DNA from: Spirochaetia bacterium | Lineage (GTDB): Bacteria > Spirochaetota > Spirochaetia > SZUA-6 > Bin103 | Reading direction: 5' to 3' | NCBI GenBank assembly: GCA_965198005.1 | Contig: CBDAOI010000002.1 | Location: 736,001 to 800,000 of the forward strand | DNA: 64,000 nucleotides | Shown here: one piece after another, positions 1-64,000 of the stretch | How positions within the stretch are numbered: position 1 is the stretch's first letter | Layout: the number at the start of each line of letters is the position of its first letter | Translations under genes and position numbers: made by a program | The notes under the pieces: generated by a model | The model's database searches: none | Told to the model about the DNA's origin: nothing | Seen by the model: the letters and a program-made list of their open reading frames with translations, nothing else

Positions 1-601
1 CTTCTCGTTTCTGCTGGTGGCCAAACCGGAGGATCACACCAGCCTGTACCAGGATATCGACGGGCTGCGCCGCGGTCGGCTGCTGGACCACCACTGCACG
101 ATCGACGCGACCGGGGACCGGCATGAATACGAGTGGGTTACCGGGGTGCCGCTGAACGGCAACCCCCGCAGTCCCAAGATCAACTTCGTGTACTACCGCA
201 TCGTACGTGCCGGCACGACCACCTATCAAAACGCCTGGGTGACCGACTTGGTGCCCAGCGCTGGCAGCGTAGCGCGGATCGTGCGTGCGGGACGAGCACG
301 CTGGAAGATCGAGAACGAGGGGTTCAATACGCTGAAGAACCAGGGCTACCACCTGGAGCACAACTTCGGCCACGGTGACAAGTACTTGTCGGAGGCGTTC
401 TTCGTGCTCAATCTGCTGGCCTATTTCATGCACCAGATATTCGAGCTGGTGGACGGTCTGTATCAGCAGGTGCGGGCTGGGTTCGGGTCGCGCCGGGAGT
501 TCTGGGGCGCGGTCCGCGCCACGTTTCGGCTATTCCTGTTCCCGTCGTGGGACCAGGTGCTGGTGCGGATGAACTCGCCGCCGCAGCCGCTGCCCGTGTA
601 G
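1..601 (+). CDS. DDE transposase (ISNCY-like), 5'-truncated by window edge
   Basis: RARWKIENEGFNTLKNQGYHLEHNFGHG motif; near-identical to 31845-32450 on the minus strand. Confidence 0.9.
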   Translation, partial: FSFLLVAKPEDHTSLYQDIDGLRRGRLLDHHCTIDATGDRHEYEWVTGVPLNGNPRSPKINFVYYRIVRAGTTTYQNAWVTDLVPSAGSVARIVRAGRARWKIENEGFNTLKNQGYHLEHNFGHGDKYLSEAFFVLNLLAYFMHQIFELVDGLYQQVRAGFGSRREFWGAVRATFRLFLFPSWDQVLVRMNSPPQPLPV

Positions 602-1160
602 CGCTGAACGTTATCATCCCTGATTAGTGCCTGCGTCGGACCGGGTACCGCGCATACCGCGTCCGGGTAACCGCGCCGGGAGACTTGGCCGGGGGGCTGG
701 TGTGCTCCCTGCGCCGCCAGCAGGCGCTTGGTGCACGGCTCCACCCTGGGCTCCGGTGTGGGTCAGCCGGCGCGCCCTGCCAGCTGAGCACACGACGCTG
801 CCTGTGCCGGGTCGCCCACCGCCACCTCCGACCCCTCGCAGGGCAATCGACTGAACTATTCTTGGGGATGAAGGGACGCGGGCAGTGTTCGGTATTTTAT
901 GACAGAGTAAGCAGATAGCTCTACGGAAGGGGGCGCGAGGGAAGCAGATGCCGAACGGGTCCCATCCACGTCACCGAATTTAGGTTTGACAACCGCCGGA
1001 ATAAGCCTTCCAATACTCATTGTGCTGTTAGTCTCGGTGAGTGGCTGGCCGCGGAGCGGAGCGAGGCATGAGGCGATCGTGTGGGAGAGTTCCCACCGGC
1101 TGGCGGGGGCACCTGAATGCCCGCTTGACTGTTTGCCGCGCGTGCGGCAGACTGCGTTCT

Positions 1161-1225
1161 CATGGGCACCGTGATGCGTGACGACACGTCCCAGCGCTCC
1201 CACCGGTTAGCGGTAACGCAGCCGG
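1161..1225 (+). promoter_or_regulatory. Conserved upstream motif of SBP loci, copy 1
   Basis: GATGCGTGACGACACGTCCCAGCGCT...CCGGTTAGCGGTAACGCAGCCGG is similar to minus-strand copies near 26310-26378, 31300-31366 and 43741-43800. Confidence 0.6.
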
Positions 1226-1250
1226 TGCATCCTGCCACCACCACTACCCG

Positions 1251-1267
1251 TTCACCGAGAACTGCTG
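1251..1267 (-). mobile_element. Terminal inverted repeat of the ISNCY-like element
   Basis: Reverse complement CAGCAGTTCTCGGTGAA has one mismatch to the TIR at 31436-31452. Confidence 0.7.
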
Positions 1268-1599
1268 CCCAGCGGGCGGTCGCGGTTGACGGAGCTGGCC
1301 CGGCGGTGGGCTCACCGCTCACCGACCCGCGCGACAGCCGTTCGCTCGGTGCCGGTGCTGAGCGCGGCACCACCGATCCGCGTGGCACACACTCGCCACG
1401 CGTCCGCGCATCGAACGGGCGACCCGTTCGCCCGCAAACTCATACCAGTCCACACGTGCATGCGCAGCGACGTTGCCGGAGCGAGAAGGGGCACGCGTGT
1501 GCGCGACCAAACTCGTAGGCCACAGATGCGCGCTAACCCGTGGCAGCGGCTCGGCGATCGCCGGGCCACCATTCTGTCAGAGGAACCTGTAGCTCAAGA

Positions 1600-1793
1600 G
1601 AGGAGGTGGAAAATGATACTCAAAGAACCGCACGCGCGCGCGGTGTGAGCCCGGCCGAACCCGGTGAGTCACACGCCGCGCGCTTTCAGTGTAATTGACT
1701 CAGGCTGGCTGTCCGCGTTGCGGGCGTCAGAGTAGCCGGGGAGCGACAACTCGCTCCGCAATACTCTGGAGATAACATTTTAAGGAAGACACG
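1600..1793 (+). promoter_or_regulatory. Structured 5' leader, family A, with uORF MILKEPHARAV (1613-1648)
   Basis: AGGAGG SD, 11-codon uORF and several stems; homologous to 43206-43400 (-). Confidence 0.75.
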
Positions 1794-3572
1794 ATGAAAA
1801 ACTTTTTGACAATGACCTTCGCGGTTGTGTTGGTCCTGGTGGTGACCGCAACCGGCCTCTGGGCCGCTGGCGCGGAAGAGGAGCCGGCAGCGGCGATGGA
1901 GACGGAAATGGTGGAGGAAGCTGGACCGCAATACGGTGGGACGATTACCATGATGGACGCATATCTCGGGCGCTTCCCGCCTACAGAGTGGGACCCAGCT
2001 AAGTTTGTCTGGCCGTTAATGGTCTATGTTGAACATTTCGAGCAGCTTCTTGGTGGAGACTGGCAGAATAGGGGGCCACGTGGCACCAATGAGTGGCCGT
2101 TCAATATACGTTCAGGTCCTCCTAATGATTTTCTATCACCTGTTTTAGCTGAAAGCTGGACTACGCCCGATGACACAACCGTTATTTTCAAAATACGTCG
2201 GGGAGTCATGTGGCATGAAGCGCCGGGAGTAATGGCATCAAGGGAGCTGACAGCGGAGGATGTAGCTTATCACTGGACTCGTACTCTAGCGTCAGACAAG
2301 GCCTGGAGCATATATGGTGCAGTTGAGTCGGTAACCGCCACGGATGAGTACACGGTTGAATTCAAGTTGGCCTCTTACACGCCTGATTGGATGCTTCTTA
2401 TAGGAAGGGGCCATTTACCGACGTGGATCGCGAGTCCTCCAGAGCTGGTGGAGGCGGGACCAAGTGACTGGAGGAACCATCGTGGGGTAGGGACAGGCCC
2501 GTTTTTGCTCGATGACTTCGTGGAAGGCACCTCGGTAAGTTACGTAAGGAACGACAATTACTGGCAAACTGAAACCATCGATGGCAAGGAATACGAGATT
2601 CCGTTCATCGACCGCCTGGTTAAAATTCTAAATCCGGATAGAGCTGCCCAGATCGCTGCGTTACGAACAGGGAGGCTGGACCAACTTAATGCAGTTGGCG
2701 CGCAGTACGTCCAGTCGCTACAAGATACAAATCCCGAAATAAAGTTTATTGGGAGACCAGCAGGCGGGTCCTACTTAGTAGGCATGAGGCTAGATACGGC
2801 GCCCTTTGACGATCCGAAGGTGCGGAAAGCAATGAGCATGGCTATAGATCGACAAGGCTTTATTGCCAATATATGGGGTGGTGCGGGAGAGATTTTAAAC
2901 TTTCCGGCACCTGCGAACCTGCCAGAGACTGTCTATACTCCTCTGGAGAAGCTACCGGAATCAATTAGGGGGCAGCTTGAATATAACCCCGAGCGTGCGA
3001 GGCAACTATTAGCCGAGGCGGGACTCGCGGACGGTTTCGAGGCGACTCTGCAAGGATATGCAATAGAGCCTTGGGAAGATATAGCTTCGTTACTGGTAGC
3101 TTTCTGGGCTGATATCGGAGTCGACGTTTCAATCGATTTGATTGAGAAGACTACTATGGATGCCATGTTTACAGCCAAGGAGCATGGGCCGCTTTCAATG
3201 TTTACCGTTGGAGGAGGTGTTGATGCGCTTGGTGTAATACAGGGACGATACATCGAGCCCCTGATATATAATACACCAATGTTTGAGCATCACCCTGAAT
3301 ACGCTGAATTTAGAGAGCGATGGCAGCAGGCATACGATAAAAGGGACCTGGTTGAAAAGTACAAGCTAACCAAGCAGTTGAACCAGGAGGCCTTATCGAC
3401 TGTCGCTTTCGCCCTTTTGCCAACTCCATATGTATACCTAGGTATCTGGCCATGGGTGGAGAACCACCACGGCGAACTCGCTCCAGCGGCGGGGACGGGT
3501 GGTGTAGGCCCGGTTATGGCTCGTGTCTGGATCAACAGCGCCTTGAAGCAACAATTGGTGGGAGGTCAATAG
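1794..3572 (+). CDS. ABC transporter substrate-binding protein, family 5
   Basis: Signal peptide, PQYGG, LAESW, GTGPF, PFDDPKVRKAMSMAIDR, YNPERARQLL. Confidence 0.95.
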   Translation: MKNFLTMTFAVVLVLVVTATGLWAAGAEEEPAAAMETEMVEEAGPQYGGTITMMDAYLGRFPPTEWDPAKFVWPLMVYVEHFEQLLGGDWQNRGPRGTNEWPFNIRSGPPNDFLSPVLAESWTTPDDTTVIFKIRRGVMWHEAPGVMASRELTAEDVAYHWTRTLASDKAWSIYGAVESVTATDEYTVEFKLASYTPDWMLLIGRGHLPTWIASPPELVEAGPSDWRNHRGVGTGPFLLDDFVEGTSVSYVRNDNYWQTETIDGKEYEIPFIDRLVKILNPDRAAQIAALRTGRLDQLNAVGAQYVQSLQDTNPEIKFIGRPAGGSYLVGMRLDTAPFDDPKVRKAMSMAIDRQGFIANIWGGAGEILNFPAPANLPETVYTPLEKLPESIRGQLEYNPERARQLLAEAGLADGFEATLQGYAIEPWEDIASLLVAFWADIGVDVSIDLIEKTTMDAMFTAKEHGPLSMFTVGGGVDALGVIQGRYIEPLIYNTPMFEHHPEYAEFRERWQQAYDKRDLVEKYKLTKQLNQEALSTVAFALLPTPYVYLGIWPWVENHHGELAPAAGTGGVGPVMARVWINSALKQQLVGGQ

Positions 3573-3668
3573 GCAATAGGGAAATAGAGAAATAGTGTGA
3601 GTTAATTCTTCTCTGACAGACGGGGGTGAGGGTAGCTTCTCTCTCCCCCGTATTTTTGGTAGAGAGGG

Positions 3669-4658
3669 ATGCAAGCCTACATAATCAGAAGATTACTCCT
3701 GATTATACCCACTATACTCGTAGCGAGTCTAATAGTGTTCTTCCTTCTTCGCTTTATTCCCGGCGATGTAGTGACCAAGATGGTGGCTTCGCATCCGGTG
3801 GTTGGGGAAGCATTGGACGAGGCGGCTTTACGACAAAGCCTGGGACTGGATGTGCCAATCCCAGTCCAATACGGACGCTGGATAGGAGTTATTCGGGACC
3901 GTCAAGGCTCATTTTCTGGACTTTTACAAGGCAGCCTTGGATCATCCCTATGGCGCCAGCAACCTGTGATTGAGATAATACTCAATAGATGGCCAGTAAC
4001 CTTTGAGCTTTCTATCTTAGGTATGACAATAGCCCTACTAGTAGCCCTACCTATAGGTATCTACTCAGCGATGCGGCCGGACACCATTGGCGACTACATC
4101 GCGCGCAGCTTTGCTATTCTCGCTATCGCTGTACCCGTCTTCTGGCTAGGGACGCTGGTAGTAGTCGTCCCCTCGATTTGGTGGGGTTGGTCTCCGCCGC
4201 TAGAGTTTATCAAGTTCACTGATGACCCGCTGGGAAACCTGGGGCAGTTCATCATTCCGGCTAGTGTCTTGGGCCTGAATATGGCGGGGGCGGTCATGAG
4301 GATGACGCGAACCATGACGCTGGAGGTGCTAAGGCAAGATTACGTAAGGACAGCCTGGGCAAAGGGACTCAAGGAGAGGATGGTAATCCTCCGGCATACT
4401 CTCAAAAACGCCCTAATTCCGGTGGTCACCGTAACGGGAGTTGTGTTTCCTACGGTGGTTGGGGGTTCAGTTGTCACAGAGACGATATTCGGCATGCCCG
4501 GCATAGGTACTTTACTGCTACTGGCCATCAACGATAGAGACTATCCCATAATCTCCGGAGTAATGTTGTTAGTGGCTGGCATTATGGTGCTGACCAATCT
4601 AGTTATTGACCTGTCCTACGGCTTTCTTGACCCCAGGGTTCGGGGTTCGTATGAGTGA
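3669..4658 (+). CDS. dppB: ABC permease DppB/OppB-like
   Basis: YIIRRLL start, PGD, EAA-like DYVRTAWAKGL, LDPR end. Confidence 0.92.
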   Translation: MQAYIIRRLLLIIPTILVASLIVFFLLRFIPGDVVTKMVASHPVVGEALDEAALRQSLGLDVPIPVQYGRWIGVIRDRQGSFSGLLQGSLGSSLWRQQPVIEIILNRWPVTFELSILGMTIALLVALPIGIYSAMRPDTIGDYIARSFAILAIAVPVFWLGTLVVVVPSIWWGWSPPLEFIKFTDDPLGNLGQFIIPASVLGLNMAGAVMRMTRTMTLEVLRQDYVRTAWAKGLKERMVILRHTLKNALIPVVTVTGVVFPTVVGGSVVTETIFGMPGIGTLLLLAINDRDYPIISGVMLLVAGIMVLTNLVIDLSYGFLDPRVRGSYE

Positions 4659-5610
4659 GTTAAATAGGCACTCCCCGTTTCTTATCAGGCTGGCCAAGCA
4701 GAAACCACTGGGTCTTATCAGTGGGATCATAGTGCTTCTCTTTCTTTTTACTGGGATTTTTGCCGATTGGCTGGCTCCTTACGGAATGAACGAAATTCAC
4801 CTTAGTGATGGCCTGCATCCACCATCAACCGAGTATTTCCTCGGTACGGATAACCTGGGGCGGGACATGTTAAGTCGTGTTATCTTTGGGGCTCGTATCT
4901 CGATGATTGTAGGTTTAGCTGCTGGCGCTATAGCTGTACTTATAGCCTTATTGATAGGTGTTCCTTCCGGGTTTATCGGCGGTAAGTTTGATATTGCGGT
5001 GCAGCGGTTCGTTGATGGCTGGATTTCCTTTCCCTCGTTAGTCATTTTCTTAGCCGTTGTCTCTATCGTGGGGGCAGGTATGTTGCAGCTGATTATCGCT
5101 ATAGGGGTGGGACTAGGTATCCTTACTTCAAGGATAATGAGAAGCGCCGTTATCGGCGTTAAGGAGAATATTTATTTTTCGGCGGCGAAGGCGATTGGCA
5201 GTCCACGTAGAAGAATACTCTGGCGGAATGTTCTGCCCAATATTATGGCTCCCGCACTCATCGTATTTTCGACACAGGTGCCCTCTGCAATATTAACTGA
5301 AGCCGGCCTCAGCTTCCTTGGTTTTGGCATCCCCCCACCGCAGCCTAGCTGGGGAGGTATGCTCAGTGGCTCTGGACGCTCTTATATGTTCCTAGCTCCT
5401 TGGATGGCCATATGGCCTGGTCTTGCTATCACTATTGTAGTCTACGGCATCAATATGTTTGGCGATGCGGTCAGAGACCTCTTGGACCCGAAGCTGAGGG
5501 GTGGTCTCGGGGGATATTCCGGAACAACGAGAAAAGCATCCAAGCGTTTGAAAAAGGCCGTACAAACAGGGAAACCGTCCGCGAATCTACGTGGGATACA
5601 ACAACGGTGA
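4651..5610 (+). CDS. dppC: ABC permease DppC/OppC-like
   Basis: [45 protein letters not shown] at 4651 overlaps the dppB stop. Confidence 0.92.
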   Translation: MSELNRHSPFLIRLAKQKPLGLISGIIVLLFLFTGIFADWLAPYGMNEIHLSDGLHPPSTEYFLGTDNLGRDMLSRVIFGARISMIVGLAAGAIAVLIALLIGVPSGFIGGKFDIAVQRFVDGWISFPSLVIFLAVVSIVGAGMLQLIIAIGVGLGILTSRIMRSAVIGVKENIYFSAAKAIGSPRRRILWRNVLPNIMAPALIVFSTQVPSAILTEAGLSFLGFGIPPPQPSWGGMLSGSGRSYMFLAPWMAIWPGLAITIVVYGINMFGDAVRDLLDPKLRGGLGGYSGTTRKASKRLKKAVQTGKPSANLRGIQQR

Positions 5611-5643
5611 CACTGATCGATCGGTGCGCAAGTGAGGAGTGCG

Positions 5644-6471
5644 ATGGGAAGGCTTCAGGACCAGGTAGCAATAGTGACGGGCGGCGGCAGAGGCATTGGT
5701 CGTGAGATCTGCGGAGCGTTTGCAGCCGAGGGTGCTCTGGTCGCCGTAGTCGCGCGAACCGAGGATCAGGTCTCGGAGACCGTCCGCAGAGTCGTTGATG
5801 ACGGTGGCTGGGCAATCGGCGTCGGGGCCGATGTCACTGACCTTGCGGCGGTAGAGGCCATGGTCGAGCGCGTCGAGTCAGAGCTCGGGCCGGTGGCACT
5901 CCTCGTGAACAACGCCGGGAGCAACAGTGTTCCTGGCCCCCTGGCCGAGGCCGATCCAATCGCATGGTGGCGCGATGTATCGATCAACCTCCTGGGTCCC
6001 TTTCACACTTGCCGTACGGTGCTGCCGAGAATGCTGGAGAGAGGCGAGGGTCGGATCATCAACATGACCGGGGCCGGTAGAGATACGCCGAGGGCATACC
6101 TTTCGGCCTACGGAAGCTCCAAGGCAGCTGTGGTGCGCCTTACCGAGACCTTGGACCGTGAACTTGGAGAATCGGGCGTGAGAGCCTTTTCCATGAGCCC
6201 AGGGCTCGTTCGAACCGCGATGAACGAAGCGCTCATCACAGGCGGAGCCATGAAGCGATGGTTCCCGGATATGCTCGACAGTTTCGATCATGGACGGGAC
6301 GTGTCGCCGACGATGGCTGGCGCTCTCGCCATGGAGATCGCCTCGGGGAGGCTGGACGAGCTCCGCGGCAGGTTGTTCGACGTCACCGACAATCTGGAGG
6401 AGGTGCTTGCTCAAAAGGACCGTATCCTCGCCGAAGACTTGAAGACGCTGAGGATCAGGAACCTTACGTAG
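5644..6471 (+). CDS. Short-chain dehydrogenase/reductase
   Basis: TGGGRGIG, NNAG, YGSSK. Confidence 0.92.
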   Translation: MGRLQDQVAIVTGGGRGIGREICGAFAAEGALVAVVARTEDQVSETVRRVVDDGGWAIGVGADVTDLAAVEAMVERVESELGPVALLVNNAGSNSVPGPLAEADPIAWWRDVSINLLGPFHTCRTVLPRMLERGEGRIINMTGAGRDTPRAYLSAYGSSKAAVVRLTETLDRELGESGVRAFSMSPGLVRTAMNEALITGGAMKRWFPDMLDSFDHGRDVSPTMAGALAMEIASGRLDELRGRLFDVTDNLEEVLAQKDRILAEDLKTLRIRNLT

Positions 6472-6702
6472 ACCCAGTCGTCCGCCAGCGGCATCGCCAA
6501 GGTTCCTGGTCGCGCCGCTTCGCCGACGGTCTGCAACCGAGCAGCGTGGCGCAGGGACTGTCCGGCTGGGGTAGCCGCCGGACAAATCAGCTTGGTCAGC
6601 TGCAGTCCTAGCGACGTCCGAGTCGTTGACAGGATGGCCGCGTCCATAGTAAGCTTGCGTCGCGTGGAACAGCGCTCTCGAAAATGCTCACCAAGGAGCT
6701 CT

Positions 6703-6984
6703 ATGAGATTACTCAAGACGGGCCTCGCAGTACTCTGTGGACTCGCCCTCACGGCAACCGGCCTCTGGGCCGGCGGAGCCGAGGAGGAGGAGCCAGCCGC
6801 CGCTGAGGAGGAAGTGGCGTCGGTCATGGAAGAGCTGACGCTTACCAAACTTGACGGCACCACGGTGACAGTGGAGGTGAAACCGGCGCAATATGGCGGC
6901 TCGCTTGCCGTGCGACAAGGCTGGGATAAGAACCCGGACCACATTGACCCGTCCCGCACGCGTGACAGTGATAGGGCAGCATGA
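6703..6984 (+). pseudogene. 5' stub of a family-5 SBP (signal peptide to just past PAQYGG)
   Basis: MRLLKTGLAVLCGLALTATGLWAGGAEEEE...PAQYGG, then an early stop. Confidence 0.8.
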
Positions 6985-7032
6985 AGTGCAATCTTCATGC
7001 TGCCTATGATATTATAGTGGAGGATACGACCT

Positions 7033-7674
7033 GTGGTTTATGACGTAAGGACGTACGATTTGAAATTTGGGCTGGCCGAGGAATATGGCGAACGTATCAA
7101 GGCTAACCTGCCCGGGAGGGAAAAGTTATCCCCGCTGGGCGGGTACTGGTACACCGAGATAGGGCCTCTGAACCAGGTTATAAACATCTGGCCGTACAAA
7201 GACGTGGACTCCTATGTAGACTTCCGTACCCGGTTCGATCCCGTTAAGGCGTGGGGGCCAATGCACGAATATGGCGTGAATATCGCCATCGTCGGTGGCC
7301 ATAACGAAGTCATGTTTCCAGCTCCATTCATGAAGCCTCTGGGAGAGCGCCGCATCGGTCCCATATACGATATGAGAATCGACACACACGCGCCGGGAGA
7401 TATACCGAAAACCCTGGAGGCGTGGGGCAAAGTTATCGACGAGAGAGAAAAACTCTCCCCGCTTGCCGGCTTCTGGCACTCAGATATAAATGGCCTCAAT
7501 GTACACCGTAGCGGCAGAATTATCCACCTCTGGGCGTACAAGACCTTCGAAGACAGGGCGAGAGTACTGGCAGAAAGCCACAAGAGCGGCTACTGGTTGC
7601 CCCCGGGCGCTGCGTTGCCGACCAAGTCGGAGAACCAAATCATGCTGCCTTATGACTTCTCTCCAATGCAGTAA
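7033..7674 (+). CDS. NIPSNAP family protein (tandem domains)
   Basis: YDVRTY..., GYWYTEIGPLNQVINIWPY, repeated second half; GGAGG SD. Confidence 0.88.
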   Translation: MVYDVRTYDLKFGLAEEYGERIKANLPGREKLSPLGGYWYTEIGPLNQVINIWPYKDVDSYVDFRTRFDPVKAWGPMHEYGVNIAIVGGHNEVMFPAPFMKPLGERRIGPIYDMRIDTHAPGDIPKTLEAWGKVIDEREKLSPLAGFWHSDINGLNVHRSGRIIHLWAYKTFEDRARVLAESHKSGYWLPPGAALPTKSENQIMLPYDFSPMQ

Positions 7675-7852
7675 TCTGAGGCTTCATTAGAGCATAACGA
7701 AGTCACGATACGGCTCGATTCGCGGCGTCGAGACCGTTCCCGTCCGTCGTCGAACTGGGTCAGCGCGATGGCACCGATCTGGAGTTGCTCCAGCGCATCG
7801 ACATGAGGCGCGCTTGGCTTGATATGGAAAATCTCAGTCATGGAGGTAACAG

Positions 7853-8821
7853 ATGTCAGGAGCACTCGAACAACGCCCCTTCGGCAACACCGGTGAGAAG
7901 GTCACCGTTATCGGTTTGGGAGGCGCTTTTCTCTACAAACACTCCTTTGAGCAAGGGGTAGAAACGGTCAAACATGCGTTGGAGCTAGGTGTCAACTATT
8001 TCGATACCTCTCCAGCGTACGGAAGACGGAGGGATGGCAAGTGGATCAGCAGGGGTGAATCGCAGTTAATCATGGGTGAGGGTCTTGACGGGAGTACGAA
8101 ACCGCATCTACTTGCGACCAAGCTACATAAGTGCCGCTCAGTAGAAGATTTCCGCGCCCAAATACAAGAGAACCTACATGCCCTGCGTCGTGATAGGGTC
8201 GATATACTCCAGGCGCACGACATCGAGCGGGCATACTTATGGAAGCCCGACCGCCAGAGTACTGACATGCTGAACCTTGATGAGGAGCTAGACTTCGAGA
8301 ACGCCCCGGTGATACAGGCGATGCGTGAAGCAAAGAAGCAAGGGCTCTGCAGTTTCATTGGTATCAGCTCACAGTGGTCCGAAATGATAGTCCACGTCCT
8401 AAAGCATGTAAGGCTAGACATGTGTCTCTCTGCCATGGAGTATTCGCTGTATAACCGACGTTCCCCGCATGTGGTGTTGCCGTTCATTCGTGAGCAGGGG
8501 GTTGCTTATGTCGTAGGAGGGATATTCGCCATACATCGTAGACATTTGCAGCCTTCCGCAGAAGATATTTGTGGATCGGCATTCTCCGATGAGCGCCTGC
8601 TCAAGTTGGCGGAGACGACGGGCATGTCGATCGCGACGTTGACGGTTCGTTTCTTGATAGCGAATCAGGAGGTTTCGACCATTCTGGTGGGTGCGTCCAC
8701 ACCCGAGGAGATCGAGGAAAGCGTCGTGGCCGCGCAGGCAGGTCCGCTACCGCCCGACCTTCATCAGACCCTTGAGGAAGTGGGATCGAATACCGGCTAC
8801 TATGATAGTCTCGTAGGATAA
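7853..8821 (+). CDS. Aldo/keto reductase
   Basis: IGLGG, GVNYFDTSPAYG, LATK, ILVGASTPEEIEE. Confidence 0.9.
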   Translation: MSGALEQRPFGNTGEKVTVIGLGGAFLYKHSFEQGVETVKHALELGVNYFDTSPAYGRRRDGKWISRGESQLIMGEGLDGSTKPHLLATKLHKCRSVEDFRAQIQENLHALRRDRVDILQAHDIERAYLWKPDRQSTDMLNLDEELDFENAPVIQAMREAKKQGLCSFIGISSQWSEMIVHVLKHVRLDMCLSAMEYSLYNRRSPHVVLPFIREQGVAYVVGGIFAIHRRHLQPSAEDICGSAFSDERLLKLAETTGMSIATLTVRFLIANQEVSTILVGASTPEEIEESVVAAQAGPLPPDLHQTLEEVGSNTGYYDSLVG

Positions 8822-8912
8822 TAACAAGTGTAACGAGATGGCCATAGACAACCAAATATCCATTGATGTATGTTAGTGACAAAATAATGAAGGGCAGCAG
8901 GAGAATAACATA

Positions 8913-9764
8913 ATGAAAGATTTTAGTGGAAAAGTGGCAGTGATAACGGGTGCTGGGCGCGGCATCGGGAGGGGTATTGCCTTGCGCTGCGCCAGCGAGG
9001 AGATGAGAGTCGTGCTGGTGGGCATCGGACTGGAGTCGCTGACCAGGACGAATGCCGACCTGCGAGACATGGGCGTGGAGACGCTGGTCGTGCAGGCGGA
9101 TGTTTCCAAGCTGGAGGATGTGGAGAGACTGGCACAGAAGACGGTTGAGGCGTTTGGTGAAGTCCACATGCTTGTCAACAACGCTGGGGTTGCTTCCAGG
9201 CCGGACACCTGGGATAGGAGCCTGGCTGATTGGGAATGGATAATGGGCGTGAATTTCTGGGGTGTGCTCTACGGGGTACGCACATTCATCCCCATCATGA
9301 TGAAACAGGAGACCGACTGTCACATCATTAATGTCTCGTCAGGTGCTGGACTTGCACCGGGAGGACGGAATACGCTCTATGCTGTTTCAAAGCACGGTGT
9401 AGTCGTCCTTTCGGAAGCGCTCTACTTTCAACTTGCCAAGCAAGCTCCTCATATCAAAGTGTCGGTCTATTGTCCTATGTGGGTCAGTAGCGAGCTAGAT
9501 GATACTGTTGAGCGTAACCGCCCTAGTGACCAGCCGCCCCCTCCACTAACTCCAGAAGCGAAAGCAGAGTGGCGGACGTCACTCGCCACGGGTATATCTA
9601 TCGAGGAATCGGCAGATATTCTCTTTAAGGGTATTGTGGAAGACAAGTTGTACATCGGGCCAAAAGGATTCCCCGCCAGTGCCGACCCGGAATCTTTGAT
9701 ATCGGCGATACGAACAAGGGCGGAGAACATTATCAACGAGCGCAACCCGGAACTGCCGTCCTGA
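8913..9764 (+). CDS. Short-chain dehydrogenase/reductase
   Basis: TGAGRGIG, NNAG, YAVSK. Confidence 0.93.
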   Translation: MKDFSGKVAVITGAGRGIGRGIALRCASEEMRVVLVGIGLESLTRTNADLRDMGVETLVVQADVSKLEDVERLAQKTVEAFGEVHMLVNNAGVASRPDTWDRSLADWEWIMGVNFWGVLYGVRTFIPIMMKQETDCHIINVSSGAGLAPGGRNTLYAVSKHGVVVLSEALYFQLAKQAPHIKVSVYCPMWVSSELDDTVERNRPSDQPPPPLTPEAKAEWRTSLATGISIEESADILFKGIVEDKLYIGPKGFPASADPESLISAIRTRAENIINERNPELPS

Positions 9765-9847
9765 TGCGTAAGGACAATATTCAGGGGCGTATGACCATGC
9801 TGGTCACCGAACACCCCAAAAACACAGCCAAACGTGGAGGTAACACT

Positions 9848-10867
9848 ATGGCAAAAACACTATCGACGCTTTCCGACGACCTCGCGTCGGCGATCGAGTC
9901 GGCAGGACCCGCGGTCGTGCGTGTGGAGGCGACACGTCGCCTGGGGGCATGCGGCCTGGCAACTGGCTTCGTCTGGTCGCCTGATGGGGTCATCGTCACT
10001 GCTCACCACGTCGTTGAACGAGACGACAACATTAAGGTTGGCCTTGCCGACGACCCCGCCAGTTCGGTGCCCGCAACCCTTGTGGGGCGCGACCCGACTA
10101 GCGATATCGCGGTCCTGCGCACCGACGCCAGGGACCTCACGCCACTATCATGGGCCGATCAGAGAGTCCCTGCCAACGATATTTCTATCGCCGGTTACAC
10201 CGAATTCGCGGACAACATACGAGTCGGGCACATGGTGTTCGCTCTGGGAAGACCCAGCAAGACCGTCCAGGCAAACCTGGGAATCGTCGGCGCGTTCGGG
10301 TTTGCGGGTCGCTACTTGGTGACCGATGTCGCGATGGACCCCGGGTTCCCCGGCGGGCCTCTGGTCGATGCCAGCGGAAAGTTGTTGGGACTGAACACCA
10401 CGGCTCGTCAGCGGTACGGATTCAACGTCGCACTGGGGAAGCCTACGTTGATCCCTGTCGTCGATGCGCTGCTATCCGAGGGGCGCATCCGCAGGGGCCA
10501 GATCGGAGTTGGGACTCAGCCAGCCCGGTTGCCCGACGGGCTCGCAAAGGAGCTGGGTCAGGAGAGCGGACTGCTACTGGTCTCGGTGGAGCCGGGCAGT
10601 CCTGCCGATAAGGGCGGCCTGCTCGTGGGCGACATCATCGTCGGCCTGCACGGGGTTCCTGTGGGGAGCCATTATGACACTGGTCACAAGCTGGACGACC
10701 TCCTCAGTCACCAGGGTGCCCCAACCGCTCGTTGGTTATGGGCGATGACTTACTTGATCCATTCACAGTTGCTGAGCGACGCGACGAGTGGGAAAGCACT
10801 GTCAGTAGAGATAGTGCGTGGAGGCACAGTCCGGGCGCTTCGGGTGGTAATCGACGAGCAGAGCTAG
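9848..10867 (+). CDS. S1C (HtrA-like) protease-PDZ protein; catalytic Ser position is Pro
   Basis: TAHHV, DIAVL, PGFPGGP, PDZ motif SVEPGSPADKGGL. Confidence 0.85.
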   Translation: MAKTLSTLSDDLASAIESAGPAVVRVEATRRLGACGLATGFVWSPDGVIVTAHHVVERDDNIKVGLADDPASSVPATLVGRDPTSDIAVLRTDARDLTPLSWADQRVPANDISIAGYTEFADNIRVGHMVFALGRPSKTVQANLGIVGAFGFAGRYLVTDVAMDPGFPGGPLVDASGKLLGLNTTARQRYGFNVALGKPTLIPVVDALLSEGRIRRGQIGVGTQPARLPDGLAKELGQESGLLLVSVEPGSPADKGGLLVGDIIVGLHGVPVGSHYDTGHKLDDLLSHQGAPTARWLWAMTYLIHSQLLSDATSGKALSVEIVRGGTVRALRVVIDEQS

Positions 10868-11074
10868 GTGGGTCGACAGGCAAGCAATAACAGCTCCCCA
10901 CAGAAATCGATTAAGACGACCGCGGTGTCCACCGAACCTGCCGCCACCGCATCCAACAGGGCCGAGAGCGGAGTTGGCTCGCCAACTCTTGAGGTGCCCG
11001 CAACGGAAAACCGACGCTCCAGACGCGGATGTCGCGCTGCGCACCGCCCTGGATGGAGATACGTTTGTTGCGGC

Positions 11075-11295
11075 ACCTACGTCGCAAGCACGATCACGTG
11101 AGCACCGAACGCGTCTGTCCCGGCATGGGCATACCGAATTTGTATCGGTTGATGCGCAGGCAGCCGTTGGCTGAGGAGTTCTACGCCGCCTTTACCAGCA
11201 AGGGGCGAATGGCCGAGGTGCTCGCCGACATCCCGGCACAGGTGATACTGAACCCCAAGGTCGCGCTGTTGGGCGCGGCGAGAATCGGTATGGAG
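11075..11295 (+). pseudogene. glk: Glucokinase C-terminal fragment with internal deletion
   Basis: HVSTERVCPGMGIPNLY...FTSKGRM...IPAQVILNPKVALLGAA. Confidence 0.7.
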
Positions 11296-11379
11296 CGGCT
11301 CTCCGGTAGCGCGCCGGAGCAGTGGCAAACGCGGCAGCGTGACCTCGTCCGTGGCGGAAGGGGTGGCTACGTGGAACGA

Positions 11380-12564
11380 CTAACGCATCTCCGCTTCCGA
11401 CATCCGCAACTGCGCAGCTAGCTCGCGGAGGCCAATTGCCTCGACGTCAGGAGTCAAGGCATACCGCTCAGTGCCCGAGTACACTACGAACGTACGCGTG
11501 GGCCGCAGGTCGGCGCACGCATTTCTGAGTCCTTTGGACGCCCCGGGATCGAGCCCACGTTTGATCTCGACAGCCCAGCTACCCCGCGAGCCGCCGAGCT
11601 CCAGAACGAGGTCCACTTCGGCGCCAGCTGCCGTTCGGTAGAAGCTGACATCGGCCCCAGGGGCAGCGGCAAGCAGCGACTCGATCGCATAGCCCTCCCA
11701 ACTCGAGCCGACGACTGGGTGTCCGAGTAGATCGTCGAGTGTCTGGAGACGCAGCAGAGCATGGACGAGTCCCGAGTCTCGCACATAGATCTTGGGCGAC
11801 CTGACCAGCCGCTTGCCGACGTTGGCATGCAGCGGTTCCAGACGCCGCAGCAGCAACAGGTCGACCAGAAGATCTAGGTAGCGGGCGACGGTTGTCGAGG
11901 ACGCGCCGAAGCTCGCCGCGAGCCGCGACGCGTTGAGCAGCTGGCCCTGATTGTGCGCCAGCATCGTCCATAACCGGCGAAGCGTCTCGGCCGGAACCCG
12001 TGGCCCTAGCTGCGGGACGTCGCGCTCGAGGTAGGTCCGGATCAGGTCCTGCCTCAATAGAAAGCTGTCGGCATCCGTGGCGGCCAATAGACTGTCGGGG
12101 AACCCACCGCGCAGCCATAACTGATCCTGCTCGTTGCGATCGGGCGGAATTTCGGGTGCGGTCACGGGGCCCAACTGGACATACGCGATGCGGCCAGCAA
12201 GGCTCTCTCCTGACTGACGCAGTAGGGCGACCGAAGCGGATCCGAGGATAAGGAACAGGCCTGTGCGTCGCCCGCTTCGGCGTGCTCGGTCGATGACTCC
12301 CCGCAGCACCTGAAACAGATCCGGCGTGCGGTGGATCTCGTCGAGGACGATGAGCTTGTCGGTGTGCCGCTCCAGAAACAGCTCCGGAGCCTGCAGCTTG
12401 GCAACGTCCTGCGGCGCTTCCAGATCGAGATAGACGGATGGCCGAGATCGCGCGATCTTGAGTGCGAGGGTGGTCTTGCCGACCTGGCGCGGACCGACGA
12501 TCGCCACGGCTGCTTGCCGTTCGAGGGCAGCCACCACCTGACCTTCGACCGCGCGTTCTATCAT
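11380..12564 (-). CDS. AAA_14 ATPase with DUF4143 domain
   Basis: GPRQVGKTT, LDEIH, GSAS, ESLAGR, RGGFP, SPKIYVRDSG, EVDLV..VEIK. Confidence 0.92.
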   Translation of the reverse strand: MIERAVEGQVVAALERQAAVAIVGPRQVGKTTLALKIARSRPSVYLDLEAPQDVAKLQAPELFLERHTDKLIVLDEIHRTPDLFQVLRGVIDRARRSGRRTGLFLILGSASVALLRQSGESLAGRIAYVQLGPVTAPEIPPDRNEQDQLWLRGGFPDSLLAATDADSFLLRQDLIRTYLERDVPQLGPRVPAETLRRLWTMLAHNQGQLLNASRLAASFGASSTTVARYLDLLVDLLLLRRLEPLHANVGKRLVRSPKIYVRDSGLVHALLRLQTLDDLLGHPVVGSSWEGYAIESLLAAAPGADVSFYRTAAGAEVDLVLELGGSRGSWAVEIKRGLDPGASKGLRNACADLRPTRTFVVYSGTERYALTPDVEAIGLRELAAQLRMSEAEMR

Positions 12565-12601
12565 CCTTGCATTTTCTGCGCGATTCTTGAAATTTGCAAG
12601 G
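12565..12601. promoter_or_regulatory. Operator-like inverted repeat abutting the AAA-DUF4143 start
   Basis: CCTTGCA...TGCAAGG arms in an AT-rich patch. Confidence 0.45.
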
Positions 12602-12725
12602 ATGGGGGATGGGGTTGTTTGATCTCCTCGAGATTTGCCCCAATCTCCCTCGAGATCTGCCCCAGCCCACCTGGACAGCCGGCGCGCGGCGATCTAACCT
12701 CCATAGCCCCCCAGAGCCCGCAACG

Positions 12726-13835
12726 ATGTCCCACGCCGATTCCCGACTCACCGATTCGCAACGGGCCCATCCGCGTCGCCCCGACGCTCTGCCGCCCCTC
12801 GCCGGGGTGCGGGTGATCGATTTCAGCCACTACCTGCCCGGCCCTCTGGCAGGCATGCTACTGGCCGATCAGGGAGCCCAGGTAATCCGGATCCGGCGTC
12901 CGCGAGCGGCCGCTGACGTGCAGCCGGCCGCTGGGGCGCAGCCGGGCGCTGACGTGCAGCTGGGCGCTGGCGTGCAGCCGGCCGCTGGCGTGCAGCCGGC
13001 CGCTGACGTGCAGCCAGCCGCTGGCGCTCAGCCGGGCGGCGACGTAGCCGCGGAGGCGGTGTTCGATCGCGGCAAACAGGTGCTGACCCTCGACCTGAAG
13101 AGCGAGGCCGGCCTAAACGCGGCGTGGCAATTGGTGAGCTCCGCCGATGTGTTGATCGAGAACTATCGGCCTGGAGTAATGCAGCGTCTTGGTCTGGGCG
13201 TGGACGAGGCAACGCGGCGCAACCCACGGCTGATCTACCTGTCCCTGCCTGGTTTCTCATCCATCGACGGCGATCACGCATCGCTGCGCGCCTTCGACGG
13301 CATCATCAGCGCCGCCACCGGCATGTTCACCGATCTCAACCGCCGCCGCCGCGAGCTGGAGGCACCGCCGGTGTTTACACCGCTGCCGGTGGCCTCCGCC
13401 TACGCAGCGGTCCACGGTGCGCTGGCGGTGACGCTGGCCCTGTACGCGCGCGAACAGACCGGCCGTGGCGAGGCGTTGGGCACCCACGACCAGCTGCTGG
13501 CCGCTGGCATGATCGACCACCCGTGGTTAGATTAGAGGACGCCAGCACCACCAACAACCTGCGGCATCCGGGCAACCTCTCCGCGGAGTGGCGATCCACC
13601 ATCAGCGAAAAGATGGCCGCCGCCTTCGTGCGACAACCCGCCGAATTCTGGGTGGCGAAGATGCGCCAGGCCGGTGTGCCGTTCAGTCTCTGCCGGACCA
13701 GCCAGGAGCGGCTGCACGCAGCCGAAGTCGAGGAGTCAGCGCTGAGCGTGGTGGTAGAGGACCCGGTACACGGCCCGGTACGGCAGTTCGGGCTGCAGAC
13801 CACGCTGGGGCGGACGCCAGACGAGTGCCTAGTGC
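12726..13835 (+). pseudogene. CaiB/BaiF CoA-transferase III, broken
   Basis: PLAGVRVIDFSHYLPGP, DRGKQ, ADVLIENYRPGVMQRLGL; stop at 13535 with a further fragment in another frame. Confidence 0.82.
12912..13037 (+). repeat. 7 x 18-bp in-frame tandem repeat
   Basis: Units GCTG(A/G)CGTGCAGCCGG(C/G)C encoding ADVQPA/AGAQPG-like hexapeptides. Confidence 0.9.
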
Positions 13836-14125
13836 TCAGGTCGTCCAGGCCCTCGGCATGGCGGGCTGCGGCCGCGGTGAGCGCATCGCGCGCGGCATCC
13901 ACCCACTCGGGGGTCGCGAAGGTGAGGTCGCCGATGCCGTCGGCCATGGCGGCCAAGAGGACCGACGCGGTGGCTGGGGCGGCTGCGGTGGCTGGGGCAT
14001 CAGGCTGGTGGTGTTGATCTGGCATGGTGGGCGGAGTGTGGCGTGGATTCGTCCCGCCGGTCGATAGCAGCGATGAGCATGATGAGGATGGCGACGCCGA
14101 CAATCGGCTGGTGCATGATTGGAGT

Positions 14126-14452
14126 GTGAAAAAGCGCCTCCGAAAGAAGCTGCGCCGGTTTGAGTTCCGCGAGCTCGGATTCGAAGTCCGGTTCTTGGTT
14201 GCCGAGACGGTGATCGACGATGCGCTGGACCGGTTCTGGGATGAGCTCATCGGCGAGGGAATCGAGGGAGCAGGCTTGATGTGTGGAGGTGGCGGTGACC
14301 ACGCGTGGGAGCTCGTTGTCTTTCGCGCGCGTGGATGCGCGACGGACGCGGATCGGGTGACGCTCGCAGAATGGTTGCAGCGGCATCCGGCCGTGAGCGA
14401 TGTAGAGGTCGGCCCGCTATTCGACCTCTGGCATGGTCCGGATGCGCCTTAA
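14126..14452 (+). CDS. yggL: YggL/DUF469 family protein
   Basis: RLRKKLR..EFRELGF, GGGG, WL..HP.V..V.VGPL.D.W. Confidence 0.8.
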   Translation: MKKRLRKKLRRFEFRELGFEVRFLVAETVIDDALDRFWDELIGEGIEGAGLMCGGGGDHAWELVVFRARGCATDADRVTLAEWLQRHPAVSDVEVGPLFDLWHGPDAP

Positions 14453-15330
14453 GCGCTTGCTGGGCGTGCGATTACGGTGTCCCGGTCCGCCAACAGGCTC
14501 CGCTGGGCCTCTGGGAGCGGGATCTCACGGCGGGTTCGCTCGAGAAAGAAGCTGAGGTGGGTGTAGCCACAGCTCTCGAGCAGCGCCAGCGCCGAATCGA
14601 ACCCGTCGGCGACGCGGTCGGGGTCGTGGGCATCCGCGCCAACTACCACCGGGATGCCGCGCTGCCGCATCTCGACCAGCATGGCGGGAAACGGGTTCAT
14701 CTCGGCGATGCTCTTGTTGACCCCCGAGGTATTGAGCTCCATGGCGATGCCGGTGGCCGCGATGCGGTCGAGCGAGCGGCAAATGTCGTCCATGATCGTC
14801 GCGGGCTGCCAGACCTCCACGGTTTCGTTCTTGACCAGGTCCGGGTGGGCGAGGCAGTCGAACAGCCCGGTCTCGGCCGCCGCAGCCAGCTGTTCGAAGT
14901 AAGTGCGCTGGTAGGAGCGCGCATCCCCGTCGAAGTAGCGCTGGCGGAATTCAGCAACCTGGGGATGCACGGAGCCGAGCACGTAGTGAAGATCCGCGCT
15001 GGCTAGCTGGCGTTCCACCCAGGGCTCGGTGCCGGCAAAGAAGTCGCACTCCAGGCCGAGGCGCACGTCGATCCGACCCTCCCACTGTTGCCGCGCCCGC
15101 TGCACGAGCTCCACGTAGTCGGCCAGCTGATCGGCGCGCATGCGCGAACTGGCCGAGTACCCGTCCGGCATGGGGTTGTGGCACGTCACCGTCAGGCCGC
15201 GCAGCCCGCGCTGCCAGGCAACTGCCGCATACTCCCCGGGCTCACCGCGGGCATGGTTACACAGCGGCGTATGCGAGTGGGTTTCGTATACCAGTCGTTG
15301 GTGTGGTGTCGGGGCGGAGGCTATGGGGAG
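14449..15330 (-). CDS. PHP-family histidinol-phosphatase (HisJ-like); start uncertain
   Basis: HSHTPLCNHA, TCHNP, GLECD, GSVH, AHPD, ELNTSG, GADAH. Confidence 0.85.
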   Translation of the reverse strand, partial: LPIASAPTPHQRLVYETHSHTPLCNHARGEPGEYAAVAWQRGLRGLTVTCHNPMPDGYSASSRMRADQLADYVELVQRARQQWEGRIDVRLGLECDFFAGTEPWVERQLASADLHYVLGSVHPQVAEFRQRYFDGDARSYQRTYFEQLAAAAETGLFDCLAHPDLVKNETVEVWQPATIMDDICRSLDRIAATGIAMELNTSGVNKSIAEMNPFPAMLVEMRQRGIPVVVGADAHDPDRVADGFDSALALLESCGYTHLSFFLERTRREIPLPEAQRSLLADRDTVIARPASA

Positions 15331-15642
15331 ACCTGCTTGGGGCGCGCGGGGACTTTCAAGCCGGCGCATCCTGGCACGGCGCATCCTCGCACAGGGTGAT
15401 GGGATGGGTCCATAAGGCTTCCTCATCCTCCGCCACCGCCTGTTCCTCGGTTTGGGATTCATAGTGCTCTATCAGTCGTTGCACGCGCGCCTCATCCCTC
15501 GGACGTAGCGTCCTTCATCGGTTTGTCCGATAGCGATACGCGAGCCCTCCCGTCCGGGCCGATCCTCGCCGGGAGACGCCAGTCGCTCAAGCCACCGCGT
15601 GTCGGCCTTCCCTGAGTTATCAGATAATGATAACTTACATTG

Positions 15643-16013
15643 ATGACGGCGCCGAACCGCGATCCCGGGCTCGACACGCTGCTCGACCTTCACGGTGTGA
15701 CGCTATTCGTAGACGAAGCAGGTCACTGGGTGAAGTTCATGGCGGTGCGAACCGACGTAACTGCGGAACGTCCGCACGGGCTCAGCTATTCGCTGACGCT
15801 GCACGCCCCGGACGGCACCAGGCTGGTCGGGTTCGACAATGCGCACCCGGTGAGGGAACGGCGCGACCCGGAACGCGACGACGCTGGCAGCATGACCACC
15901 GGCACCGGCTGCGAACAATCCGGGCCTACGAGTACAGGGACGCGGCAACGCTTCTGGAGGACTTCTGGACGGAAGTGGACGGCGTTCTGAAGGAGAGGGG
16001 ATCGATCCCATGA
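15643..16013 (+). pseudogene. DUF6516-type putative toxin, frameshifted near 15865
   Basis: RPHGLSYSLTLH..G.RLVGFDNAH in one frame; HDHRH..YEY..LLEDFW in another. Confidence 0.7.
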
Positions 16014-16390
16014 AGACGCTGAAGATCGGTATCGCCGGCTATGACCGGATGAAAGCGCGCACGATGGCGATCGCCCGGGGCGAGTACAAGCCCGCCAGGG
16101 GCGAGCCGACGGTCTGGTTCACCTCCATCGAGAGCTTCGCGAAGGTGCTCTCGCAACGCAATCGCGAGCTTCTGGCCATGATTGCCCAGGAGAAGCCGGA
16201 CTCGCTCACCGAGTTGGCGGAGTTCGCCGGACGGAGCACGTCGAACCTGTCGCGGACGCTGAAGACGATGGCGCGCTACGGGCTGGTGGAGTTGAAGGCG
16301 GGGCGTCGCGGCACGTTGATCCCGCGTGTCCCGTACGATCGGGTGACGCTCGACGTTTCGTTGACGCCGCCGCCGCGGAGGGTTGCGTGA
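16010..16390 (+). CDS. Winged-HTH regulator / putative antitoxin
   Basis: FTSIESFAKVLS..NRELL..I...PDSLTELA..GR..SNLSRTL; ATGA overlap with the upstream gene. Confidence 0.8.
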   Translation: MKTLKIGIAGYDRMKARTMAIARGEYKPARGEPTVWFTSIESFAKVLSQRNRELLAMIAQEKPDSLTELAEFAGRSTSNLSRTLKTMARYGLVELKAGRRGTLIPRVPYDRVTLDVSLTPPPRRVA

Positions 16391-16559
16391 AGTGCGCACG
16401 GACGTCCATCAGGCGTGTACCCGCTCCAGTTCCGCCCTTGCCGCCGCCAGCCGCGAGCGCCAGTCGGGCGGCAGCTCCACCCGGCCGGTGAGGCGAAAGC
16501 CGGCGGTCAGGGCCCGCAGCCAATGATAGGAAGAGTAATCGAGAGCCGAACGAGCCTAA

Positions 16560-16997
16560 GAGGGTGTTGACATAATCAAGCGGCGGCGGCGAGTCTGCGG
16601 GCGAGCATGCGTGCGCCAGTAAGCCACACCCAGGCTTCTGATACCGAGAGCAGGCGATCATGGTGCATAATCAGGCGGCGGCACCGTTCGTGCGATACAC
16701 ATTCTCCCAGGGCGGAAACTCACGCGCCTCGCTCCTGCTTCACCCCTGCCTGCCGTAGTGCTTTGCGCACCGTAGCCGCATTAACCGTCAGTTCAGTCCG
16801 CCGCATGAACTCGGCGGTCACTTCGTCAAGCGTCGCGTGGGGTTGGGCGGTGACGATCTCGCGCAGGATTTCGCGCCCGGATTCGTCGATCTTGGGCGGG
16901 CGTCCCTTTCTCTTCGCCAATGATCCTCCCCTGATTACCGTTTGCTCCGGTAATCGACAGCATCATTGCCCATTCAGTTTATTATGTCAACACCCTC
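16560..16997 (-). mobile_element. Internally deleted IS5 (IS1031-like) element, 438 bp, MITE-like
   Basis: Perfect 17-bp TIR GAGGGTGTTGACATAAT, TAA on both flanks; retains the N-terminal HTH (16720-16920) and C-terminal RRLIMHHDRL..VSEAWVWL. Confidence 0.88.
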
Positions 16998-17000
16998 TAA

Positions 17001-17255
17001 GGGCCGGCGCAAGAATAAGTACCTAGTTTTGCCTGTTGTTTCAGGACCGGGGACGGATGGTGTAGTTGCGCAGTGGTTGGACTTGGTGAGGTTCGAGGGC
17101 GATGGAGGCGAATTCAGTATTGGATACCTGGAGGCCCCTCGGGTACTGCTGATCAACCAAGTGGGCGGCCACGCGGAGTCCGGTCTGTGTGGTGGAGGTG
17201 CGGATGTGGTTGAGGACGGTGTCGTAGTCGCGCAGCGGGACGCCGGCCCAGTTTT
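17001..17255 (-). mobile_element. ISAzo13-family transposase 3' fragment
   Basis: KNWAGVPL...TTQTGLRV.A.L....YPRG...NYTIRP. Confidence 0.8.
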
Positions 17256-17363
17256 TGCTGCACCGTGCCGTGAAGATCGTCATCGAGGGCAAAAGCTATC
17301 GCATGGACGCCTTTGTGCGCCGTTCACGGGAACTGCCGCAGTCCTCGGCGGAGCCACGATGAG
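17255..17363 (+). pseudogene. istB: IS21 IstB ATPase C-terminal fragment
   Basis: Translates as LLHRAVKIVIEGKSYRM. Confidence 0.65.
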
Positions 17364-17462
17364 GGTGATGCGGGCCGTGGCAGGGGGGGTGTCCGGATAC
17401 CACCTCGCCGGTGGACGGCGGCCGCACCGCCCGGACCCGTTACGTAACGGAGTGCCGTGACC

Positions 17463-17750
17463 ATGGCTTTGACCAACGCCCAGCGACAACGGCGCTATCG
17501 AGAGCGCCGCAAGGCACAGCAGCCGCGCCTGCATTACCGCACGCCGCAGGACCGCAGGTCGCGACCGCAGCGCTGGCAGGAGGCGGTGCGCACCCTGCTC
17601 GACCTCCAGGGTGAGTACCAAGCGTGGCTCGACAACCTGCCCGACAATCTCGGGGAGTCCGCGCTCGCTCACCAGCTGCAGGCGATTTGCGCCCTTGAGC
17701 TTGCCGAACTGGAGAGCGTCGAGCCGCCGCGCGGGTTCGGGCGTGACTGA
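17463..17750 (+). CDS. Small hypothetical protein, probable IS21-type passenger
   Basis: MALTNAQRQRRYRERR...QAWLDNLP...PPRGFGRD; follows the istB fragment. Confidence 0.6.
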   Translation: MALTNAQRQRRYRERRKAQQPRLHYRTPQDRRSRPQRWQEAVRTLLDLQGEYQAWLDNLPDNLGESALAHQLQAICALELAELESVEPPRGFGRD

Positions 17751-18833
17751 GGGAAACCCGCAGCACGCCCGCTTTAGTTCCTTGGCGGCCCCCGGCGGCC
17801 CCTGGGGCCGCTACGGTGCCGCCAGGGACTCCTCACGGTCGCTACGTGCAGATTCTCCCGTGCAAAAAGCCACTGATTCCGATTTGAGAGAGCCAGCCGT
17901 CCAGAAATGAAAGCCACCCGTCTGGCGCGAACAAACCACTTGGAGGCTGATTTCCGGACGGGGTCAGGTCCGACCCTCCGCTACGCTCCTCCCAAATCCG
18001 TACAGGAGGGACGCCGCGCGCGGGGCGATGGGCCGTTCTGGGGCGCGGCGCGGCGCTCCGGAGGTCCAACCGCGAGCCGCTCGCCGGTCGAGTTCGAGGC
18101 TGCTCGGACAGGACAGGCAGCACGCGCGCCGCTACGCTGACGATCTCGGCCTCGGACCCGACCCCCCTTGCACAACCCAACCGACCTACGCCACCCGGTG
18201 TCTCGTTGCGACATTGATTCTCATCGTGATTGTCGCCCGATTCTCATCCTGATTGTCGCGCCACGCAGAATCGCCCAAAACCGTGGGTTTCACCCTCGAT
18301 CCCGCAGGCGTCTCCCACCGGTCCGGGTATCTTCTGCCCGGTCGCGACTCCAACCTTGCCGCGCTCGCTCCGATGCGCGCACCTCCACTGCCGTGCGCTA
18401 CTCTCTCCGCCGCCACGCAGGGGCTCGTCCCGCGCGGATTCCCCGGCGTGTGCTGCACTGCTTGGATTCGATCTACACACGCACGCTACCAGACGACAAT
18501 CGCCGATCGCTGTTTATCTCCCAATGACGACAGACCGCAGTCCCCGAACGAGAGGTCAGGGTTGACTCAATACTCGCCCGGTAGTACAACCTAAACGACC
18601 AGCCGGGAAGGGGGGTCCCTTTGGATGCCGACCTGGGGTCACTTTGCCTGCCGATTCACACCACGTGCCCCACGACCGACCCAACGCCTGACGGCGCCTC
18701 GAGACCGTCGCCCCCGCCTCCTGAATGGCAGACAGACTGTTTCTCGATGCGAACGTGTTGTTCTCGGCTGCCTGCGCCAGCACCACAACAAGAGCTTGCC
18801 GCACGGTAAGCGCCCTGGTGGGCTCTTGCCGCC

Positions 18834-19816
<983 letters not shown>

Positions 19817-19827
19817 TGTTTGACCGC

Positions 19828-20781
19828 CTACTGGTAGCGGACCCGGGGATCCAGGACCGCATAGACCAGGTCGATCATCAGGTTGATCCCCATCACCGCG
19901 CTGCCGAACACCAGGTTGATGCCGGCGACCACCGGGAAGTCTCGGTCGTTGAGAGCCACCAGCATCAGACGACCCAACCCGGGCAGGTTGAAGATGTTCT
20001 CGATGATGACGGCACCACCCACCAGGATGGGCAACTGCAGGCCGATCATCGTAACCACCGGAATGAGGACATTCTTGACCGCATGCCGCACCACCACCAC
20101 CCGCTCCTTCAGGCCCTTGGACCACGCCGTCCTGATGTAGTCCTGCCGCAGCACCTCCAGCATCATCGTGCGCGTCATCCGCATGGTAGCCGCAGCCAGG
20201 TAGGTCCCCAGAATCAGACTCGGAATCAGGAACATGCCGAGATTCCCCAGCGGGTCTTCGCTGAACGTGATCAGCCGCATCGGCGGCGACCAGCCCCACC
20301 AGATGGCCGGGTAGATCATCACCATCAGGGCCAGCCAGAAGTTGGGCGTTGCCAGGCCCAGGATGGCGATGGAGCGGCCGGCGTAGTCGACCGCCGTATC
20401 CTGGCGAATTGCCGAGTAGATGCCGACCGGCAGGGCTATCGACAGCCCGATGACGATTGACAGCACACCCAGCTCGATGGTTACCGGCAATCTACCGAGA
20501 ATCTTCTCCTCTACCGACCAATCGCCCATCAGTGAGCGGCCAAGGCTGCCGTGCAGCAGGATATCTCCCAACCAGCGGCCGTACTGCACGTAGACTGGCT
20601 GGTCCAGTCCCAGCATGCGCTCGAGCGCTACACGGTCCACCCGCCCCAGGCCTGCCAACCGACTTTGCATGACGTCGATGACATCGCCCGGAATGAAGCG
20701 GACCGAGAGAAAGACCAGGACGCTCAGGATGAACAGGGTGGGGATGACCAGCAACAACCGCCTGATGACGTGGGCTCTCAT
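19828..20781 (-). CDS. dppB: ABC permease DppB-like
   Basis: DYIRTAWSKGL, LDPR; near-identical to 28177-29130. Confidence 0.93.
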   Translation of the reverse strand: MRAHVIRRLLLVIPTLFILSVLVFLSVRFIPGDVIDVMQSRLAGLGRVDRVALERMLGLDQPVYVQYGRWLGDILLHGSLGRSLMGDWSVEEKILGRLPVTIELGVLSIVIGLSIALPVGIYSAIRQDTAVDYAGRSIAILGLATPNFWLALMVMIYPAIWWGWSPPMRLITFSEDPLGNLGMFLIPSLILGTYLAAATMRMTRTMMLEVLRQDYIRTAWSKGLKERVVVVRHAVKNVLIPVVTMIGLQLPILVGGAVIIENIFNLPGLGRLMLVALNDRDFPVVAGINLVFGSAVMGINLMIDLVYAVLDPRVRYQ

Positions 20782-20817
20782 GTGCTACGCCTCATCGCGA
20801 TCTTCGCGTCATTTTGC

Positions 20818-20855
20818 ACCCTCGGAGGGGGACAATCCCTCGTCCCCTCCGCAAG
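20818..20855 (-). other. GC-rich stem-loop between SBP and dppB
   Basis: CGGAGGGG(G)AC...GTCCCCTCCG; related hairpins at 24073-24104 and 29141-29179; no U-tract. Confidence 0.65.
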
Positions 20856-20856
20856 G

Positions 20857-22666
20857 CTAATAGCCCATTTCTGCCTTCAGCGCACTATCAATCCAGAGGC
20901 GGGCGAGGATGGGGAAGTAGTCCATGAATCCAAGGTGGGTTTCACCGTTGGATCCGACCACCCACGGCTGGTGTGCCATGTACTTTCCAGCTTTAGGACC
21001 CCATATCCACCAGTGGTTCTCCATGGTGTACATATCCACCTCTTTGACCAGCCTTTGCCGTTCCTCTTCGGACGTAGTGGCTTGGGCGGCGTCGAGAAGG
21101 GCGTCCAACTCAGGGTACCTGATTCCGTGTAAGTCCTCGTGGCTAGTCGAGTGTACCATCTGGCGTACAAAACCCAACGGCTCAGTATTGTTGCCCATGG
21201 TGTGATATATCAGACCTTCCCACGTGCGGTCACCTCGAACAGCAGTAGAGGCAGCTCCATCCAATACGTTGATCTGCACATCAACGCCAATCTCGGCCCA
21301 GTAGGTGGCAGCCAGTTCACTGAAACCCAAAGGAAACCGATAGAGATGGTTCAACACGGTCTTGAATCGCGTGCCGTCCGCGCCGCGCGGATATCCGGCC
21401 TCATCCAGCAACGCTTCCGCCGCCGCCGGATCGTACCGATAGCCGTCCTTGACCTCGTCGGGCCACTCGTCGAAGGGAGTGAAATACCCGCTGACGCCCT
21501 CCCCTATTATGCCCTGAGGCTGCCAGGCTGAAGTGCCCTTGTAGACGCTGCGGTCGATGCCCTCGAGGTCTATCGCCATCTGCATGGCTCGGCGCACCCT
21601 GACGTCGTCAAAGGGCGGCTTGCTCGCGTCCATAACATAAGAGGTTTCCGAACGGAGCCACCACGGCAGCAGCATGATCTCGGGGTTGCTCTTCCGGAGG
21701 CTCTCGAGCACCTCGACCGATACGATATCAGAGCCACCGGCAGGCAAACCTAGGAAATCAATCTTGCCGGTGCGCAGTCCCGCTAGACGGGTCTCTTCCT
21801 CTGTGATGATAAGGCCCTGAATCTCGTCAATATAGGGCAGACGATTCCCCGGGTACTTCTCGTCGTCTTTCCAGTAGTCAGGATTCTTCTGGAAGGTAAA
21901 AGAGCTGCCCTCGGTCCAGTCAGTAAGGAAATAGGGCCCGGTACCGACCAGGTTCCTCCAGTCCTTCACGTCACCGTACTGCTGGATGACCTCGGGCGCG
22001 TTCATATAGGTGAGGCCCAGGCCAAGATACTGTCCAAGAGCTGCGCTACTGGGCTCCGCCAGCTTGATAACAACCGTGTATCTGTCGGTGGCCGTTACCG
22101 ACTCGCCAGGTGGCCGCTGATACGTAAAGGGGCTCGGTCCGGCTTCGGCAAAGTCGCCCAGGCCCAGCAGGCGATGAAAGTTGAATACGACATCATCAGC
22201 AGTAAACTCTCTCCCGTTCATCGGTGGCTTGTCGTGCCAGTTCACACCCTTGCGGATGTTGAAGATGATCGTGAGGGGGTCGGGGGTGTCCCAGCTCTCA
22301 GCCAGATGCGGTTTATAGACGGATAGATCCGGAGGTATGTACGTGTTTCTGAACGAAAACACGTCCCTATCTATTCCCCAGTCCATGAGTCCCAGCTTCT
22401 CTGTAGTGCCGCCGGTGACCCTTGCTTGGGAATGAAGGAAATGGGTGTCAGCATTCGCTGGCTCGCCCGCGGTGGCAAAGGTCAATGTCCCGCCATACTC
22501 CGGCGCCACCACTACCTTGCCGGTGGTGGGGTCGGTCACGTACCTCTTCTCCGCGGCGGCGGCCGGCTCCTCCTCTGCACCACCCGCCCACAGGCAGGTC
22601 GCGGTAAGGGCGAGTCCAACCAGGACCGCCAGGCAACTTCGAAACGTTACGCGTTACGTAAAGCAT
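20857..22666 (-). pseudogene. Family-5 SBP frameshifted in the signal peptide by a 7-bp duplication
   Basis: CGTTACG x2 at 22645-22658; removing one copy restores MLYVTFRSCLAVLVGLALTATCLWAGG in frame with the 560-aa body. Confidence 0.85.
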
Positions 22667-22895
22667 TCGATAACTCCTATAAACTCCTATCACTCGAGAG
22701 TACGAAGTTTACTGCCGGCCCCTCGCCTACTCTCGCGGTATGCCTGCAATCGCAGGTAACCGAAAAAACGAGGGCGACACCCTGGCGCGTCCCGGCGCGA
22801 CGGCTCGCCGCCCGGGCTCGATCAGCCATACCTGGCTGTCTTGGTCGTGTCTTAGTCGTATCCGGTCTTGGGTTGCATCCCTTCCTCCTTTGGTC
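22667..22895 (-). promoter_or_regulatory. Structured 5' leader, family B, with uORF MQPKTGYD (22852-22878)
   Basis: AAGGAGG SD, uORF and stems shared with 25921-26122 and 30984-31185. Confidence 0.75.
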
Positions 22896-22960
22896 GATTT
22901 GAACTCGAATCCCGTACCGGCGCAAGCATGGCACCGGCGCGGCTACGTGTCAACCACGAT

Positions 22961-22990
22961 TCGACAATCGACAATCGACAATCGACAATC
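22961..22990 (+). repeat. (TCGACAA)4 tandem repeat
   Basis: Four units here, about two in the duplicate copy near 43867-43885. Confidence 0.85.
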
Positions 22991-23043
22991 GGACCCGCTC
23001 CGAACCCATCAATGCACGTGCGGCGCCACCCTCGGCGGCGCTC

Positions 23044-23928
23044 TCACCCTCGCTCCGGGTCGATGCCCGACCGGCGCAGGAGCGCCGCCAGCCGTTCGGC
23101 GCGTCGGCGTTCCTCACTCAGCAGATGTTCCGCGTGCTCGGCGCGGTGGCGTTCCTGATCCGCGCGGTAGCGTTGTTCCCTGCCCGTCGGAATCAACCCG
23201 TCGTGCTCGTCCGTCCAGCGCAGCCACCTGCTCTGGACGCCCTCGAACGCCCCCTCCCACAGCCTCAGTCCCAACCTCAACTCCGCGAACCGGGGCGACT
23301 CTTGGCGTTCGTAGCCCCCGTCCCTCAACCGATAGATGCGCAAATCCTCCCGCATCACCTGATGCAACGGATCGTAGATCACATAGTAGCCGACACCCAT
23401 GCGCGCGTACGCGAGCCTCTTGCTCCCGACCTCGTTGCCTTCCCGGTTGGAGACGATCTCCACCACCAGGTCCGGCGGCTTGCCGAATTCCCACACGAAA
23501 TAGGAGCGGTGCCTCTTGTCCCACCAGTTGTCGGCCACCTGCACGTCCAGGCTCAGGAACACGTCCGGCACGATCGCCGGGTTGCGCGCCTCCGCGAACA
23601 CGCCGACGTTGGCAGCCGCCAGAAACGTGCGCCCGGCGCCCGGACCGCCCCACGAGCTGTACAGCGGCTCGGTGAGCAGGCGTTGCTGCTTCTCAGAGGG
23701 CATGTTGTCCACCGGCGTATCATCCTCGGTCACCAGAGATTCGATGTCGGCGCTCACCTGCGGCGCCGACAGCGCCGCGGCAACCCCTGCTGCCTGGACC
23801 GAAGCGGCACGCGGCACGCTCGAGGCCGGTCTCGTCAGCACCCTGCCCGGCTGGGCAGGCTCCGCTCCGGGAGCGCTGGATTGCGGGTCAAGCGCGGAAT
23901 GCCTGCGGTCGGGGGTGGTCGGCTCCAT
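23044..23928 (-). CDS. Uma2 (DUF820) PD-(D/E)XK endonuclease-like protein
   Basis: EDDTPVDN..SEKQQRLL, VPDVF, PPDLVVEIVS, YYVIYDP, coiled C-tail. Confidence 0.9.
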   Translation of the reverse strand: MEPTTPDRRHSALDPQSSAPGAEPAQPGRVLTRPASSVPRAASVQAAGVAAALSAPQVSADIESLVTEDDTPVDNMPSEKQQRLLTEPLYSSWGGPGAGRTFLAAANVGVFAEARNPAIVPDVFLSLDVQVADNWWDKRHRSYFVWEFGKPPDLVVEIVSNREGNEVGSKRLAYARMGVGYYVIYDPLHQVMREDLRIYRLRDGGYERQESPRFAELRLGLRLWEGAFEGVQSRWLRWTDEHDGLIPTGREQRYRADQERHRAEHAEHLLSEERRRAERLAALLRRSGIDPERG

Positions 23929-24120
23929 GCGCTCACCAGTATACACCTTTCCGACACTCCCTCCAGCTCGGCCAACCGGACCGCCAGGGAAGGCGACCGC
24001 CGATGGCCGATGGTTGCCTACGGCCTCGACTGGTCGGAAGCGAAACGAGGCGTGTTCTACCCGCATAGACACTCGGAGGGGGACAATTCCGTTGCCCCCC
24101 TCCGGCAGGCTAATGAAAGG

Positions 24121-25920
24121 CTAATGCCCCATTTCTGCCTTCAGCTCACTGTCAATCCAGACCCGCGCGATGACGGTGAGGAAGTCCATACGTCCAAGCC
24201 AGATTTCACCGTTAAAACCGGCGAGCCACGGCTGGTGCGCCATGTAGCTTCCGGTTTTGGGACCCCATATCCACCAGTGGTTCTCCATGGTGTACATATC
24301 CACCTCTTTAGCCAGTTTCTGCCGCTCCTCTTCAGAAGCAGTGGCTTCGGCGGCTTCAATAAGCGAGTCCAACTCAGGGTACCTGATTCCGTGAAAGTCA
24401 TTCATACCGCTCGAGTGTACGGAGCCGCGTATATAAGACATAGGATTACCATTAGTGCCCAGAGGTTCCCACATCAGACCTTCCCAAGTACGGTCCCTTC
24501 GAGCAGCCTCAAAGGGGCCGGTATCCCATGGGTTGATCTCCACGTCGACGCCAATCTCAGCCCAGTAGGTCGCCGCTAGTTCACTGTAGCCTATACCCAG
24601 TGTAGCACTAATGTTCAGTGTGGTATCGAATCTGGCACCGTCCGCGCCGCGCGGATATCCGGCCTCATCCAGCATAGCTTCCGCCCCTGCCAGATCGTAC
24701 CGATAGCCCTTCTTGACCTCTTCCGGCCACTCTTCAAAGGGGGTGAAGTACTCGGTGATGCCTTCCCCCACTATCCCCTGAGGCTGCCACATCGACGTGC
24801 CCCTGTAGAAGTCGCGGTCAATGCCCTCGAGGTCGATTGCCATCTGCATCGCCTTGCGCACCCTGATGTCGTCAAAGGGCGGCTTGGACGCGTCCAGTGC
24901 AAAAGAGTTTGTCGAACGGCTCCACCACGGCTGCAGCACGATTTCGGGGTTGCTCTTCCGGATGCTGTCGAGTACTTCGACCGATGTGATGTTGGGCGGA
25001 CCGGTAGTGCTACCCATGAAGTCAATCTTGGCCGTGCGCAGTCCCGCCAGAATTGTTGCTTCCTCTTTGATGATAAGGCCCTGAATCTCGTCAATATAGG
25101 GCAGACGATTCCCCGGATACTTTTCATCGTCTTTCCAGTAATCAGGATTCCTCTGCAAGGTCATGGAGGTGCCCTCGGTCCAGTCGGTCAGCAGATAGGG
25201 ACCGGTACCGACCAGGTTCCTCCAGTCCTTCATGTCACCGTGCTCCTTGATGACGTCGGGGGGGTTTATGTAGGTGAGACCAATGCCGAGATACTGTCCA
25301 AGAGCTCCGCTGCTCGGCTCGGCCAGCTTGATAACGACCGTGTATCGGTCGCTGGCCGTTACCGACCCGCCCAGTGGTGGCCGCTCATACGTAAAGGGGC
25401 TCGGTCCGGCTTCGGCAAAGTCGCCCAAGCCTAGCTGGCGATGAAAGTTGAATACGACATCATCCGCGGTTAGCTCTCTCCCATTCATCGGTGCCTTGTC
25501 TTGCCAGTGCACGCCCTGGCGGATGTTGAAGATGATCGTGAGTGGGTCGGGGGTGTCCCAGCTCTCAGCCAGGTGCGGTACAAAGAGGGATGGAGGCATG
25601 TACCAGTGTCTGAACGCAAACACGTCCCTGTCTATTGCCCAGTCCATGATTCCGAGCTTCTCCGTGACACCGCTGGTGACCAGCCCTGGGAGATGACTGA
25701 CATGGGTGTCGGCATGCGGCGCCTCCAGCGACGTGGCATAGGTAAATGTCCCGCCATACTCCGGCGCGCTGACCATCTTGCCGGTGGACGGGTCGAGCAC
25801 CATTTCCTTCTCCATCGCCGCGGCCGGCTCCTCTTCTGCGGCGGCAGCCCCGAGGCCGGTTGCGGTCAGAACGAGACCGCACAGTACCGCGAGGCAGGTT
25901 CGAAACGTTACGTAATGCAT
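24121..25920 (-). CDS. ABC substrate-binding protein, family 5 (no adjacent permease)
   Basis: Signal peptide, PEYGG, LAESW, GTGPY, PFDDIRVRKAM. Confidence 0.95.
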   Translation of the reverse strand: MHYVTFRTCLAVLCGLVLTATGLGAAAAEEEPAAAMEKEMVLDPSTGKMVSAPEYGGTFTYATSLEAPHADTHVSHLPGLVTSGVTEKLGIMDWAIDRDVFAFRHWYMPPSLFVPHLAESWDTPDPLTIIFNIRQGVHWQDKAPMNGRELTADDVVFNFHRQLGLGDFAEAGPSPFTYERPPLGGSVTASDRYTVVIKLAEPSSGALGQYLGIGLTYINPPDVIKEHGDMKDWRNLVGTGPYLLTDWTEGTSMTLQRNPDYWKDDEKYPGNRLPYIDEIQGLIIKEEATILAGLRTAKIDFMGSTTGPPNITSVEVLDSIRKSNPEIVLQPWWSRSTNSFALDASKPPFDDIRVRKAMQMAIDLEGIDRDFYRGTSMWQPQGIVGEGITEYFTPFEEWPEEVKKGYRYDLAGAEAMLDEAGYPRGADGARFDTTLNISATLGIGYSELAATYWAEIGVDVEINPWDTGPFEAARRDRTWEGLMWEPLGTNGNPMSYIRGSVHSSGMNDFHGIRYPELDSLIEAAEATASEEERQKLAKEVDMYTMENHWWIWGPKTGSYMAHQPWLAGFNGEIWLGRMDFLTVIARVWIDSELKAEMGH

Positions 25921-26122
25921 CGATAACTCCTATCACTCGAGAGTACGAAGTTCACTGCCGGGCCCTCGCTTACTCTCGAGGTATGCCTGCAATCGCAGGC
26001 GGTCAGAAAGCGAGGGCGACACCCTGGGTCGTCCGGACGCGGCGGCTCGCCGCCCGGGCTCGATCGGCTTGGCTACGGCTTAGTCGTATCCGGTCTTGGG
26101 TTGCATCCCTGCCTCCTTTGGT
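25921..26122 (-). promoter_or_regulatory. Structured 5' leader, family B, with uORF MQPKTGYD (26080-26106)
   Basis: CTCGAGAGTA/TACTCTCGAG, GCCTGC/GCAGGC and GCCCTCGCTT/AAGCGAGGGC pairings. Confidence 0.75.
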
Positions 26123-26279
26123 CGACTTGGACACACCGACCGACACACCGACGGCGCGGCGGGCGTCGCGAGGTGGGTCACAACGCCACGTGACGTGGTG
26201 TCGAGGTATGGCGGTGGTGGGCTCGGCGAAGCCGCGGTTAGTGGTTCTTGATCGTCAGGTGTATCACAGAGTCCCTCCC

Positions 26280-26378
26280 GGGGGGGGGGGGGGGGGGGGC
26301 AGAAACGTACCACCGGCCGCTTCGAGGCTAACCAGTGGCTGTGCGGGTATGTGTCTTCATGCTGCATCATGCGCATCG
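26280..26378 (-). promoter_or_regulatory. Upstream motif plus C20 homopolymer
   Basis: G20 at 26280-26299 next to the conserved motif. Confidence 0.65.
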
Positions 26379-26609
26379 GTCACGATCCCCAGGCAGTCAC
26401 CATAGCCCACGCCGCAACAGCCGTCAAGCGGGTGTCGTCAGGCACGTCAGGCACGTCAGGCATCAGCCGCATTGGTGAGGCTCGCACGGTGGTCACCCTA
26501 GCCGACGCTGCAACAGCGGTCAAGCGCGGCCAATGGCCTCCGCCGAGCGGCCGATGGCCAATGGTCGACGACAGCTCTGGAGTACACCTCGCTGGGCCAG
26601 GAAGAGGAA

Positions 26610-26792
26610 TCACGCCCAATCCAGAGGCCGGGTCAACGTGAGAACATTCCGCCTCCGGCTGACGAACAGGTCGAACCGGTCAAGTAGGTCCCGACCGAGC
26701 AACGACGGCACCCATCCGTCCGGATTCTTCTCCGCAACCGACAGCGCAACGCCGAAGGTATGCTCGCCGTCATCAACGGAACGCAGGACCAA
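26610..26792 (-). pseudogene. Retropepsin-like protease C-terminal fragment
   Basis: SLLGRDLL motif present; DTG half missing. Confidence 0.55.
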
Positions 26793-27066
26793 CCAGGATC
26801 ATAATTCGAGGATTCTTCTCCAGGAGTGCGATGGCCGTCTGGGCCTCCGGAAACTGATGATTCTTCAGCTCCTGATAGATACCCTGGTAGGTGTCGCTGT
26901 GCAGCACCCCAAGGCTATGATGGAGCCCGACCCACTTGTCCGGGTACTGCTGGACGAGCTCGTCACGCCGGTCGCACATCATCTGGTTGGACTTCCGGAA
27001 GGCGGCGTCGTCCCGCCGGAATCGTTCGGCCTCCTCCGGAGTCATTCGTCTGGACGTTATCTCCAT
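26773..27066 (-). CDS. DUF5678-like small protein
   Basis: DELVQQYPDKWVGL pattern, directly upstream of the protease fragment. Confidence 0.55.
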   Translation of the reverse strand: MEITSRRMTPEEAERFRRDDAAFRKSNQMMCDRRDELVQQYPDKWVGLHHSLGVLHSDTYQGIYQELKNHQFPEAQTAIALLEKNPRIMILVGPAFR

Positions 27067-27259
27067 GGGATCAGCTCCAACGGGCGGCTGTGTGGTGATG
27101 CCGCGACCGTGCACGGGGGTCGCCGGGTCGCGGCGACCCTCACGTTCAGTCTTGAAACATTACACTTGTCGCGCGACACGTCAATATCGTCAAAGATCGT
27201 CAACGGTTTTCGCCCGCAGCGGACGCCCGCCGCCAGCCGTTACGTAAACTTCCGAAGCA

Positions 27260-28165
27260 CTACACGGACCGGGCCTCTTGCGCGCCCAGACGGCCCGCTC
27301 CACCGATCAGCCGCGGGTCGAGCAGGTCGCGCACCGCGTCGCCGAGCATGTTCAGGCTGTACACGGTAACCGTCAACGCCAGGCCGGGCCAGAAGGCGAG
27401 GTGCGGCGCCGCCTCCATGTACTGGCGGCCCTCCCGGCTCAGCATTCCACCCCAGCTCGGAATCTCGATCGGCAGGCCGAAGCCAAGAAAGCTCAAGGCA
27501 GCTTCCGAGATGATCACGCCCCCGACGTTGATGCTGAATACCACGATTATCGGAGCCGCGATGTTGGGCAGCACGTGGCGGACAATTATCTTCCACTGCG
27601 AGGCGCCAATCGCCCGCGCGGACTGAAAATAGTCGTTCTCCTTGACATTGATGACAGCGCTCCTGAGCACGCGCGAGCCGACGATGCCGCCCGAGATGCC
27701 CAGGACCGCGATCAACTGCACCAACCCCTGGCCCACGATCGCTATGATGGTCAACAACAGCAGCAGCCCCGGGAACGACATCCACGCATCCACGAACCGC
27801 TGCACTACCAGGTCCAGCCTGCCACCGAGGAATCCCGAGGTGCCGCCGATCAGCACGGCGACCAGAACGTTGAGCGTGGTGGCTGCCAGACCCACCGTCA
27901 GGGAAACCCGGGCGCCGTGGATGATGCGGCTCAGGAGGTCCCGCCCCAGGTGGTCGGTACCGAGCGGATACTGGGCCGATGAGCCCCGCAACCGGTCGGG
28001 CAGGTGCCTCTCACCATAGGGGTAGGGAGCGATCACGTCAGCGAAGACGGCCACCAGAATCAGGATCACTACGGCAATGCCGCTGGCCGTTCCCAGCGGC
28101 TTCTCCTTGACCAGCCGGGTCAAGAACCGCGTGCGCCCGCTGCTTTGACTGCTTTGACCCACCAC
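27260..28165 (-). CDS. dppC: ABC permease DppC-like
   Basis: [35 protein letters not shown] start assumed. Confidence 0.92.
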   Translation of the reverse strand: MVGQSSQSSGRTRFLTRLVKEKPLGTASGIAVVILILVAVFADVIAPYPYGERHLPDRLRGSSAQYPLGTDHLGRDLLSRIIHGARVSLTVGLAATTLNVLVAVLIGGTSGFLGGRLDLVVQRFVDAWMSFPGLLLLLTIIAIVGQGLVQLIAVLGISGGIVGSRVLRSAVINVKENDYFQSARAIGASQWKIIVRHVLPNIAAPIIVVFSINVGGVIISEAALSFLGFGLPIEIPSWGGMLSREGRQYMEAAPHLAFWPGLALTVTVYSLNMLGDAVRDLLDPRLIGGAGRLGAQEARSV

Positions 28166-28176
28166 TGTTTGACCGC

Positions 28177-29130
28177 CTACTGGTAGCGGACCCGGGGATC
28201 CAGGACCGCATAGACCAGGTCGATCATCAGGTTGATCCCCATCACCGCGCTGCCGAACACCAGGTTGATGCCGGCGACCACCGGGAAGTCTCGGTCGTTG
28301 AGAGCCACCAGCATCAGACGACCCAACCCGGGCAGGTTGAAGATGTTCTCGATGATGACCGCGCCACCCACCAGGATGGGCAACTGCAGGCCGATCATCG
28401 TAACCACCGGAATGAGGACGTTCTTGACCGCGTGCCGCACCACCACCACCCGTTCCTTCAGGCCCTTGGACCACGCCGTCCGGATGTAGTCCTGCCTCAG
28501 CACCTCCAGCATCATCGTGCGCGTCATCCGCATGGTAGCCGCAGCCAGGTAGGTCCCCAGAATCAGGCTGGGGATCAGGAACATGCCGAGATTCCCCAGC
28601 GGGTCTTCGCTGAACGTGATCAGCCGCATCGGCGGCGACCAGCCCCACCAGATGGCCGGGTAGATCATCACCATCAGGGCCAGCCAGAAGTTGGGCGTTG
28701 CCAAGCCCAGGATGGCGATGGAGCGGCCGGCGTAGTCGACCGCCGTATCCTGGCGAATCGCCGAGTAGATGCCGACCGGCAGGGCGATCGACAGCCCGAT
28801 TACGATGGACAGCACACCCAGCTCGATGGTGACCGGCAATCTACCGACAATCTTCTCCTCTACCAGCCAATCGCCCATCAGTGAGCGGCCAAGGCTGCCG
28901 TGCAGCAGGATATCTCCCAACCAGCGGCCGTACTGCACGTAGACCGGCTGGTCCAGTCCCAGCATCCGCTCGAGCGCTGCACGGTCCACCTGCCCCAGGC
29001 CTCCCAGCCTGCCTTGCATGACGTCGATCACATCGCCCGGGATGAAGCGGACCGAGAGAAAGACCAGGATGCTGAGGATGAACAGGGTGGGGATGACCAG
29101 CAACAACCGCCTGATGATGTGGGCTCTCAT
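28177..29130 (-). CDS. dppB: ABC permease DppB-like
   Basis: IIRRLL, PGD, DYIRTAWSKGL, LDPR. Confidence 0.93.
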   Translation of the reverse strand: MRAHIIRRLLLVIPTLFILSILVFLSVRFIPGDVIDVMQGRLGGLGQVDRAALERMLGLDQPVYVQYGRWLGDILLHGSLGRSLMGDWLVEEKIVGRLPVTIELGVLSIVIGLSIALPVGIYSAIRQDTAVDYAGRSIAILGLATPNFWLALMVMIYPAIWWGWSPPMRLITFSEDPLGNLGMFLIPSLILGTYLAAATMRMTRTMMLEVLRQDYIRTAWSKGLKERVVVVRHAVKNVLIPVVTMIGLQLPILVGGAVIIENIFNLPGLGRLMLVALNDRDFPVVAGINLVFGSAVMGINLMIDLVYAVLDPRVRYQ

Positions 29131-29183
29131 GGTCCTCGCACCCTCGGAGGGGGACAACCCCTTGTCCCCCTCCGGAGGGAGAG

Positions 29184-30983
29184 CTAATTACCCATTTCCG
29201 CCTTCAGCTCACTGTCGATCCAGAGCCGCGCGAGGAGGGTGAGGCGGTCCATGAATCCAAGCCAGGTTTCACCGTTGAATCCGACGACCCAGGGCTGGTG
29301 CGACATGTACTTTCCAGCTTTGGGACCCCATATCCACCAGTGGTTCTCCATGGTGTACATATCCACCTCTTTGACCAGCCTTTGCCGTTCCTCTTCGGAC
29401 GTAGTGGCTTGGGCGGCGTCGAGAAGGGCGTCCAACTCAGGGTACCTGATTCCGTGTAAGTCCTCGTGGCTAGTCGAGTGTACCATCTGGCGTACAAAAC
29501 CCAACGGCTCAGTATTGTTGCCCATCGTGTGGAATATCAGACCTTCCCAAGTACGGTTGCTTCGAACAGCAGTAGCGGCAGCTCCATCCAATACGTTGAT
29601 CTGCACATCAACGCCAATCTCGGCCCAGTAGGTGGCAGCCAGTTCACTGAAACCCAAAGGAAACCGATACAGATGGTTCAACACGGTCTTGAATCGCGTG
29701 CCGTCCGCGCCGCGCGGATATCCGGCCTCATCCAGCAACGCTTCCGCCGCCGCCGGATCGTACCGATAGCCGTCCTTGACCTCGTCGGGCCACTCGTCGA
29801 AGGGAGTGAAATACCCGCTGACGCCCTCCCCTATTATGCCCTGAGGCTGCCAGGCTGAAGTGCCCTTGTAGACGCTGCGGTCGATGCCCTCGAGGTCTAT
29901 CGCCATCTGCATGGCCCGGCGCACCCGGACGTCGTCAAACGGAGGCTTGCTCGCGTCAATCGCATACGAGTTTTCCGAACGGTCCCACCACGCCTGCAGC
30001 ACGATTTCGGGGTTGCTCTTCTGCAGGCTCTCAAGCACCTCGACCGACGTGATGTCAGAGACACCAACGGGAAAGCCCAGGAAATCAATCTTGCCGGTGC
30101 GCAGTCCCGCCAGATAGGTGGCTTCTTCCAGGATGATAAGGCCCTGTATCTCGTCGATATAAGGCAGACGATTCCCCGGATACTTCTCGTCATCTTTCCA
30201 GTAGTCAGGATTCTTCCGGAAGGTAAAAGAGCTGCCGTCGGTCCAGTCAGTCAGCAGATAGGGACCGGTGCCGACCAGGTTCCTCCAGTCCTTCACGTCA
30301 CCGTGCTCCCGGATGACCTCGGGGGCGTTCATATAGGTGAGGCCGATGCCGAGATACTGTCCGAGCGCTGCGCTACTGGGCTCCGGCAGCTTGATAACGA
30401 CCGTGTATCGGTCGGTGGCCGTTACCGACTCGCCAGCGGGCCGCTGATACGTAAAGGGACTCGGTCCGGCTTCGGCGAACTCGCCCAGGCCCAGCAGGCG
30501 ATGGAAGTTGAAGACGACGTCATCAGCAGTAAACTCTCTCCCGTTCATCGGTGCCTTGTCTTGCCAGTTCACCCCTTTGCGGATGTTGAAGATGATCGTG
30601 AGCGGGTCGGGGGTGTCCCAGCTCTCAGCCAGATGCGGTCGGTAGACGGATAACGGTATGTACGTGTTTCGGAACGAAAACTCGTCCCTGTCCATTGCCC
30701 AGTCCATGATTCCCAGCTTCTCCGTGGTGGCGCCGGTGACCATTGCCTGGACATGGAGGAAATGGGTGTCAGCATTCACTGGAGCGACCCCGCCAGTGGC
30801 GTAGGTCAAGGTCCCGCCATACTCCGGAGCGCTGACCATCTCGCCGGTGGCCGGGTCGCGCACCATTTCCTTCTCCATCGCCGCGGCCGGCTCCTCTTCT
30901 GCGGCGGCAGCCCAGAGGCCGGTTGTGGTCAACACGAGACCGCACAGCACCGCGAGGCACGTTCGAAACGTTACGTAATGCAT
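29184..30983 (-). CDS. ABC substrate-binding protein, family 5
   Basis: MHYVTFRTCL signal peptide with GGAG SD; family-5 motifs. Confidence 0.95.
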   Translation of the reverse strand: MHYVTFRTCLAVLCGLVLTTTGLWAAAAEEEPAAAMEKEMVRDPATGEMVSAPEYGGTLTYATGGVAPVNADTHFLHVQAMVTGATTEKLGIMDWAMDRDEFSFRNTYIPLSVYRPHLAESWDTPDPLTIIFNIRKGVNWQDKAPMNGREFTADDVVFNFHRLLGLGEFAEAGPSPFTYQRPAGESVTATDRYTVVIKLPEPSSAALGQYLGIGLTYMNAPEVIREHGDVKDWRNLVGTGPYLLTDWTDGSSFTFRKNPDYWKDDEKYPGNRLPYIDEIQGLIILEEATYLAGLRTGKIDFLGFPVGVSDITSVEVLESLQKSNPEIVLQAWWDRSENSYAIDASKPPFDDVRVRRAMQMAIDLEGIDRSVYKGTSAWQPQGIIGEGVSGYFTPFDEWPDEVKDGYRYDPAAAEALLDEAGYPRGADGTRFKTVLNHLYRFPLGFSELAATYWAEIGVDVQINVLDGAAATAVRSNRTWEGLIFHTMGNNTEPLGFVRQMVHSTSHEDLHGIRYPELDALLDAAQATTSEEERQRLVKEVDMYTMENHWWIWGPKAGKYMSHQPWVVGFNGETWLGFMDRLTLLARLWIDSELKAEMGN

Positions 30984-31185
30984 TCGATAACTCCTCTCAC
31001 CCGAGAGTACGAAGTTCACTGCCGGCCCCTCGCCTACTCTCGAGGCATGCCTGCAATCGCAGGCGGTCAGAAAGCGAGGGCGACACCCTGGGTCGTCCCG
31101 ACGCGGCGGCTCGCCGCCCGGGCTCGATCGGCCTGGCTACGGCTTAGTCGTATCCGGTCTTGGGTTGCATCCCTTCCTCCTCTTG
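30984..31185 (-). promoter_or_regulatory. Structured 5' leader, family B, with uORF MQPKTGYD (31144-31170)
   Basis: Near-identical to 25921-26122. Confidence 0.75.
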
Positions 31186-31281
31186 CTTCTGTCTCGCTTT
31201 TGTCGATTCGGACGCATGGGCCGCACGGCGGGCGCCGCGACCTGGGTCACAGCGCCACGTGGAGCGGTGTCGAGATGTGAC

Positions 31282-31366
31282 GGGGGGGGGGTACAGGAAG
31301 TCCAGCTGCGTCACCGCGATCCGGTGCCAGCGCTGGGAAGTATCATCACGTATCATCGTCCGCATG
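31282..31366 (-). promoter_or_regulatory. Upstream motif plus C10 homopolymer
   Basis: G10 at 31282-31291 next to the conserved motif. Confidence 0.65.
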
Positions 31367-32653
31367 TTTCCAAGAACCCTGAGCATCGCACTGTGCCATG
31401 GCGCGACAAGCACGTCAAGTCACCGATTCGGTGGCCAGCAATTCTCGGTGAACGGCTGGTAGAGGGGCAGAGTGTCATAAGCTCAAGCCCTCCGTATGTG
31501 AAATGCGACCATGCCCCACCTGTTGGCCCACCGCGTGAATGCGCGACCCAATAATACCCATTCCTCCCGTGAAAGGCATGCACCGGACGGCCCGACCCGG
31601 CCCGACCCGGCCCGACCCGGCCGAACTTCTATAACTGATTGCAGGTGAAGTAGTTAGCCACCGTCATGCAGCCCCGTGCGATGACCTGACCACCGTCAGC
31701 CACCGCCGCTCGGCCGATGCCGCGGGCTGGCGCGGTGCCGCGATCGGCCCTTCGGGGCCGGTTGCCCGCGCGCCGCCGGCACACCTGCGCCGCAGCCCCA
31801 GTCAGGGATCGTTCAGGGAGCAGGTTCAGTTCCCCAGGGAGCGGCTACCCGGACAGCGGCTGCGGCGGCGAGTTCATCCGCACCAGCACCTGGTCCCACG
31901 ACGGGATCAGGAATAGCCGGAACGTGGCACGCACCGCGCCCCAGAACTCCCGGCGCGACCCGAACCCAGCCCGCACCTGCTGATACAGACCGTCCACCAG
32001 CTCGAATATCTGGTGCATGAAATAGGCCAGCAGGTTGAGTAGGAAGAACGCCTCCGACAGGTACTTGTCACCGTGGCCGAAGTTGTGCTCCAGGTGATAG
32101 CCCTGGTTCTTCAGCGTATTGAACCCCTCGTTCTCGATCTTCCAGCGTGCCCGTCCCGCACGCACGATCCGCGCTACGCTGTCCGCGGTGGGCACCAAGT
32201 CGGTCACCCAGGCGTTTTGATAGGTGGTCGTGCCGGCCCGTACGATGCGGTAGTGCACGAAGTTGATCTGGGGACTGCGGGGGTTGCCGTTCAGCGGCAC
32301 CCCGGTAACCCACTCGTATTCATGCCGGTCCCCGGTCGCGTCGATCGTGCAGTGGTGGTCCAGCAGCCGACCGCGGCGCAGCCCTTCGATATCCTGGTAC
32401 AGGCTGGTGTGACCCTCCGGCTTGGCCACCAGCAGAAACGAGAAGCGGGCGGCGCGCACCTGTTCGATGAACGGTTGCTTGGAGTACAGACTCAGACTTC
32501 CTGACATGGTGCGCTGACCGGCTCCCGCGTTAGTCGCTGGAACGCTCCAATAACCCGGTTTTCGGGCATTTCTGCTCTCCGATACAGTCTTTTCGCTTGA
32601 CATACCATGGTTCAATAGGGCCATATATGATGATACATGTTTGGAGCACTCCC

Positions 32654-35223
32654 ATGATCCTCTCCCTCCCGTTCTCCCTTCCCGACGCCACCCCGATCGG
32701 CGACCAGCACGCCATGCAGACCCGTGCCGGCATCACCTACTACTTCTACAACCTCGAACCCTACGACTGCCACCCGGCCGGCGACCGCCGCGCCATGCTG
32801 CTGCGCGCCGCCAAGCTGCAGGTCGTCTCCGGGGTCCGCCAACGCGACCTCATGCGTGCCTTCCAGGTCTCGCGACCGACCGTGGCGCGAGCAGTCAGAC
32901 GCTATCGGGAGCACGGCGAAGACGCGTTTTACGGGCCGCTACGGAGGCGCGGGCGCACCGTCGTCGACGCCCAGATGGCCGACCAGGCCGCCAAACTGCT
33001 CGCCTCCGGGATGAGCGGCAACGCGTGTGCACGGCACCTCGGCATCGCGGCGACCACTTTCAAAGCGAACCGCCGCGCCGGCGTCATCGTCGAGCCCGCG
33101 CGGACGCACACCGGGAGCGTGGACGCTCCGCAAACGCACCAAGCTCCGGTCGCCGATCACGCCCCCAGCGTGGACGCTCCGCAGACACATCAAGCTCCGG
33201 TCGCCGATCACGCCCCCAGCGTGGACGCTCCGCAGACACATCAAGCTCCGTCCGCCGATCACGCCCCCAGCGTGGACGCTCCGCAGACACATCAAGCTCC
33301 GTCCGCCGATCACGCCCCCAGCGTGGACGTTCCGCAGTTCCGCAGACACATCAGGCTCCGTCCGCCGATCACGCCCCCAGCGTGGACGTTCCGCAGACAC
33401 ATCAAGCTCCGTCCGCCGATCACGCCTCCAGCGTGGACGCTCCGCAGACACACCAAGCTCCGCCCACCGATCGCGCCACCCGCGACGCCCGCGACAAGCA
33501 CGCGCCCATGGGCCGCGCGGCGCGCGACGTCGAGGGCCGCACGCTCGCCAGCGCCGGCTTGCTGACCGAGGCCACGCCGGTGTTCGCCGAGCCAGCCAAC
33601 GCCGTCGCCTACGGCGGCGTCCTCGCGGCACTGCCGATGCTGCTCCGCGAGGGCCTGCTCGGCGCCGCCAACCGCCTGTTCCGCCTGCCCGCCGGATTCT
33701 ATGGCCTGACCACCATCCTGCTGTTCGTCGCCTGCATGACCCTGGCCCGAGTACGCAACCCCGAGAGCCTGCGCTACCAGGCGCCTGGCGAGTGGGGCGC
33801 GATCCTCGGCCTCGACCGCGGCCCCGAGACCAAGACCCTCCGCCGCAAGCTCAGGCTGCTCACCAGCGCCGAGCACACCGTGCGCGATTGGCAATCGGCA
33901 CTGGCTCGTACCTGGGCCACCGAGCACCAGGACGACTGGGCGACGCTGGCCGTCGACGGCCACGTGAAGGTATACACCGGGCGCAACGGTCGGCTGCCGA
34001 AACACTTCGTCGCGCGCCAGAAGCTGTGTTTGCCGGCGTCCGTGAGCTACTGGATCAACGCCCTGGGTGGCACGCCCCTGCTGTGCCTGCACAAGGCGCT
34101 CGACCCGAAGTTGGTCAAGGCGCTCGAACAGGACGTGGTGCCGCACCTGCTGCAACTGGGGGTGGTGCCGGAAGTGGCCCCCGACCTGACCCAGCCGGAG
34201 GCCGGCGCGCCGGCGCTCACCCTGGTGTTCGACCGCGAGGGCTGGAGCCCAGACCTGTTCAAGCGGCTGGCCCGGCGCGGCATCGCCTGCATCACCTGGC
34301 ACAAGAACTTCACGGGCGAGGACTGGCCGGAGGAGGACTTCCACCCGCTCGAGGTACCGATCCACGCGCCCGCTGGAACCAGTGCCACCACCGTTGACCT
34401 CGCCGAGAAACCGATAGTACTGCGCAACGGGCTCACGGTCCGCCAGATCCGGCGCCGGCTCGCCACCGGTCGCCAAGTGCCAGTGATCACCACCCACCCG
34501 CAGATGCCCTTGGAGCAGGTCGCCGGCGCCATGTTCTCGCGCTGGTCGCAGGAGAACTTCTTCAAGTACCTGCGCGAGCAGTTCAACCTCGACTCCCTGC
34601 CCACCCATGACCTTGATCCGATTGACCCCGACGCACAGGTCGTGAACCCCGTGCGCCGCGCCCTCGAAAAGACCATCAGGCAGGTACGCAGCCGCTTGTC
34701 AGCGGCCCGCAATCGCCTCGCCGTGGCACTGAAGGAACCCAACCGGGACACCGCCACCCGCCTTGAAGCTGACGCCCAGGCGCTGGACGAACGACTCGAT
34801 GCACTCAGGCAGGAGCGGGCCGACACCCCGACCCATGTCCGCGCCGGCGACCTCTCGGAGCAGGACCGGCTGGACGCCCTGCCGGTTGGCGGGCGCCTGT
34901 TCATGGACGTGGTGCGGATGATCGCCTATCGCGCGGAGACCCGCATGATGGCGCCCGTGATCAGCGCCCAGGGCAAGAAACCGAATGCCCGCAGGCTGCT
35001 GCGCGCGTTGCTGACCTCCGACGCCAACATCATCCCGGAGCCTGCCAAGGGGATTCTGCGGATCCAGCTTCTCGGCCTCGGCAGCGACGCTTGCGACCGC
35101 ATGCTCGCTCCCCTGGTCGAGGAACTCAACGGAACCAACACGATCTATCCCGGCACCGAACTCAGGCTCGTCTACCAGTTGGCCGGTAATCCGCCGCCAG
35201 AAGTGTCACCTGATTCCGCCTGA
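32654..35223 (+). pseudogene. Large HTH-DDE transposase frameshifted by an 8-bp duplication
   Basis: VDGHVKVY, VFDREG, RWSQENFFK; TTCCGCAG x2 at 33330-33345 shifts the frame. Confidence 0.82.
33119..33477 (+). repeat. 51-bp tandem repeat, 6 full copies plus 1 partial
   Basis: Unit encodes VDAPQTHQAP(S/V)ADHAPS. Confidence 0.95.
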
Positions 35224-35973
35224 GGTCAGGAAGTCTGAGACTATCGGCGACGATCACCGCAGCCAGCCGGGGATGGTCGTTACGGATGCGCTGCACGGCA
35301 CGGTAGCCGGCTTTTATTTCACAGTCCTGCTTGCGGCGTTTGGCGCTCTTGGCGCCAGAGTCATCGGCGTTGTGAATGAACCCGGGAGCCAACGGCAGCA
35401 CCTGCCGCTTGTCGGGGTGGACGATGGCGGTCTGCAGGATGTCGTGGTGGTAGCGTACGGTGCCGTTCTTGGTGGCGGTCAGACAGCACTCACAGTTCAC
35501 CTTGTACGAGCTGAAGTACTGGGAGCCGTCCATGGTGATGAGGTAGCGACCGTCGAGGAACTGATAGTGCTGCAGCCATTTGGCGTCCTGCATGCGCCCT
35601 ATCCAGTCGCCGAAGCAGCCGAGCAGCGGTTCATAGTCATGGCTGTCGAGCAGATCGCGGAACTGGGAGTCGGCAGGGATCCGAGCGACGCCAAACGTAG
35701 AGTTGAGGTTGTTGGTGCGCAGTTCGTCCTGGAAGCGGCGTTGGAACTCCAGCACGGAAGGGTCTTGAAGGTAGAACAAGGCGAAACCACACACGTAGCA
35801 ATCCTGTAGGGAGTACCGGACCTTGCTGGCTTGGCGGGTATCGACGACCTTGGCGGCGTGCAGGTTCAAGGAGACCAGGAGCGCACGAAAACGAAGTAAT
35901 AATGGACCTCTGCGGCGACCTCGTGCCATAGGAGACAGCATGACCACCCTGGGATCGAGTGTCCAGACGCTAG

Positions 35974-37838
35974 GAGTCTGTCGGAGTCATGATCGCGGGG
36001 TTATGAAGTGAGCGAGCCCAAGGGAACGCCGTAGGCGGCCGCCTGGCTCGCCAGCGCTTGGTTGCGCTCAGTCGAGTGGTCAAGACAGGCCCTCCGGGAG
36101 GGATTGAGGCCCTTCGGGAGGGATCGTGACGCCAGCAACACCCTCCAAGGTGGCTCCGGCGCCCGTTCCGGCGCCACAGCTCGACCATCGGGACCCACTG
36201 ACCCCACTTATCCTCCTGCCAGAGCATACATCCGCTTCAGATTCCACGCCGTGCACACCAGACTCCATTCTCCCTCGGCGCCGCGTAACCCGCGCAGATG
36301 AAAGCGGCGGAATCCCAGCACCTCCTTGATCACCCCGAACACCGTCTCCACCGTGGACTTCCGCTTGCTATAGATCGCCTTCCCCTCAGCCGTCTGCAAA
36401 CGATGCAGCATCGCCGTCACCGCATCCGCATCGGCAGGACACTCCGGGGGTGCTTTCAGACGGTCTTCCAGCCGCCGGTTGTGGCGTTCCCGGCTCCCCG
36501 CGATATACGGCTCGATGTCCTGTTCCACGCACCGCTCCACGTTCTCTTTGCTGTGGTACCCGGCATCCGCCACCAGCGCCTCCGGCTTGCCCAGCTCGTC
36601 TGCCACCTTTCCCAACTCGTTCAGCGCCGGCGCCACTTCCTGCTTGTCGTTGGCCGCTTGGCTGACGTGGTTGCCCACCACCATGTGACTGTCCTGCTCC
36701 ACCACCGCTTGCGCGTTGTAGCCCTGTATGAACGCCCCGTTCGCGCCCGGCATGATCCGTGATTCTTCATCCGTGAAGTTCACTTGGTCTTTGTCTTTCG
36801 GTCCTGCTTCAGGCTCCTTCGGCGGTCTCCCTCCCAGCTTCTTGCCGGTCTCCGCTTCCCGTTCCTGCCGTCGCTTCAGCTTCGCTTCGTACTCCGCTTG
36901 CTCCGCCGCATGCCGCTCCTGCGCCCGCTCCTTGATCTTCTCCTGCGCTTCCCGAATCGCTGCCAGCCGCTCCTCCCGACGCTGTAATTCTTCCGGAATG
37001 TCCAGCTCCTGCTGTTCCTGCTCCCCCTCCGCGTCCGCTCGCTCCGCCAGCTCCAGCAGCTTCTCTACCTCCCCCTCCAACTGCCGCTCCAGCTTCGTAG
37101 CATGCCCCCAGCTCATCGCTTTGTGCTTGCTCGCGTTCCCCTGCACCTTCGTCCCATCCAGGCTCACCCGCCCCATCCGCAGCGTCCCCAGCGTCTTCGC
37201 CAGCACCAGAATCTGCTTGAACAGCCCTTGTAACTCCGCCAGAAATCGCTTGCGAAAATTCGCTATCGTATCATGGTCCGGATGCTCACTTCCGGTGATG
37301 TAGCGAAACGCCACCGAATCGTACGTCGCCTGCTCCAGCTTGCGACTGGAAAACACCCCGGTAGCGTAGCCATAAAACAACAGCGCCACCAGCATGGCCG
37401 GATGATACGCCTGCTTGCCGCCGCTACCTCCATACTGGCTCGTTATTTCACCGAGCTCCAGTTGCTCCACTATTTCCACTACAAAGCGCGCCATGTGCTG
37501 CTCCGGTAGCCACTCTTGAATGGACGCCGGCAGCAGCATCGGCGTGTCTCGATCAAGCGCACGAAAATCCTCGGCCATGAACACCTCGTGTGCAGAGTAT
37601 GTGCCTGTAACACTAACCGAAATCAAAAACCATGTCCAGCCATCACCACAACAGTGCCAGCAGGCCACTCCGGGTCCGCGATGGGCACTCTCGACTGATC
37701 CCTGTGGCTATTCCTTCTGATCAAGGGACGGCACAACCCAACGATCCGTGACAGCATGAAATTCACACAGCCGCTACTCGCTCTGGAGACCGCTGCCGTT
37801 CTCCTCCGCCTGCCCCGTACGGTCAATCCGACAGACTC
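35974..37838 (-). mobile_element. IS1182-family element
   Basis: TIR GAGTCTGTCGGA; CTAG on both flanks (35970-35973, 37839-37842). Confidence 0.92.
36208..37578 (-). CDS. IS1182 transposase, intact
   Basis: YHPAML, SSRKLE, PDHDTIANFR, DGTK, YNAQ, ADAGY, RKSTVETVFG. Confidence 0.93.
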   Translation of the reverse strand: MAEDFRALDRDTPMLLPASIQEWLPEQHMARFVVEIVEQLELGEITSQYGGSGGKQAYHPAMLVALLFYGYATGVFSSRKLEQATYDSVAFRYITGSEHPDHDTIANFRKRFLAELQGLFKQILVLAKTLGTLRMGRVSLDGTKVQGNASKHKAMSWGHATKLERQLEGEVEKLLELAERADAEGEQEQQELDIPEELQRREERLAAIREAQEKIKERAQERHAAEQAEYEAKLKRRQEREAETGKKLGGRPPKEPEAGPKDKDQVNFTDEESRIMPGANGAFIQGYNAQAVVEQDSHMVVGNHVSQAANDKQEVAPALNELGKVADELGKPEALVADAGYHSKENVERCVEQDIEPYIAGSRERHNRRLEDRLKAPPECPADADAVTAMLHRLQTAEGKAIYSKRKSTVETVFGVIKEVLGFRRFHLRGLRGAEGEWSLVCTAWNLKRMYALAGG

Positions 37839-38069
37839 CTAGGCAACTTATTACATACTCATGACCTATACGACCACTTACGTGCCGTCCCGCCCGCCAT
37901 TGCCCCCTGCGCCGACCCTCTCAATTTTTGTTCACCGAGAATTGCCGTTCGGTGGCATTCGGCGGCTTCGGCAGCGCGGCGCCGGGACCGGTCGTCACGG
38001 ATCACCGTGCCCATGAGAACGCTGTCTGCCACGCGCGCGGCACGCGGTCAAGCGCCGCCCCCGTGTCGG

Positions 38070-39200
38070 TCAGCTGCGCGACGAGCGCGCCCGCACCGCT
38101 CGCCTGAGCGCCTTGCCGCCCTGGGCACCCATGCGTCCCACCCCGCCGCGCAGGCGGGGGTCCAGCAGGTCGCGGACCGCGTCGCCGAACATGTTGAAGC
38201 TGTACACCACGATGGTCAGGAAGATGCCGGGCCACATGGCCAGCCACGGCGCCTGCTGCATGTAATTGCGGCCCTCGCGGCTCAGGAGGCCGCCCCAGCT
38301 GGGAACGCTCAGCGGCAACCCGAAGCCCAGAAAGCTCAGCGAGGCCTCGGTGATGATGACCGCGCCGATGGTGATGCTGTAGATGACGATGATGGGCGCC
38401 AGCACGTTCGGCAGCACGTGGCGCAGCACCGTGCGCCAGGGCGGGCTGCCTACCGCCTGCGCCGCCTGGAAGTAGGCGTTCTCCTTCACCCCGATCACCG
38501 CCCCCCGGATCACGCGCGAGCTGCCGATGCCGTAGGCCAGGCCCAGCACGCGCCCCGTATGATCGGTTCCCAGCAGATGCTCGGCCGAGGAGCCCTGCAG
38601 CCTTCGGGTAACGTCCTGCCGCTGCTCGGGGTCCGGTGCCAGCACGTCGGCGAAGACGCTCACCAGCACGAACAGCACGATGATGACGGCGCCACCCACC
38701 AGGATGGGCAACTGCAGACCGATCAGCGTAACCACCGGAATCAGGACGTTCTTGACCGCGTGCCGCACCACCACCACCCGCTCCTTCAGACCCTTGGACC
38801 ACGCCGTCCGGATGTAGTCCTGCCGCAGCACCTCCAGCATCATCGTGCGCGTCATCCGCATGGTAGCCGCCGCCAGGTAGGTCCCCAGAATCAGACTCGG
38901 AATCAGGAACATGCCGAGATTCCCCAGCGGGTCTTCGCTGAACGTGATCAGCCGCATCGGCGGCGACCAGCCCCACCAGATGGCCGGGTAGATCATCACC
39001 ATCAGGGCCAGCCAGAAGTTGGGCGTTGCCAGGCCCAGGATGGCGATGGAGCGGCCGGCGTAGTCGACCGCCGTATCCTGGCGAATCGCCGAGTAGATGC
39101 CGACCGGCAGGGCGATCGACAGCTCGGCCAGCTTGATAACAACCGTGTATCGGTCGGTGGCCGTTACCGACTCGCCAGGTGGCCGCGCATACGTAAAGGG
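38070..39200 (-). pseudogene. Collapsed SBP'-dppB'-dppC' chimera
   Basis: SBP fragment (~39122-39200), dppB middle (~38686-39120) and two dppC pieces, in operon order. Confidence 0.85.
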
Positions 39201-39249
39201 TCACCGTGCATCCGGCGTGATACTGGGTGCGGAACGCACGCGCACTCTC

Positions 39250-40182
39250 TCAAACCGACGTGGCGCCGCTGCCAGCGAGAACCCCACCACCACCCCGCAA
39301 CCTTGGATCGAGCAGGTCCCTCACCGCGTCACCGAACATGTTCAGACTGTAGACTGTAATCGTCAGGCAAAGACCAGGCCACAGAGCCAGCCATGGCGCC
39401 GCCTCCATATACTTACGCCCTTCTCGGCTGAGCATACCTCCCCAGCTAGGAAAGTCGACTGGCAAACCGAATCCGAGGAAGCTTAGGGAAGCCTCAGAAA
39501 TAATCACCCCCCCGATGTTGATGCTAAATATGATAATTACGGGAGCCGCAACATTGGGCAGGACATGTCGGATAAAAGTTCTCCATTTTGAGCTGCCAAT
39601 CGCCGCCGCTGCCTGAAAATAGACTTTCTCTTTGACGCCAATAACGGCGCCTCTGACTACTCTTGAGCTGCCGATGCCTCCTGATATCCCCAGGACCAGT
39701 ATTATCTGTGGCAGACCTCGCCCCGCTATGGACATTATCGTTAACAACAGGAGCAGGGCGGGGAAAGCCATCCAGGCATCGACGAATCTCTGCACAGTCA
39801 GGTCCAATTTACCGCCAAAGAATCCTGAAATACCGCCTATCAGGACAGCGATGACAACATTGAGAGCGGTCGCCGCCAAACCGACAGCCAACGAAAGACG
39901 AGCCCCGTGGATAAGGCGGCTCAACAAGTCTCGCCCCACGTAGTCGGTCCCCAGGAGATACCGGGCTGATGAGCCCTGCATCCTGTCTGCCAGGTGTATT
40001 TCCATGTAACGATAAGGAGCCAGAGCATCGGCGAAGATAACCACAAGAATCAATATCAATATCATAATCCCGCTGATTATACCTAGTGGTTTCTCCCTCC
40101 ACAGCCTGATAAAGAAATCAGCCAGCTTGGTACGTCTCTTTGGCTCACCTGCTTGTGACGGTATCCCTGTGACATTACCCAT
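39250..40182 (-). CDS. dppC: ABC permease DppC-like
   Basis: LGTDYVGRD, GARLSL, EASLSFLGFG, PSWGGML. Confidence 0.93.
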   Translation of the reverse strand: MGNVTGIPSQAGEPKRRTKLADFFIRLWREKPLGIISGIMILILILVVIFADALAPYRYMEIHLADRMQGSSARYLLGTDYVGRDLLSRLIHGARLSLAVGLAATALNVVIAVLIGGISGFFGGKLDLTVQRFVDAWMAFPALLLLLTIMSIAGRGLPQIILVLGISGGIGSSRVVRGAVIGVKEKVYFQAAAAIGSSKWRTFIRHVLPNVAAPVIIIFSINIGGVIISEASLSFLGFGLPVDFPSWGGMLSREGRKYMEAAPWLALWPGLCLTITVYSLNMFGDAVRDLLDPRLRGGGGVLAGSGATSV

Positions 40183-40200
40183 ACTCGTGGTTTTTCCCCT

Positions 40201-41157
40201 TTATCTGTAACGGATCGTGGGGTCCAAAAAAGGATAAATCAGGTCGATCATTAGATTGATCCCCATAACCGTGGCGCCGAAGAACAGGTTTATTCCGGAG
40301 ACCACCGGGTAGTCTCTGTTTTCGAGTGCAGTCAGCAGGAGACGACCTATCCCCGGCAGGTTAAATATGTTCTCCATGATCACTGAGCCACCCACCAGAA
40401 TCGGCAGCTGCAGGCCGATCAGGGTCACCACCGGGATGAGCGCATTTTTGACGGCGTGTCTCACAATAACTACCCTCTCCTTGAGACCCTTGGACCAGGC
40501 CGTCCTGATGTAGTCCTGCCGGAGCACCTCCAGCATCATGGTGCGCGTCAACCGCATTGCGCCTGCAGCCGAGGCCGTCCCCAAAATCAGGCTGGGAACG
40601 AGGAACATGCCGAGATTGCTCAGCGGGTCTTCCTGAAAAGGAACCAGCTCCATCGCTGGCGACCAGCCCCACCAGATGGCGGGGTAGATCATGACCATAA
40701 TGCCCAGCCAGAAGTTGGGTGTGGCCAGGCCGATGATGGCAATAGAGCGCCCCGCGTAGTCAGCGGCAGTATCCTGGCGAATCGCCGAGTAGATGCCGAC
40801 GGGCAGGGCTATTACCAGGCCGAGAACGATTGCCATGACACCAAGCTCAACGGTTACTGGCAATCTTTCTAGTATCCTCTCCTCTATCGTATAACCGCCA
40901 ACCAGTGATTCGCCAAGGGTGCCGCGCAGGAAAATATCTCCTAACCAGCGTCCATACTGTACGTAAACAGGCAGGTCTAATCCCAGCCTACGCTCAACAG
41001 CTTCACGGTCAATCCGGCCGGTCGAAGTATCCATCCTCAGCACCATTGCGTCTATTACATCGCCGGGGATGAAGCGGACCCCGAGAAAGACGAGGATGGT
41101 CAAGATAAACAGGGTGGGGATTATCAGCAACAATCGCCTGATGAGATAGACTCTCAC
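40201..41157 (-). CDS. dppB: ABC permease DppB-like
   Basis: YLIRRLL, PGD, DYIRTAWSKGL. Confidence 0.93.
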   Translation of the reverse strand: MRVYLIRRLLLIIPTLFILTILVFLGVRFIPGDVIDAMVLRMDTSTGRIDREAVERRLGLDLPVYVQYGRWLGDIFLRGTLGESLVGGYTIEERILERLPVTVELGVMAIVLGLVIALPVGIYSAIRQDTAADYAGRSIAIIGLATPNFWLGIMVMIYPAIWWGWSPAMELVPFQEDPLSNLGMFLVPSLILGTASAAGAMRLTRTMMLEVLRQDYIRTAWSKGLKERVVIVRHAVKNALIPVVTLIGLQLPILVGGSVIMENIFNLPGIGRLLLTALENRDYPVVSGINLFFGATVMGINLMIDLIYPFLDPTIRYR

Positions 41158-41326
41158 GGGGACACCTTATTCATTGAGTGAGGGCTCGGAAGCGCGATCA
41201 GAAGTGGCGCTCCGAACGCGCTACCGAGCGTGCTTCCAGCCCCATTCTCACGTAGTCAGGAGGGGCGAAGCGCCCCAAAACCGTCGCCCGGGTCGACGCT
41301 TTTGGCCCATCCCGTCCGATCACTAG

Positions 41327-41351
41327 GAGTCTGTCGCAATCCGACAGACTC
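41327..41351. mobile_element. 25-bp IS1182 end-to-end remnant with CTAG flanks
   Basis: GAGTCTGTCG + CAATCCGACAGACTC match the two ends of the element at 35974-37838. Confidence 0.85.
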
Positions 41352-43205
41352 CTAGTGTCCCATTGCTTCCTTCAGCTTCTGGTCAATCCAAAGGTGTATG
41401 AGGACGTCACGTACGCCCGATTCTTCGAGCATCCATTCACCGTTAAAACCTTGGACCCACGGCTGGGTCACCTGATAAACTGGAGCCATAGGACCCCATA
41501 TCTGATTGTGCTGCTTTAACAGGAACAAATCATACTCTCTGAATGCCGTCAGCTGCTCCTCTTTGGTGTTAGCGGCGATAAAGGCATCATACGCGGCGGT
41601 CAACTCAGGGGTCTTCTTACCGCCCGTGTTGTTTCCGCCCTGGTATTCGCGCAGGGATGTTAAGGCCGTGGTATAAAAGCCCATCCACACGGTTGGGGCA
41701 CTATAAAAGCCACTGTCGCCAGTGCTCATCTCATAAGTAATGTCTCCCTCATCTCCATCAGACCCTCCTCTGTTACCCCACCACGTCAAACCTGGTACTA
41801 CATTAATCTCTACATCAATGCCAATATCAGCCCAGTATCCGGCAGCTATTTCTACATAGCCTAAATCCATGATGTCGCGGTGGTCAAAGGTGAGCTTGAA
41901 TCGAACGCCGCCCGCGCCTCGCAGATATCCAGCCTCGTCAAGCAGCTTCTCAGCACCTTCCGGGTCATACCTGTAGTATTGCTTGAGATCTTCGGGCCAC
42001 TCTTCAAATGGGAAGAGATACGGCTTGACGGCAAGTCCCCCCATAGGTTCCCACATCGAATAGCCGCCATAGTAGGTATCGTTAATCGTCTCGAGGTCCA
42101 GTGCCATCTGCAGTGCGTGGCGCACCCTGATGTCGTCCAAGGCCGACTTACGAGTGTTCAGAGTAACGGTTGTAAACGACCGCTGGTAATAACTGCTCAC
42201 CTGGATTTCGGGGTTGATCTTCTGGAGGCTCCTTAGCACGTCGAGGGATTTTATATCAGCGCCACCGCCGGCTTGATGTATTACGTCCACCACACCCGTG
42301 CGTAGTGCCGATATACGTGTTGCTTCTTCTGTCATCCAAAGAGCCCTTATCCGATCAACGTAGGGCAAGCGGTTCTCCGGGTATTTTGGGTCGTAGCCCC
42401 AATAGTCAGGATTCTTGTCCCAAGTGAGAGAGACGCCTTCGACGTGGTCTTTCAGGACAAGGGGCCCCGTGCCGACCACGTTCCTCCAATCCTCATAGTT
42501 GCCGTATTTCTCGACTACCTCGGGGGGTAATATAAACTGCATTCCTTCGATGAGGATAAGCCTTAGCGCTATGAGGGATGGCTGCGTCAGCTTCATAACA
42601 ACCGTATATTTGTCGGCGGCCTCTATCGATTCCCACGGCAGCTGGATCACCCCGTAAGAGGCGCCGGGTTGTTCGGTGAAGTCGCCCAGAACGTTATTAC
42701 GCTGATAGGTATATACGACATCATCGGCTGTGAGTTCCCGCCCATTTACCAAGCGGCTGGCCTCACTGTCTTGATCAAGGGCGTAGTTAACGCCCTGACG
42801 GATGTGGAAGATGTAAGTCAGTGGGTCGGGAGTTTCCCAGCTTTCAGCCAGAGCCCCTGTTATGACAAAATCAGGAGGGTAAGAGTCTCTAAAGTCATAT
42901 ACCTCCCTATCTATTCCCCAGTCCCCCCAGCCGAGATGCTCATTAACACTGCCGATTTGGTGTGCAGCCTCACCGCCCCTTGCGAACGGGTCCGTATTTT
43001 CCCCTATTATTGTGTGAGGATAGGTTATTGTCCCGCCGTACTCCGGTGCGGTCACCACCTTGCCGGTGGTGGGGTCGGTCACATACTTCTTGTCGGCGGC
43101 GGCTGTCGGCTCGGTGTCTGTGCCACCGCCGGCCCAGAGGCCGGTTGCGGTCAGAGCCAGGACCAACGCAACCGCGCAGGTCATTCTCAATATGATTTTC
43201 ATCAT
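41352..43205 (-). CDS. ABC substrate-binding protein, family 5
   Basis: TATGLWAGGG signal peptide, PEYGG, LAESW, GTGP, DDIRVRHAL. Confidence 0.95.
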   Translation of the reverse strand: MMKIILRMTCAVALVLALTATGLWAGGGTDTEPTAAADKKYVTDPTTGKVVTAPEYGGTITYPHTIIGENTDPFARGGEAAHQIGSVNEHLGWGDWGIDREVYDFRDSYPPDFVITGALAESWETPDPLTYIFHIRQGVNYALDQDSEASRLVNGRELTADDVVYTYQRNNVLGDFTEQPGASYGVIQLPWESIEAADKYTVVMKLTQPSLIALRLILIEGMQFILPPEVVEKYGNYEDWRNVVGTGPLVLKDHVEGVSLTWDKNPDYWGYDPKYPENRLPYVDRIRALWMTEEATRISALRTGVVDVIHQAGGGADIKSLDVLRSLQKINPEIQVSSYYQRSFTTVTLNTRKSALDDIRVRHALQMALDLETINDTYYGGYSMWEPMGGLAVKPYLFPFEEWPEDLKQYYRYDPEGAEKLLDEAGYLRGAGGVRFKLTFDHRDIMDLGYVEIAAGYWADIGIDVEINVVPGLTWWGNRGGSDGDEGDITYEMSTGDSGFYSAPTVWMGFYTTALTSLREYQGGNNTGGKKTPELTAAYDAFIAANTKEEQLTAFREYDLFLLKQHNQIWGPMAPVYQVTQPWVQGFNGEWMLEESGVRDVLIHLWIDQKLKEAMGH

Positions 43206-43400
43206 CGTTAGTATCCTTGCTTGGATTTTGAGAGTATTGCGGAGCGACTTGCCGCTCCCTGGTTACTCTCGCGCCCGCAACGCGGACGGCCAGTCTGAGT
43301 CGAATTCACTAAGAGCGCGCGGCGTGTGACTCGGCGGGTTCACCCCGGCTCACGCCGCGCGCGCGTGCGGTTCTTTGAGTGTCATTCGAACCTCCTTCTT
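43206..43400 (-). promoter_or_regulatory. Structured 5' leader, family A, with uORF MTLKEPHARAA (43350-43385)
   Basis: Homologous to 1600-1793, with a compensatory base-pair change. Confidence 0.75.
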
Positions 43401-43435
43401 CTCTAGATCTACGTCGGGATCTGCGTTACGACGGC

Positions 43436-43643
43436 CAGCAATTCTCGGCGAGCGGCTGTCAGGGGAACAGAGTGTCATAAGCGTTGACGTGTTATAGGTC
43501 ACTCAAGCCCTCCGCAGGTGAGGCACAGCTATACCCAGACCCAGATGTAGTCGCGATGTCGCGATTGACTGCATCCACCCTATAATAACCTCCGCGCCCA
43601 TGGATGCCAACCACGAATCGCCCCAGCAATTCTCGGTGAACGG
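43436..43643. mobile_element. Two tandem solo ends of the ISNCY-like element (43436, 43624)
   Basis: CAGCAATTCTCGG(C/T)GA; the first copy matches 31436-31500 further in (CAGAGTGTCATAAGC, TCAAGCCCTCCG). Confidence 0.75.
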
Positions 43644-43718
43644 CAGTCGATGGCCTGAAGAGACAGTCTGGAGGGGGCCCCACCATTTGTCAACCCCCGC
43701 CGCGAAAGGATTCCGGGA

Positions 43719-43800
43719 GGGGGGGGGGTACAGGGGGGGGCCGGCTGTGTTGCCGCCAACCGGTAGCAACTGGACCGTGTCGTTAAGCATCATGCGCATC
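43719..43800 (-). promoter_or_regulatory. Upstream motif plus C8-TGTA-C10 tracts
   Basis: G10 at 43719-43728 and G8 at 43733-43740. Confidence 0.65.
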
Positions 43801-43804
43801 CGTT

Positions 43805-44440
43805 CGAGTCCCGTACCGGCGCAAGCATGGCACCGGCGCGGCCACGTGTCAACCACGTTTCAACATTCGACGACAATCGACAATCGGACCCGCTCCGAAC
43901 CCATCAATGCACGTGCGGCGCCACCCTCGGCGGCCCTCTCACCCTCGCGCCGGGTCGATGCCCGACCGGCGCAGGAGCGCCGCCAGCCGTTCGGCGCGTC
44001 GGCGTTCCTCACTCAGCAGATGTTCCGCGTGGTCGGCGCGGTGGCGTTCCTGATCCGCGCGGTAGCGTTGTTCCCTGCCCGTCGGAATCAACGGCCACCA
44101 GAATCAGGATCACTACGGCAATGCCGCTGGCCGTGCCGAGCGGCTTCTCCCTGACCAGCCGGGTCAAGAACCGCGTGCGCCCGCTGCGTTGACTGCTTTG
44201 ACCCACCACTGTTTGACCCTCTACTGGTAGCGGATCCGGGGATCCAGGACCGCATAGACCAAGTCTATCATCAGGTTGATCCCCATCACCGCGCTGCCGA
44301 ACACCAGGTTGATGCCGGCGACCACCGGGAAGTCTCGGTCGTTGAGAGCCACCAGCATCAGACGACCCAACCCGGGCAGGTTGAAGATGTTCTCGATGAT
44401 GACGGCGCCACCCACCAGGATGGGCAACTGCAGCCCGATC
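43805..44440 (-). pseudogene. Deleted duplicate: dppB 3' end, dppC 5' end and Uma2 3' end
   Basis: 43805-44091 matches ~22908-23196; 44091-44440 matches ~28047-28400. Confidence 0.88.
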
Positions 44441-44459
44441 GTGAAGCTGTGCAAGTAGC

Positions 44460-44776
44460 GCGTGCGAATCGCTGATCACTCCGACCCCCTCGGGCTCGTA
44501 CGCGGGCGTCGCGGGCGTACCCGGCGATTCCACTCCCCCGGCAGGACATGGTACAGTTGCCGCCATGCGGATTACCGCCATCACCTGCACGCCGCTCACC
44601 ATCGGCAAGAGCCTGCTGCGGGTGGCGACCGTGCCAGCGTCATGAGCGGCAAGGACTTCGAGATCAGGGAGTACCCCCTGGAGCGAGTCGCGAAGGGGTT
44701 CGACGCCCTGGACAGCGGCTATCGACTGGACGGGAGAGACGCGATCAAGATCGCGATCCAGCCGAACGGCGGCTGA
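44460..44776 (+). pseudogene. Probable Zn-dehydrogenase C-terminal remnant
   Basis: YPLERV..GFDAL...DAIKIAIQP terminal pattern. Confidence 0.4.
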
Positions 44777-44805
44777 TCCCGACGCCAACCAGCGAACAGC
44801 CAGGC

Positions 44806-45672
44806 ATGGCGCCGCTCGCGGCAGTCTATCGCCCCGCCGGACTGGGGCTGTCATTCGAGTTGTTCCCGCCCAAGACCGCGGACGGCGAGGCGGCCCTGTA
44901 CCGTCACGTCGCCAAGTTGATGCAACTCGCGCCCGACTTCATCACCTGCACCTACGGCGCCGGCGGTTCGACGCGGGACAAGACGCTGGACGTGGTAGCG
45001 CAGGTCAAACAGCGGTTCGCCATCCCGGTCGCCTCACACCTCACCTGCGTCGGCGCCACCGTCGAGCAGCTCTGCGCCTATCTGACCGAGGCCGACCGGC
45101 ACGGCACCGACTACATCGTCGCCCTGCGCGGCGATCCGCCGCGCGGCCAGAGCGAGGTCACACCCACCGCCGGCGGCCTGGCCTACGGCAACGAGCTGGT
45201 GGCGCTGATCCACCAGCGGTTTCCCCGCTTCGGGATCGCGGTCGCCGGCTATCCCGAAACCCACCAGGAGGCGACCAGCCCCGCGGCCGACCTGGCCTAC
45301 CTCAAGCAGAAGGTCGAGGCGGGGGCGGACGTGGTAATCACCCAGCTGTTCTACGACAACGACGATTTCTTCGCCTTCCGCGACCGCTACCAGCGGAGTG
45401 GGATCGAGGTACCCCTGGTGCCCGGCATCATGCCGATCACCAATCTGAAACAGGTCGAGCGGATCGCCTCACTGTGCGGGGCGCGGCTGCCGGATCCCCT
45501 CACCACCAGGCTCGCCGAGCGCGACGATCCCGAGTGGTACTTCCAGGTGGGGGTGGAGTTTGCCACCCGCCAGGTGCAAGAGCTGATCGCCGGCGGCGTG
45601 CCCGGCCTGCACTTCTACGTGCTCAACCAGTCACGCGCCACCAGCGCGATTCTGCACGACGTCACGCGCTAG
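44806..45672 (+). CDS. metF: 5,10-methylenetetrahydrofolate reductase
   Basis: SFELFPPK, TYGAGGS, HLTCV, ALRGD, AGYPE, ITQLFYD, HFYVLN. Confidence 0.95.
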   Translation: MAPLAAVYRPAGLGLSFELFPPKTADGEAALYRHVAKLMQLAPDFITCTYGAGGSTRDKTLDVVAQVKQRFAIPVASHLTCVGATVEQLCAYLTEADRHGTDYIVALRGDPPRGQSEVTPTAGGLAYGNELVALIHQRFPRFGIAVAGYPETHQEATSPAADLAYLKQKVEAGADVVITQLFYDNDDFFAFRDRYQRSGIEVPLVPGIMPITNLKQVERIASLCGARLPDPLTTRLAERDDPEWYFQVGVEFATRQVQELIAGGVPGLHFYVLNQSRATSAILHDVTR

Positions 45673-45696
45673 CAGGTAGGTTGTATATTGAGCCAC

Positions 45697-47673
45697 ATGT
45701 ACCATCGGGGCGGCGGCGGCTTCGGCTTCATGCTCCACCACGGCGACGAGAACGCCCGGCCGCAGGTCAGCCGCGCGCTGCTGCTGCGGGTGTTGGGATA
45801 CGCCCGGCCGCACGTTGGCGGGCTCCTGCTGCTGTTGAGTGCCATCCTCGCCACCATCGGCCTCGGCCTGCTCACCCCACTGATCTTCCGCGACCTGATC
45901 GACCATACCTTGCCGGCCGGCGACGTGGTACGGCTCAACCTGCTGGCGGTGGCACTGGTCGCGATTCCGGTGGTGAGCGCGGTGCTGCGCATCTGGCAGC
46001 GCAAGCTGGACGCCACCATCGGCACCGGGATCATTCTCGACCTGCGCACCGGGCTCTACGCGCACCTGCAGCGCCTGTCGTTGCGGTTCTACACCGACAA
46101 CAAGGCGGGCGAGCTGATGAGCCGGCTCAACACCGACGTGATCGGCGCCCAGAACGCGGTGACCAACACCATGGTGGACGTCACCACCAACCTGATCTCG
46201 GTGTCGGCGACGCTGGCGGTGATGCTGGCGCTGGAGTGGCGGCTCACGGTGTTGGGGTTGCTCGTGCTGCCCCTGTTCATCCTGCTCGGGCGGCGCTATG
46301 GGAACACCCTGCGGACGGTCTCGCGCGAGCTGATGGAGCGCAACGCACGGCTGCATGCGATCATGAACGAGACCCTGAACATCAGCGGTCTGCTGCTGGT
46401 CAAGCTGTTCGGGCGGCGCCCGGAGGAGCAACGGCGATTCCGGGAGCAGGCGGAGGCGATGCGCGAGAGCGCCGTGCGCCAGTCGGTGGTGGGCAGCCGT
46501 TTCTTCATTCTGATGGGCGTGGGCACGGCGGTCGGGACGGCCGCGATCTACCTGCTGGGCGGCCATCTGGTGATCCGCGGTGGCCTGACGATCGGGACGG
46601 TGGTCGCCTTTGCCAGTTACCTCACGCAGCTCTACGGACCGCTGCGCTCGCTCACCAACGTGCCGGTGATCGTGGCCCAGTCGCTGGTCAGTTTCGAGCG
46701 GGTGTTCGAGGTGCTCGATCTGCCGGTCGACATCGAGCAGGCGCCGGACGCCATCCGCCTCGGGCGGGCCGCGGGACGGCTCGAGCTGCGCGACGTCAGC
46801 TTCCGCTACGAACGCAACGAGCGGCTGTTGTTGAGTGAATCCAAGCGCGCGACGCGCCGCGAGGACGTTTCGTTTATCTCGGGGCAACGCACCAACGGGG
46901 CCGCGCCGCACCGGCGCAATGGCGGGACGGCGACCGATCCGGCATCGCACGCGCCGGCGGCCCACCAAGCGCGCGAGTGGGCGTTGGATCGGGTCAGCTT
47001 CACCGTCGAGCCGGGGCAGACCGTGGCCGTGGTCGGTCCGAGCGGCGCCGGCAAGACCACCCTCGCCTATCTCTTGCCGCGCCTGTACGACCCCACCCGC
47101 GGCCAGATTCTGCTCGACGGCCACGACACGCGGTCGCTCACCCTGGAGTCGCTGACCGCCCAGCTCGGGATGGTGACCCAGGAGCCCTACCTGTTCCACG
47201 ATTCGATACGGGCCAACCTGGTGTACGCGGACCCCGGCGCCGACGACGCGCGCATCACCGCCGCCTGCCGTGCCGCCAACATCCACGACTTCATCGCCGC
47301 GCTGCCCGCCGGCTACGACACGGTGGTGGGCGAACGCGGCTACCGGCTGAGCGGCGGTGAGAAGCAGCGCATCGCGATCGCCCGCGTCATCCTCAAGGAC
47401 CCGCGTCTCCTGATCCTGGACGAGGCGACCAGCCACCTCGACACCCACTCGGAGGCGTTGATTCAGGAGGCGCTGACCCGAGTCATCGCCAACCGCACGG
47501 CGATCGTGATCGCCCATCGTCTGAGCACCATTCTCGCCGCCGATCAGATTCTGGTGTTCGACTGCGGCCGCATCGTGGAACAAGGCACCCACGCCCACCT
47601 GATCGCCGCCGACGGCCTCTACCATCGCCTGTATCAGCTGCGCGACCGGGAACGCGATGCCGTGCGGCAGTGA
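45697..47673 (+). CDS. Fused ABC exporter (permease plus ATPase, MdlB/MsbA-like)
   Basis: TM domain, GPSGAGKTT, LSGGEKQR, LILDEATS, IAHRLST. Confidence 0.95.
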   Translation: MYHRGGGGFGFMLHHGDENARPQVSRALLLRVLGYARPHVGGLLLLLSAILATIGLGLLTPLIFRDLIDHTLPAGDVVRLNLLAVALVAIPVVSAVLRIWQRKLDATIGTGIILDLRTGLYAHLQRLSLRFYTDNKAGELMSRLNTDVIGAQNAVTNTMVDVTTNLISVSATLAVMLALEWRLTVLGLLVLPLFILLGRRYGNTLRTVSRELMERNARLHAIMNETLNISGLLLVKLFGRRPEEQRRFREQAEAMRESAVRQSVVGSRFFILMGVGTAVGTAAIYLLGGHLVIRGGLTIGTVVAFASYLTQLYGPLRSLTNVPVIVAQSLVSFERVFEVLDLPVDIEQAPDAIRLGRAAGRLELRDVSFRYERNERLLLSESKRATRREDVSFISGQRTNGAAPHRRNGGTATDPASHAPAAHQAREWALDRVSFTVEPGQTVAVVGPSGAGKTTLAYLLPRLYDPTRGQILLDGHDTRSLTLESLTAQLGMVTQEPYLFHDSIRANLVYADPGADDARITAACRAANIHDFIAALPAGYDTVVGERGYRLSGGEKQRIAIARVILKDPRLLILDEATSHLDTHSEALIQEALTRVIANRTAIVIAHRLSTILAADQILVFDCGRIVEQGTHAHLIAADGLYHRLYQLRDRERDAVRQ

Positions 47674-47712
47674 CCGCAGCGGATCGCTGTTTTCAAGAAC
47701 GGCGAATCTACG

Positions 47713-47852
47713 CTAGCGCCCGGCCGCCCCCCGCAGCCGCGGGTCGAGCAGGTCGCGCACCGCGTCGCCGAACATGTTCAGACTGTAGACGACGATCGTC
47801 AGGCAGAGGCCGGGCCACAGAGCCAGCCGCGGCGCCATCTCCATGTACTGGC
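47713..47852 (-). pseudogene. dppC 3' fragment
   Basis: [39 protein letters not shown]. Confidence 0.85.
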
Positions 47853-48159
47853 GCGAGCCGCACCGAGCCGCGCCCAGCCGTGCCCAGCACATGGTGTCCA
47901 TCCCGAAGTGGCACCGCAGGTACAGACGCGAACGGAGTCACGGTCCTGCGTGCGGTGCGTGTCCATCGGTCCGAGCCGACAACGTGTTTGGAACCCGTCG
48001 GGCGACAGGGTAAGATGAAGCGTGGCGCATCCGCCTGCAGCGGTTGCTTGCGGCCCACGATTGCGCGGGCCTGAAGGAGTTCCGGCCTATCTGCACCAAC
48101 GAGTGGGACATGGAAGTACGCGAAGCGTTCGGCTACCTGATCAGGTCGCTCCGGTGCCG

Positions 48160-48945
48160 AGTACGACAAGCGAACAACGACATCGCGCGGTACGATCAAG
48201 GCGCGCGACGCGCACGTGGGCTTCTACCGAAGCGTGTTCCTGGACGCCTCGGGGATCTTCGACCGGCACGGTGTTTGCGCCGGAGCTTGCAGGGCTAGGT
48301 GCGCGAGTGGTACAACTACCGTGGCGCGGCGCGGAGCAGGTGTACAACCCGTACACGGTGCTGCTGCTGGACAGCTCGCGGCGCACTGGTTCGAGACCGG
48401 GACGCCGGCGTTTCTGGTGGACACGCTGTTCGAGCGCCGGGTGGCGTCGGTGGCGCTGGACCGGATGGTGGGCACGGCGGAGTTGCTGCGGCGCCTGGGC
48501 AAGATCGGGAGGCGCTGCTGTTCCAGACCGGCTTCTGAACGATCACGGCATTCCGTACGAGTGGTACACGAACAACGACATCGCGCGGTACGAGGGCTTC
48601 TACGCGAGCGTGTTCTACTCCTACTTTGCGGCGCTGGGGTACGAACTCACGGTGGAGGAGTCGAGCAGCCACGGGCGGCTGGTGGCGGTGCGGGCCGGCG
48701 GGCACGTGTACCTGTTCGAGTTCAAGGTGGTGGAGATGGCGCCGCCGGGGTCGGCGCTGGCGCAGTTGCGGGAGCGGGACTACGCGGCGAAGTACCGGGG
48801 GCGGGGGGAGCCGATCCCGATGGGAGGCAACCGACCCCGCTCGGAGGCAGCCGGTCTCGGCGAGGGGCAACCGATCCACCTGGTCGGGGTGGAGTTCAGC
48901 CGCGAGACGCGCAACCTGACGGCGTTCGAGGTGGCGGACGGCTGA
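48160..48945 (+). pseudogene. AAA-ATPase-like / PD-(D/E)XK nuclease remnant
   Basis: VREWYN, VYNPY, WFETGTP, YEGFYASV, YLFEFK, ALAQL..RDY pieces in several frames; 25-bp duplicate at 48171 and 48569. Confidence 0.8.
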
Positions 48946-49002
48946 GGGCGGGCTCGCCGTCCTCGTCCCAGCGTGCCCTATCGGTCGTCGCGGTGGCCGG
49001 TC

Positions 49003-50112
49003 TCAGATGCCGAGATCGTCCAGCTCGTAGTCGCTCAGGACCGTGGCGCGGGCGGCTTCGTTCCAGCGGTATGCCTGGTTGTCCGCGGCGAGCGGCTGGT
49101 AGCGGTACGGGGTCTCGTGCGGGAACCGTTGCCGGCGGGCGTCGATGGCGAGGGCGATGATCCGGGCGCGCCGCCGAATGCGGTCGTCGTCGTACGGTTC
49201 CGGCGCCTCACCCAGTACTCCCGCAACGCTGCGGCGGCGGTGAAAGCCGAAGGTCAGCGATACCCGCCGGTTGGGAGACTGATTGGCATACGCACCGTGC
49301 AGAATCTGGCGGTTGACGATGGCCACGTCACCCGGATTGCACACCATCGGCACGGCGTCGGGGAGACGGTCCGAACCGCCGTTGGCGGCGACGCGCGCCT
49401 TGATGTCGATCTTGCCCAGGCAGTGCGAGCCGGACACCAGCCACAGCGCATTGGCGGGCGTGGTCGGGAAGAGCTGCGCCATGAAGTTGAACCCGTGGGT
49501 GCCGGCGTCCAGCTCCGGGTTGTTCCAATGGGTCGTGCCGTCCTGATGCCAGGCGGTCGACGGTCCCAGCCCCGGCTCCTTGATCCAGAGCGCCTCCCGG
49601 AACGGCACGAAGTCGCGGCCGTTGATCTGCTCGGCCACGGCCAGCAGTTGCGCGTGGCCGTACAGGCGCAGAAAGCTGTCCATCAACTGCAGCGGTCCGC
49701 CGACGTTCACCAGCACCTCCGCCGGGGCGTCGTCCGGCGCCGCGTACTCGGCCATCTTCGCCTCGTAGCGGCCGCGCGCCGCCGCGGTGCCGCCGAACGG
49801 ATCGCTCAGCGGCTTGGCGAACGTAAAGCGCGAGCTCGGGGCCGGCCCCGAGCCGAGTGCCGGCCGTCCCGCGGCGGCGTCGGTCACGGCCGCGCTGGAG
49901 GCCGGCGCCCGTTCCAGCATCCGCTCGAAGTCCGCCACCAGATCCGCCACCTCGGCCGGCGAGAGCATCCCTTCGAAGATGTAGAACCCGGTACGCCAAT
50001 AGGCGTCCGTGATCTCGGTCCGCACCGCGCCGTCCGCCGTGAACGCGAGCGGCCCGCGGTTGCCCAACGCCGCCGCGCGCCGGGTCCCGTCCGTCAGGTA
50101 CGTATCAGCCAT
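49003..50112 (-). CDS. Phytanoyl-CoA dioxygenase family (Fe/2OG)
   Basis: WHQD, GSH, PGDV...LHGA..N.S..RR. Confidence 0.88.
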   Translation of the reverse strand: MADTYLTDGTRRAAALGNRGPLAFTADGAVRTEITDAYWRTGFYIFEGMLSPAEVADLVADFERMLERAPASSAAVTDAAAGRPALGSGPAPSSRFTFAKPLSDPFGGTAAARGRYEAKMAEYAAPDDAPAEVLVNVGGPLQLMDSFLRLYGHAQLLAVAEQINGRDFVPFREALWIKEPGLGPSTAWHQDGTTHWNNPELDAGTHGFNFMAQLFPTTPANALWLVSGSHCLGKIDIKARVAANGGSDRLPDAVPMVCNPGDVAIVNRQILHGAYANQSPNRRVSLTFGFHRRRSVAGVLGEAPEPYDDDRIRRRARIIALAIDARRQRFPHETPYRYQPLAADNQAYRWNEAARATVLSDYELDDLGI

Positions 50113-50288
50113 GGTCCAAGGATACCAGGTCTGGGCCGGCCGGACTACCGACGGCAGGTTGCCTGCCTGCCTCGGTTGCCTCGGGTGGCCTGGGTGGTGC
50201 GCGGCGTCGTGGACGCGCACAATGAAGCGTGGCCGACATCCCGCCGTTGGTATAGGTTGTCACCCGCAGTGGAGACCGCGACCACATA

Positions 50289-51623
50289 ATGCCAGGAGCA
50301 GCAGCCCCGCAGCCGGCCACGGGCAGCCGCGCACCCAGCCGAGTGAACAACGTGCGCCCGCACGATCGACCCGTTCATGAGTGGTATCGGTTTGTGCTGT
50401 CGTTTCCGCCGCACCTGGTTCAGGATTATCTCGACCGGTTTGGCGTGCGTCCTGGGGATACGGTGCTCGATCCGTTCGCCGGCACAGGCACTACCTTGGT
50501 AGAGTGCAAGAAGCGCGGCATCGCAAGCGTCGGCATCGAGTCCAACCCGATGGCTCAGTTCGCCAGTTCCGTAAAGCTGGACTGGTCCGCCGATCCCCAC
50601 GCGTTGTCGGACTACGCTACGGCAGTGGCCGAACGAGCGCGAGTCGCGATTGGTCGCGATGGCTACGCCGACTGGACCGACTTGCCCCTGTTTGCTCGCA
50701 GAGATCAGTCCCGCGCTCCGCTGCAGACTCTCACGCCCGAGCAATGCAAACTGTTGTTGAAGGACTCGATCAGTCCCCTGCCCCTGCACAAGACACTGGT
50801 ACTGCTCGCCGCTATCGACACCTGCGGCGATTCCGCGTTCCACCGCTACGGACGGCTCGCGCTCGCGCATGCATTGGTGCGCGATGTTGGCAACCTGAAA
50901 TTCGGTCCGGAAATCGGGGTCGGCAAGCTCAAGGATGACGCGCCGGTCGTAGATTCCTGGCTCGGCCACATGCGGACAATCGTCGACGACCTCCTGCACA
51001 CACGCGATCGTGCGGAAGTCCCGGGATGCGTTCACCGGGGAGACGCCCGACAAGTCGATCAGATTCTGAGTCCGCGCTCGGTGGACGCGGTGATCACCTC
51101 CCCACCCTATCCGAACGAAAAGGACTATACGAGAACGACGCGTCTGGAATCGGTGATCCTCGGTCTGATCGGCGACGTGAGCGGTCTGCGGGAGCTCAAG
51201 CAGGACCTCATCCGCTCCAACACGCGCGGTGTTTACAAGGATGACGCGGACGATCTGGAGGTAGCCGGGCACGATGCCATTCAGAAAATCGCGAACAAGA
51301 TCGAACAACGGCGATTGGAATTGGGGAAGACCTCCGGTTTCGAGCGGATGTACTCGAGAGTCACCAAGCTGTACTTCGGCGGAATGGCGAAGCACTTTGC
51401 GGCGTTGCGTACCGTCCTCAATCCCGGTGCGAAACTCGCCTACGTCGTCGGAGATCAGGCATCCTATCTCCGGGTGATGATCCGTACCGGTTATCTGCTC
51501 GCCGACCTCGCGCAGTCGCTCGGTTACCGCGTGGAAGGCATCGATCTCTTCCGCACCCGCTTGTCCACCGCCACCGGCGAACAGCTCAGGGAAGAAGTGG
51601 TAGTAATTCAGTGGCCAGAGTGA
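50289..51623 (+). CDS. DNA methyltransferase, probably N4-cytosine
   Basis: HEWYRF, DPFAGTGTT (motif I), TSPPY (motif IV). Confidence 0.9.
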   Translation: MPGAAAPQPATGSRAPSRVNNVRPHDRPVHEWYRFVLSFPPHLVQDYLDRFGVRPGDTVLDPFAGTGTTLVECKKRGIASVGIESNPMAQFASSVKLDWSADPHALSDYATAVAERARVAIGRDGYADWTDLPLFARRDQSRAPLQTLTPEQCKLLLKDSISPLPLHKTLVLLAAIDTCGDSAFHRYGRLALAHALVRDVGNLKFGPEIGVGKLKDDAPVVDSWLGHMRTIVDDLLHTRDRAEVPGCVHRGDARQVDQILSPRSVDAVITSPPYPNEKDYTRTTRLESVILGLIGDVSGLRELKQDLIRSNTRGVYKDDADDLEVAGHDAIQKIANKIEQRRLELGKTSGFERMYSRVTKLYFGGMAKHFAALRTVLNPGAKLAYVVGDQASYLRVMIRTGYLLADLAQSLGYRVEGIDLFRTRLSTATGEQLREEVVVIQWPE

Positions 51624-51808
51624 GCAGCTTGCTGGTATGGCTGCGGTTAGCCGCGGCAGCTTTGCTTGATCATCCTATCCGCGCCGGCTCCGCCCGACGA
51701 GCGGGCGTGTGCGGTGAATACGCGCGCCAATCGCCGCGTGGGCTGCGGTGATTGGCTTGTCTCAATCGCTGGACCGCGGTACCATTCGCCGCACTGGTTG
51801 CGGTGATT

Positions 51809-52918
51809 GTGGAGTGGATCCATGACAGGCCGGAATGGCCGCAGTTCACCTGGGACGACGCGGCCCTGACGAGCGCGCTCGCGGACGTGCGCCATCGGCA
51901 GGGCCGGCACCTCGGCAGGATGGAGGCGCTCGGATTCGACGTCCGGGCCGAAACGAGCGTTTCCGCGCTCACCGACGAGGTGGTGCGCTCCTCGGCCATT
52001 GAGGGCGAGCACCTCGACCCCGGCGAGGTGCGCTCGTCGATCGTCCGCCGGCTTGGCCTCGACGCCCCCGGCCTGCCCTCCCCGGGGGGCGGAGTCGAGG
52101 GGGCGGTTGCGATGACGCTCGACGCGACGCGCAACTTCGAGTCGCCACTCACGGCAGAGCGCCTGCATGGCTGGCACGCGGCGCTGTTTCCGACCGGACG
52201 CAGCGGCATGATTCGCATTACCGTGGGAGCTTGGCGCACCGACCAGGCCGGTCCGATGCAGGTGGTCTCGGGTCCTGTCGGCACAGAGCGGGTGCACTAT
52301 CAGGCGCCTGCCGCCACGCGGCTCGAATGCGAGATGCAGCGCTTCCTCGAGTGGTTTGCAACCACTCCGATCGACCCCGTGCTCAAGGCCGGCGTCGCCC
52401 ACTTCCGGTTCGTGACGATTCATCCGTTCGACGACGGCAACGGTCGTATCGGCCGCGCCATCGCCGACCTCGCGCTGGCACAGGCGGATGGCACGAAGGA
52501 ACGCTTCTACAGCATGTCGAAAGGCATCGCGGCGCGGCGCGCGGCGTATTACCGCCAGCTTGAAGCGGCCCAGCGAGGCGACCTCGACATCACCGCGTGG
52601 CTGCTGTGGTTCCTGGGTTGCCTCGACCAGACCATCCGGGACGCCGGCACTCAGCTCGCTGCGGCGCTCGACAAGGCGAAGTTGCGGCAGCGGATCATCC
52701 GGCACCCATTGAACGAACGGCAACGCACGATCATCGACCGGCTGCTCGACAACTTCCAGGGCCATCTCACCACGTCGAAGTACGCCAAGCTCGCCAAGTG
52801 CTCGAACGACACCGCACTGCGCGACCTCCGTGACCTGCTCGCGCGCGCAATCATCGCCCGCAACCCCGGCGGCGGACGCAGCACCAGCTACCGGCTTGAA
52901 ACACGACTCTCGCAGTAG
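51809..52918 (+). CDS. Fic family protein with DUF4172-like N-terminus
   Basis: WP.FTWD, SSAIEGE, HPFDDGNGRIGR, GGGRSTSY. Confidence 0.92.
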   Translation: MEWIHDRPEWPQFTWDDAALTSALADVRHRQGRHLGRMEALGFDVRAETSVSALTDEVVRSSAIEGEHLDPGEVRSSIVRRLGLDAPGLPSPGGGVEGAVAMTLDATRNFESPLTAERLHGWHAALFPTGRSGMIRITVGAWRTDQAGPMQVVSGPVGTERVHYQAPAATRLECEMQRFLEWFATTPIDPVLKAGVAHFRFVTIHPFDDGNGRIGRAIADLALAQADGTKERFYSMSKGIAARRAAYYRQLEAAQRGDLDITAWLLWFLGCLDQTIRDAGTQLAAALDKAKLRQRIIRHPLNERQRTIIDRLLDNFQGHLTTSKYAKLAKCSNDTALRDLRDLLARAIIARNPGGGRSTSYRLETRLSQ

Positions 52919-53569
52919 CAGCAAAATGAATCCCTGCTCTCGCATCAGGAATTCGTGAATCACTGTCTTGAGCTCCGAACTCACCCGGTTCCACGTTGGT
53001 CGATGGGCCATCCTGTCGACTGATTTCCAAGGATGCGCCCCGACGTCTGACCGAACGACTGGGCAGGTCGGTTGGCACTGACGCCCGATCCGCTGGTCGG
53101 CGGTGGTGGTGACCCCGGTGGCGCCGCGCCGGTATCCGATCTCCCGGTGCACCCAACTGACGACCTGGTTGACCGCTGCCAGCAGGGAGTCGGCGGCGTC
53201 GGGGTGTTCCGCGACCTGCAGCGCATCGGCTACGCGATCCAGTTCACGGTGCCGGCGGCAAAATCCATTCGGGAGGCCGACAAGATCTGGGCCGCGATCC
53301 TCGCCAGTGTACGGCGCGTCGAGTCTGATGAATAGCGCGCGCGATGGTCATGTATAATTGTGAAGCTGCAGAATCCGTAGCCCGGGCTCGGCCGGCAGAT
53401 CGCGATCGTTGGTCAACCCGCAGGCACAATCGCGGTACCGCACCACCAACAAACCCAGCAGGGTAAGACTCGAGGTGACCACTCGGCGCCGACCGGCAGC
53501 AGAGAGGCTCCGCACACCCAGGGTCGAGTTTGACCAGCCCTTGCCAAGATCGACACGTTCGTACGTCGG

Positions 53570-54754
53570 CTAGCCCTTGAAAAGGTCGGCGTTCTTCGGG
53601 CTCCCGAGGAACCCGGTCAACGAGGTATACTCGATGCCGCGAGCCGCGAATGGCTGGTCAATCGGGGCCACCACCCACCGCCGCTCGATCTGCAGATCCT
53701 CGACAGAGATCCAGAAACCGCGGTCGACCTTTGGCGCGGTCGATGCCTTGAATTCGACCGCTACTCTACTGGATCCCGTCTCCAGCAGCAGATCGATCTC
53801 CGCGCCGTGGGAGGTTCGGTAGAAACTGTAGCGAACCTCCGGCCGCAGCGCCGCGACGATATTCTCGATGCACAGAGACTCCCACGCATACCCGAAAACC
53901 TGGTGGCCGGCGGCCGCGTTCCAGTCGGGAAGTCTCAGCAGCACCAGCAGCAAGCCCGTGTCGCGCAAGTAGAGCTTTGGCGAACGGATCAGCCGTTTGC
54001 GAAGATTGGCGTGGAACGGCTGTAATCGTCTGACCACGAACGCGCCCTCGAGGGCGTCCAGGTAGAGACGCACCGACTTGGCATCCAGCGCGAGCGAGTT
54101 GGCGATGCCGTTCATGTTGAGCAGCTGCCCGTGGGAGTGGGCCGCCATCTGCAGTAGCCGGTCGGCCGTCGGCGGCGAGAGGCGGGGGTTCAGCGCCAGC
54201 AGGTCGCGCTCCAGGAACGTCCGTACGAAGTCAAGACGCCACTGGAAGCTCTGCGCATCGTCGAGCGCCAGCAGACTGCGGGGATAACCGCCGCGGTTCA
54301 GATAGGCGTTGAGGTCTGTCAGCCCGGGCCGGTCTGCCACCTCGCCCCATAGAAACGGCGTAAGCTCCAGGTAGCTGATGCGGCCGGCCAAAGACTCGGA
54401 GCTCTGGCGAATGAGGTCCCTCGCAGCCGAGCCGAGGATGAGGAACTGGCCCGGGCGGCCATCGCGGTCGACCCAGTACCTGATAACCGGAAACAGCTCC
54501 GGCCGCCTCTGTATCTCGTCGATGCAGACCAGCCGCTCCGAGTTGGCTGCGAAGAAGGCCTCCGGGTCATCGAGTCGGAGAAGGTCGCCTGGGCGCTCCA
54601 GATCCAGCCGCAACAGCCGCGGGTCCTCTGCTGCGTGCATCCGTGCCAAGGTCGATTTTCCAGCCTGTCTGGGGCCGAGGATCGCGACCACTGGTGAGAC
54701 CGCTAACATGGCTCGGAGGGAGGTGTGGAGATTCCGATCCACATGACCGTGCAT
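53570..54754 (-). CDS. AAA_14 ATPase with DUF4143 domain
   Basis: GPRQAGKST, IDEIQ, ESLAGR, RGGYP, SPKLYLRDTG. Confidence 0.92.
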   Translation of the reverse strand: MHGHVDRNLHTSLRAMLAVSPVVAILGPRQAGKSTLARMHAAEDPRLLRLDLERPGDLLRLDDPEAFFAANSERLVCIDEIQRRPELFPVIRYWVDRDGRPGQFLILGSAARDLIRQSSESLAGRISYLELTPFLWGEVADRPGLTDLNAYLNRGGYPRSLLALDDAQSFQWRLDFVRTFLERDLLALNPRLSPPTADRLLQMAAHSHGQLLNMNGIANSLALDAKSVRLYLDALEGAFVVRRLQPFHANLRKRLIRSPKLYLRDTGLLLVLLRLPDWNAAAGHQVFGYAWESLCIENIVAALRPEVRYSFYRTSHGAEIDLLLETGSSRVAVEFKASTAPKVDRGFWISVEDLQIERRWVVAPIDQPFAARGIEYTSLTGFLGSPKNADLFKG

Positions 54755-54890
54755 TTAGGGATTCATAGACCATAATTACACGCTTGTCCATGTTCTTGGG
54801 GCCCCAACCGTTGTGCGCCCCGGCACAGCATGGGCCCGAGCGCCGGTTGGGCGGGACCAGACGGCGTGCTCTCGCCAGGATTGGCCAAAT

Positions 54891-55211
54891 CAACGATCCA
54901 ATCGTATATTTGCACACAACATGCTGCTGGCAGAATCTCCTCTTGATGCCGTCACCCAGACCCTGGCGGGGCGCACCGGCGTCCTGCGCTACCACTCTCT
55001 CCCGGCACAGCATGGGCACCGATCGCGCCGGTGCACACTGGGCGGGACCAGATCTGGCGCCGACTACGTGCAGACCAAATATCTGCGATCTCGACTGGTA
55101 CGTGCTAACCGACGGCGCGTACAACCTCCGGCGCCGGACGCCGCCGGGATTCTCCACAGCCGCACGTTCCCTGGTCTGCGCAACGATCCAATCGTATATT
55201 TGCACACAACA
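54891..55211 (+). repeat. Perfect 31-bp direct repeat pair, 290 bp apart
   Basis: CAACGATCCAATCGTATATTTGCACACAACA at 54891 and 55181. Confidence 0.9.
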
Positions 55212-55260
55212 CTGCCGGCTCCCGGTAAGCGGCGGCGCACGCGCCCCAGGACGATTCCCG

Positions 55261-55827
55261 CTACTTCACGGACTCGATCGTTACCCGAACCTCGTCCAGC
55301 AGCACGCCCCAGGTCTTGCCGGGATGGTCGCGCAGGTCGTGCACCACCAGATCGAAGGTCAACCGGGTTGCCTGCCCGGCGCGCACCTCCACGGCGACCC
55401 GCGCCGGGGAGAGCTCCAGCGGCACCTCGACCGCGTCTCCGCTCAGCACCACGCCGCGCGCGCCCGCCACCAGCAGATCGGCCGCGTCGTAGCGCGCCGC
55501 GGCCACCGCTGCCCGGACCAGCTCGTAGGTGGCGCCGTCCCGGTAGCGGGTCAGGTCCACTTCGTGCCCGGGCGCCTGCAGCACCACCCAGCCCTGCTCC
55601 GGCACCCGGCCGCGCTGGTGCAGCCGGGCGCCGTCGACCGCCACCACCAGGGAAGAGAAGTCGTCGATCGCCTCGCGGTGGTCGGTGATCAGCACCACCA
55701 CCTCGCCGGTCTCGGTCGCCGCCTCCGCGCCGCCGCCGGCGGCAACGCTCAGCGCGCCCGCCAGGAACAGCACCGCGGCAACCACCGGGAGCGCCAGACG
55801 GACGAACCTCAGCCGGTCCTCGTACAC
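55261..55827 (-). CDS. Secreted DUF4382-like protein
   Basis: GGAGAGGA SD, signal peptide, V.ITD..AIDDFSSL.V.V...VDL. Confidence 0.65.
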   Translation of the reverse strand: MYEDRLRFVRLALPVVAAVLFLAGALSVAAGGGAEAATETGEVVVLITDHREAIDDFSSLVVAVDGARLHQRGRVPEQGWVVLQAPGHEVDLTRYRDGATYELVRAAVAAARYDAADLLVAGARGVVLSGDAVEVPLELSPARVAVEVRAGQATRLTFDLVVHDLRDHPGKTWGVLLDEVRVTIESVK

Positions 55828-55849
55828 CTGTTTCCTCTCCTCTCCTGCG

Positions 55850-56225
55850 GATGACGTGTCTGCGGATGACGTGGATCGAACAGAATGATGCCGTGGTCGC
55901 AGATGTCCAGCAGAAGCCAGGGCGTATCCGCCAGCTCGGTCTCGGAACGGAACACCGGGAACGGCTCGGTCGGGATCTGGTGCGCGTGCAGCTCCCGTAC
56001 CAGCGGATGGTCCCGCAACTGCAGCGCCGCTTCCAGGAATGCCGCGAACACGGCGGCACGTTCGCCGCGATGGACCACGAACAGATCGACGTCGCTCGCT
56101 GCGTGCGCCTGCCCGCGGGCAACCGAGCCGTACACGGCCACCGCCGACACGCGCTCCCCGAGCCGGACGCGCACCGGCCAGGTACAGGTCGAGCAGTGGC
56201 TTCAGGTCGGAGTACCCATGACCCC
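55850..56225 (-). pseudogene. Minimal nucleotidyltransferase (MNT) domain, frameshifted and truncated
   Basis: YGSVARG....SDVDLFVV; N-terminal LKPLLDLYL lies in another frame. Confidence 0.7.
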
Positions 56226-56599
56226 CTTGCTGCCGGCCGGCAGACGACATCACAGCACCAGAGTATCACGAACCCGCCGCGGATGGGGGTGACGGGTCCC
56301 GCCGTGGCTGGCGGTGCCGGGCCGGCTGCGGCCGATCGCAGCAAGGCCGGAGTGGCCCGGGGCAGGCCGCCCGGCCCGATGCCGTGCCCGAACCGGCGTC
56401 TTCCTGTCTGCGACATGGCGGCATTTTTTGACTCGGCCTAGTGAACGCGATAAGTTGGACCCGATGGATGCACCATGCCAGCGCCACACGTTTCTGCTCG
56501 CTGTACGCTTCATGATCATATGTCGAAGTCTGTCCTCACAGACCGCCTTCACTGACGAGTGACCGCGAGTACGGCGAAGCATCCGGCGTTAAGGAAATC

Positions 56600-57491
56600 G
56601 ACGATGGCAGAGCTACGAACATAAAAACCCCAGTCAGGCACAAGACCGCATTTACTCGTGCAAAGAATCGTACACTTGAAATCAAGCACATGATCTTTCA
56701 CGAAGAAGGGGGACGGGGGCTTCATTTAGTACCCAACCAACAAACAAGAGACTTGGAAAGGATTCTCGCAACATTCCTTCCAGAAATGAAAGATCAATGG
56801 AGTAACCCTCCCGACGGATTTCGATTGGCAGTTGCCAGGAACCGATGCTTCCTGCTCATTGAGGAATCGGTCTCCAGCAGTCTCGGCTTTGGTATATTCC
56901 CCAGGTCAGTATTTCCTTCCAGGGAACTACGTCGAATGATTCACGTGCCCGGATTTCGTGGCAACCCCGAACGCGTCTATGCCAGGACGGCGTCGGGACC
57001 TCCTTTCCCCGGGACATTTGAGAAGTACGTGGCCACCACCATTGTGGATTGGCAGACGAATGAAGATACTCGTGTGAGACATCTCGAGGCCATGCTTGAA
57101 GACCTTGGCTTGACGCGTAGAGTGTCTGCTAAACAGGTAAACGACATGCAACTCGACTTGCAGGTCGGACGGCTAATTGCCACAGTATCGTCTGGCGCGA
57201 ATCATGGGAGATGCGGCCCAGCGCGGCGTCAAGTTGGTCGTGGAGACCCATAGCGCGTTGTTGTTGCTGCACGTGCGAACGTTGGTAGCGCAGGGTAATC
57301 TCGATCCGGGTTTGGTGAAGCTACACTGGTTCTCGCGATGCCCAGAAGATGGAGCGACCTCAATCCACAGTGTCGATCTGGATCGCGAAGGCGCCTTTGG
57401 AGATTGGCCGGAAGACTTTGGTGCGGTCGAGTTGATGGCTGAGGGTGCCTATCTCGACACGGTGGAAGCGCATCGTCAGTTGAGCGCATGA
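56600..57491 (+). pseudogene. AAA ATPase / DUF3696-type remnant, lower GC
   Basis: HVPGFRGNPER, VVETHS.LLL, G.FGDWP.DF; Walker A and EQPE segments missing. Confidence 0.6.
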
Positions 57492-57635
57492 TGAAGGCCC
57501 CCGCGTCGGTGGCGATCGCGTTGGGGCGCCGGCGATGCGCTCTGCCTTGATTCCGCCGGCCGAGTGCGTACCGGGTGCGTGACCCGGCTCTACCCGGCTC
57601 CCGGCGCCAACCGCATTCGGGTATGCTCCAGTACC

Positions 57636-59030
57636 ATGTCCAACATCACCCGCCGCCTGGCCGAATTCGCGGCCGGGCTTGGCTTCGACGACATCCCGGG
57701 CGCGGTGGTCGAGCGCGCCAAGGCCCTGGTGCTCGACCAGTTCGGGATCGCGCTGCGCGCCCGCCGCGAAGCCGCGATCGCGCCCAGCCTGGAGCGTGCG
57801 CTGGCGCGGCTCGGCCTGACCGGCGGGACCGCCACGGTGATCGGCGACGCCGTCTCCTACCCGCCGCCGGCCGCGGCGTTGTTCAACGGCACCCTCGGCC
57901 ACTGCCTGGACTTCGACGACACCCACGCGCGCGGCTCGATCCATTCCAGCGCGCCCATCGTGCCGGCGGCGCTGGCGGCTGCCGAGATGAGCGGCGCGGA
58001 CGGGCGCAGCGTCGCCGCCGGGATCATCGCCGGCTACGAGATCCAGATCCGCCTCAGCCTGGCCCTGGGTCCCAGCGCGCACTACGCACGGGGCTTTCAC
58101 CCCACCGCGACCTGCGGGGTGTTCGGGGCCGCGGCCGCGGCCGGCGGTGTGCTCGGGCTGTCCGTGGAGCAGATGGCGCGCGCGTTCGGCCTGTGCGGCT
58201 CGCAGGCGGCCGGATCGATGCAGTTCCTCCATGACGGCGCCTGGAACAAGGCGTACCACACCGGCTACGCCGCGCTGGGCGGCCTGATCGCCGCGACCAT
58301 GGCGGCGGAGGACGTGCGCGGCGCGGCCGCCGCGATTGAAGGCAGGGCGGGATTCCTGCGCGGCTACTCCCCGGACCCGCAGCCGGCACTCGCGGTCGAG
58401 GGGCTGGGGTCGGTGTGGGAAACCCTGCAAATAGCGGTCAAGCCGTATCCTTCCTGCCGCTACGGGCACGCGGCGATGGACGCGCTCATCGCACTGCGCG
58501 CCGAGCACGCGCTGGACGCGGCTGCGATCGAGACGATCGAGGCGGTGGAGATTGGGCTGCCGCGCACCGGCTGGAACATCATCGGCGACCCGGAGAGCGC
58601 CAAGCAGAACCCGCGGAACTACGTGGACGGGCAGTTCTCGATGCCGTTCGTCGCCGCGGTGGCGCTCCGCACCGGCGGTTTGGGCTGGGATGACTACGCG
58701 CGCCATCTCGTTGACCCGGTGACCATGGCGCTGTGCCGGCGCGTCCGGACCGTCGTGGATCCCGCGGTCGAGGCCGCCTACCCGGCGCACATGGGCGGCT
58801 CCGCGCGGGTGGCGGTTAGCGGGCGGAAGCTGGACCAGGTCGTGATCGTAGCCCGCGGCGAACCGGAGAACTTTCTCAGCCGGGCCGAGCTGCGGCAGAA
58901 GTTCGACGCGCTGGTCGAGCCGTACCTGGAGCCGGACCGGCGTACGCGTCTGGCCGCCGCCGCGCTCACGCTGGAGCAGTGCTCCGCACTCTCCGCGCTC
59001 CTGGCGCTGACCCGGCCGGCCGGCCCGTGA
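57636..59030 (+). CDS. MmgE/PrpD family protein
   Basis: NGTLGHCLDFDDTH, GFHPTAT, KPYPSCRYGH, QFSMPF. Confidence 0.93.
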   Translation: MSNITRRLAEFAAGLGFDDIPGAVVERAKALVLDQFGIALRARREAAIAPSLERALARLGLTGGTATVIGDAVSYPPPAAALFNGTLGHCLDFDDTHARGSIHSSAPIVPAALAAAEMSGADGRSVAAGIIAGYEIQIRLSLALGPSAHYARGFHPTATCGVFGAAAAAGGVLGLSVEQMARAFGLCGSQAAGSMQFLHDGAWNKAYHTGYAALGGLIAATMAAEDVRGAAAAIEGRAGFLRGYSPDPQPALAVEGLGSVWETLQIAVKPYPSCRYGHAAMDALIALRAEHALDAAAIETIEAVEIGLPRTGWNIIGDPESAKQNPRNYVDGQFSMPFVAAVALRTGGLGWDDYARHLVDPVTMALCRRVRTVVDPAVEAAYPAHMGGSARVAVSGRKLDQVVIVARGEPENFLSRAELRQKFDALVEPYLEPDRRTRLAAAALTLEQCSALSALLALTRPAGP

Positions 59031-59048
59031 GCCTGCGACCGCGCTTAG

Positions 59049-59300
59049 TCAGGACAATCCCTTGTGCCGCAGCACGTTGAGCGCCTTCCATTCGAGCAGC
59101 GGCTGGGCTTGGATGCGTTTCTGAAGCGAGCGATCGGAGGTCAGAATCGTCGCGTCGATTTCTCCTGTCTCCAGCAGCAGATCGAGGAACGCGCGCTCAG
59201 CGTCCTTGAAGGGCAACACCGCTGACAACCCTCGCCGGCATTCTTCGACCAGGGTCTTTCCATAGGTCGCCGCCTCCTCACGCCCTCCGATCACACCGAT
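59049..59300 (-). pseudogene. AbiEii-type nucleotidyltransferase C-terminal fragment
   Basis: LPF..AERAFLD....GEI.......I..QP.L.WKALNV. Confidence 0.55.
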
Positions 59301-59384
59301 ATGGAGCGACGGCACCTGATCGGCGGGGTGGCGCGGGTGGGAGGTCTGTTGTCGGGCGTGATCGGAACCCGTAGACTGCCTCTC

Positions 59385-59630
59385 ATGGCAGGCGACAGCA
59401 ACAGCGAGTTGCGCGGGTTTGTCGAACGGTGGCGGATAGCCGGTGCCCGGCTGGCGGCGTTGCGCCGCGCGCAACTCCGTCACGTCGAGGTGGCCGACCA
59501 CATCGAGTTTCTTGACGGTGCGTTCGAAGCGTCGCTCGCCGGTCCGGTGCGAACCACGTCCGGGCTGGTGCAGCAGCAGGCGATGTTTGCCGGAATGCGG
59601 GATGCGCGACGTCTTTCACCTGGCGAATGA
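59385..59630 (+). CDS. Small putative antitoxin-like protein; partner gene truncated after ~15 codons
   Basis: W..AG..L...RR..LR...SGLV.QQ..F pattern; overlapping MRDVFHLANEIQSFC stub. Confidence 0.45.
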   Translation: MAGDSNSELRGFVERWRIAGARLAALRRAQLRHVEVADHIEFLDGAFEASLAGPVRTTSGLVQQQAMFAGMRDARRLSPGE

Positions 59631-59659
59631 GATCCAGTCGTTCTGCCGCACCGAACACA

Positions 59660-60355
59660 CTCGATCTTCAGGCGGTCGACGACCTGCTGACCACCACCCG
59701 CGCCGTGCGCCGCCGCCTCGATTATGACCGGCCGGTCGAGCGCAGCGTGATTCTGGACTGCATTCGCCAGGCGCAGCAGGCGCCGACCGGCGGCAACGCC
59801 CAGGGCTGGCGCTGGATCGTGGTGGAGGACGCTACGACCCGCGCGGCGCTCGCGGACATCTACCGGCGCGGCGGCGAGCCGGCACTGCGCCAGGGGTTGG
59901 CGGGCGCGCGCACCGGGCAGACGCGCCGCGTGTACGCCGCGGCCCTGTTCCTGATGGAGCGGCTCGCCCGCGTGCCGGTCCACGTCATCCCCTGCATCAC
60001 GGGGCGCTGGCCCGAGCACCCGACCAACGCCGCCCTCGCGCCGCGCTACGGCTCGATCTTCCCGGCGGTGTGGTCGTTTCAGCTCGCGCTGCGGGCGCGC
60101 GGTCTCGGCACCGTGCTGACCACCGTGCATCTCAACGCCGAGCGCGCGGCCGCCGAGCTGCTCGGCCTGCCCGACGACGTGCTGCAGATCGGGCTGCTTC
60201 CCGTCGCCTACACCACCGGCGGCGAGTGGCGCCCGGCCGCCCGCCCCCCGGCGGCGGCGATCGTCCACTTCGACCGCTGGCAGGACCCGCCCGGCGTCAA
60301 GCGCGCCGGCTGCGGCGGTTTGGATCCGCGCCCGCGTAGAGCTGCCGGCGCCTGA
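59660..60355 (+). CDS. Nitroreductase family protein (start unclear)
   Basis: LLTTTRAVRRRLD, QAPTGGNAQGW, LALRARGLGT. Confidence 0.85.
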   Translation, partial: LDLQAVDDLLTTTRAVRRRLDYDRPVERSVILDCIRQAQQAPTGGNAQGWRWIVVEDATTRAALADIYRRGGEPALRQGLAGARTGQTRRVYAAALFLMERLARVPVHVIPCITGRWPEHPTNAALAPRYGSIFPAVWSFQLALRARGLGTVLTTVHLNAERAAAELLGLPDDVLQIGLLPVAYTTGGEWRPAARPPAAAIVHFDRWQDPPGVKRAGCGGLDPRPRRAAGA

Positions 60356-61169
60356 CCGCGGAGTCGCGCCGGCAGCGCTCGAAGTCCGCCTCGTGCAACC
60401 GGCCGCGCGGCGGATCGGCCAGCTCGAAGTGCCCGTAGCGATCCTCGCCGCGCACCAGGCGGACCATCCAGCGCTCGCCCGTGCGCTGGCGCATCGAAGG
60501 CCTGATATAGCGAATTGCCGCGCCGATGCGGCGATCGTCGGTGGTGTTGGGTCCGGAGGCGTGAAACAGATGGCCGTGGTGCAGCGAGGCCTGACCGGTC
60601 TGCAGCTCGGCGGCCACGCCATCCTCCTCGTCGACCTCGACGGCAATCTCCTGGCCGCGGGTAAGCAGGTTGTCGGCGGCGAAGGTATCGACGTGCGGCA
60701 CCAGTCGGCGCCGGTGGCTGCCCGGCACGAACCGCATGCAGCCGCTGTGGACCGTGGCCGGTGACAGCGCCACCCAGCCAGTGGTCTCGTCGACGTCGTC
60801 CAGCCCCCAGTAGGTCAGGTCCTGGTGCCAGGACACGATCTTGGGCGAGTGCGCTTCCTTGATGAACAGGTTCACGCTCCAGACGATGAGATCCGGGCCG
60901 AGCACCTCGGACGCCGCCGCCAGCAGCGTCTGGTTGCGGACCAGCGCGTCGAACGATGGAAGGAGATGGTTCGTGGAGGAGCGCAGGAGCCCCAACCGCT
61001 CCGGATCGTTGGCCAACTCCGCCTCCGCTGCCTCCAGATCGGCGCGGATCGCCTGAGCCTCGGCCACGCTGAGCACGTCGATCGGAAACACGAACCCGTC
61101 CCGCCGGTACGTCTCGGCCACGTCGATTGCTTCGGAACCCATGCGTGCCGCCTTGAAACTGACGTCCAT
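60297..61169 (-). CDS. Phytanoyl-CoA dioxygenase family
   Basis: FIKE, WHQD.TYW, PGSH, HASGPN...RRIG. Confidence 0.9.
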   Translation of the reverse strand: MDVSFKAARMGSEAIDVAETYRRDGFVFPIDVLSVAEAQAIRADLEAAEAELANDPERLGLLRSSTNHLLPSFDALVRNQTLLAAASEVLGPDLIVWSVNLFIKEAHSPKIVSWHQDLTYWGLDDVDETTGWVALSPATVHSGCMRFVPGSHRRRLVPHVDTFAADNLLTRGQEIAVEVDEEDGVAAELQTGQASLHHGHLFHASGPNTTDDRRIGAAIRYIRPSMRQRTGERWMVRLVRGEDRYGHFELADPPRGRLHEADFERCRRDSAVRRRQLYAGADPNRRSRRA

Positions 61170-61447
61170 TGCCGCGCCTTGCGCCGATCCCGAACTGTAG
61201 CACCGAATCGACGCGCCGGTCGACGGCACGATACGCCCGACAACAAGACCTGCTCGCACTCCGAGGCATATGGCAGAGTCCCGGCAACGTGTGCGCGCCA
61301 GGTGACGCCGTCAGCGCGACCTGCAGCCGCCGGCCGCCACGGGTTGAAGCGCCGGCGAGCGCGGTCCGTTGTACGATGACATGAGCTTATGAGCGACGTG
61401 ACGGACGTGACGAATGGTGGTGTACAGATCGCCGCCGAGGCGGTAAG

Positions 61448-62272
61448 ATGGCGGTTGTGGCGGTAGCCTTCGACACCCTCAAGGCGGCGACCCGGCTGCA
61501 GAAAGAAGCTGGTTTCGACGAAACCAAGGCACGGGTGCTGGTTTCGACCTTCGCCGAGGGCATGGTCGAGAACCTCGCCACCAAGGACGATATTGCAGGC
61601 CTGCGCCGCGAGATCGCAACTCTTGCCACCAGGGAAGAGCTGGCAGCCCTGCATGGCGAGACTAAGCAGACCGCGGCCAGCCTGCGTGCCGACATCGCAA
61701 CTCTTGCCACCAGAGAAGATCTGGCAGCCCTGCATGGCGAGACGAACCAGATGGCGGCCAGCCTGCGCGCCGAGATCGCAACTCTTGCCACCAGAGAAGA
61801 TCTGGCAGCCCTGCATGGCGAGACGAACCAGATGGCGGCCAGCCTGCGCGCCGAGATCGCAACTCTTGCCACCAGGGAAGAGCTGGCAGCCCTGCATGGC
61901 GAGACTAAGCAGACCGCGGCCAGCCTGTGCGCCGAGATCGCAACTCTTGCCACCAGGGAAGATCTGGCAGCCCTGCATGGCGAGACTAAGCAGACCGCGG
62001 CCAGCCTGTGCGCCGAGATCGCAACTCTTGCCACCAGGGAAGATCTGGCAGCCCTGCATGGCGAGACTAAGCAGACCGCGGCCAGCCTGTGCGCTGAGAT
62101 CGCAACTCTTGCCACCAGGGAAGAGCTGGCAGCCCTGCATGGCGAGACTAAGCAGACCGCGGCCAGCCTGCGTGCCGAGATCAGCAAGGTTCAGGAGCGG
62201 CTGACGGTACGCCTGGGAGGCGCTATCGCTGCCGCTGTGGCGATACTGGTTGCCGTAGACAAGCTGCTGTAA
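61448..62272 (+). CDS. DUF1640/CCDC90-like coiled-coil protein with C-terminal membrane anchor
   Basis: FDTLKA..L..AGF, LATKDDI, repeats, LTVRLGG hydrophobic tail. Confidence 0.85.
   Translation: MAVVAVAFDTLKAATRLQKEAGFDETKARVLVSTFAEGMVENLATKDDIAGLRREIATLATREELAALHGETKQTAASLRADIATLATREDLAALHGETNQMAASLRAEIATLATREDLAALHGETNQMAASLRAEIATLATREELAALHGETKQTAASLCAEIATLATREDLAALHGETKQTAASLCAEIATLATREDLAALHGETKQTAASLCAEIATLATREELAALHGETKQTAASLRAEISKVQERLTVRLGGAIAAAVAILVAVDKLL
61613..62179 (+). repeat. 7 x 81-bp in-frame tandem repeat
   Basis: IATLATRE(E/D)LAALHGET(K/N)Q(T/M)AASL(R/C)A(E/D). Confidence 0.97.
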
Positions 62273-62344
62273 GCCAGCACACACGCCGTCAACACGGTGA
62301 CGTCAAGCGGCCGAAGGATGGGGGGGATGGCGTGCTGCGGAGGC

Positions 62345-62495
62345 GGGGCGCTTGACCGGGAAGCCGTTGAGCGCCGGCTGGGATTGGACGTGCCTGTCTA
62401 CGTGCAGTACGGACGCTGGATGGGAGACATTTTCCTGCGCGGCAGCCTTGGTGAATCGCTGATGGGCCGCAGGGCGGTGGAGGAGAAGATAATAG
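62345..62495 (+). pseudogene. dppB internal fragment
   Basis: LDREAVERRLGLDVPVYVQYGRWMGDIFLRGSLGESL. Confidence 0.85.
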
Positions 62496-62789
62496 AGGCA
62501 ATCTTGCGCGCCGTCCGTGCCGCGGCCGGGACTCGCGGGCACGCTGGCAATGAGGATTGACCCAAATTGTGCCACCTTACTATATTGCCCTCTTCCCCGG
62601 GGTCGCGGGCTCTCGTAGCGCGACGTTCGCGACGTTCTCCTGCGACTCTCGCGTCCTGTACGCCCCGCTGCGCCACGACCGTTGCGGGCACCAGTGCGGA
62701 GACCGGGCGCACGGCAGCATCATCCAACGTCGAAACCAATTACGAGATTGAACGGCGGCCGCTGATTGAGCACAGGCTGGTAAGGAGCA

Positions 62790-64000
62790 ATGATCAAAGG
62801 TCCCATGCGCAGACTGAGACGACGGCTGTGGCGGCGCTTCCGGAGCGGGTTCTCCGGACACAAGACCCACGTCGACGATCGGCTCCGCCGCGAGATGGGG
62901 GGCCGTGCCGTCGCCAGATACGTGGTGAGCGAGAAGCAGCTGCCGGCCTACCGCTTCGTCGACCTGTACCGCGCCATAGACGGGAGCCTGACCGACGTCG
63001 ACAACGTGCGGCGCATCGAGTCCAACAACGAAGAGGACCTGAACAGCCTGTTACACGGCGAGCGCAATCGCTGGGATTCCCGCCGAATCACCAAGTCCCC
63101 GCGCATCGCGTGGACAGTGGGCCCCGATGAGGAAGTCTTTCTCCCCGTCGATCAGCACTGGGTGTTCCCGGATTTCGAGACCGCTGCCCCGGCCATCGTC
63201 CGCCTGCGCTACCGAAGCGAGAAGGATACTGCAACGCTGGCAGTTGCCGGGGTAGCTTCCGGCCATGTCGACGCCCGCATCCGCCGGCTGATTGCCGACA
63301 GCGTTGCCACGTCGATCTACCGTGAACGGCTGATCACGCTGGCGTATGAGGCGGGCACCAGAGACGAGTCGGGAGATATTGAGAAGATGGAGCAGCTGCG
63401 GGTCAGCTTTGCCGTCGCCGCGCCGGTCTCGCGGCGGGAGTTCGTGGTCGACGAGGGGATCTACAAACTGCTGTGGCGGAACGTCATCGACCTTTACGAA
63501 CGACGCCACGTTCTCAAGGCGCACGGCGTCCCGCTGCGCCGCGGGTTGTTGCTGCACGGGCCGCCCGGTACCGGCAAGACATTCGCCTGCCGCTACCTGT
63601 GCGGACGACTGGTCAACACGACGCGCATCGTGGTTGCCGGAAATGCGCTGAACCGAGTCGCCCAGTTGTTCGCGTTCGCGCGCGCCTATCAGCCGTCGAT
63701 CATCATCCTGGAAGATGTAGACTTGGTCTTTGCGGCTCGCGACATCAACCTCTACAGCTCGGCGTTGGGCGAGCTGCTGGACCAGATGGACGGGTTGCGG
63801 CCCTCCGACGAGGTCGGCGTCATCCTGACCACCAACTCCATCGAACGACTGGAAGCGGCGATCAAGGACCGTCCGGGACGCATCAGCCAGTGCGTATATT
63901 TTGGGCCGCCCGGGCGCACCCTGCGGCGACGCTACATTGCGCAGTATGCCAAGGCGTACGACTATGCGGCGACCGACGTCGAACGGTTGGTCGACCTGAG
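62790..64000 (+). CDS. AAA+ ATPase running off the window end (absent from the ORF track)
   Basis: AAGGAG SD, ATG 62790, GLLLHGPPGTGKT, IILEDVD, TTN, DRPGR. Confidence 0.9.
   Translation, partial: MIKGPMRRLRRRLWRRFRSGFSGHKTHVDDRLRREMGGRAVARYVVSEKQLPAYRFVDLYRAIDGSLTDVDNVRRIESNNEEDLNSLLHGERNRWDSRRITKSPRIAWTVGPDEEVFLPVDQHWVFPDFETAAPAIVRLRYRSEKDTATLAVAGVASGHVDARIRRLIADSVATSIYRERLITLAYEAGTRDESGDIEKMEQLRVSFAVAAPVSRREFVVDEGIYKLLWRNVIDLYERRHVLKAHGVPLRRGLLLHGPPGTGKTFACRYLCGRLVNTTRIVVAGNALNRVAQLFAFARAYQPSIIILEDVDLVFAARDINLYSSALGELLDQMDGLRPSDEVGVILTTNSIERLEAAIKDRPGRISQCVYFGPPGRTLRRRYIAQYAKAYDYAATDVERLVDL

What the first reader, a model, noticed from the sequence alone, without database searches (positions are those of the whole stretch)
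1600..1793. Family A leader: uORF overlapping mutually exclusive stems, conserved in front of two divergent SBPs
Seen: AGGAGG-ATG uORF M(I/T)LKEPHARA(V/A) at 1613-1648 and 43385-43350. The uORF 3' end GCGCGCGG(T/C)GTG pairs with downstream CACGCCGCGCGC, while the adjacent GAGTC can instead pair with a later GACTC. Then come the hairpin GTCCGC-GTT-GCGGGC and a stem CAGAGTA..TACTCTG (GAGAGTA..TACTCTC in the other copy, a compensatory change) enclosing GGAGCG/CGCTCC. The leader is much more conserved than the two SBP bodies. I do not recognise it as a known riboswitch or amino-acid attenuator: it has no codon run and no U-tract terminator. Inference: a novel ribosome-mediated attenuator or arrest-peptide leader.
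Basis: partly seen in the sequence, partly recalled or inferred. Interest (0 to 1): 0.82.

Follow-up and report, generated by a model that had tools for sequence, protein, structure and literature searches.

The report
Amplified uORF leader of transporter genes
This is a 170-base control region with a tiny translated reading frame and folded RNA, copied in front of about 85 nutrient-binding-protein genes of a sponge-associated spirochaete, and it appears to be an undescribed way of steering many uptake systems with one shared leader.

Summary
The leader is not a pair. It has 75-85 copies in this 4.9-Mb genome and at least 268 copies in 8 genomes of one genus. Nearly every copy sits in front of a family-5 (DppA/OppA-type) substrate-binding-protein gene. 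Rfam gives no match, even at E<=10.

The uORF is very probably translated. It has a strong SD, and 115 of 118 copies have an ATG, GTG or TTG start. Variation falls on synonymous third positions of codons 3-6 (M-I-L-K-E-P). Codon 7 is free, and is a stop in 22 of 118. Codons 8-11 plus the stop are frozen because they form the 5' arm of a 12-bp GC stem (P1).

Folding predicts that a ribosome on the uORF swaps P1 for the GAGUCA:UGACUC helix (9 of 66 copies free, 51 of 66 masked). Within family A the stems hardly vary, so covariation is weak. The 3' module (P3-P4-P5, pseudoknot topology) recurs in sister leader families with compensatory changes.

The SBP ribosome site is not masked, and no U-tract terminator follows P1, so the output step is unknown. 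The 5' module is also shuffled among paralogs by recombination.

An earlier scan note (e1-1235108) described sister leaders elsewhere in this genome.

The parts
1600..1609 (+). Shine-Dalgarno of the uORF (GAGGAGGTGG), 6 nt before the ATG
   Evidence: GGAGG-type SD conserved across 118 copies: columns 1603 and 1606 are G in 114 and 113.
1613..1648 (+). uORF MILKEPHARAV*. Codons 1-6 are under peptide-level constraint, codon 7 is free, and codons 8-11 plus the stop lie inside P1.
   Evidence: ATG in 112, GTG in 2, TTG in 1 of 118. Third positions vary (1621 C87/G31; 1627 A89/G29; 1630 G103/T7/C6/A2), all synonymous. First and second positions of codons 3-6 are invariant except 2 cells.
1634..1685 (+). 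P1: GC-rich stem (core 1636-1647 with 1672-1683) holding the uORF stop codon in its 5' arm. Its loop carries an optional mini-hairpin (1651-1664) and GAGUCA.
   Evidence: MFE; the 12 core pairs are 95-100% paired and nearly invariant. The mini-hairpin is absent in 12 of 74 own copies.
1666..1701 (+). P2: GAGUCA (1666-1671) with UGACUC (1696-1701). It is either an alternative to P1 or a pseudoknot with it. The linker 1684-1695 varies in sequence and length.
   Evidence: P2 forms in the MFE of 9 of 66 free copies and 51 of 66 ribosome-masked copies; 96-98% of cells paired, no double changes.
1705..1739 (+). P3: CUGGC (1705-1709) with GCC(A/G)G (1735-1739). It encloses P4 and crosses P5, giving pseudoknot topology.
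   Evidence: 98.5% paired; non-A leaders have CCCUCGC/GCGAGGG at the same place, and 26 of 26 have an upstream complement.
1711..1725 (+). P4 hairpin GUCCGC-GUU-GCGGGC
   Evidence: 97.9% paired, with C/U changes opposite G (UG 41/CG 23; CG 48/UG 13). 23 of 74 own copies carry a 19-nt palindromic insert here.
1728..1768 (+). P5 (1728-1734 with 1762-1768) enclosing P6 (1740-1746 with 1751-1757). This is the 3' module shared with sister leader families.
   Evidence: Compensatory variants in non-A leaders: GAGAGUG/CACUCUC 7, GAGAGCA/UGCUCUC 5, GGGAGUA/UACUCCC 3. The non-A model R2 hits 1688-1771 at 17.9 bits, E 0.024.
1794..3572 (+). SBP gene (592 aa, PF00496 SBP_bac_5) with the family's conserved signal peptide. 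Two permease genes follow (3669-4658, 4606-5610).
   Evidence: Pfam 9.3e-65. (HbpA/DppA-type solved relatives).
43226..43400 (-). Second family-A leader. uORF at 43385-43350 (MTLKEPHARAA*), 3' module at 43310-43227.
   Evidence: MFE -78.6 kcal/mol, z -3.62. R2 hit at 24.2 bits, E 0.001.
41352..43205 (-). Second SBP gene (617 aa, PF00496), followed by permease genes at 40201-41157 and 39250-40182.

Best explanation
The stretch is one copy of a genus-specific, massively amplified 5' leader of DppA/OppA-type SBP-ABC operons. It works in cis as a translation-sensing RNA.

Proposed mechanism:
1. A very strong SD loads ribosomes onto a tiny uORF whose conserved product is M-I-L-K-E-P.
2. When the Pro codon is in the P site, or when the ribosome stops one or five codons later, the ribosome covers the 5' arm of the 12-bp GC stem P1, which starts 3 nt after the Pro codon.
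3. P1 then cannot form, and GAGUCA in its loop pairs with the downstream UGACUC (P2).
4. Without a ribosome, P1 wins.
5. P2 directly abuts a second unit, a P3-P4-P5(-P6) pseudoknot-type module. This module ends 14-34 nt before the SBP start codon and is shared with sister leader families.

I infer that the P1/P2 state is relayed to this module and so sets SBP translation or transcript fate through Rho or RNase Y.

Shown: copy number, context, peptide-level constraint, stability of P1, the predicted P1/P2 switch, and covariation of P3-P5 across families.

Inferred: actual translation, pausing at Pro6, the relay, the output and the signal.
For: Copy number and context:
- 85 covariance-model matches in the genome.
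- 73 of 153 SBP-like ORFs carry the leader within 450 nt upstream.
- 70 of 75 copies precede the family's signal peptide.

Conservation: median leader identity is 87% in nucleotides, while SBP bodies are 44-53% identical in protein.

uORF: ATG, GTG or TTG start in 115 of 118. 79 of 97 variant cells in codons 2-6 lie at third positions, and 78 of those are synonymous. A stop at codon 7 is tolerated in 22 of 118 while the nucleotides behind it stay frozen. The metagenome copy L087 keeps the frame after a 6-nt deletion (MTRKDPRAA*).

Structure: z-scores -2.15 and -3.62. P2 forms in 9 of 66 free copies and 51 of 66 ribosome-masked copies. For the 3' module, non-A leaders show 20 double-changed cells in 6 pairs, with 0 of 500 shuffles reaching that. 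A model built from non-A leaders alone finds both window copies at the right coordinates.

Other: Rho and RNase Y are present. Contigs from RNA libraries of four studies cover the leader and the SBP start. Sister families also carry SD-led uORFs, 143-212 nt before the SBP start in 13 of the 14 listed (444 nt in one).
Against: - Within family A the stems are almost invariant: 12 double-changed cells of 3218. The MI scan found nothing convincing. So P1 and P2 rest on thermodynamics, not covariation.
- Leader and SBP-body similarity are uncoupled: Spearman 0.11, and 20 of 23 pairs with >=95% identical leaders have bodies below 60%. One orthologous locus kept a 99% identical body but swapped the whole 5' module. 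Part of the conservation is therefore gene conversion.
- Predicted accessibility of the SBP RBS does not change with a ribosome on the uORF: 0.489 against 0.487 in 69 copies, 2 up and 2 down.
- There is no U-tract after P1 and no clear C-rich, G-poor tract.
- A copy in genome G008 has lost the SD and the AUG but keeps the RNA, and an intact SBP gene follows.
- At least 4 own copies and 4 relatives' loci lack the 3' module.
- The RNA data are contigs only, so they give no ends and no strand, and DNA carry-over is not excluded.
Confidence: 0.5

Rival explanations
1. Constitutive expression and stability cassette. The strong SD plus mini-ORF keeps a ribosome near the 5' part of the mRNA, and the stable stems protect the SBP message from RNase Y. 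This would give high SBP output without any switching. The block stays uniform because paralogs exchange it by recombination.
For: - No effect of ribosome occupancy on RBS accessibility.
- No terminator follows.
- The 5' module, including the signal peptide, is swapped as a unit.
- RNase Y is present; RNase E/G and RNase J were not found in a genome that is 90% complete.
- The uORF SD (GGAGGUG) is stronger than the SBP's own.
Against: - A mere ribosome pad would not need a specific hexapeptide, yet codons 3-6 change only synonymously.
- The placement of the stop inside P1 and the invariant GAGUCA/UGACUC pair look like a switch.
- The G008 copy works without the uORF, or is decaying.
Confidence: 0.22
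2. Binding platform for a trans-acting factor. The two pseudoknot-type units would be recognised by a protein, a small RNA or a small global metabolite (riboswitch-like), which would co-regulate all 85 or more operons. The uORF would be accessory.
For: - Near-invariance of both stems and loops, which is unusual for a purely structural RNA.
- The 3' module is conserved across families, with covariation in the stems and conserved loop letters (GGCA).
- It sits at a fixed distance of 14-34 nt from the SBP start.
- The G008 copy keeps the RNA without the uORF.
Against: - No Rfam aptamer matches, even at E<=10.
- The SBPs are too divergent for a shared transported ligand.
- No candidate factor was identified.
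- Peptide-level constraint on the uORF is not explained.
Confidence: 0.15
3. The unit matters mainly at the DNA level. It would be a homology block (leader plus signal peptide) that promotes recombination and shuffling among SBP paralogs, like the 'upstream homology box' families of Borrelia, with no special RNA mechanism.
For: - Module replacement with sharp breakpoints at the conserved DPTTGK codons.
- Leader and body histories are uncoupled.
- Other dispersed repeats lie upstream.
- The titles of the Borrelia UHB papers, seen only in a reference list, describe the same kind of family.
Against: - Recombination alone does not give a 3-nt periodic, synonymous pattern.
- Nor does it give compensatory pairs in P3-P5 or hypervariable linkers between frozen arms.
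- Every copy has the same orientation and distance relative to an SBP gene.
Confidence: 0.08
4. Classical transcription attenuator. P1 would be an intrinsic terminator that a closely following ribosome prevents from forming.
For: - P1 is a 12-bp GC stem followed by 1-4 T.
- The uORF stop lies inside its 5' arm.
Against: - No copy has 5 or more T in the 6 nt after P1. 13 of 74 have only 1, and 11 start with G or A.
- That linker is the most variable part of the leader.
- The genome does have hairpin-plus-T-run sites, for example 874-891.
- There is no regulatory codon run.
Confidence: 0.05

Closest known systems
tnaC-tnaA leader of E. coli (Rho-dependent, ribosome stalled at the uORF end). Mechanism recalled; only the abstract of PMC8450073 was seen, in the listing.
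   Same: A short SD-led uORF in which a Pro as last sense residue matters. The ribosome's stay at the uORF end would decide the fate of the downstream message. Rho is present here. The earlier scan note e1-1235108 named the same analogue for the sister leaders.
   Different: The uORF has 6 or 11 codons, not 24. Pro-stop occurs in only 22 of 118 copies. The stop lies inside a GC stem, with no obvious rut tract. There are about 85 copies per genome. No sensed ligand is known.
ermC / cat / cmlA translational attenuators (recalled)
   Same: A short leader peptide, with alternative hairpins chosen by a ribosome sitting in the leader.
   Different: In those systems the second hairpin hides the RBS of the regulated gene. 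Here the SBP RBS lies outside the conserved core, and its predicted accessibility does not change.
Amino-acid operon attenuators (trp, his, pheL). Only the abstract of PMC3082878 was seen, in the listing.
   Same: The uORF 3' end overlaps the first of two competing stems.
   Different: There is no run of regulatory codons and no U-tract terminator.
Sister (non-A) SBP leaders of the same genome, including those of scan note e1-1235108
   Same: An SD-led mini-uORF 143-212 nt before the SBP start in 13 of the 14 listed (444 nt in one), then the same P3-P4-P5 module 14-34 nt before the start.
   Different: The peptides are unrelated (M.PKTGYD*, MKSPYD*, MQILTVYG*). They have no P1/P2 unit, and no module similarity was detectable by BLAST. 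Some carry poly-C/poly-Pro tracts.
Borrelia 'upstream homology box' / OspE-F leader-peptide gene families (only the titles in the reference list of PMC10016077 were seen; the rest is recalled)
   Same: In a spirochaete, a conserved upstream region plus signal peptide is joined to divergent mature proteins and reshuffled by recombination.
   Different: Here the genes are chromosomal ABC-transporter SBPs without a lipobox. The leader has a uORF plus structured RNA, and there are far more copies.
H-type pseudoknot riboswitches next to an RBS (SAM-II, preQ1-II; recalled)
   Same: A pseudoknot topology lies directly upstream of the ribosome-binding site.
   Different: No Rfam model matches at E<=10. 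There is no plausible common ligand for divergent SBPs, and hairpins are inserted in both loops.

Membership tests
Any Rfam 15 family | Covariance-model score at or above the gathering cut-off | tested here: not met
   0 matches in the whole window at gathering thresholds. 0 matches at E<=10 in 1540-1830 with lax filters.
Amino-acid attenuator (trp/his/leu/phe type) | Run of codons for the regulating amino acid in the leader peptide | tested here: not met
   The peptide is MILKEP(H/Y/stop)ARAA, with no run. The three Ala codons are dispensable, since 22 of 118 copies stop before them.
Amino-acid attenuator (trp/his/leu/phe type) | Intrinsic terminator (GC stem plus U-tract) as the default structure | tested here: not met
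   1-4 T in the 6 nt after P1 in 74 copies, none with 5 or more. No terminator-like site in 1000-4000 on the + strand.
Amino-acid attenuator (trp/his/leu/phe type) | Mutually exclusive stems selected by ribosome position | tested here: met
   By prediction only: P2 forms in 9 of 66 free copies and 51 of 66 ribosome-masked copies.
erm/cat-type translational attenuator | The RBS of the regulated gene is sequestered in a stem that the stalled ribosome opens | tested here: not met
   Mean unpaired probability of the SBP RBS is 0.489 free and 0.487 masked in 69 copies. Pseudoknots are not modelled by this test.
tnaC-type Rho-dependent leader | Pro as last sense codon followed by a stop where the ribosome is held | tested here: inconclusive
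   Pro6 is invariant in 118 copies. It is followed directly by a stop in 22 and by H/Y/W/E/L/T plus four more codons in the rest.
tnaC-type Rho-dependent leader | Unstructured C-rich rut site next to the uORF stop; Rho present | tested here: inconclusive
   Rho is present at 698 bits. The sequence after the stop is a GC stem with no clear excess of C over G.
Ribosome arrest peptide (SecM, MifM, TnaC, SpeFL kind) | Nascent-chain sequence conserved at the amino-acid level | tested here: met
   The wobble-only variation in codons 3-6 is synonymous. K-(D/E)-P is kept in the divergent L087 copy.
Ribosome arrest peptide (SecM, MifM, TnaC, SpeFL kind) | Demonstrated elongation or termination arrest | not testable with these tools
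   This needs toeprinting or ribosome profiling. Only contigs of RNA libraries were available.
Dispersed repeat (MITE/REP-like) | Copies inserted independently of gene context | tested here: not met
   70 of 75 copies lie in one orientation directly before the family's signal peptide. The conserved block is continuous with the coding sequence.
Conserved 5' cassette of a paralog family ('upstream homology box' kind) | Shared upstream region plus signal peptide on divergent mature proteins, reassorted by recombination | tested here: met

The most novel reading that the evidence does not exclude
MILKEP is a new minimal arrest or pause peptide. Its ribosome, held at Pro6 against the P1 stem, flips a double pseudoknot relay (P1/P2, then P3/P5). 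That relay gates more than 80 ABC uptake operons at once. This would be a leader-defined regulon that couples the whole nutrient-scavenging repertoire of a sponge symbiont to the state of its translation apparatus. Sister families would use other mini-peptides on the same 3' module.
Probability: 0.18. Interest if true: 0.85.

Novelty: new variant of a known kind. Interest (0 to 1): 0.64.

Why it matters
One conserved leader sits in front of about half of the roughly 150 family-5 SBP genes of this organism. Whatever it senses therefore controls a large share of nutrient uptake in an uncultured sponge symbiont.

It offers four things:
- A new conserved mini-peptide and an unrecorded structured RNA. 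There is no Rfam match, and 'MILKEP' gave 0 papers.
- A natural set of several hundred paralogous copies, usable for dissecting uORF-RNA coupling.
- A 3' pseudoknot-type module shared by leader families that carry different uORFs.
- A clear case of a regulatory-plus-signal-peptide cassette kept uniform and reshuffled by recombination.

The mechanism class, a uORF-driven RNA switch, is known. The specific architecture, the copy number and the unknown output are what is new.

Tried and rejected
- **Rfam.** Nothing at gathering thresholds or at E<=10.
- **Mutual-information scan** (with APC correction) over 98 distinct copies. Only neighbouring columns correlate, so it gives no pair information.
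- **Intrinsic terminator after P1.** Rejected.
- **RBS masking by the switch.** Not seen in nested-structure partition functions.
- **Rut-like C-rich tract.** Not evident.
- **Slippery-site or bypass reading of the uORF/P1 junction.** Considered by eye only. No slippery heptamer, and the alternative GTG frame is not conserved.
- **Pairing of the uORF's AUACUC with GAGAGUA.** Rejected because the Leu wobble base (C87/G31) would break it.
- **Module sharing with non-A leaders by BLAST.** None found. The relationship appeared only through the motif and model searches.
- **Promoter.** TTGACA at 986-991 followed 17 nt later by TCCAAT was seen by eye, but it does not pass the scan's criteria. The transcript start is unknown.
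- **RNA libraries.** These are contigs only. Parts without cover (900-1113 in three of four runs) and depth differences are not used as evidence.
- **Distribution.** Not found in the sister genus by BLAST or by either model. Only 1 locus in the metagenome collection.
- **Papers.**
  - 'MILKEP' gave 0 hits.
  - A 6-term search on uORF, SBP, ABC transporter and Rho gave 0 papers holding 5 terms.
  - The sponge-spirochaete listing and passages of PMC11656744 held nothing on such leaders.
  - Supplementary files were not consulted.
- **R-scape.** Not available.

Full report
**1. Observation**

On the + strand:
- An SD (GAGGAGG, 1600-1606) precedes ATG 1613.
- The uORF MILKEPHARAV ends at TGA 1646-1648.
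- Its last 12 nt pair with 1672-1683 (P1).
- GAGTCA (1666-1671) in the P1 loop is complementary to TGACTC (1696-1701).
- The hairpin 1711-1725 follows, then the stem 1728-1734/1762-1768 around 1740-1757.

The second copy lies on the - strand (uORF 43385-43350).

The 25-nt core occurs twice in the window, against 0 in 100 shuffles. The two leaders plus signal peptides are 86% identical. The two SBPs fall to 36% and 24% protein identity beyond residue 60. The two leaders fold more stably than dinucleotide shuffles, with z -2.15 and -3.62.

**2. Scale and context**

The pair is the tip of a very large family.
- BLAST of 1600-1793 against the window's own genome (4.89 Mb, 4 contigs, 66% GC, 90% complete) gives 87 HSPs. 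75 of them cover at least 100 nt.
- A covariance model built from 65 copies finds 85.
- 70 of the 75 copies are followed by an ORF with the family's signal peptide, and 62 of those ORFs have at least 500 aa.
- A family HMM finds 153 SBP-like ORFs, and 73 of them have this leader within 450 nt upstream.
- Pfam SBP_bac_5 gives 133 scored matches above its cut-off.

The window's two SBPs are PF00496 proteins. Their closest solved relatives are HbpA/DppA-type binders, and each is followed by two permease genes.

In other genomes the model finds 64, 43, 35, 33, 5, 2 and 1 copies in seven further genomes of the same genus. It finds none in three others of that genus (81-95% complete) and none in 13 genomes of the sister genus. 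BLAST found none in 17 genomes of other families of the order.

Public records holding the core are titled 'MAG: Spirochaetia bacterium', plus three short contigs in sponge-derived bins. The JGI metagenome collection holds one locus. Runs holding the locus include libraries labelled sponge metagenome.

**3. The uORF**

I compared 118 copies, own genome plus relatives.

Start codon:

| Codon | Copies |
|---|---|
| ATG | 112 |
| GTG | 2 |
| TTG | 1 |
| CTG | 1 |
| No start (TGG, AGG) | 2 |

Variation within the uORF:
- In codons 3-6 (L-K-E-P), first and second positions are invariant except two E-to-Q cells.
- Third positions vary: CTC 87/CTG 31; AAA 117/AAG 1; GAA 89/GAG 29; CCG 103/CCT 7/CCC 6/CCA 2. 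All of these changes are synonymous.
- Over codons 2-6, 79 of 97 variant cells are at third positions, and 78 of those are synonymous.
- Codon 7 is free (His, Tyr, Trp, Glu, Leu, Thr) and is a stop (TAG) in 22 copies.
- Codons 8-11 and the stop are frozen at all three positions, also in the copies that stop at codon 7.

So the conservation of codons 8-11 is RNA-level (the P1 5' arm) and the conservation of codons 1-6 is peptide-level.

Divergent copies:
- The only metagenome copy has a GTG start and an in-frame 6-nt deletion. It reads MTRKDPRAA*, keeping K-(D/E)-P and the stop inside P1.
- One copy (L061) is frameshifted.
- One copy, in genome G008, has lost both SD and AUG but keeps the RNA, and an intact SBP gene follows.

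Copies are related and exchange sequence, so these counts are not independent events. Still, the three-base periodicity is hard to explain without translation.

**4. RNA structure inside family A**

On 65 distinct copies, 93.5% of 3218 cells are standard pairs, but only 12 cells in 6 pairs show changes on both sides.
- The 12 core pairs of P1 are essentially invariant.
- P4 shows C/U changes opposite G (UG 41/CG 23; CG 48/UG 13).
- An MI scan found only neighbour correlations.

The stems of the 5' unit therefore rest on thermodynamics and invariance, not on covariation.

Folding 66 copies, the GAGUCA:UGACUC helix is in the MFE of 9 when the RNA is free. It is in the MFE of 51 when the nucleotides a ribosome would cover with Pro6 in the P site are made unavailable (example). 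A pseudoknot in which both helices coexist cannot be excluded.

The linker 1684-1695 varies in sequence and length. The family is modular:
- The P1 mini-hairpin is missing in 12 of 74 own copies.
- 23 of 74 own copies have a 19-nt palindromic insert in P4.
- At least 4 own copies and 4 relatives' loci lack the whole 3' module.

**5. The 3' module is shared with sister leader families and does covary**

Among the 80 SBP-like ORFs without leader A, 26 have GAGAGUA...UACUCUC-type arms upstream. In the 22 full-length genes among them, the module ends 14-34 nt before the predicted start.

These non-A modules show compensatory variants at three different pairs:

| P5 arms | Non-A modules |
|---|---|
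| GAGAGUA/UACUCUC | 8 |
| GAGAGUG/CACUCUC | 7 |
| GAGAGCA/UGCUCUC | 5 |
| GGGAGUA/UACUCCC | 3 |
| Mismatched | 2 |

The segment directly 3' of GAGAGUA pairs with a segment upstream of the P4 hairpin. That helix is CUGGC/GCCAG in family A and CCCUCGC/GCGAGGG in the others, including CCUUCGC/GCGAAGG and CCCUCGUC/GACGAGGG variants.

On the tool's own alignment of 24 non-A modules, 92.8% of cells pair. 20 cells in 6 pairs changed on both sides. 0 of 500 shuffles reach this, and slid controls give at most 7. My motif search required at least 6 of 7 complementary positions, so it leans towards paired arms. It would still have admitted single mismatches.

A model built only from non-A modules scores the three non-A leaders of the window at 93-102 bits. 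Its next best hits are the two family-A copies at exactly the module's coordinates: 24.2 bits (E 0.001) and 17.9 bits (E 0.024). These E-values are rough.

P3 and P5 cross, so the module is either an H-type pseudoknot with hairpins in both loops or a second switch. The non-A module is likewise confined to the genus: own genome 34, then 38, 14, 4 and 2 copies in other genomes of the genus. It was found in 0 of 6 sister-genus genomes and 0 of 48 genomes of other families sampled.

Non-A leaders carry their own SD-led mini-uORFs: M.PKTGYD*, MKSPYD* and MQILTVYG*. In 13 of the 14 listed they lie 143-212 nt before the SBP start (444 nt in one). They again show synonymous differences, visible in the sequences.

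**6. What the switch could control**

- The SBP RBS lies outside the conserved core, in an A-rich variable linker. Its predicted accessibility does not change with a ribosome on the uORF (0.489 against 0.487 in 69 copies). That test cannot model pseudoknots.
- P1 is not followed by a U-tract. The genome does have hairpin-plus-T-run sites, for example 874-891.
- There is no obvious C-rich, G-poor tract.
- Rho (698 bits) and RNase Y (658 bits) are encoded. RNase E/G and RNase J were not found in this genome, which is 90% complete.

My best reading is a relay. P2's 3' arm lies 3 nt from P3's 5' arm, and the 3' module ends inside the region a 30S subunit covers. The P1/P2 state may therefore set whether the RBS-proximal pseudoknot forms, or may set the access of Rho or RNase Y. 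This step is inference.

A C-terminal proline is known to slow termination (passages of PMC3834316, which cite Hayes et al. 2002). That fits a pause at Pro6 in the 22 Pro-stop copies. For the rest, a pause is conjecture.

**7. Evolution**

Leader similarity and SBP-body similarity are almost uncorrelated: Spearman 0.11 over 1326 pairs of 52 paralogs. 20 of the 23 pairs with at least 95% identical leaders have bodies below 60% identical.

One locus in a related species has a body that is 99% identical in protein, and 99.6% identical at four-fold sites, to an own-genome paralog. Yet its whole 5' module is only about 80% identical, from roughly 100 nt upstream of the uORF to the DPTTGK codons, and it belongs to another subtype.

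The leader plus signal peptide is thus an exchangeable cassette, and part of its uniformity is concerted evolution. This lowers the weight of 'conserved, hence functional' for single nucleotides. It does not explain the periodic synonymous pattern, the frozen arms beside hypervariable linkers, or the compensatory pairs.

The nearest described parallel I know of is the Borrelia 'upstream homology box' families. I saw only the titles in a reference list.

**8. Expression**

Contigs from four RNA-labelled libraries of four studies cover 1177-4000, including pieces that bridge uORF to P1 and leader to SBP start. This shows presence in RNA libraries. It gives no ends and no strand, and it does not rule out DNA carry-over. 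The transcript start is unknown.

**9. Comparison and verdict**

The leader works most like uORF-driven RNA switches (tnaC, erm/cat, amino-acid attenuators) but fails the defining tests of each: no codon run, no terminator, no RBS masking, no evident rut. It matches no Rfam family. A search of the paper library for its peptide found nothing.

I partly re-observed those features.

I rate the element a new variant of a known kind. It is a translated mini-uORF coupled to a two-unit structured leader, amplified to about 85 copies per genome. The output and the signal are still unknown.

Noticed in passing
window 31000-31087, 25936-26023, 22693-22781 (all - strand): Three leaders of a sister (non-A) family, with the same P3-P4-P5 module at 93-102 bits to model R2. 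Own-genome members carry uORFs such as M.PKTGYD*, MKSPYD* and MQILTVYG* behind a strong SD.
   Followed up: partly
window 1100-1267 (core 1162-1240): A second dispersed repeat upstream of the leader. It has a conserved small-ORF-like frame (MRDDTSQRSHRLAVTQPVHP...) whose tail varies and in some copies runs into poly-Pro/poly-C. There are 49 BLAST hits in the genome, and 17 have a family-A leader within 1500 nt downstream. It is probably the 'tiny upstream gene' of scan note e1-1235108.
   Followed up: partly
window 1316-1480: A third repeated intergenic module, at least 14 further copies at 72-90% identity. Several lie directly upstream of other family-A leaders.
   Followed up: no
whole genome (G000): An extraordinary expansion of family-5 SBPs. 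There are 153 SBP-like ORFs by a family HMM and 133 scored PF00496 matches in 4.9 Mb. They fall into several signal-peptide subfamilies, each with its own leader type.
   Followed up: partly
L057:3600-4320 against G000:C4:686280-687000: Orthologous SBP loci of two species have bodies 99.6% identical at four-fold sites, upstream flanks about 90% identical, and a 5' module only about 80% identical. This points to recent exchange of the gene body between species or of the 5' cassette between paralogs.
   Followed up: partly
own-genome copies, e.g. G000:C4:396160; loci L070, L072: A 22-nt insert inside the P1 loop mini-hairpin in a few copies, and a 19-nt palindromic insert (GUUGGCGGGCGCGCCCGC) that duplicates P4 in 23 of 74 own copies.
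   Followed up: no
window 57616-57695 (-): A weak match to the non-A module model (17.0 bits, E 0.039). It may be a further, more divergent leader.
   Followed up: no
window 36208-37668 (-): A DDE transposase gene (DDE_Tnp_1, DUF772) just downstream of the second SBP operon.
   Followed up: no
window 874-900 (+): A terminator-like hairpin followed by a T-run, downstream of the upstream gene. It shows that U-tract terminator-like sites exist in this high-GC genome.
   Followed up: no

Follow-up and report, generated by a model that had tools for sequence, protein, structure and literature searches.

Several SBP genes of one bacterial genome are preceded by leaders that contain a very short open reading frame and a set of hairpins, which raises the question of whether these leaders function as RNA or have simply been copied along with the genes. 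The window, i.e. the whole stretch of 64,000 nucleotides analysed here, contains three leaders of one type (family B) and two of another (family A), which the initial annotation had proposed to be variants of a single class of cis-regulatory RNA. We conclude, with a probability of about 0.85, that the leader is a sense-strand RNA module carried by the majority of a greatly expanded SBP_bac_5 family in one genus, and that it has two conserved parts, a mini-ORF and an H-type pseudoknot.

Leader copies in the window and in the genome

All the parts previously listed for the three B copies are present, on the minus strand (Table 1), and the uORF (ATGCAACCCAAGACCGGATACGACTAA), described as identical, indeed matches at 27/27 nt in all three window pairs; its back-translated pattern has 3 matches in the window versus 0 in 100 shuffles. 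Each uORF has (A/G)AGGAGG 5 nt to its 5' side and lies ~130-145 nt 5' of an AGAGTA stem, which itself precedes an SBP_bac_5 gene (PF00496 for all 5 window SBPs tested, E 1e-60 to 1e-68). The uORF is followed by a variable spacer (with 14 extra nt in B1), a CCCGGGCGGCGAGCCGCCGCG..GGG hairpin, the hairpin GCCTGC-GATT-GCAGGC (its first strand being ACCTGC in B1) and CGAGAGTA ... TACTCTCG, with the SBP SD (AGGAG) and ATG ~5-16 nt 3' of the stem. The spacer hairpin Px is absent or variable in other leader classes. In B2, a by-eye reading, not a computed fold, suggests that a 4-bp mini-hairpin, GAUA/UAUC, may carry the SBP SD in its loop. In B1, the SBP SD region is duplicated in tandem (10 nt), and the reading frame is broken right after the coding region begins, by a duplication of 7 nt (CGTAACG).

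Table 1. Positions of the leaders and their parts in the window
Feature	Position	Strand	Remark
Leader A1	1613..1796	+	uORF MILKEPHARAV-stop 1613-1648; SBP ATG 1794
A1 core	1705-1767	+	P1A CUGGC/GCCGG, P2, P3 AGAGUA/UACUCU, inner hairpin P4
Leader B1, uORF SD to SBP ATG	22664..22890	-	
B1 mini-uORF MQPKTGYD-stop	22852..22878	-	SD AAGGAGG 22884-22890
B1 pseudoknot core	22695..22779	-	
B1 core helices, 5' strands and P2	P1-5' 22767-22779, P2 22742-22757, P3-5' 22728-22735	-	
B1 core helices, 3' strands	P1-3' 22713-22727, P3-3' 22695-22702	-	
Leader B2, uORF SD to SBP ATG	25918..26118	-	ATG 25918-25920
B2 mini-uORF MQPKTGYD-stop	26080..26106	-	SD AAGGAGG 26112-26118
B2 spacer hairpin Px	26033..26058	-	CCCGG-GGCGG-CGAG-CCGCC-...GG
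B2 P1 5' strand	26009..26021	-	UGUCGCCCUCGCU
B2 P2 hairpin	25985..26000	-	GCCUGC-GAUU-GCAGGC, in pseudoknot loop 1
B2 P3 5' strand	25971..25978	-	CGAGAGUA
B2 P1 3' strand	25956..25970	-	AGCGAGGG-CC-CGGCA, abuts P3 5' strand (loop 2 = 0 nt)
B2 loop 3, variable	25946-25955	-	GUGAACUUCG, 10 nt, 5' of P3 3' strand
B2 P3 3' strand	25938..25945	-	UACUCUCG
B2 SBP ribosome-binding site	25918..25932	-	SD AGGAG, then ATG
Poly-C upstream of B2	26280..26299	-	20 C
Leader B3, uORF SD to SBP ATG	30981..31182	-	ATG 30981-30983
B3 mini-uORF MQPKTGYD-stop	31144..31170	-	SD GAGGAGG 31176-31182
B3 pseudoknot core	31002..31085	-	
B3 core helices, 5' strands and P2	P1-5' 31073-31085, P2 31049-31064, P3-5' 31035-31042	-	
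B3 core helices, 3' strands	P1-3' 31020-31034, P3-3' 31002-31009	-	
Poly-C upstream of B3	31282..31291	-	10 C
Leader A2	43203..43385	-	uORF MTLKEPHARAA-stop 43350-43385
A2 core	43231-43293	-	SBP ATG 43203-43205

A search of the genome with nhmmer profiles of two alignments yielded 129 distinct leader cores, 117 of which lie at SBP paralog loci, at most 350 nt from the predicted start; 115 of the 152 SBP paralog loci have a core. The module is kept between SBPs with only about 45-50% protein identity. All the matches found to the leader come from MAGs of a single genus, mostly labelled Spirochaetia, and no Rfam family matches it. RNA-library contigs from a sponge metagenome, which may include DNA and give no information on transcript ends, strand or abundance, span 22522-22745 (from the start of the B1 coding region into the core), 26081-26226 (B2 uORF and 120 nt upstream) and 31222-31464 (across the poly-C tract upstream of B3, where the crossing contigs differ by one letter in length). 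As these contigs reach 5' of the uORF, the primary 5' end probably lies further upstream than the strong SD. The poly-C tract of B2 belongs to an extended upstream region common to many leaders; tracts of 8-28 C, located 190-650 nt upstream, occur in 58 of 107 leaders, and poly-G in none.

The candidate pseudoknot core and the mini-ORF

The pairing of a loop segment with an upstream segment (GCCCTCGCTT / AAGCGAGGGC), previously presented as a trait of the copy at 25.9 kb, is real but is found in all three copies and all their relatives, as a general covarying 13-bp helix, P1, in which UGUCG|CCCUCGCU pairs with GGCGAGGG|2-nt bulge|CGGCA. Since P1 crosses the GAGAGUA/UACUCUC stem (P3, 7-10 bp), the conserved core is a candidate H-type pseudoknot, in which P1 would stack on P3 with both helices formed simultaneously; alternatively, the two could be mutually exclusive. 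Loop 2 is 0 nt and loop 3 is 9-12 nt and variable, and family-wide 5-25 nt separate the end of the knot from the SBP ribosome-binding site. The P2 hairpin is dispensable, as compact copies lack it and have a loop 1 of only ~3 nt (CGA).

RNAalifold chose P1 unprompted from 21 B leaders. In the alignment of 100 matches (96 distinct), 89.3% of cells are paired versus 84.5% in shuffles, and changes on both sides occur at 19 of 29 pairs (155 cells), counts that overstate independent events because the copies are sequence-exchanging paralogs of one genus. None of 500 shuffles reached this level of covariation, and pairing in slid controls is 39-46%; in fitting the A3 alignment, P2 and P3 were used but P1 was not. 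Alternative pair types are common in P3 (AU 44 / GC 35; UA 65 / CG 23) and in P2 (GC 32 / AU 31), while P1 varies both in its outer helix (UGUCG/CGGCA, UGCCG/CGGCA, CUGUG/CACAG, UGUCC/GGGCA, AGUCG/CGGCU) and in its inner helix (CCCUCGC/GCGAGGG, CCGUCGC/GCGACGG, CCUUCGC/GCGAAGG). Cognate strands also pair more stably than re-dealt ones, both for P1 (-19.98 vs -18.83 kcal/mol, sd 0.22) and for P3 (-12.10 vs -9.49 kcal/mol, sd 0.19), with 0/300 permutations in each case. U-G wobbles are frequent (pair 31-110 is UG in 77 sequences, pair 17-128 in 46) and would be A-C mismatches on the opposite strand, which marks the fold as strand-specific. Sequence conservation in the two P1 strands and in the 5' half of P3 goes beyond pairing needs, and the P1 bulge varies (GC, AU, AC, GU or AG). 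For the B2 leader, the predicted nested fold has unremarkable stability (z -1.29; 21/200 shuffles as stable), and a search for a terminator or an SD-sequestering alternative fold found none.

Conservation no greater than the neutral divergence of recent duplicates had been named as evidence that would speak against a common cis-regulatory RNA class, and both the uORF and the core exceed the local neutral level. Identity among the three B copies is 79/89 to 85/89 in the core, 0.71-0.81 at four-fold degenerate coding sites and 0.47-0.63 in the DNA 5' of the uORF SD. Recent gene conversion has partly helped the conservation between B2 and B3, given their 95% identity over the first 40 codons (78% further on); the comparisons with B1, which is 93% identical to B3 in the 3' half of the gene, are free of this problem.

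The proposed kinship with family A holds as well: the order of parts is common, the core is recognisably homologous (GAGAGUAG-C--GG--CGGCA-U ... UACUCUC), and the same SBP_bac_5 paralog family lies downstream of both types of leader. The covariance models detect each other's family (the B model 33 of 61 A loci, the A model 13 of 35 B loci, at E<=0.01), and intermediates exist as chimeric copies (C4:381351 and C2:457562), so that the two families are homologous. Family A is the B module with a 5-bp P1 and an added P4 hairpin in loop 3; this P1 is 97.9% paired, with no change on both sides, in copies chosen by a pattern that fixes P3. The 3' half of the family A uORF is buried in a strong hairpin.

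On the other hand, the invariance ascribed to the uORF peptide holds among the three recent duplicates and breaks down family-wide, where mini-ORFs of 1-11 codons fall into several classes (xPKTGYD, MxN, MKx and start-stop), the peptide differing between classes. With a uORF defined by an SD and an ORF no longer than 14 codons, 75 of 100 leaders have one; 25 have none, some of them carrying ATA, GTA or CTA where ATG is expected. In 85/100 leaders GGAGG occurs within 150 nt upstream, versus 961/5000 random windows. In 24 uORFs ending in Y-D or Y-G and a stop, T-G-Y-D is kept and replacements fall at residues 2-4, while the codons vary for Gly (GGA/GGT/GGC/GGG), Thr (ACC/ACG), Pro (CCG/CCC) and stop (TAA/TAG/TGA). 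Likewise, changes in MILKEP among 63 distinct family A uORFs are mostly synonymous (CTC 45 / CTG 17; GAA 52 / GAG 8; AAA 61 / AAG 2). The synonymous changes in both families point to a uORF that is truly translated, presumably also in vivo. The uORF stop lies anywhere between 14 and 73 nt ahead of P1, a spread that speaks against exact footprint-based coupling.

A possible mechanism and its rivals

We tentatively propose, giving the statement as a whole, mechanism included, somewhat less than even odds, that the leader is a post-transcriptional expression module rather than a metabolite-specific switch. With its strong SD, almost no elongation, and conserved last codons and stop, the mini-ORF would be a parking site for a ribosome that stays on the long 5' leader, and the compact pseudoknot would give the stretch immediately before the SBP ribosome-binding site a single fixed fold. 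The two parts would jointly protect the mRNA against decay entering at the 5' end and against Rho and keep the SBP SD accessible, and SBP output would depend on ribosome availability and on termination kinetics at the mini-ORF. Every step of this effect on SBP expression, through translation or mRNA life, is inferred.

Short leader peptides at which ribosomes stall are known from cat86 (MVKTD), cmlA (MSTSKNAD) and the ermC leader. The present leader resembles them in having a strong SD, a very short ORF in the 5' leader and conserved last residues, and in that a ribosome held there would alter the fate of the downstream message. There, however, stalling opens a hairpin that masks the downstream SD, whereas here the SBP SD is unmasked and separated from the uORF by well over 100 nt and a pseudoknot, and no drug is implied. 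In the phase-variable multigene families Mycoplasma vlp and Bordetella fim, the 5' ends are conserved and a homopolymer tract lies upstream; the SBP family is similar in its many paralogs, conserved leader and signal peptide, and variable-length homopolymer upstream, but vlp and fim encode surface antigens and have the tract inside the promoter, whereas here the genes encode transporter binding proteins, the tract is seemingly transcribed and the RNA fold is conserved. RNase J, a 5'-to-3' exonuclease said to be blocked by SD-type stabilisers, was not found in the 90%-complete genome, which counts against the proposed mechanism and sets the leader apart from such stabilisers. A near-perfect SD far upstream in a long leader is also described for two of them, the STAB-SD of cryIIIA in Bacillus thuringiensis and the polypurine 5' stabiliser of katG in mycobacteria (PMC4113751, PMC2358910), and some of our copies have no usable start after it; unlike them, most copies here have a start, a stop and coding-type substitutions, the primary 5' end is probably upstream of the SD, and a pseudoknot is included. 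Small uORFs that have their own SD in an mRNA leader and modulate the main ORF are also described for Sinorhizobium meliloti, acting by translational coupling or RBS occlusion (PMC13285730), and for Mycobacterium tuberculosis, in interplay with riboswitches (PMC11260477); coupling or occlusion needs overlapping or close sites, whereas here the start sites are >110 nt apart with stable structure between.

An attenuation of the kind known from the E. coli tna leader (tnaC and its adjacent Rho site) would place Rho on C-rich leader RNA, either at the poly-C tract or in the spacer after the uORF stop, and a ribosome held at that stop, perhaps with the pseudoknot as a roadblock, would decide whether Rho catches the polymerase before the SBP gene. 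Both leaders combine a mini-gene of conserved stop context with a long untranslated spacer and C-rich RNA; the strand-specific poly-C tracts, the contigs running across that of B3, the C-rich, G-poor run after the stop in B1 and C2:725695 (GACACGACCAAGACACGAC...) and the conservation of the last codons and stop at the amino-acid level all fit. We nevertheless consider it unlikely, as the RNA 3' of the uORF is GC-rich and tightly folded, a poor loading site for Rho, the C-rich spacer is restricted to part of the copies, a poly-C tract of at least 8 is missing from 49 of 107 leaders, and the peptides are unrelated to TnaC (8 vs 24 residues; no W12/D16/P24). Similarly low is the likelihood that the pseudoknot is a receptor, which would either sense a global signal as a riboswitch aptamer or dock one RNA-binding protein or small RNA that co-regulates all peptide-type SBP genes, as GcvB co-regulates oppA and dppA in enterobacteria. 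The conservation beyond pairing needs speaks for it, one shared element before >100 genes would suit a single trans-acting regulator, and preQ1-II, SAM-II and the rpsO/S15 operator also have two crossing, stackable helices with a near-zero loop 2 just 5' of the SD. In these RNAs, however, the SD or start lies in the knot and conserved loops bind the ligand or protein, whereas here the SD is outside, no alternative fold sequestering it stood out, the positions left unpaired for a possible pocket (P1 bulge, loop 3) are the variable ones, loop 1 may be as short as ~3 nt or contain an entire hairpin, P1 at 13 bp is of unusual length and no Rfam model matches; moreover, CsrA was not found, nor was an antisense copy of the core motifs outside the leaders in an exact or one-mismatch search.

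Least probable of all, and by a clear step, is that the leader has no function as RNA and was kept by recent SBP duplication and 5'-end gene conversion, with DNA sites (promoter, operator, recombination) perhaps being what matters. Such a history would account for the mosaic similarity of the three genes (the B2/B3 5' end, the B1/B3 3' half), for a signal-peptide region that is also very similar across paralogs and for the confinement to one genus, but sites read by a single protein would not be expected to show, in one genome, the compensatory changes seen in P1, P2 and P3, the G-U pairs are strand-specific, the third-position pattern in both uORFs indicates coding constraint, the uORF and core are more conserved than both flanks in the B1 comparisons, and the module persists between strongly diverged SBPs. 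The reading that we prefer is that of an expression module acting after transcription: a leader of ~200 bases is common to >100 related uptake genes in a sponge-associated bacterium and, standing before so many of them, probably sets the amount of each uptake protein.

The family B leaders and their conservation

The elements of the family B leader described in the initial annotation, i.e. three identical uORFs with an SD, a variable spacer, hairpins and an AGAGTA stem before the SBP SD, are all present on the minus strand of the window, in the leaders B1, B2 and B3 (table below). The MQPKTGYD pattern has three matches on this strand compared with 0 in 100 shuffled sequences, and each uORF is 27 nt long with its stop codon and preceded by (A/G)AGGAGG, an SD that precedes the SBP ATG by ~200-225 nt. 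The uORF is followed on its 3' side by a spacer, which is 14 nt longer in B1 than in B2 and B3, the GC hairpin CCCGG-GGCGG-CGAG-CCGCC...GGG, the hairpin GCCUGC-GAUU-GCAGGC, the stem CGAGAGUA ... UACUCUCG, the SD and the ATG. All three downstream genes encode SBP_bac_5 proteins of ~600 residues (E 2e-63 to 5e-67). In B1, a tandem duplication of the 7 nt CGTAACG after codon 5 shifts the SBP frame, and the region of the SBP SD carries a 10-nt duplication; as an RNA-library contig spans both duplications without any difference from the assembly, both occur outside this assembly. Judged by eye, the SBP SD could often be the loop part of a mini-hairpin, with the start codon able to take part in the stem, e.g. 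GAUA-GGAGU-UAUC or CAUACG-GAGAAA-CGUAUG, with a compensated variant AUAGG..CCUAU; this is also seen in family A copies from locus L064 onwards. The 7-nt unit GATTGTC occurs in four tandem copies upstream of leader B1.

Coordinates of the features in the window
Feature	Position	Strand
SBP_bac_5 gene of B1	20857-22666	minus
SBP_bac_5 gene of B2	24121-25920	minus
SBP_bac_5 gene of B3	29184-30983	minus
MQPKTGYD pattern, B1	22855-22878	minus
MQPKTGYD pattern, B2	26083-26106	minus
MQPKTGYD pattern, B3	31147-31170	minus
Region of the 7-nt and 10-nt duplications, B1	22640-22690	minus
RNA-library contig spanning both duplications	22522-22745	
GATTGTC tandem copies	~22958-22990	minus
Possible mini-hairpin at SBP SD	25921-25933	
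Poly-C tract upstream of B2	26280-26299	minus
Poly-C tract upstream of B3	31282-31291	minus
GGAGGGCTTGAG ... CCGAGAATTGCTGG motif	~31440-31495	minus
GGAGGGCTTGAG ... CCGAGAATTGCTGG motif	~43455-43525	minus

The initial annotation had set conservation no greater than the neutral divergence of the duplicates as a ground for rejecting its reading. Four-fold degenerate sites of the three B coding regions are 0.71, 0.81 and 0.74 identical in pairwise comparison (219, 263 and 225 sites), and the DNA upstream of the uORF SD is 0.47-0.63 identical, while the uORF is identical at 27/27 positions in every pair and the core, which spans P1 through P3 (see below), at 79/89, 79/89 and 85/89; uORF and core thus exceed the four-fold sites, a comparison subject to gene conversion. 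Since the first 40 codons of B1 are only 0.71-0.72 identical to those of B2 or B3, the leader is an island of conservation. B2 and B3, on the other hand, are 0.95 identical in the first 40 codons, indicative of a recent conversion tract, and ~78% identical later, and B1 and B3 are 93% identical in their 3' half (within 20857-30983). The three B-type SBP genes are mosaics in this respect, a pattern that suggests gene conversion among paralogs.

A candidate H-type pseudoknot

For 21 B-type sequences, RNAalifold picks not the AGAGUA stem but a 13-bp long-range helix, in which UGUCG|CCCUCGCU pairs with GGCGAGGG|bulge|CGGCA. We refer to this helix as P1, to the small hairpin as P2 and to the AGAGUA/UACUCU stem as P3. 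An alternative pairing previously noted for the 25.9-kb copy is real, but is not peculiar to that copy and generalises as P1. The strands follow the order P1-5', (P2), P3-5', P1-3', loop 3, P3-3' in all 21 sequences of alignment A2 and all 100 of alignment A3, an order that corresponds to a predicted H-type pseudoknot topology. Loop 1 has at least ~3 nt, loop 2 (from P3-5' to P1-3') 0 nt, and loop 3, which is variable, 9-12 nt; such lengths are compatible, by rules of thumb, with the simultaneous helices of a pseudoknot, and we infer that P1 and P3 are formed at the same time. In compact copies P2 is absent and ~3 nt join P1-5' to P3-5', and other copies have an extra hairpin between P3-5' and P1-3'; both kinds would fit a knot with freely varying loops. 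With a z of -1.29, the B2 leader's nested minimum-energy fold does not stand out. An inner extension of P3 (CGAGG/CUUCG) is found in the window copies, but its 3' partner falls in the variable loop 3 in the relatives, and it is not conserved.

Covariation was examined in 100 matches, 96 of them distinct, from the window's own genome and six relatives, aligned to R1, a covariance model of 21 B-type cores; this alignment is fitted to P2 and P3, and its sequences are all kin. Over P1, P2 and P3, 89.3% of the cells are paired, compared with 84.5% in shuffles and 39-46% when the partners are slid. Both-side changes occur in 19/29 pairs (155 cells), a number equalled in none of 500 shuffles; they affect 9/10 pairs of P3 and, in addition to switches of whole helices, 5/13 pairs of P1, in sequences that all belong to one genus. 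With pair types such as AU 44 / GC 35, UA 65 / CG 23 and AU 74 / GC 8 in P3, and GC 32 / AU 31 in P2, these two helices are strongly supported by apparent covariation. The column counts of P1 (CG 75 / GC 5; CG 74 / GC 4 / UA 1; UG 46 / CG 17 / UA 14) are modest because its sequence is very conserved. Among 84 distinct strand pairs, the outer helix of P1 switches between UGUCG/CGGCA, UGCCG/CGGCA, CUGUG/CACAG, UGUCC/GGGCA, AGUCG/CGGCU and UGUCG/CGACA, and the inner helix between CCCUCGC/GCGAGGG, CCGUCGC/GCGACGG and CCUUCGC/GCGAAGG. Cognate strands pair with an energy of -19.98 kcal/mol in P1 and -12.10 kcal/mol in P3, compared with -18.83 (sd 0.22) and -9.49 (sd 0.19) kcal/mol for re-dealt strands, and 0/300 permutations were as good for either helix.

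The Rfam search that had been proposed for these leaders matched no family: Rfam 15 at gathering thresholds gave 0 matches in the 64-kb window, and in E-value mode the sole match in 25880-26420 was xerDC (E 1.6, 17.8 bits compared with a gathering score of 72.5).

Leader families, uORF classes and distribution

The cores of family A and family B are alignable (GAGAGUAGCCAGGGAGCGGCAAU... and GAGAGUAGGCGAGGGGCCGGCAGU....). P1 of family A consists of CUGGC/GCCAG only, which is 97.9% paired with no double changes in 58 distinct copies; no covariation of this 5-bp P1 was found within the 61 own copies of the family, a set that was picked by a P3-fixing pattern and is so blind to P3. The segment equivalent to the outer P1 of family B folds locally as a hairpin, P4, and the 3' half of the family A uORF forms one of the two arms in a strong hairpin. 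At E<=0.01, R1 detects 33/61 A loci, and R2, the corresponding model of 61 A-type cores, detects 13/35 B loci, with full-length alignments that superpose P2 and P3. Chimeras also exist: the copy C4:381351 has a B-like long P1 together with an A-like P4 (R1 E 1e-8), and others have an A-type uORF ahead of a B-like core. At locus L010, the SBP of a relative is 73% identical to that of B2, yet its leader is A-type; therefore, leaders and genes recombine. The view that both families are variants of one RNA class with a shared fold is borne out by the cross-detection and the chimeras, while the accompanying claim of a cis-regulatory element controlling the SBP family is presumptive.

The uORF, previously called invariant, is identical in the three window B copies but falls into several classes among the 100 B-type leaders. 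It ends in Y-D or Y-G in 24 (MQ/MP/MA/MT-PKTGYD, MTPRTGYD, MKHPTGYD, MPPQTGYD, MKSPYD, MQTLTVYD, MQILTVYG), is a bare AUG-stop in 18, MxN in 13, (M)Kx in 8 and of other kinds in 12, and none is found by the rule used in 25, several of which keep the SD with ATA, GTA or CTA in place of ATG. In 85/100 leaders, compared with 19% of random windows, the 150 nt upstream of the core contain GGAGG, and the distance from the uORF stop to P1 ranges from 14 to 73 nt. The Y-D class uses all four Gly codons, ACC/ACG, CCG/CCC, CAA/CAG and all three stops, with replacements at residues 2-4 only, a variation that appears to be of the coding kind. In 63 distinct 11-codon uORFs of family A, the MILKEP half varies mostly synonymously (CTC 45 / CTG 17; GAA 52 / GAG 8) and in the HARAA half the changes fall at second codon positions, as a constraint on its role as a hairpin arm would predict; 9/77 family A copies have a stop right after Pro.

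Further upstream, the motif GGAGGGCTTGAG ... CCGAGAATTGCTGG occurs in 24/107 and 30/107 leader regions, respectively, ~115 nt before the poly-C tract; in the window leader A2 of family A, a ATGACACTC start in this motif opens a 42-codon frame running into the uORF. In many leaders a GC-rich palindrome (GTGCGCGCAC / ACGCGT), a possible operator or processing site, adjoins TCAAAGGAGG on the 5' side, upstream of the uORF SDs, e.g. in the regions of 1651145 and 2346162 on contig C4 of the same genome and at loci L003-L005.

The 4.9-Mb genome has 70 matches to a simple pattern of the AGAGTA...TACTCT stem, and an ORF of at least 300 codons, with very similar signal peptides, starts within 80 nt of 64 of them. 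R1 has 53 matches in this genome (E<=0.01), many with altered stems missed by the pattern; the missed ones lie mostly before an SBP paralog, with a long ORF at the expected place in 33/38 examined. R2 has 81 matches, and with sequence profiles built from both alignments 129 distinct cores were recovered, 117 of which were assigned to an SBP locus, the other 12 being partial or at truncated genes. Conversely, tblastn with B2 and A1 as queries yields 152 SBP loci of >=900 nt, and in 115 of these a core lies no more than 350 nt from the predicted start. The Pfam count of SBP_bac_5 in this genome is 133 scored matches, compared with the ~152 paralog loci of tblastn, and the paralogs share a near-identical signal peptide (..ALVLVLTATGLWAAGAEEEPAAA..) without a lipobox cysteine.

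R1 is positive in 7/61 genomes including the window's own, all of one genus (6/10 other members), and has zero matches in 13 sister-genus genomes or the other seven families, under stricter filters and in incomplete genomes; R2 has 32-62 matches in each of four relatives. In one genome per species (185,579 species), exact 22-nt core patterns were found only in three or four MAGs labelled Spirochaetia bacterium and one contig. The single exact family A core match beyond Spirochaetia-labelled MAGs is L292, a 4-kb contig in an Acidobacteriota-labelled bin, possibly mis-binned or transferred. Locus L001 of a different MAG carries a related SBP gene with an unrelated AT-rich leader (1250-1530), which contains two tandem copies of an SD + ATGAACCGTCAAAAAAGTAGAGGAATCGTCGAG... 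unit and then a hairpin. No description of the leader or of an SBP expansion in such bacteria was found in the open-access full-text literature.

Transcription and possible function

The window sequence is present in public runs, among them sponge metatranscriptomes. Coverage by RNA-library contigs extends to the B1 core, to the B2 uORF plus the 120 nt 5' of it, and to a stretch upstream of B3 including its poly-C tract, which fits a long transcribed leader; these are short contigs (150-420 nt) from four sponge metatranscriptome runs, uninformative on starts, ends, strand and level, as are the uncovered parts. A strand-specific poly-C tract of 8-28 C lies 190-650 nt upstream in 58/107 leaders, compared with 0 for poly-G. 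In RNA-library contigs that cross it, the B3 tract varies in length by one letter, and the tract may serve in phase variation or as a Rho loading site. A promoter scan gave 2 sigma-70-like sites compared with 2.4 expected, and the position of neither would account for the leaders.

We favour, with a probability of about 0.4, a general expression module, in which a ribosome parked on the leader at the mini-ORF and a fixed fold would protect the message and present the SBP start site, because a near-perfect SD with almost no ORF, a conserved last-codon context, and a knot beside, not including, the SBP ribosome-binding site are common to all classes. The SD far upstream of the start codon agrees with STAB-SD elements, and the RNA-library contigs, which cannot show ends, reach 120 nt upstream of the B2 uORF. 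A Rho-dependent attenuation as in tna, which we consider unlikely, would use a conserved arrest peptide and a Rho loading site next to its stop codon; the last codons are conserved within one uORF class, a C-rich spacer 3' of the uORF stop is found in only some copies, and to our knowledge the uORF peptides have no likeness to TnaC. That the leader is a receptor for a ligand, a protein or a small RNA is similarly improbable: the bulge and the loops are its variable parts, with no conserved unpaired pocket as in a riboswitch, and no alternating expression platform was found, neither a terminator nor a pairing of the uORF SD better than in shuffles.

A much bolder version of the module, which we consider quite unlikely, is that the mini-ORFs (xTGYD-stop, MxN-stop, MKx-stop and AUG-stop) form a new termination-arrest set that parks the ribosome, and that the pseudoknot, by folding the RNA in between, lets the parked or terminating ribosome pass on to the SBP start >100 nt away, an equivalent in bacteria of uORF-plus-structure ribosome shunting; together with the variable poly-C tract upstream, each of >100 transporter genes could be individually dialled. 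Because U-G pairs are frequent, only the sense strand has this fold; hitch-hiking or a function at the DNA level is highly improbable. Known systems for comparison also include the cat/cmlA/ermC leaders, pseudoknot riboswitches, the rpsO operator, phase-variable families and GcvB. In S. meliloti, uORFs act by coupling and by RBS occlusion at closely spaced sites (PMC13285730); neither fits the >110-nt gap of the present leader.

Several specific candidates were rejected or lacked support. Pairing of the uORF SD with the 5' strand of P1, suggested by the minimum-energy fold of B2, had a mean z of 0.09 over 38 leaders against shuffled SD windows. Terminator-like sites numbered 3 in 22400-31600, with 5.1 expected, and the sole one inside a leader rests on a T-run specific to B1. 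A trp/his-type attenuator would need codon runs, which are missing from MQPKTGYD, MxN, MKx, M* and MILKEPHARAA, and no terminator/antiterminator was found. CsrA (PF02599, for which control genomes were positive) and RNase J (TIGR00649), which would bind the leader or meet it as a barrier, respectively, had 0 matches in the 90% complete genome. As for an antisense small RNA encoded in trans, the core motifs had no copy outside the leaders at <=1 mismatch, in a crude search that short seeds would escape.

If real, the leader is an undescribed structured RNA motif with ~130 copies in one genome, in which a translated mini-ORF and a long-stem pseudoknot precede the members of one massively expanded transporter family of an uncultured sponge-associated bacterium. 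With uORFs of several classes, knots both compact and expanded, and chimeras of A and B, its natural variants would offer a handle on how uORFs and pseudoknots cooperate in bacterial translation or mRNA stability, and the leader family would also bear on the management of nutrient-binding proteins in symbionts that have very large sets of them.
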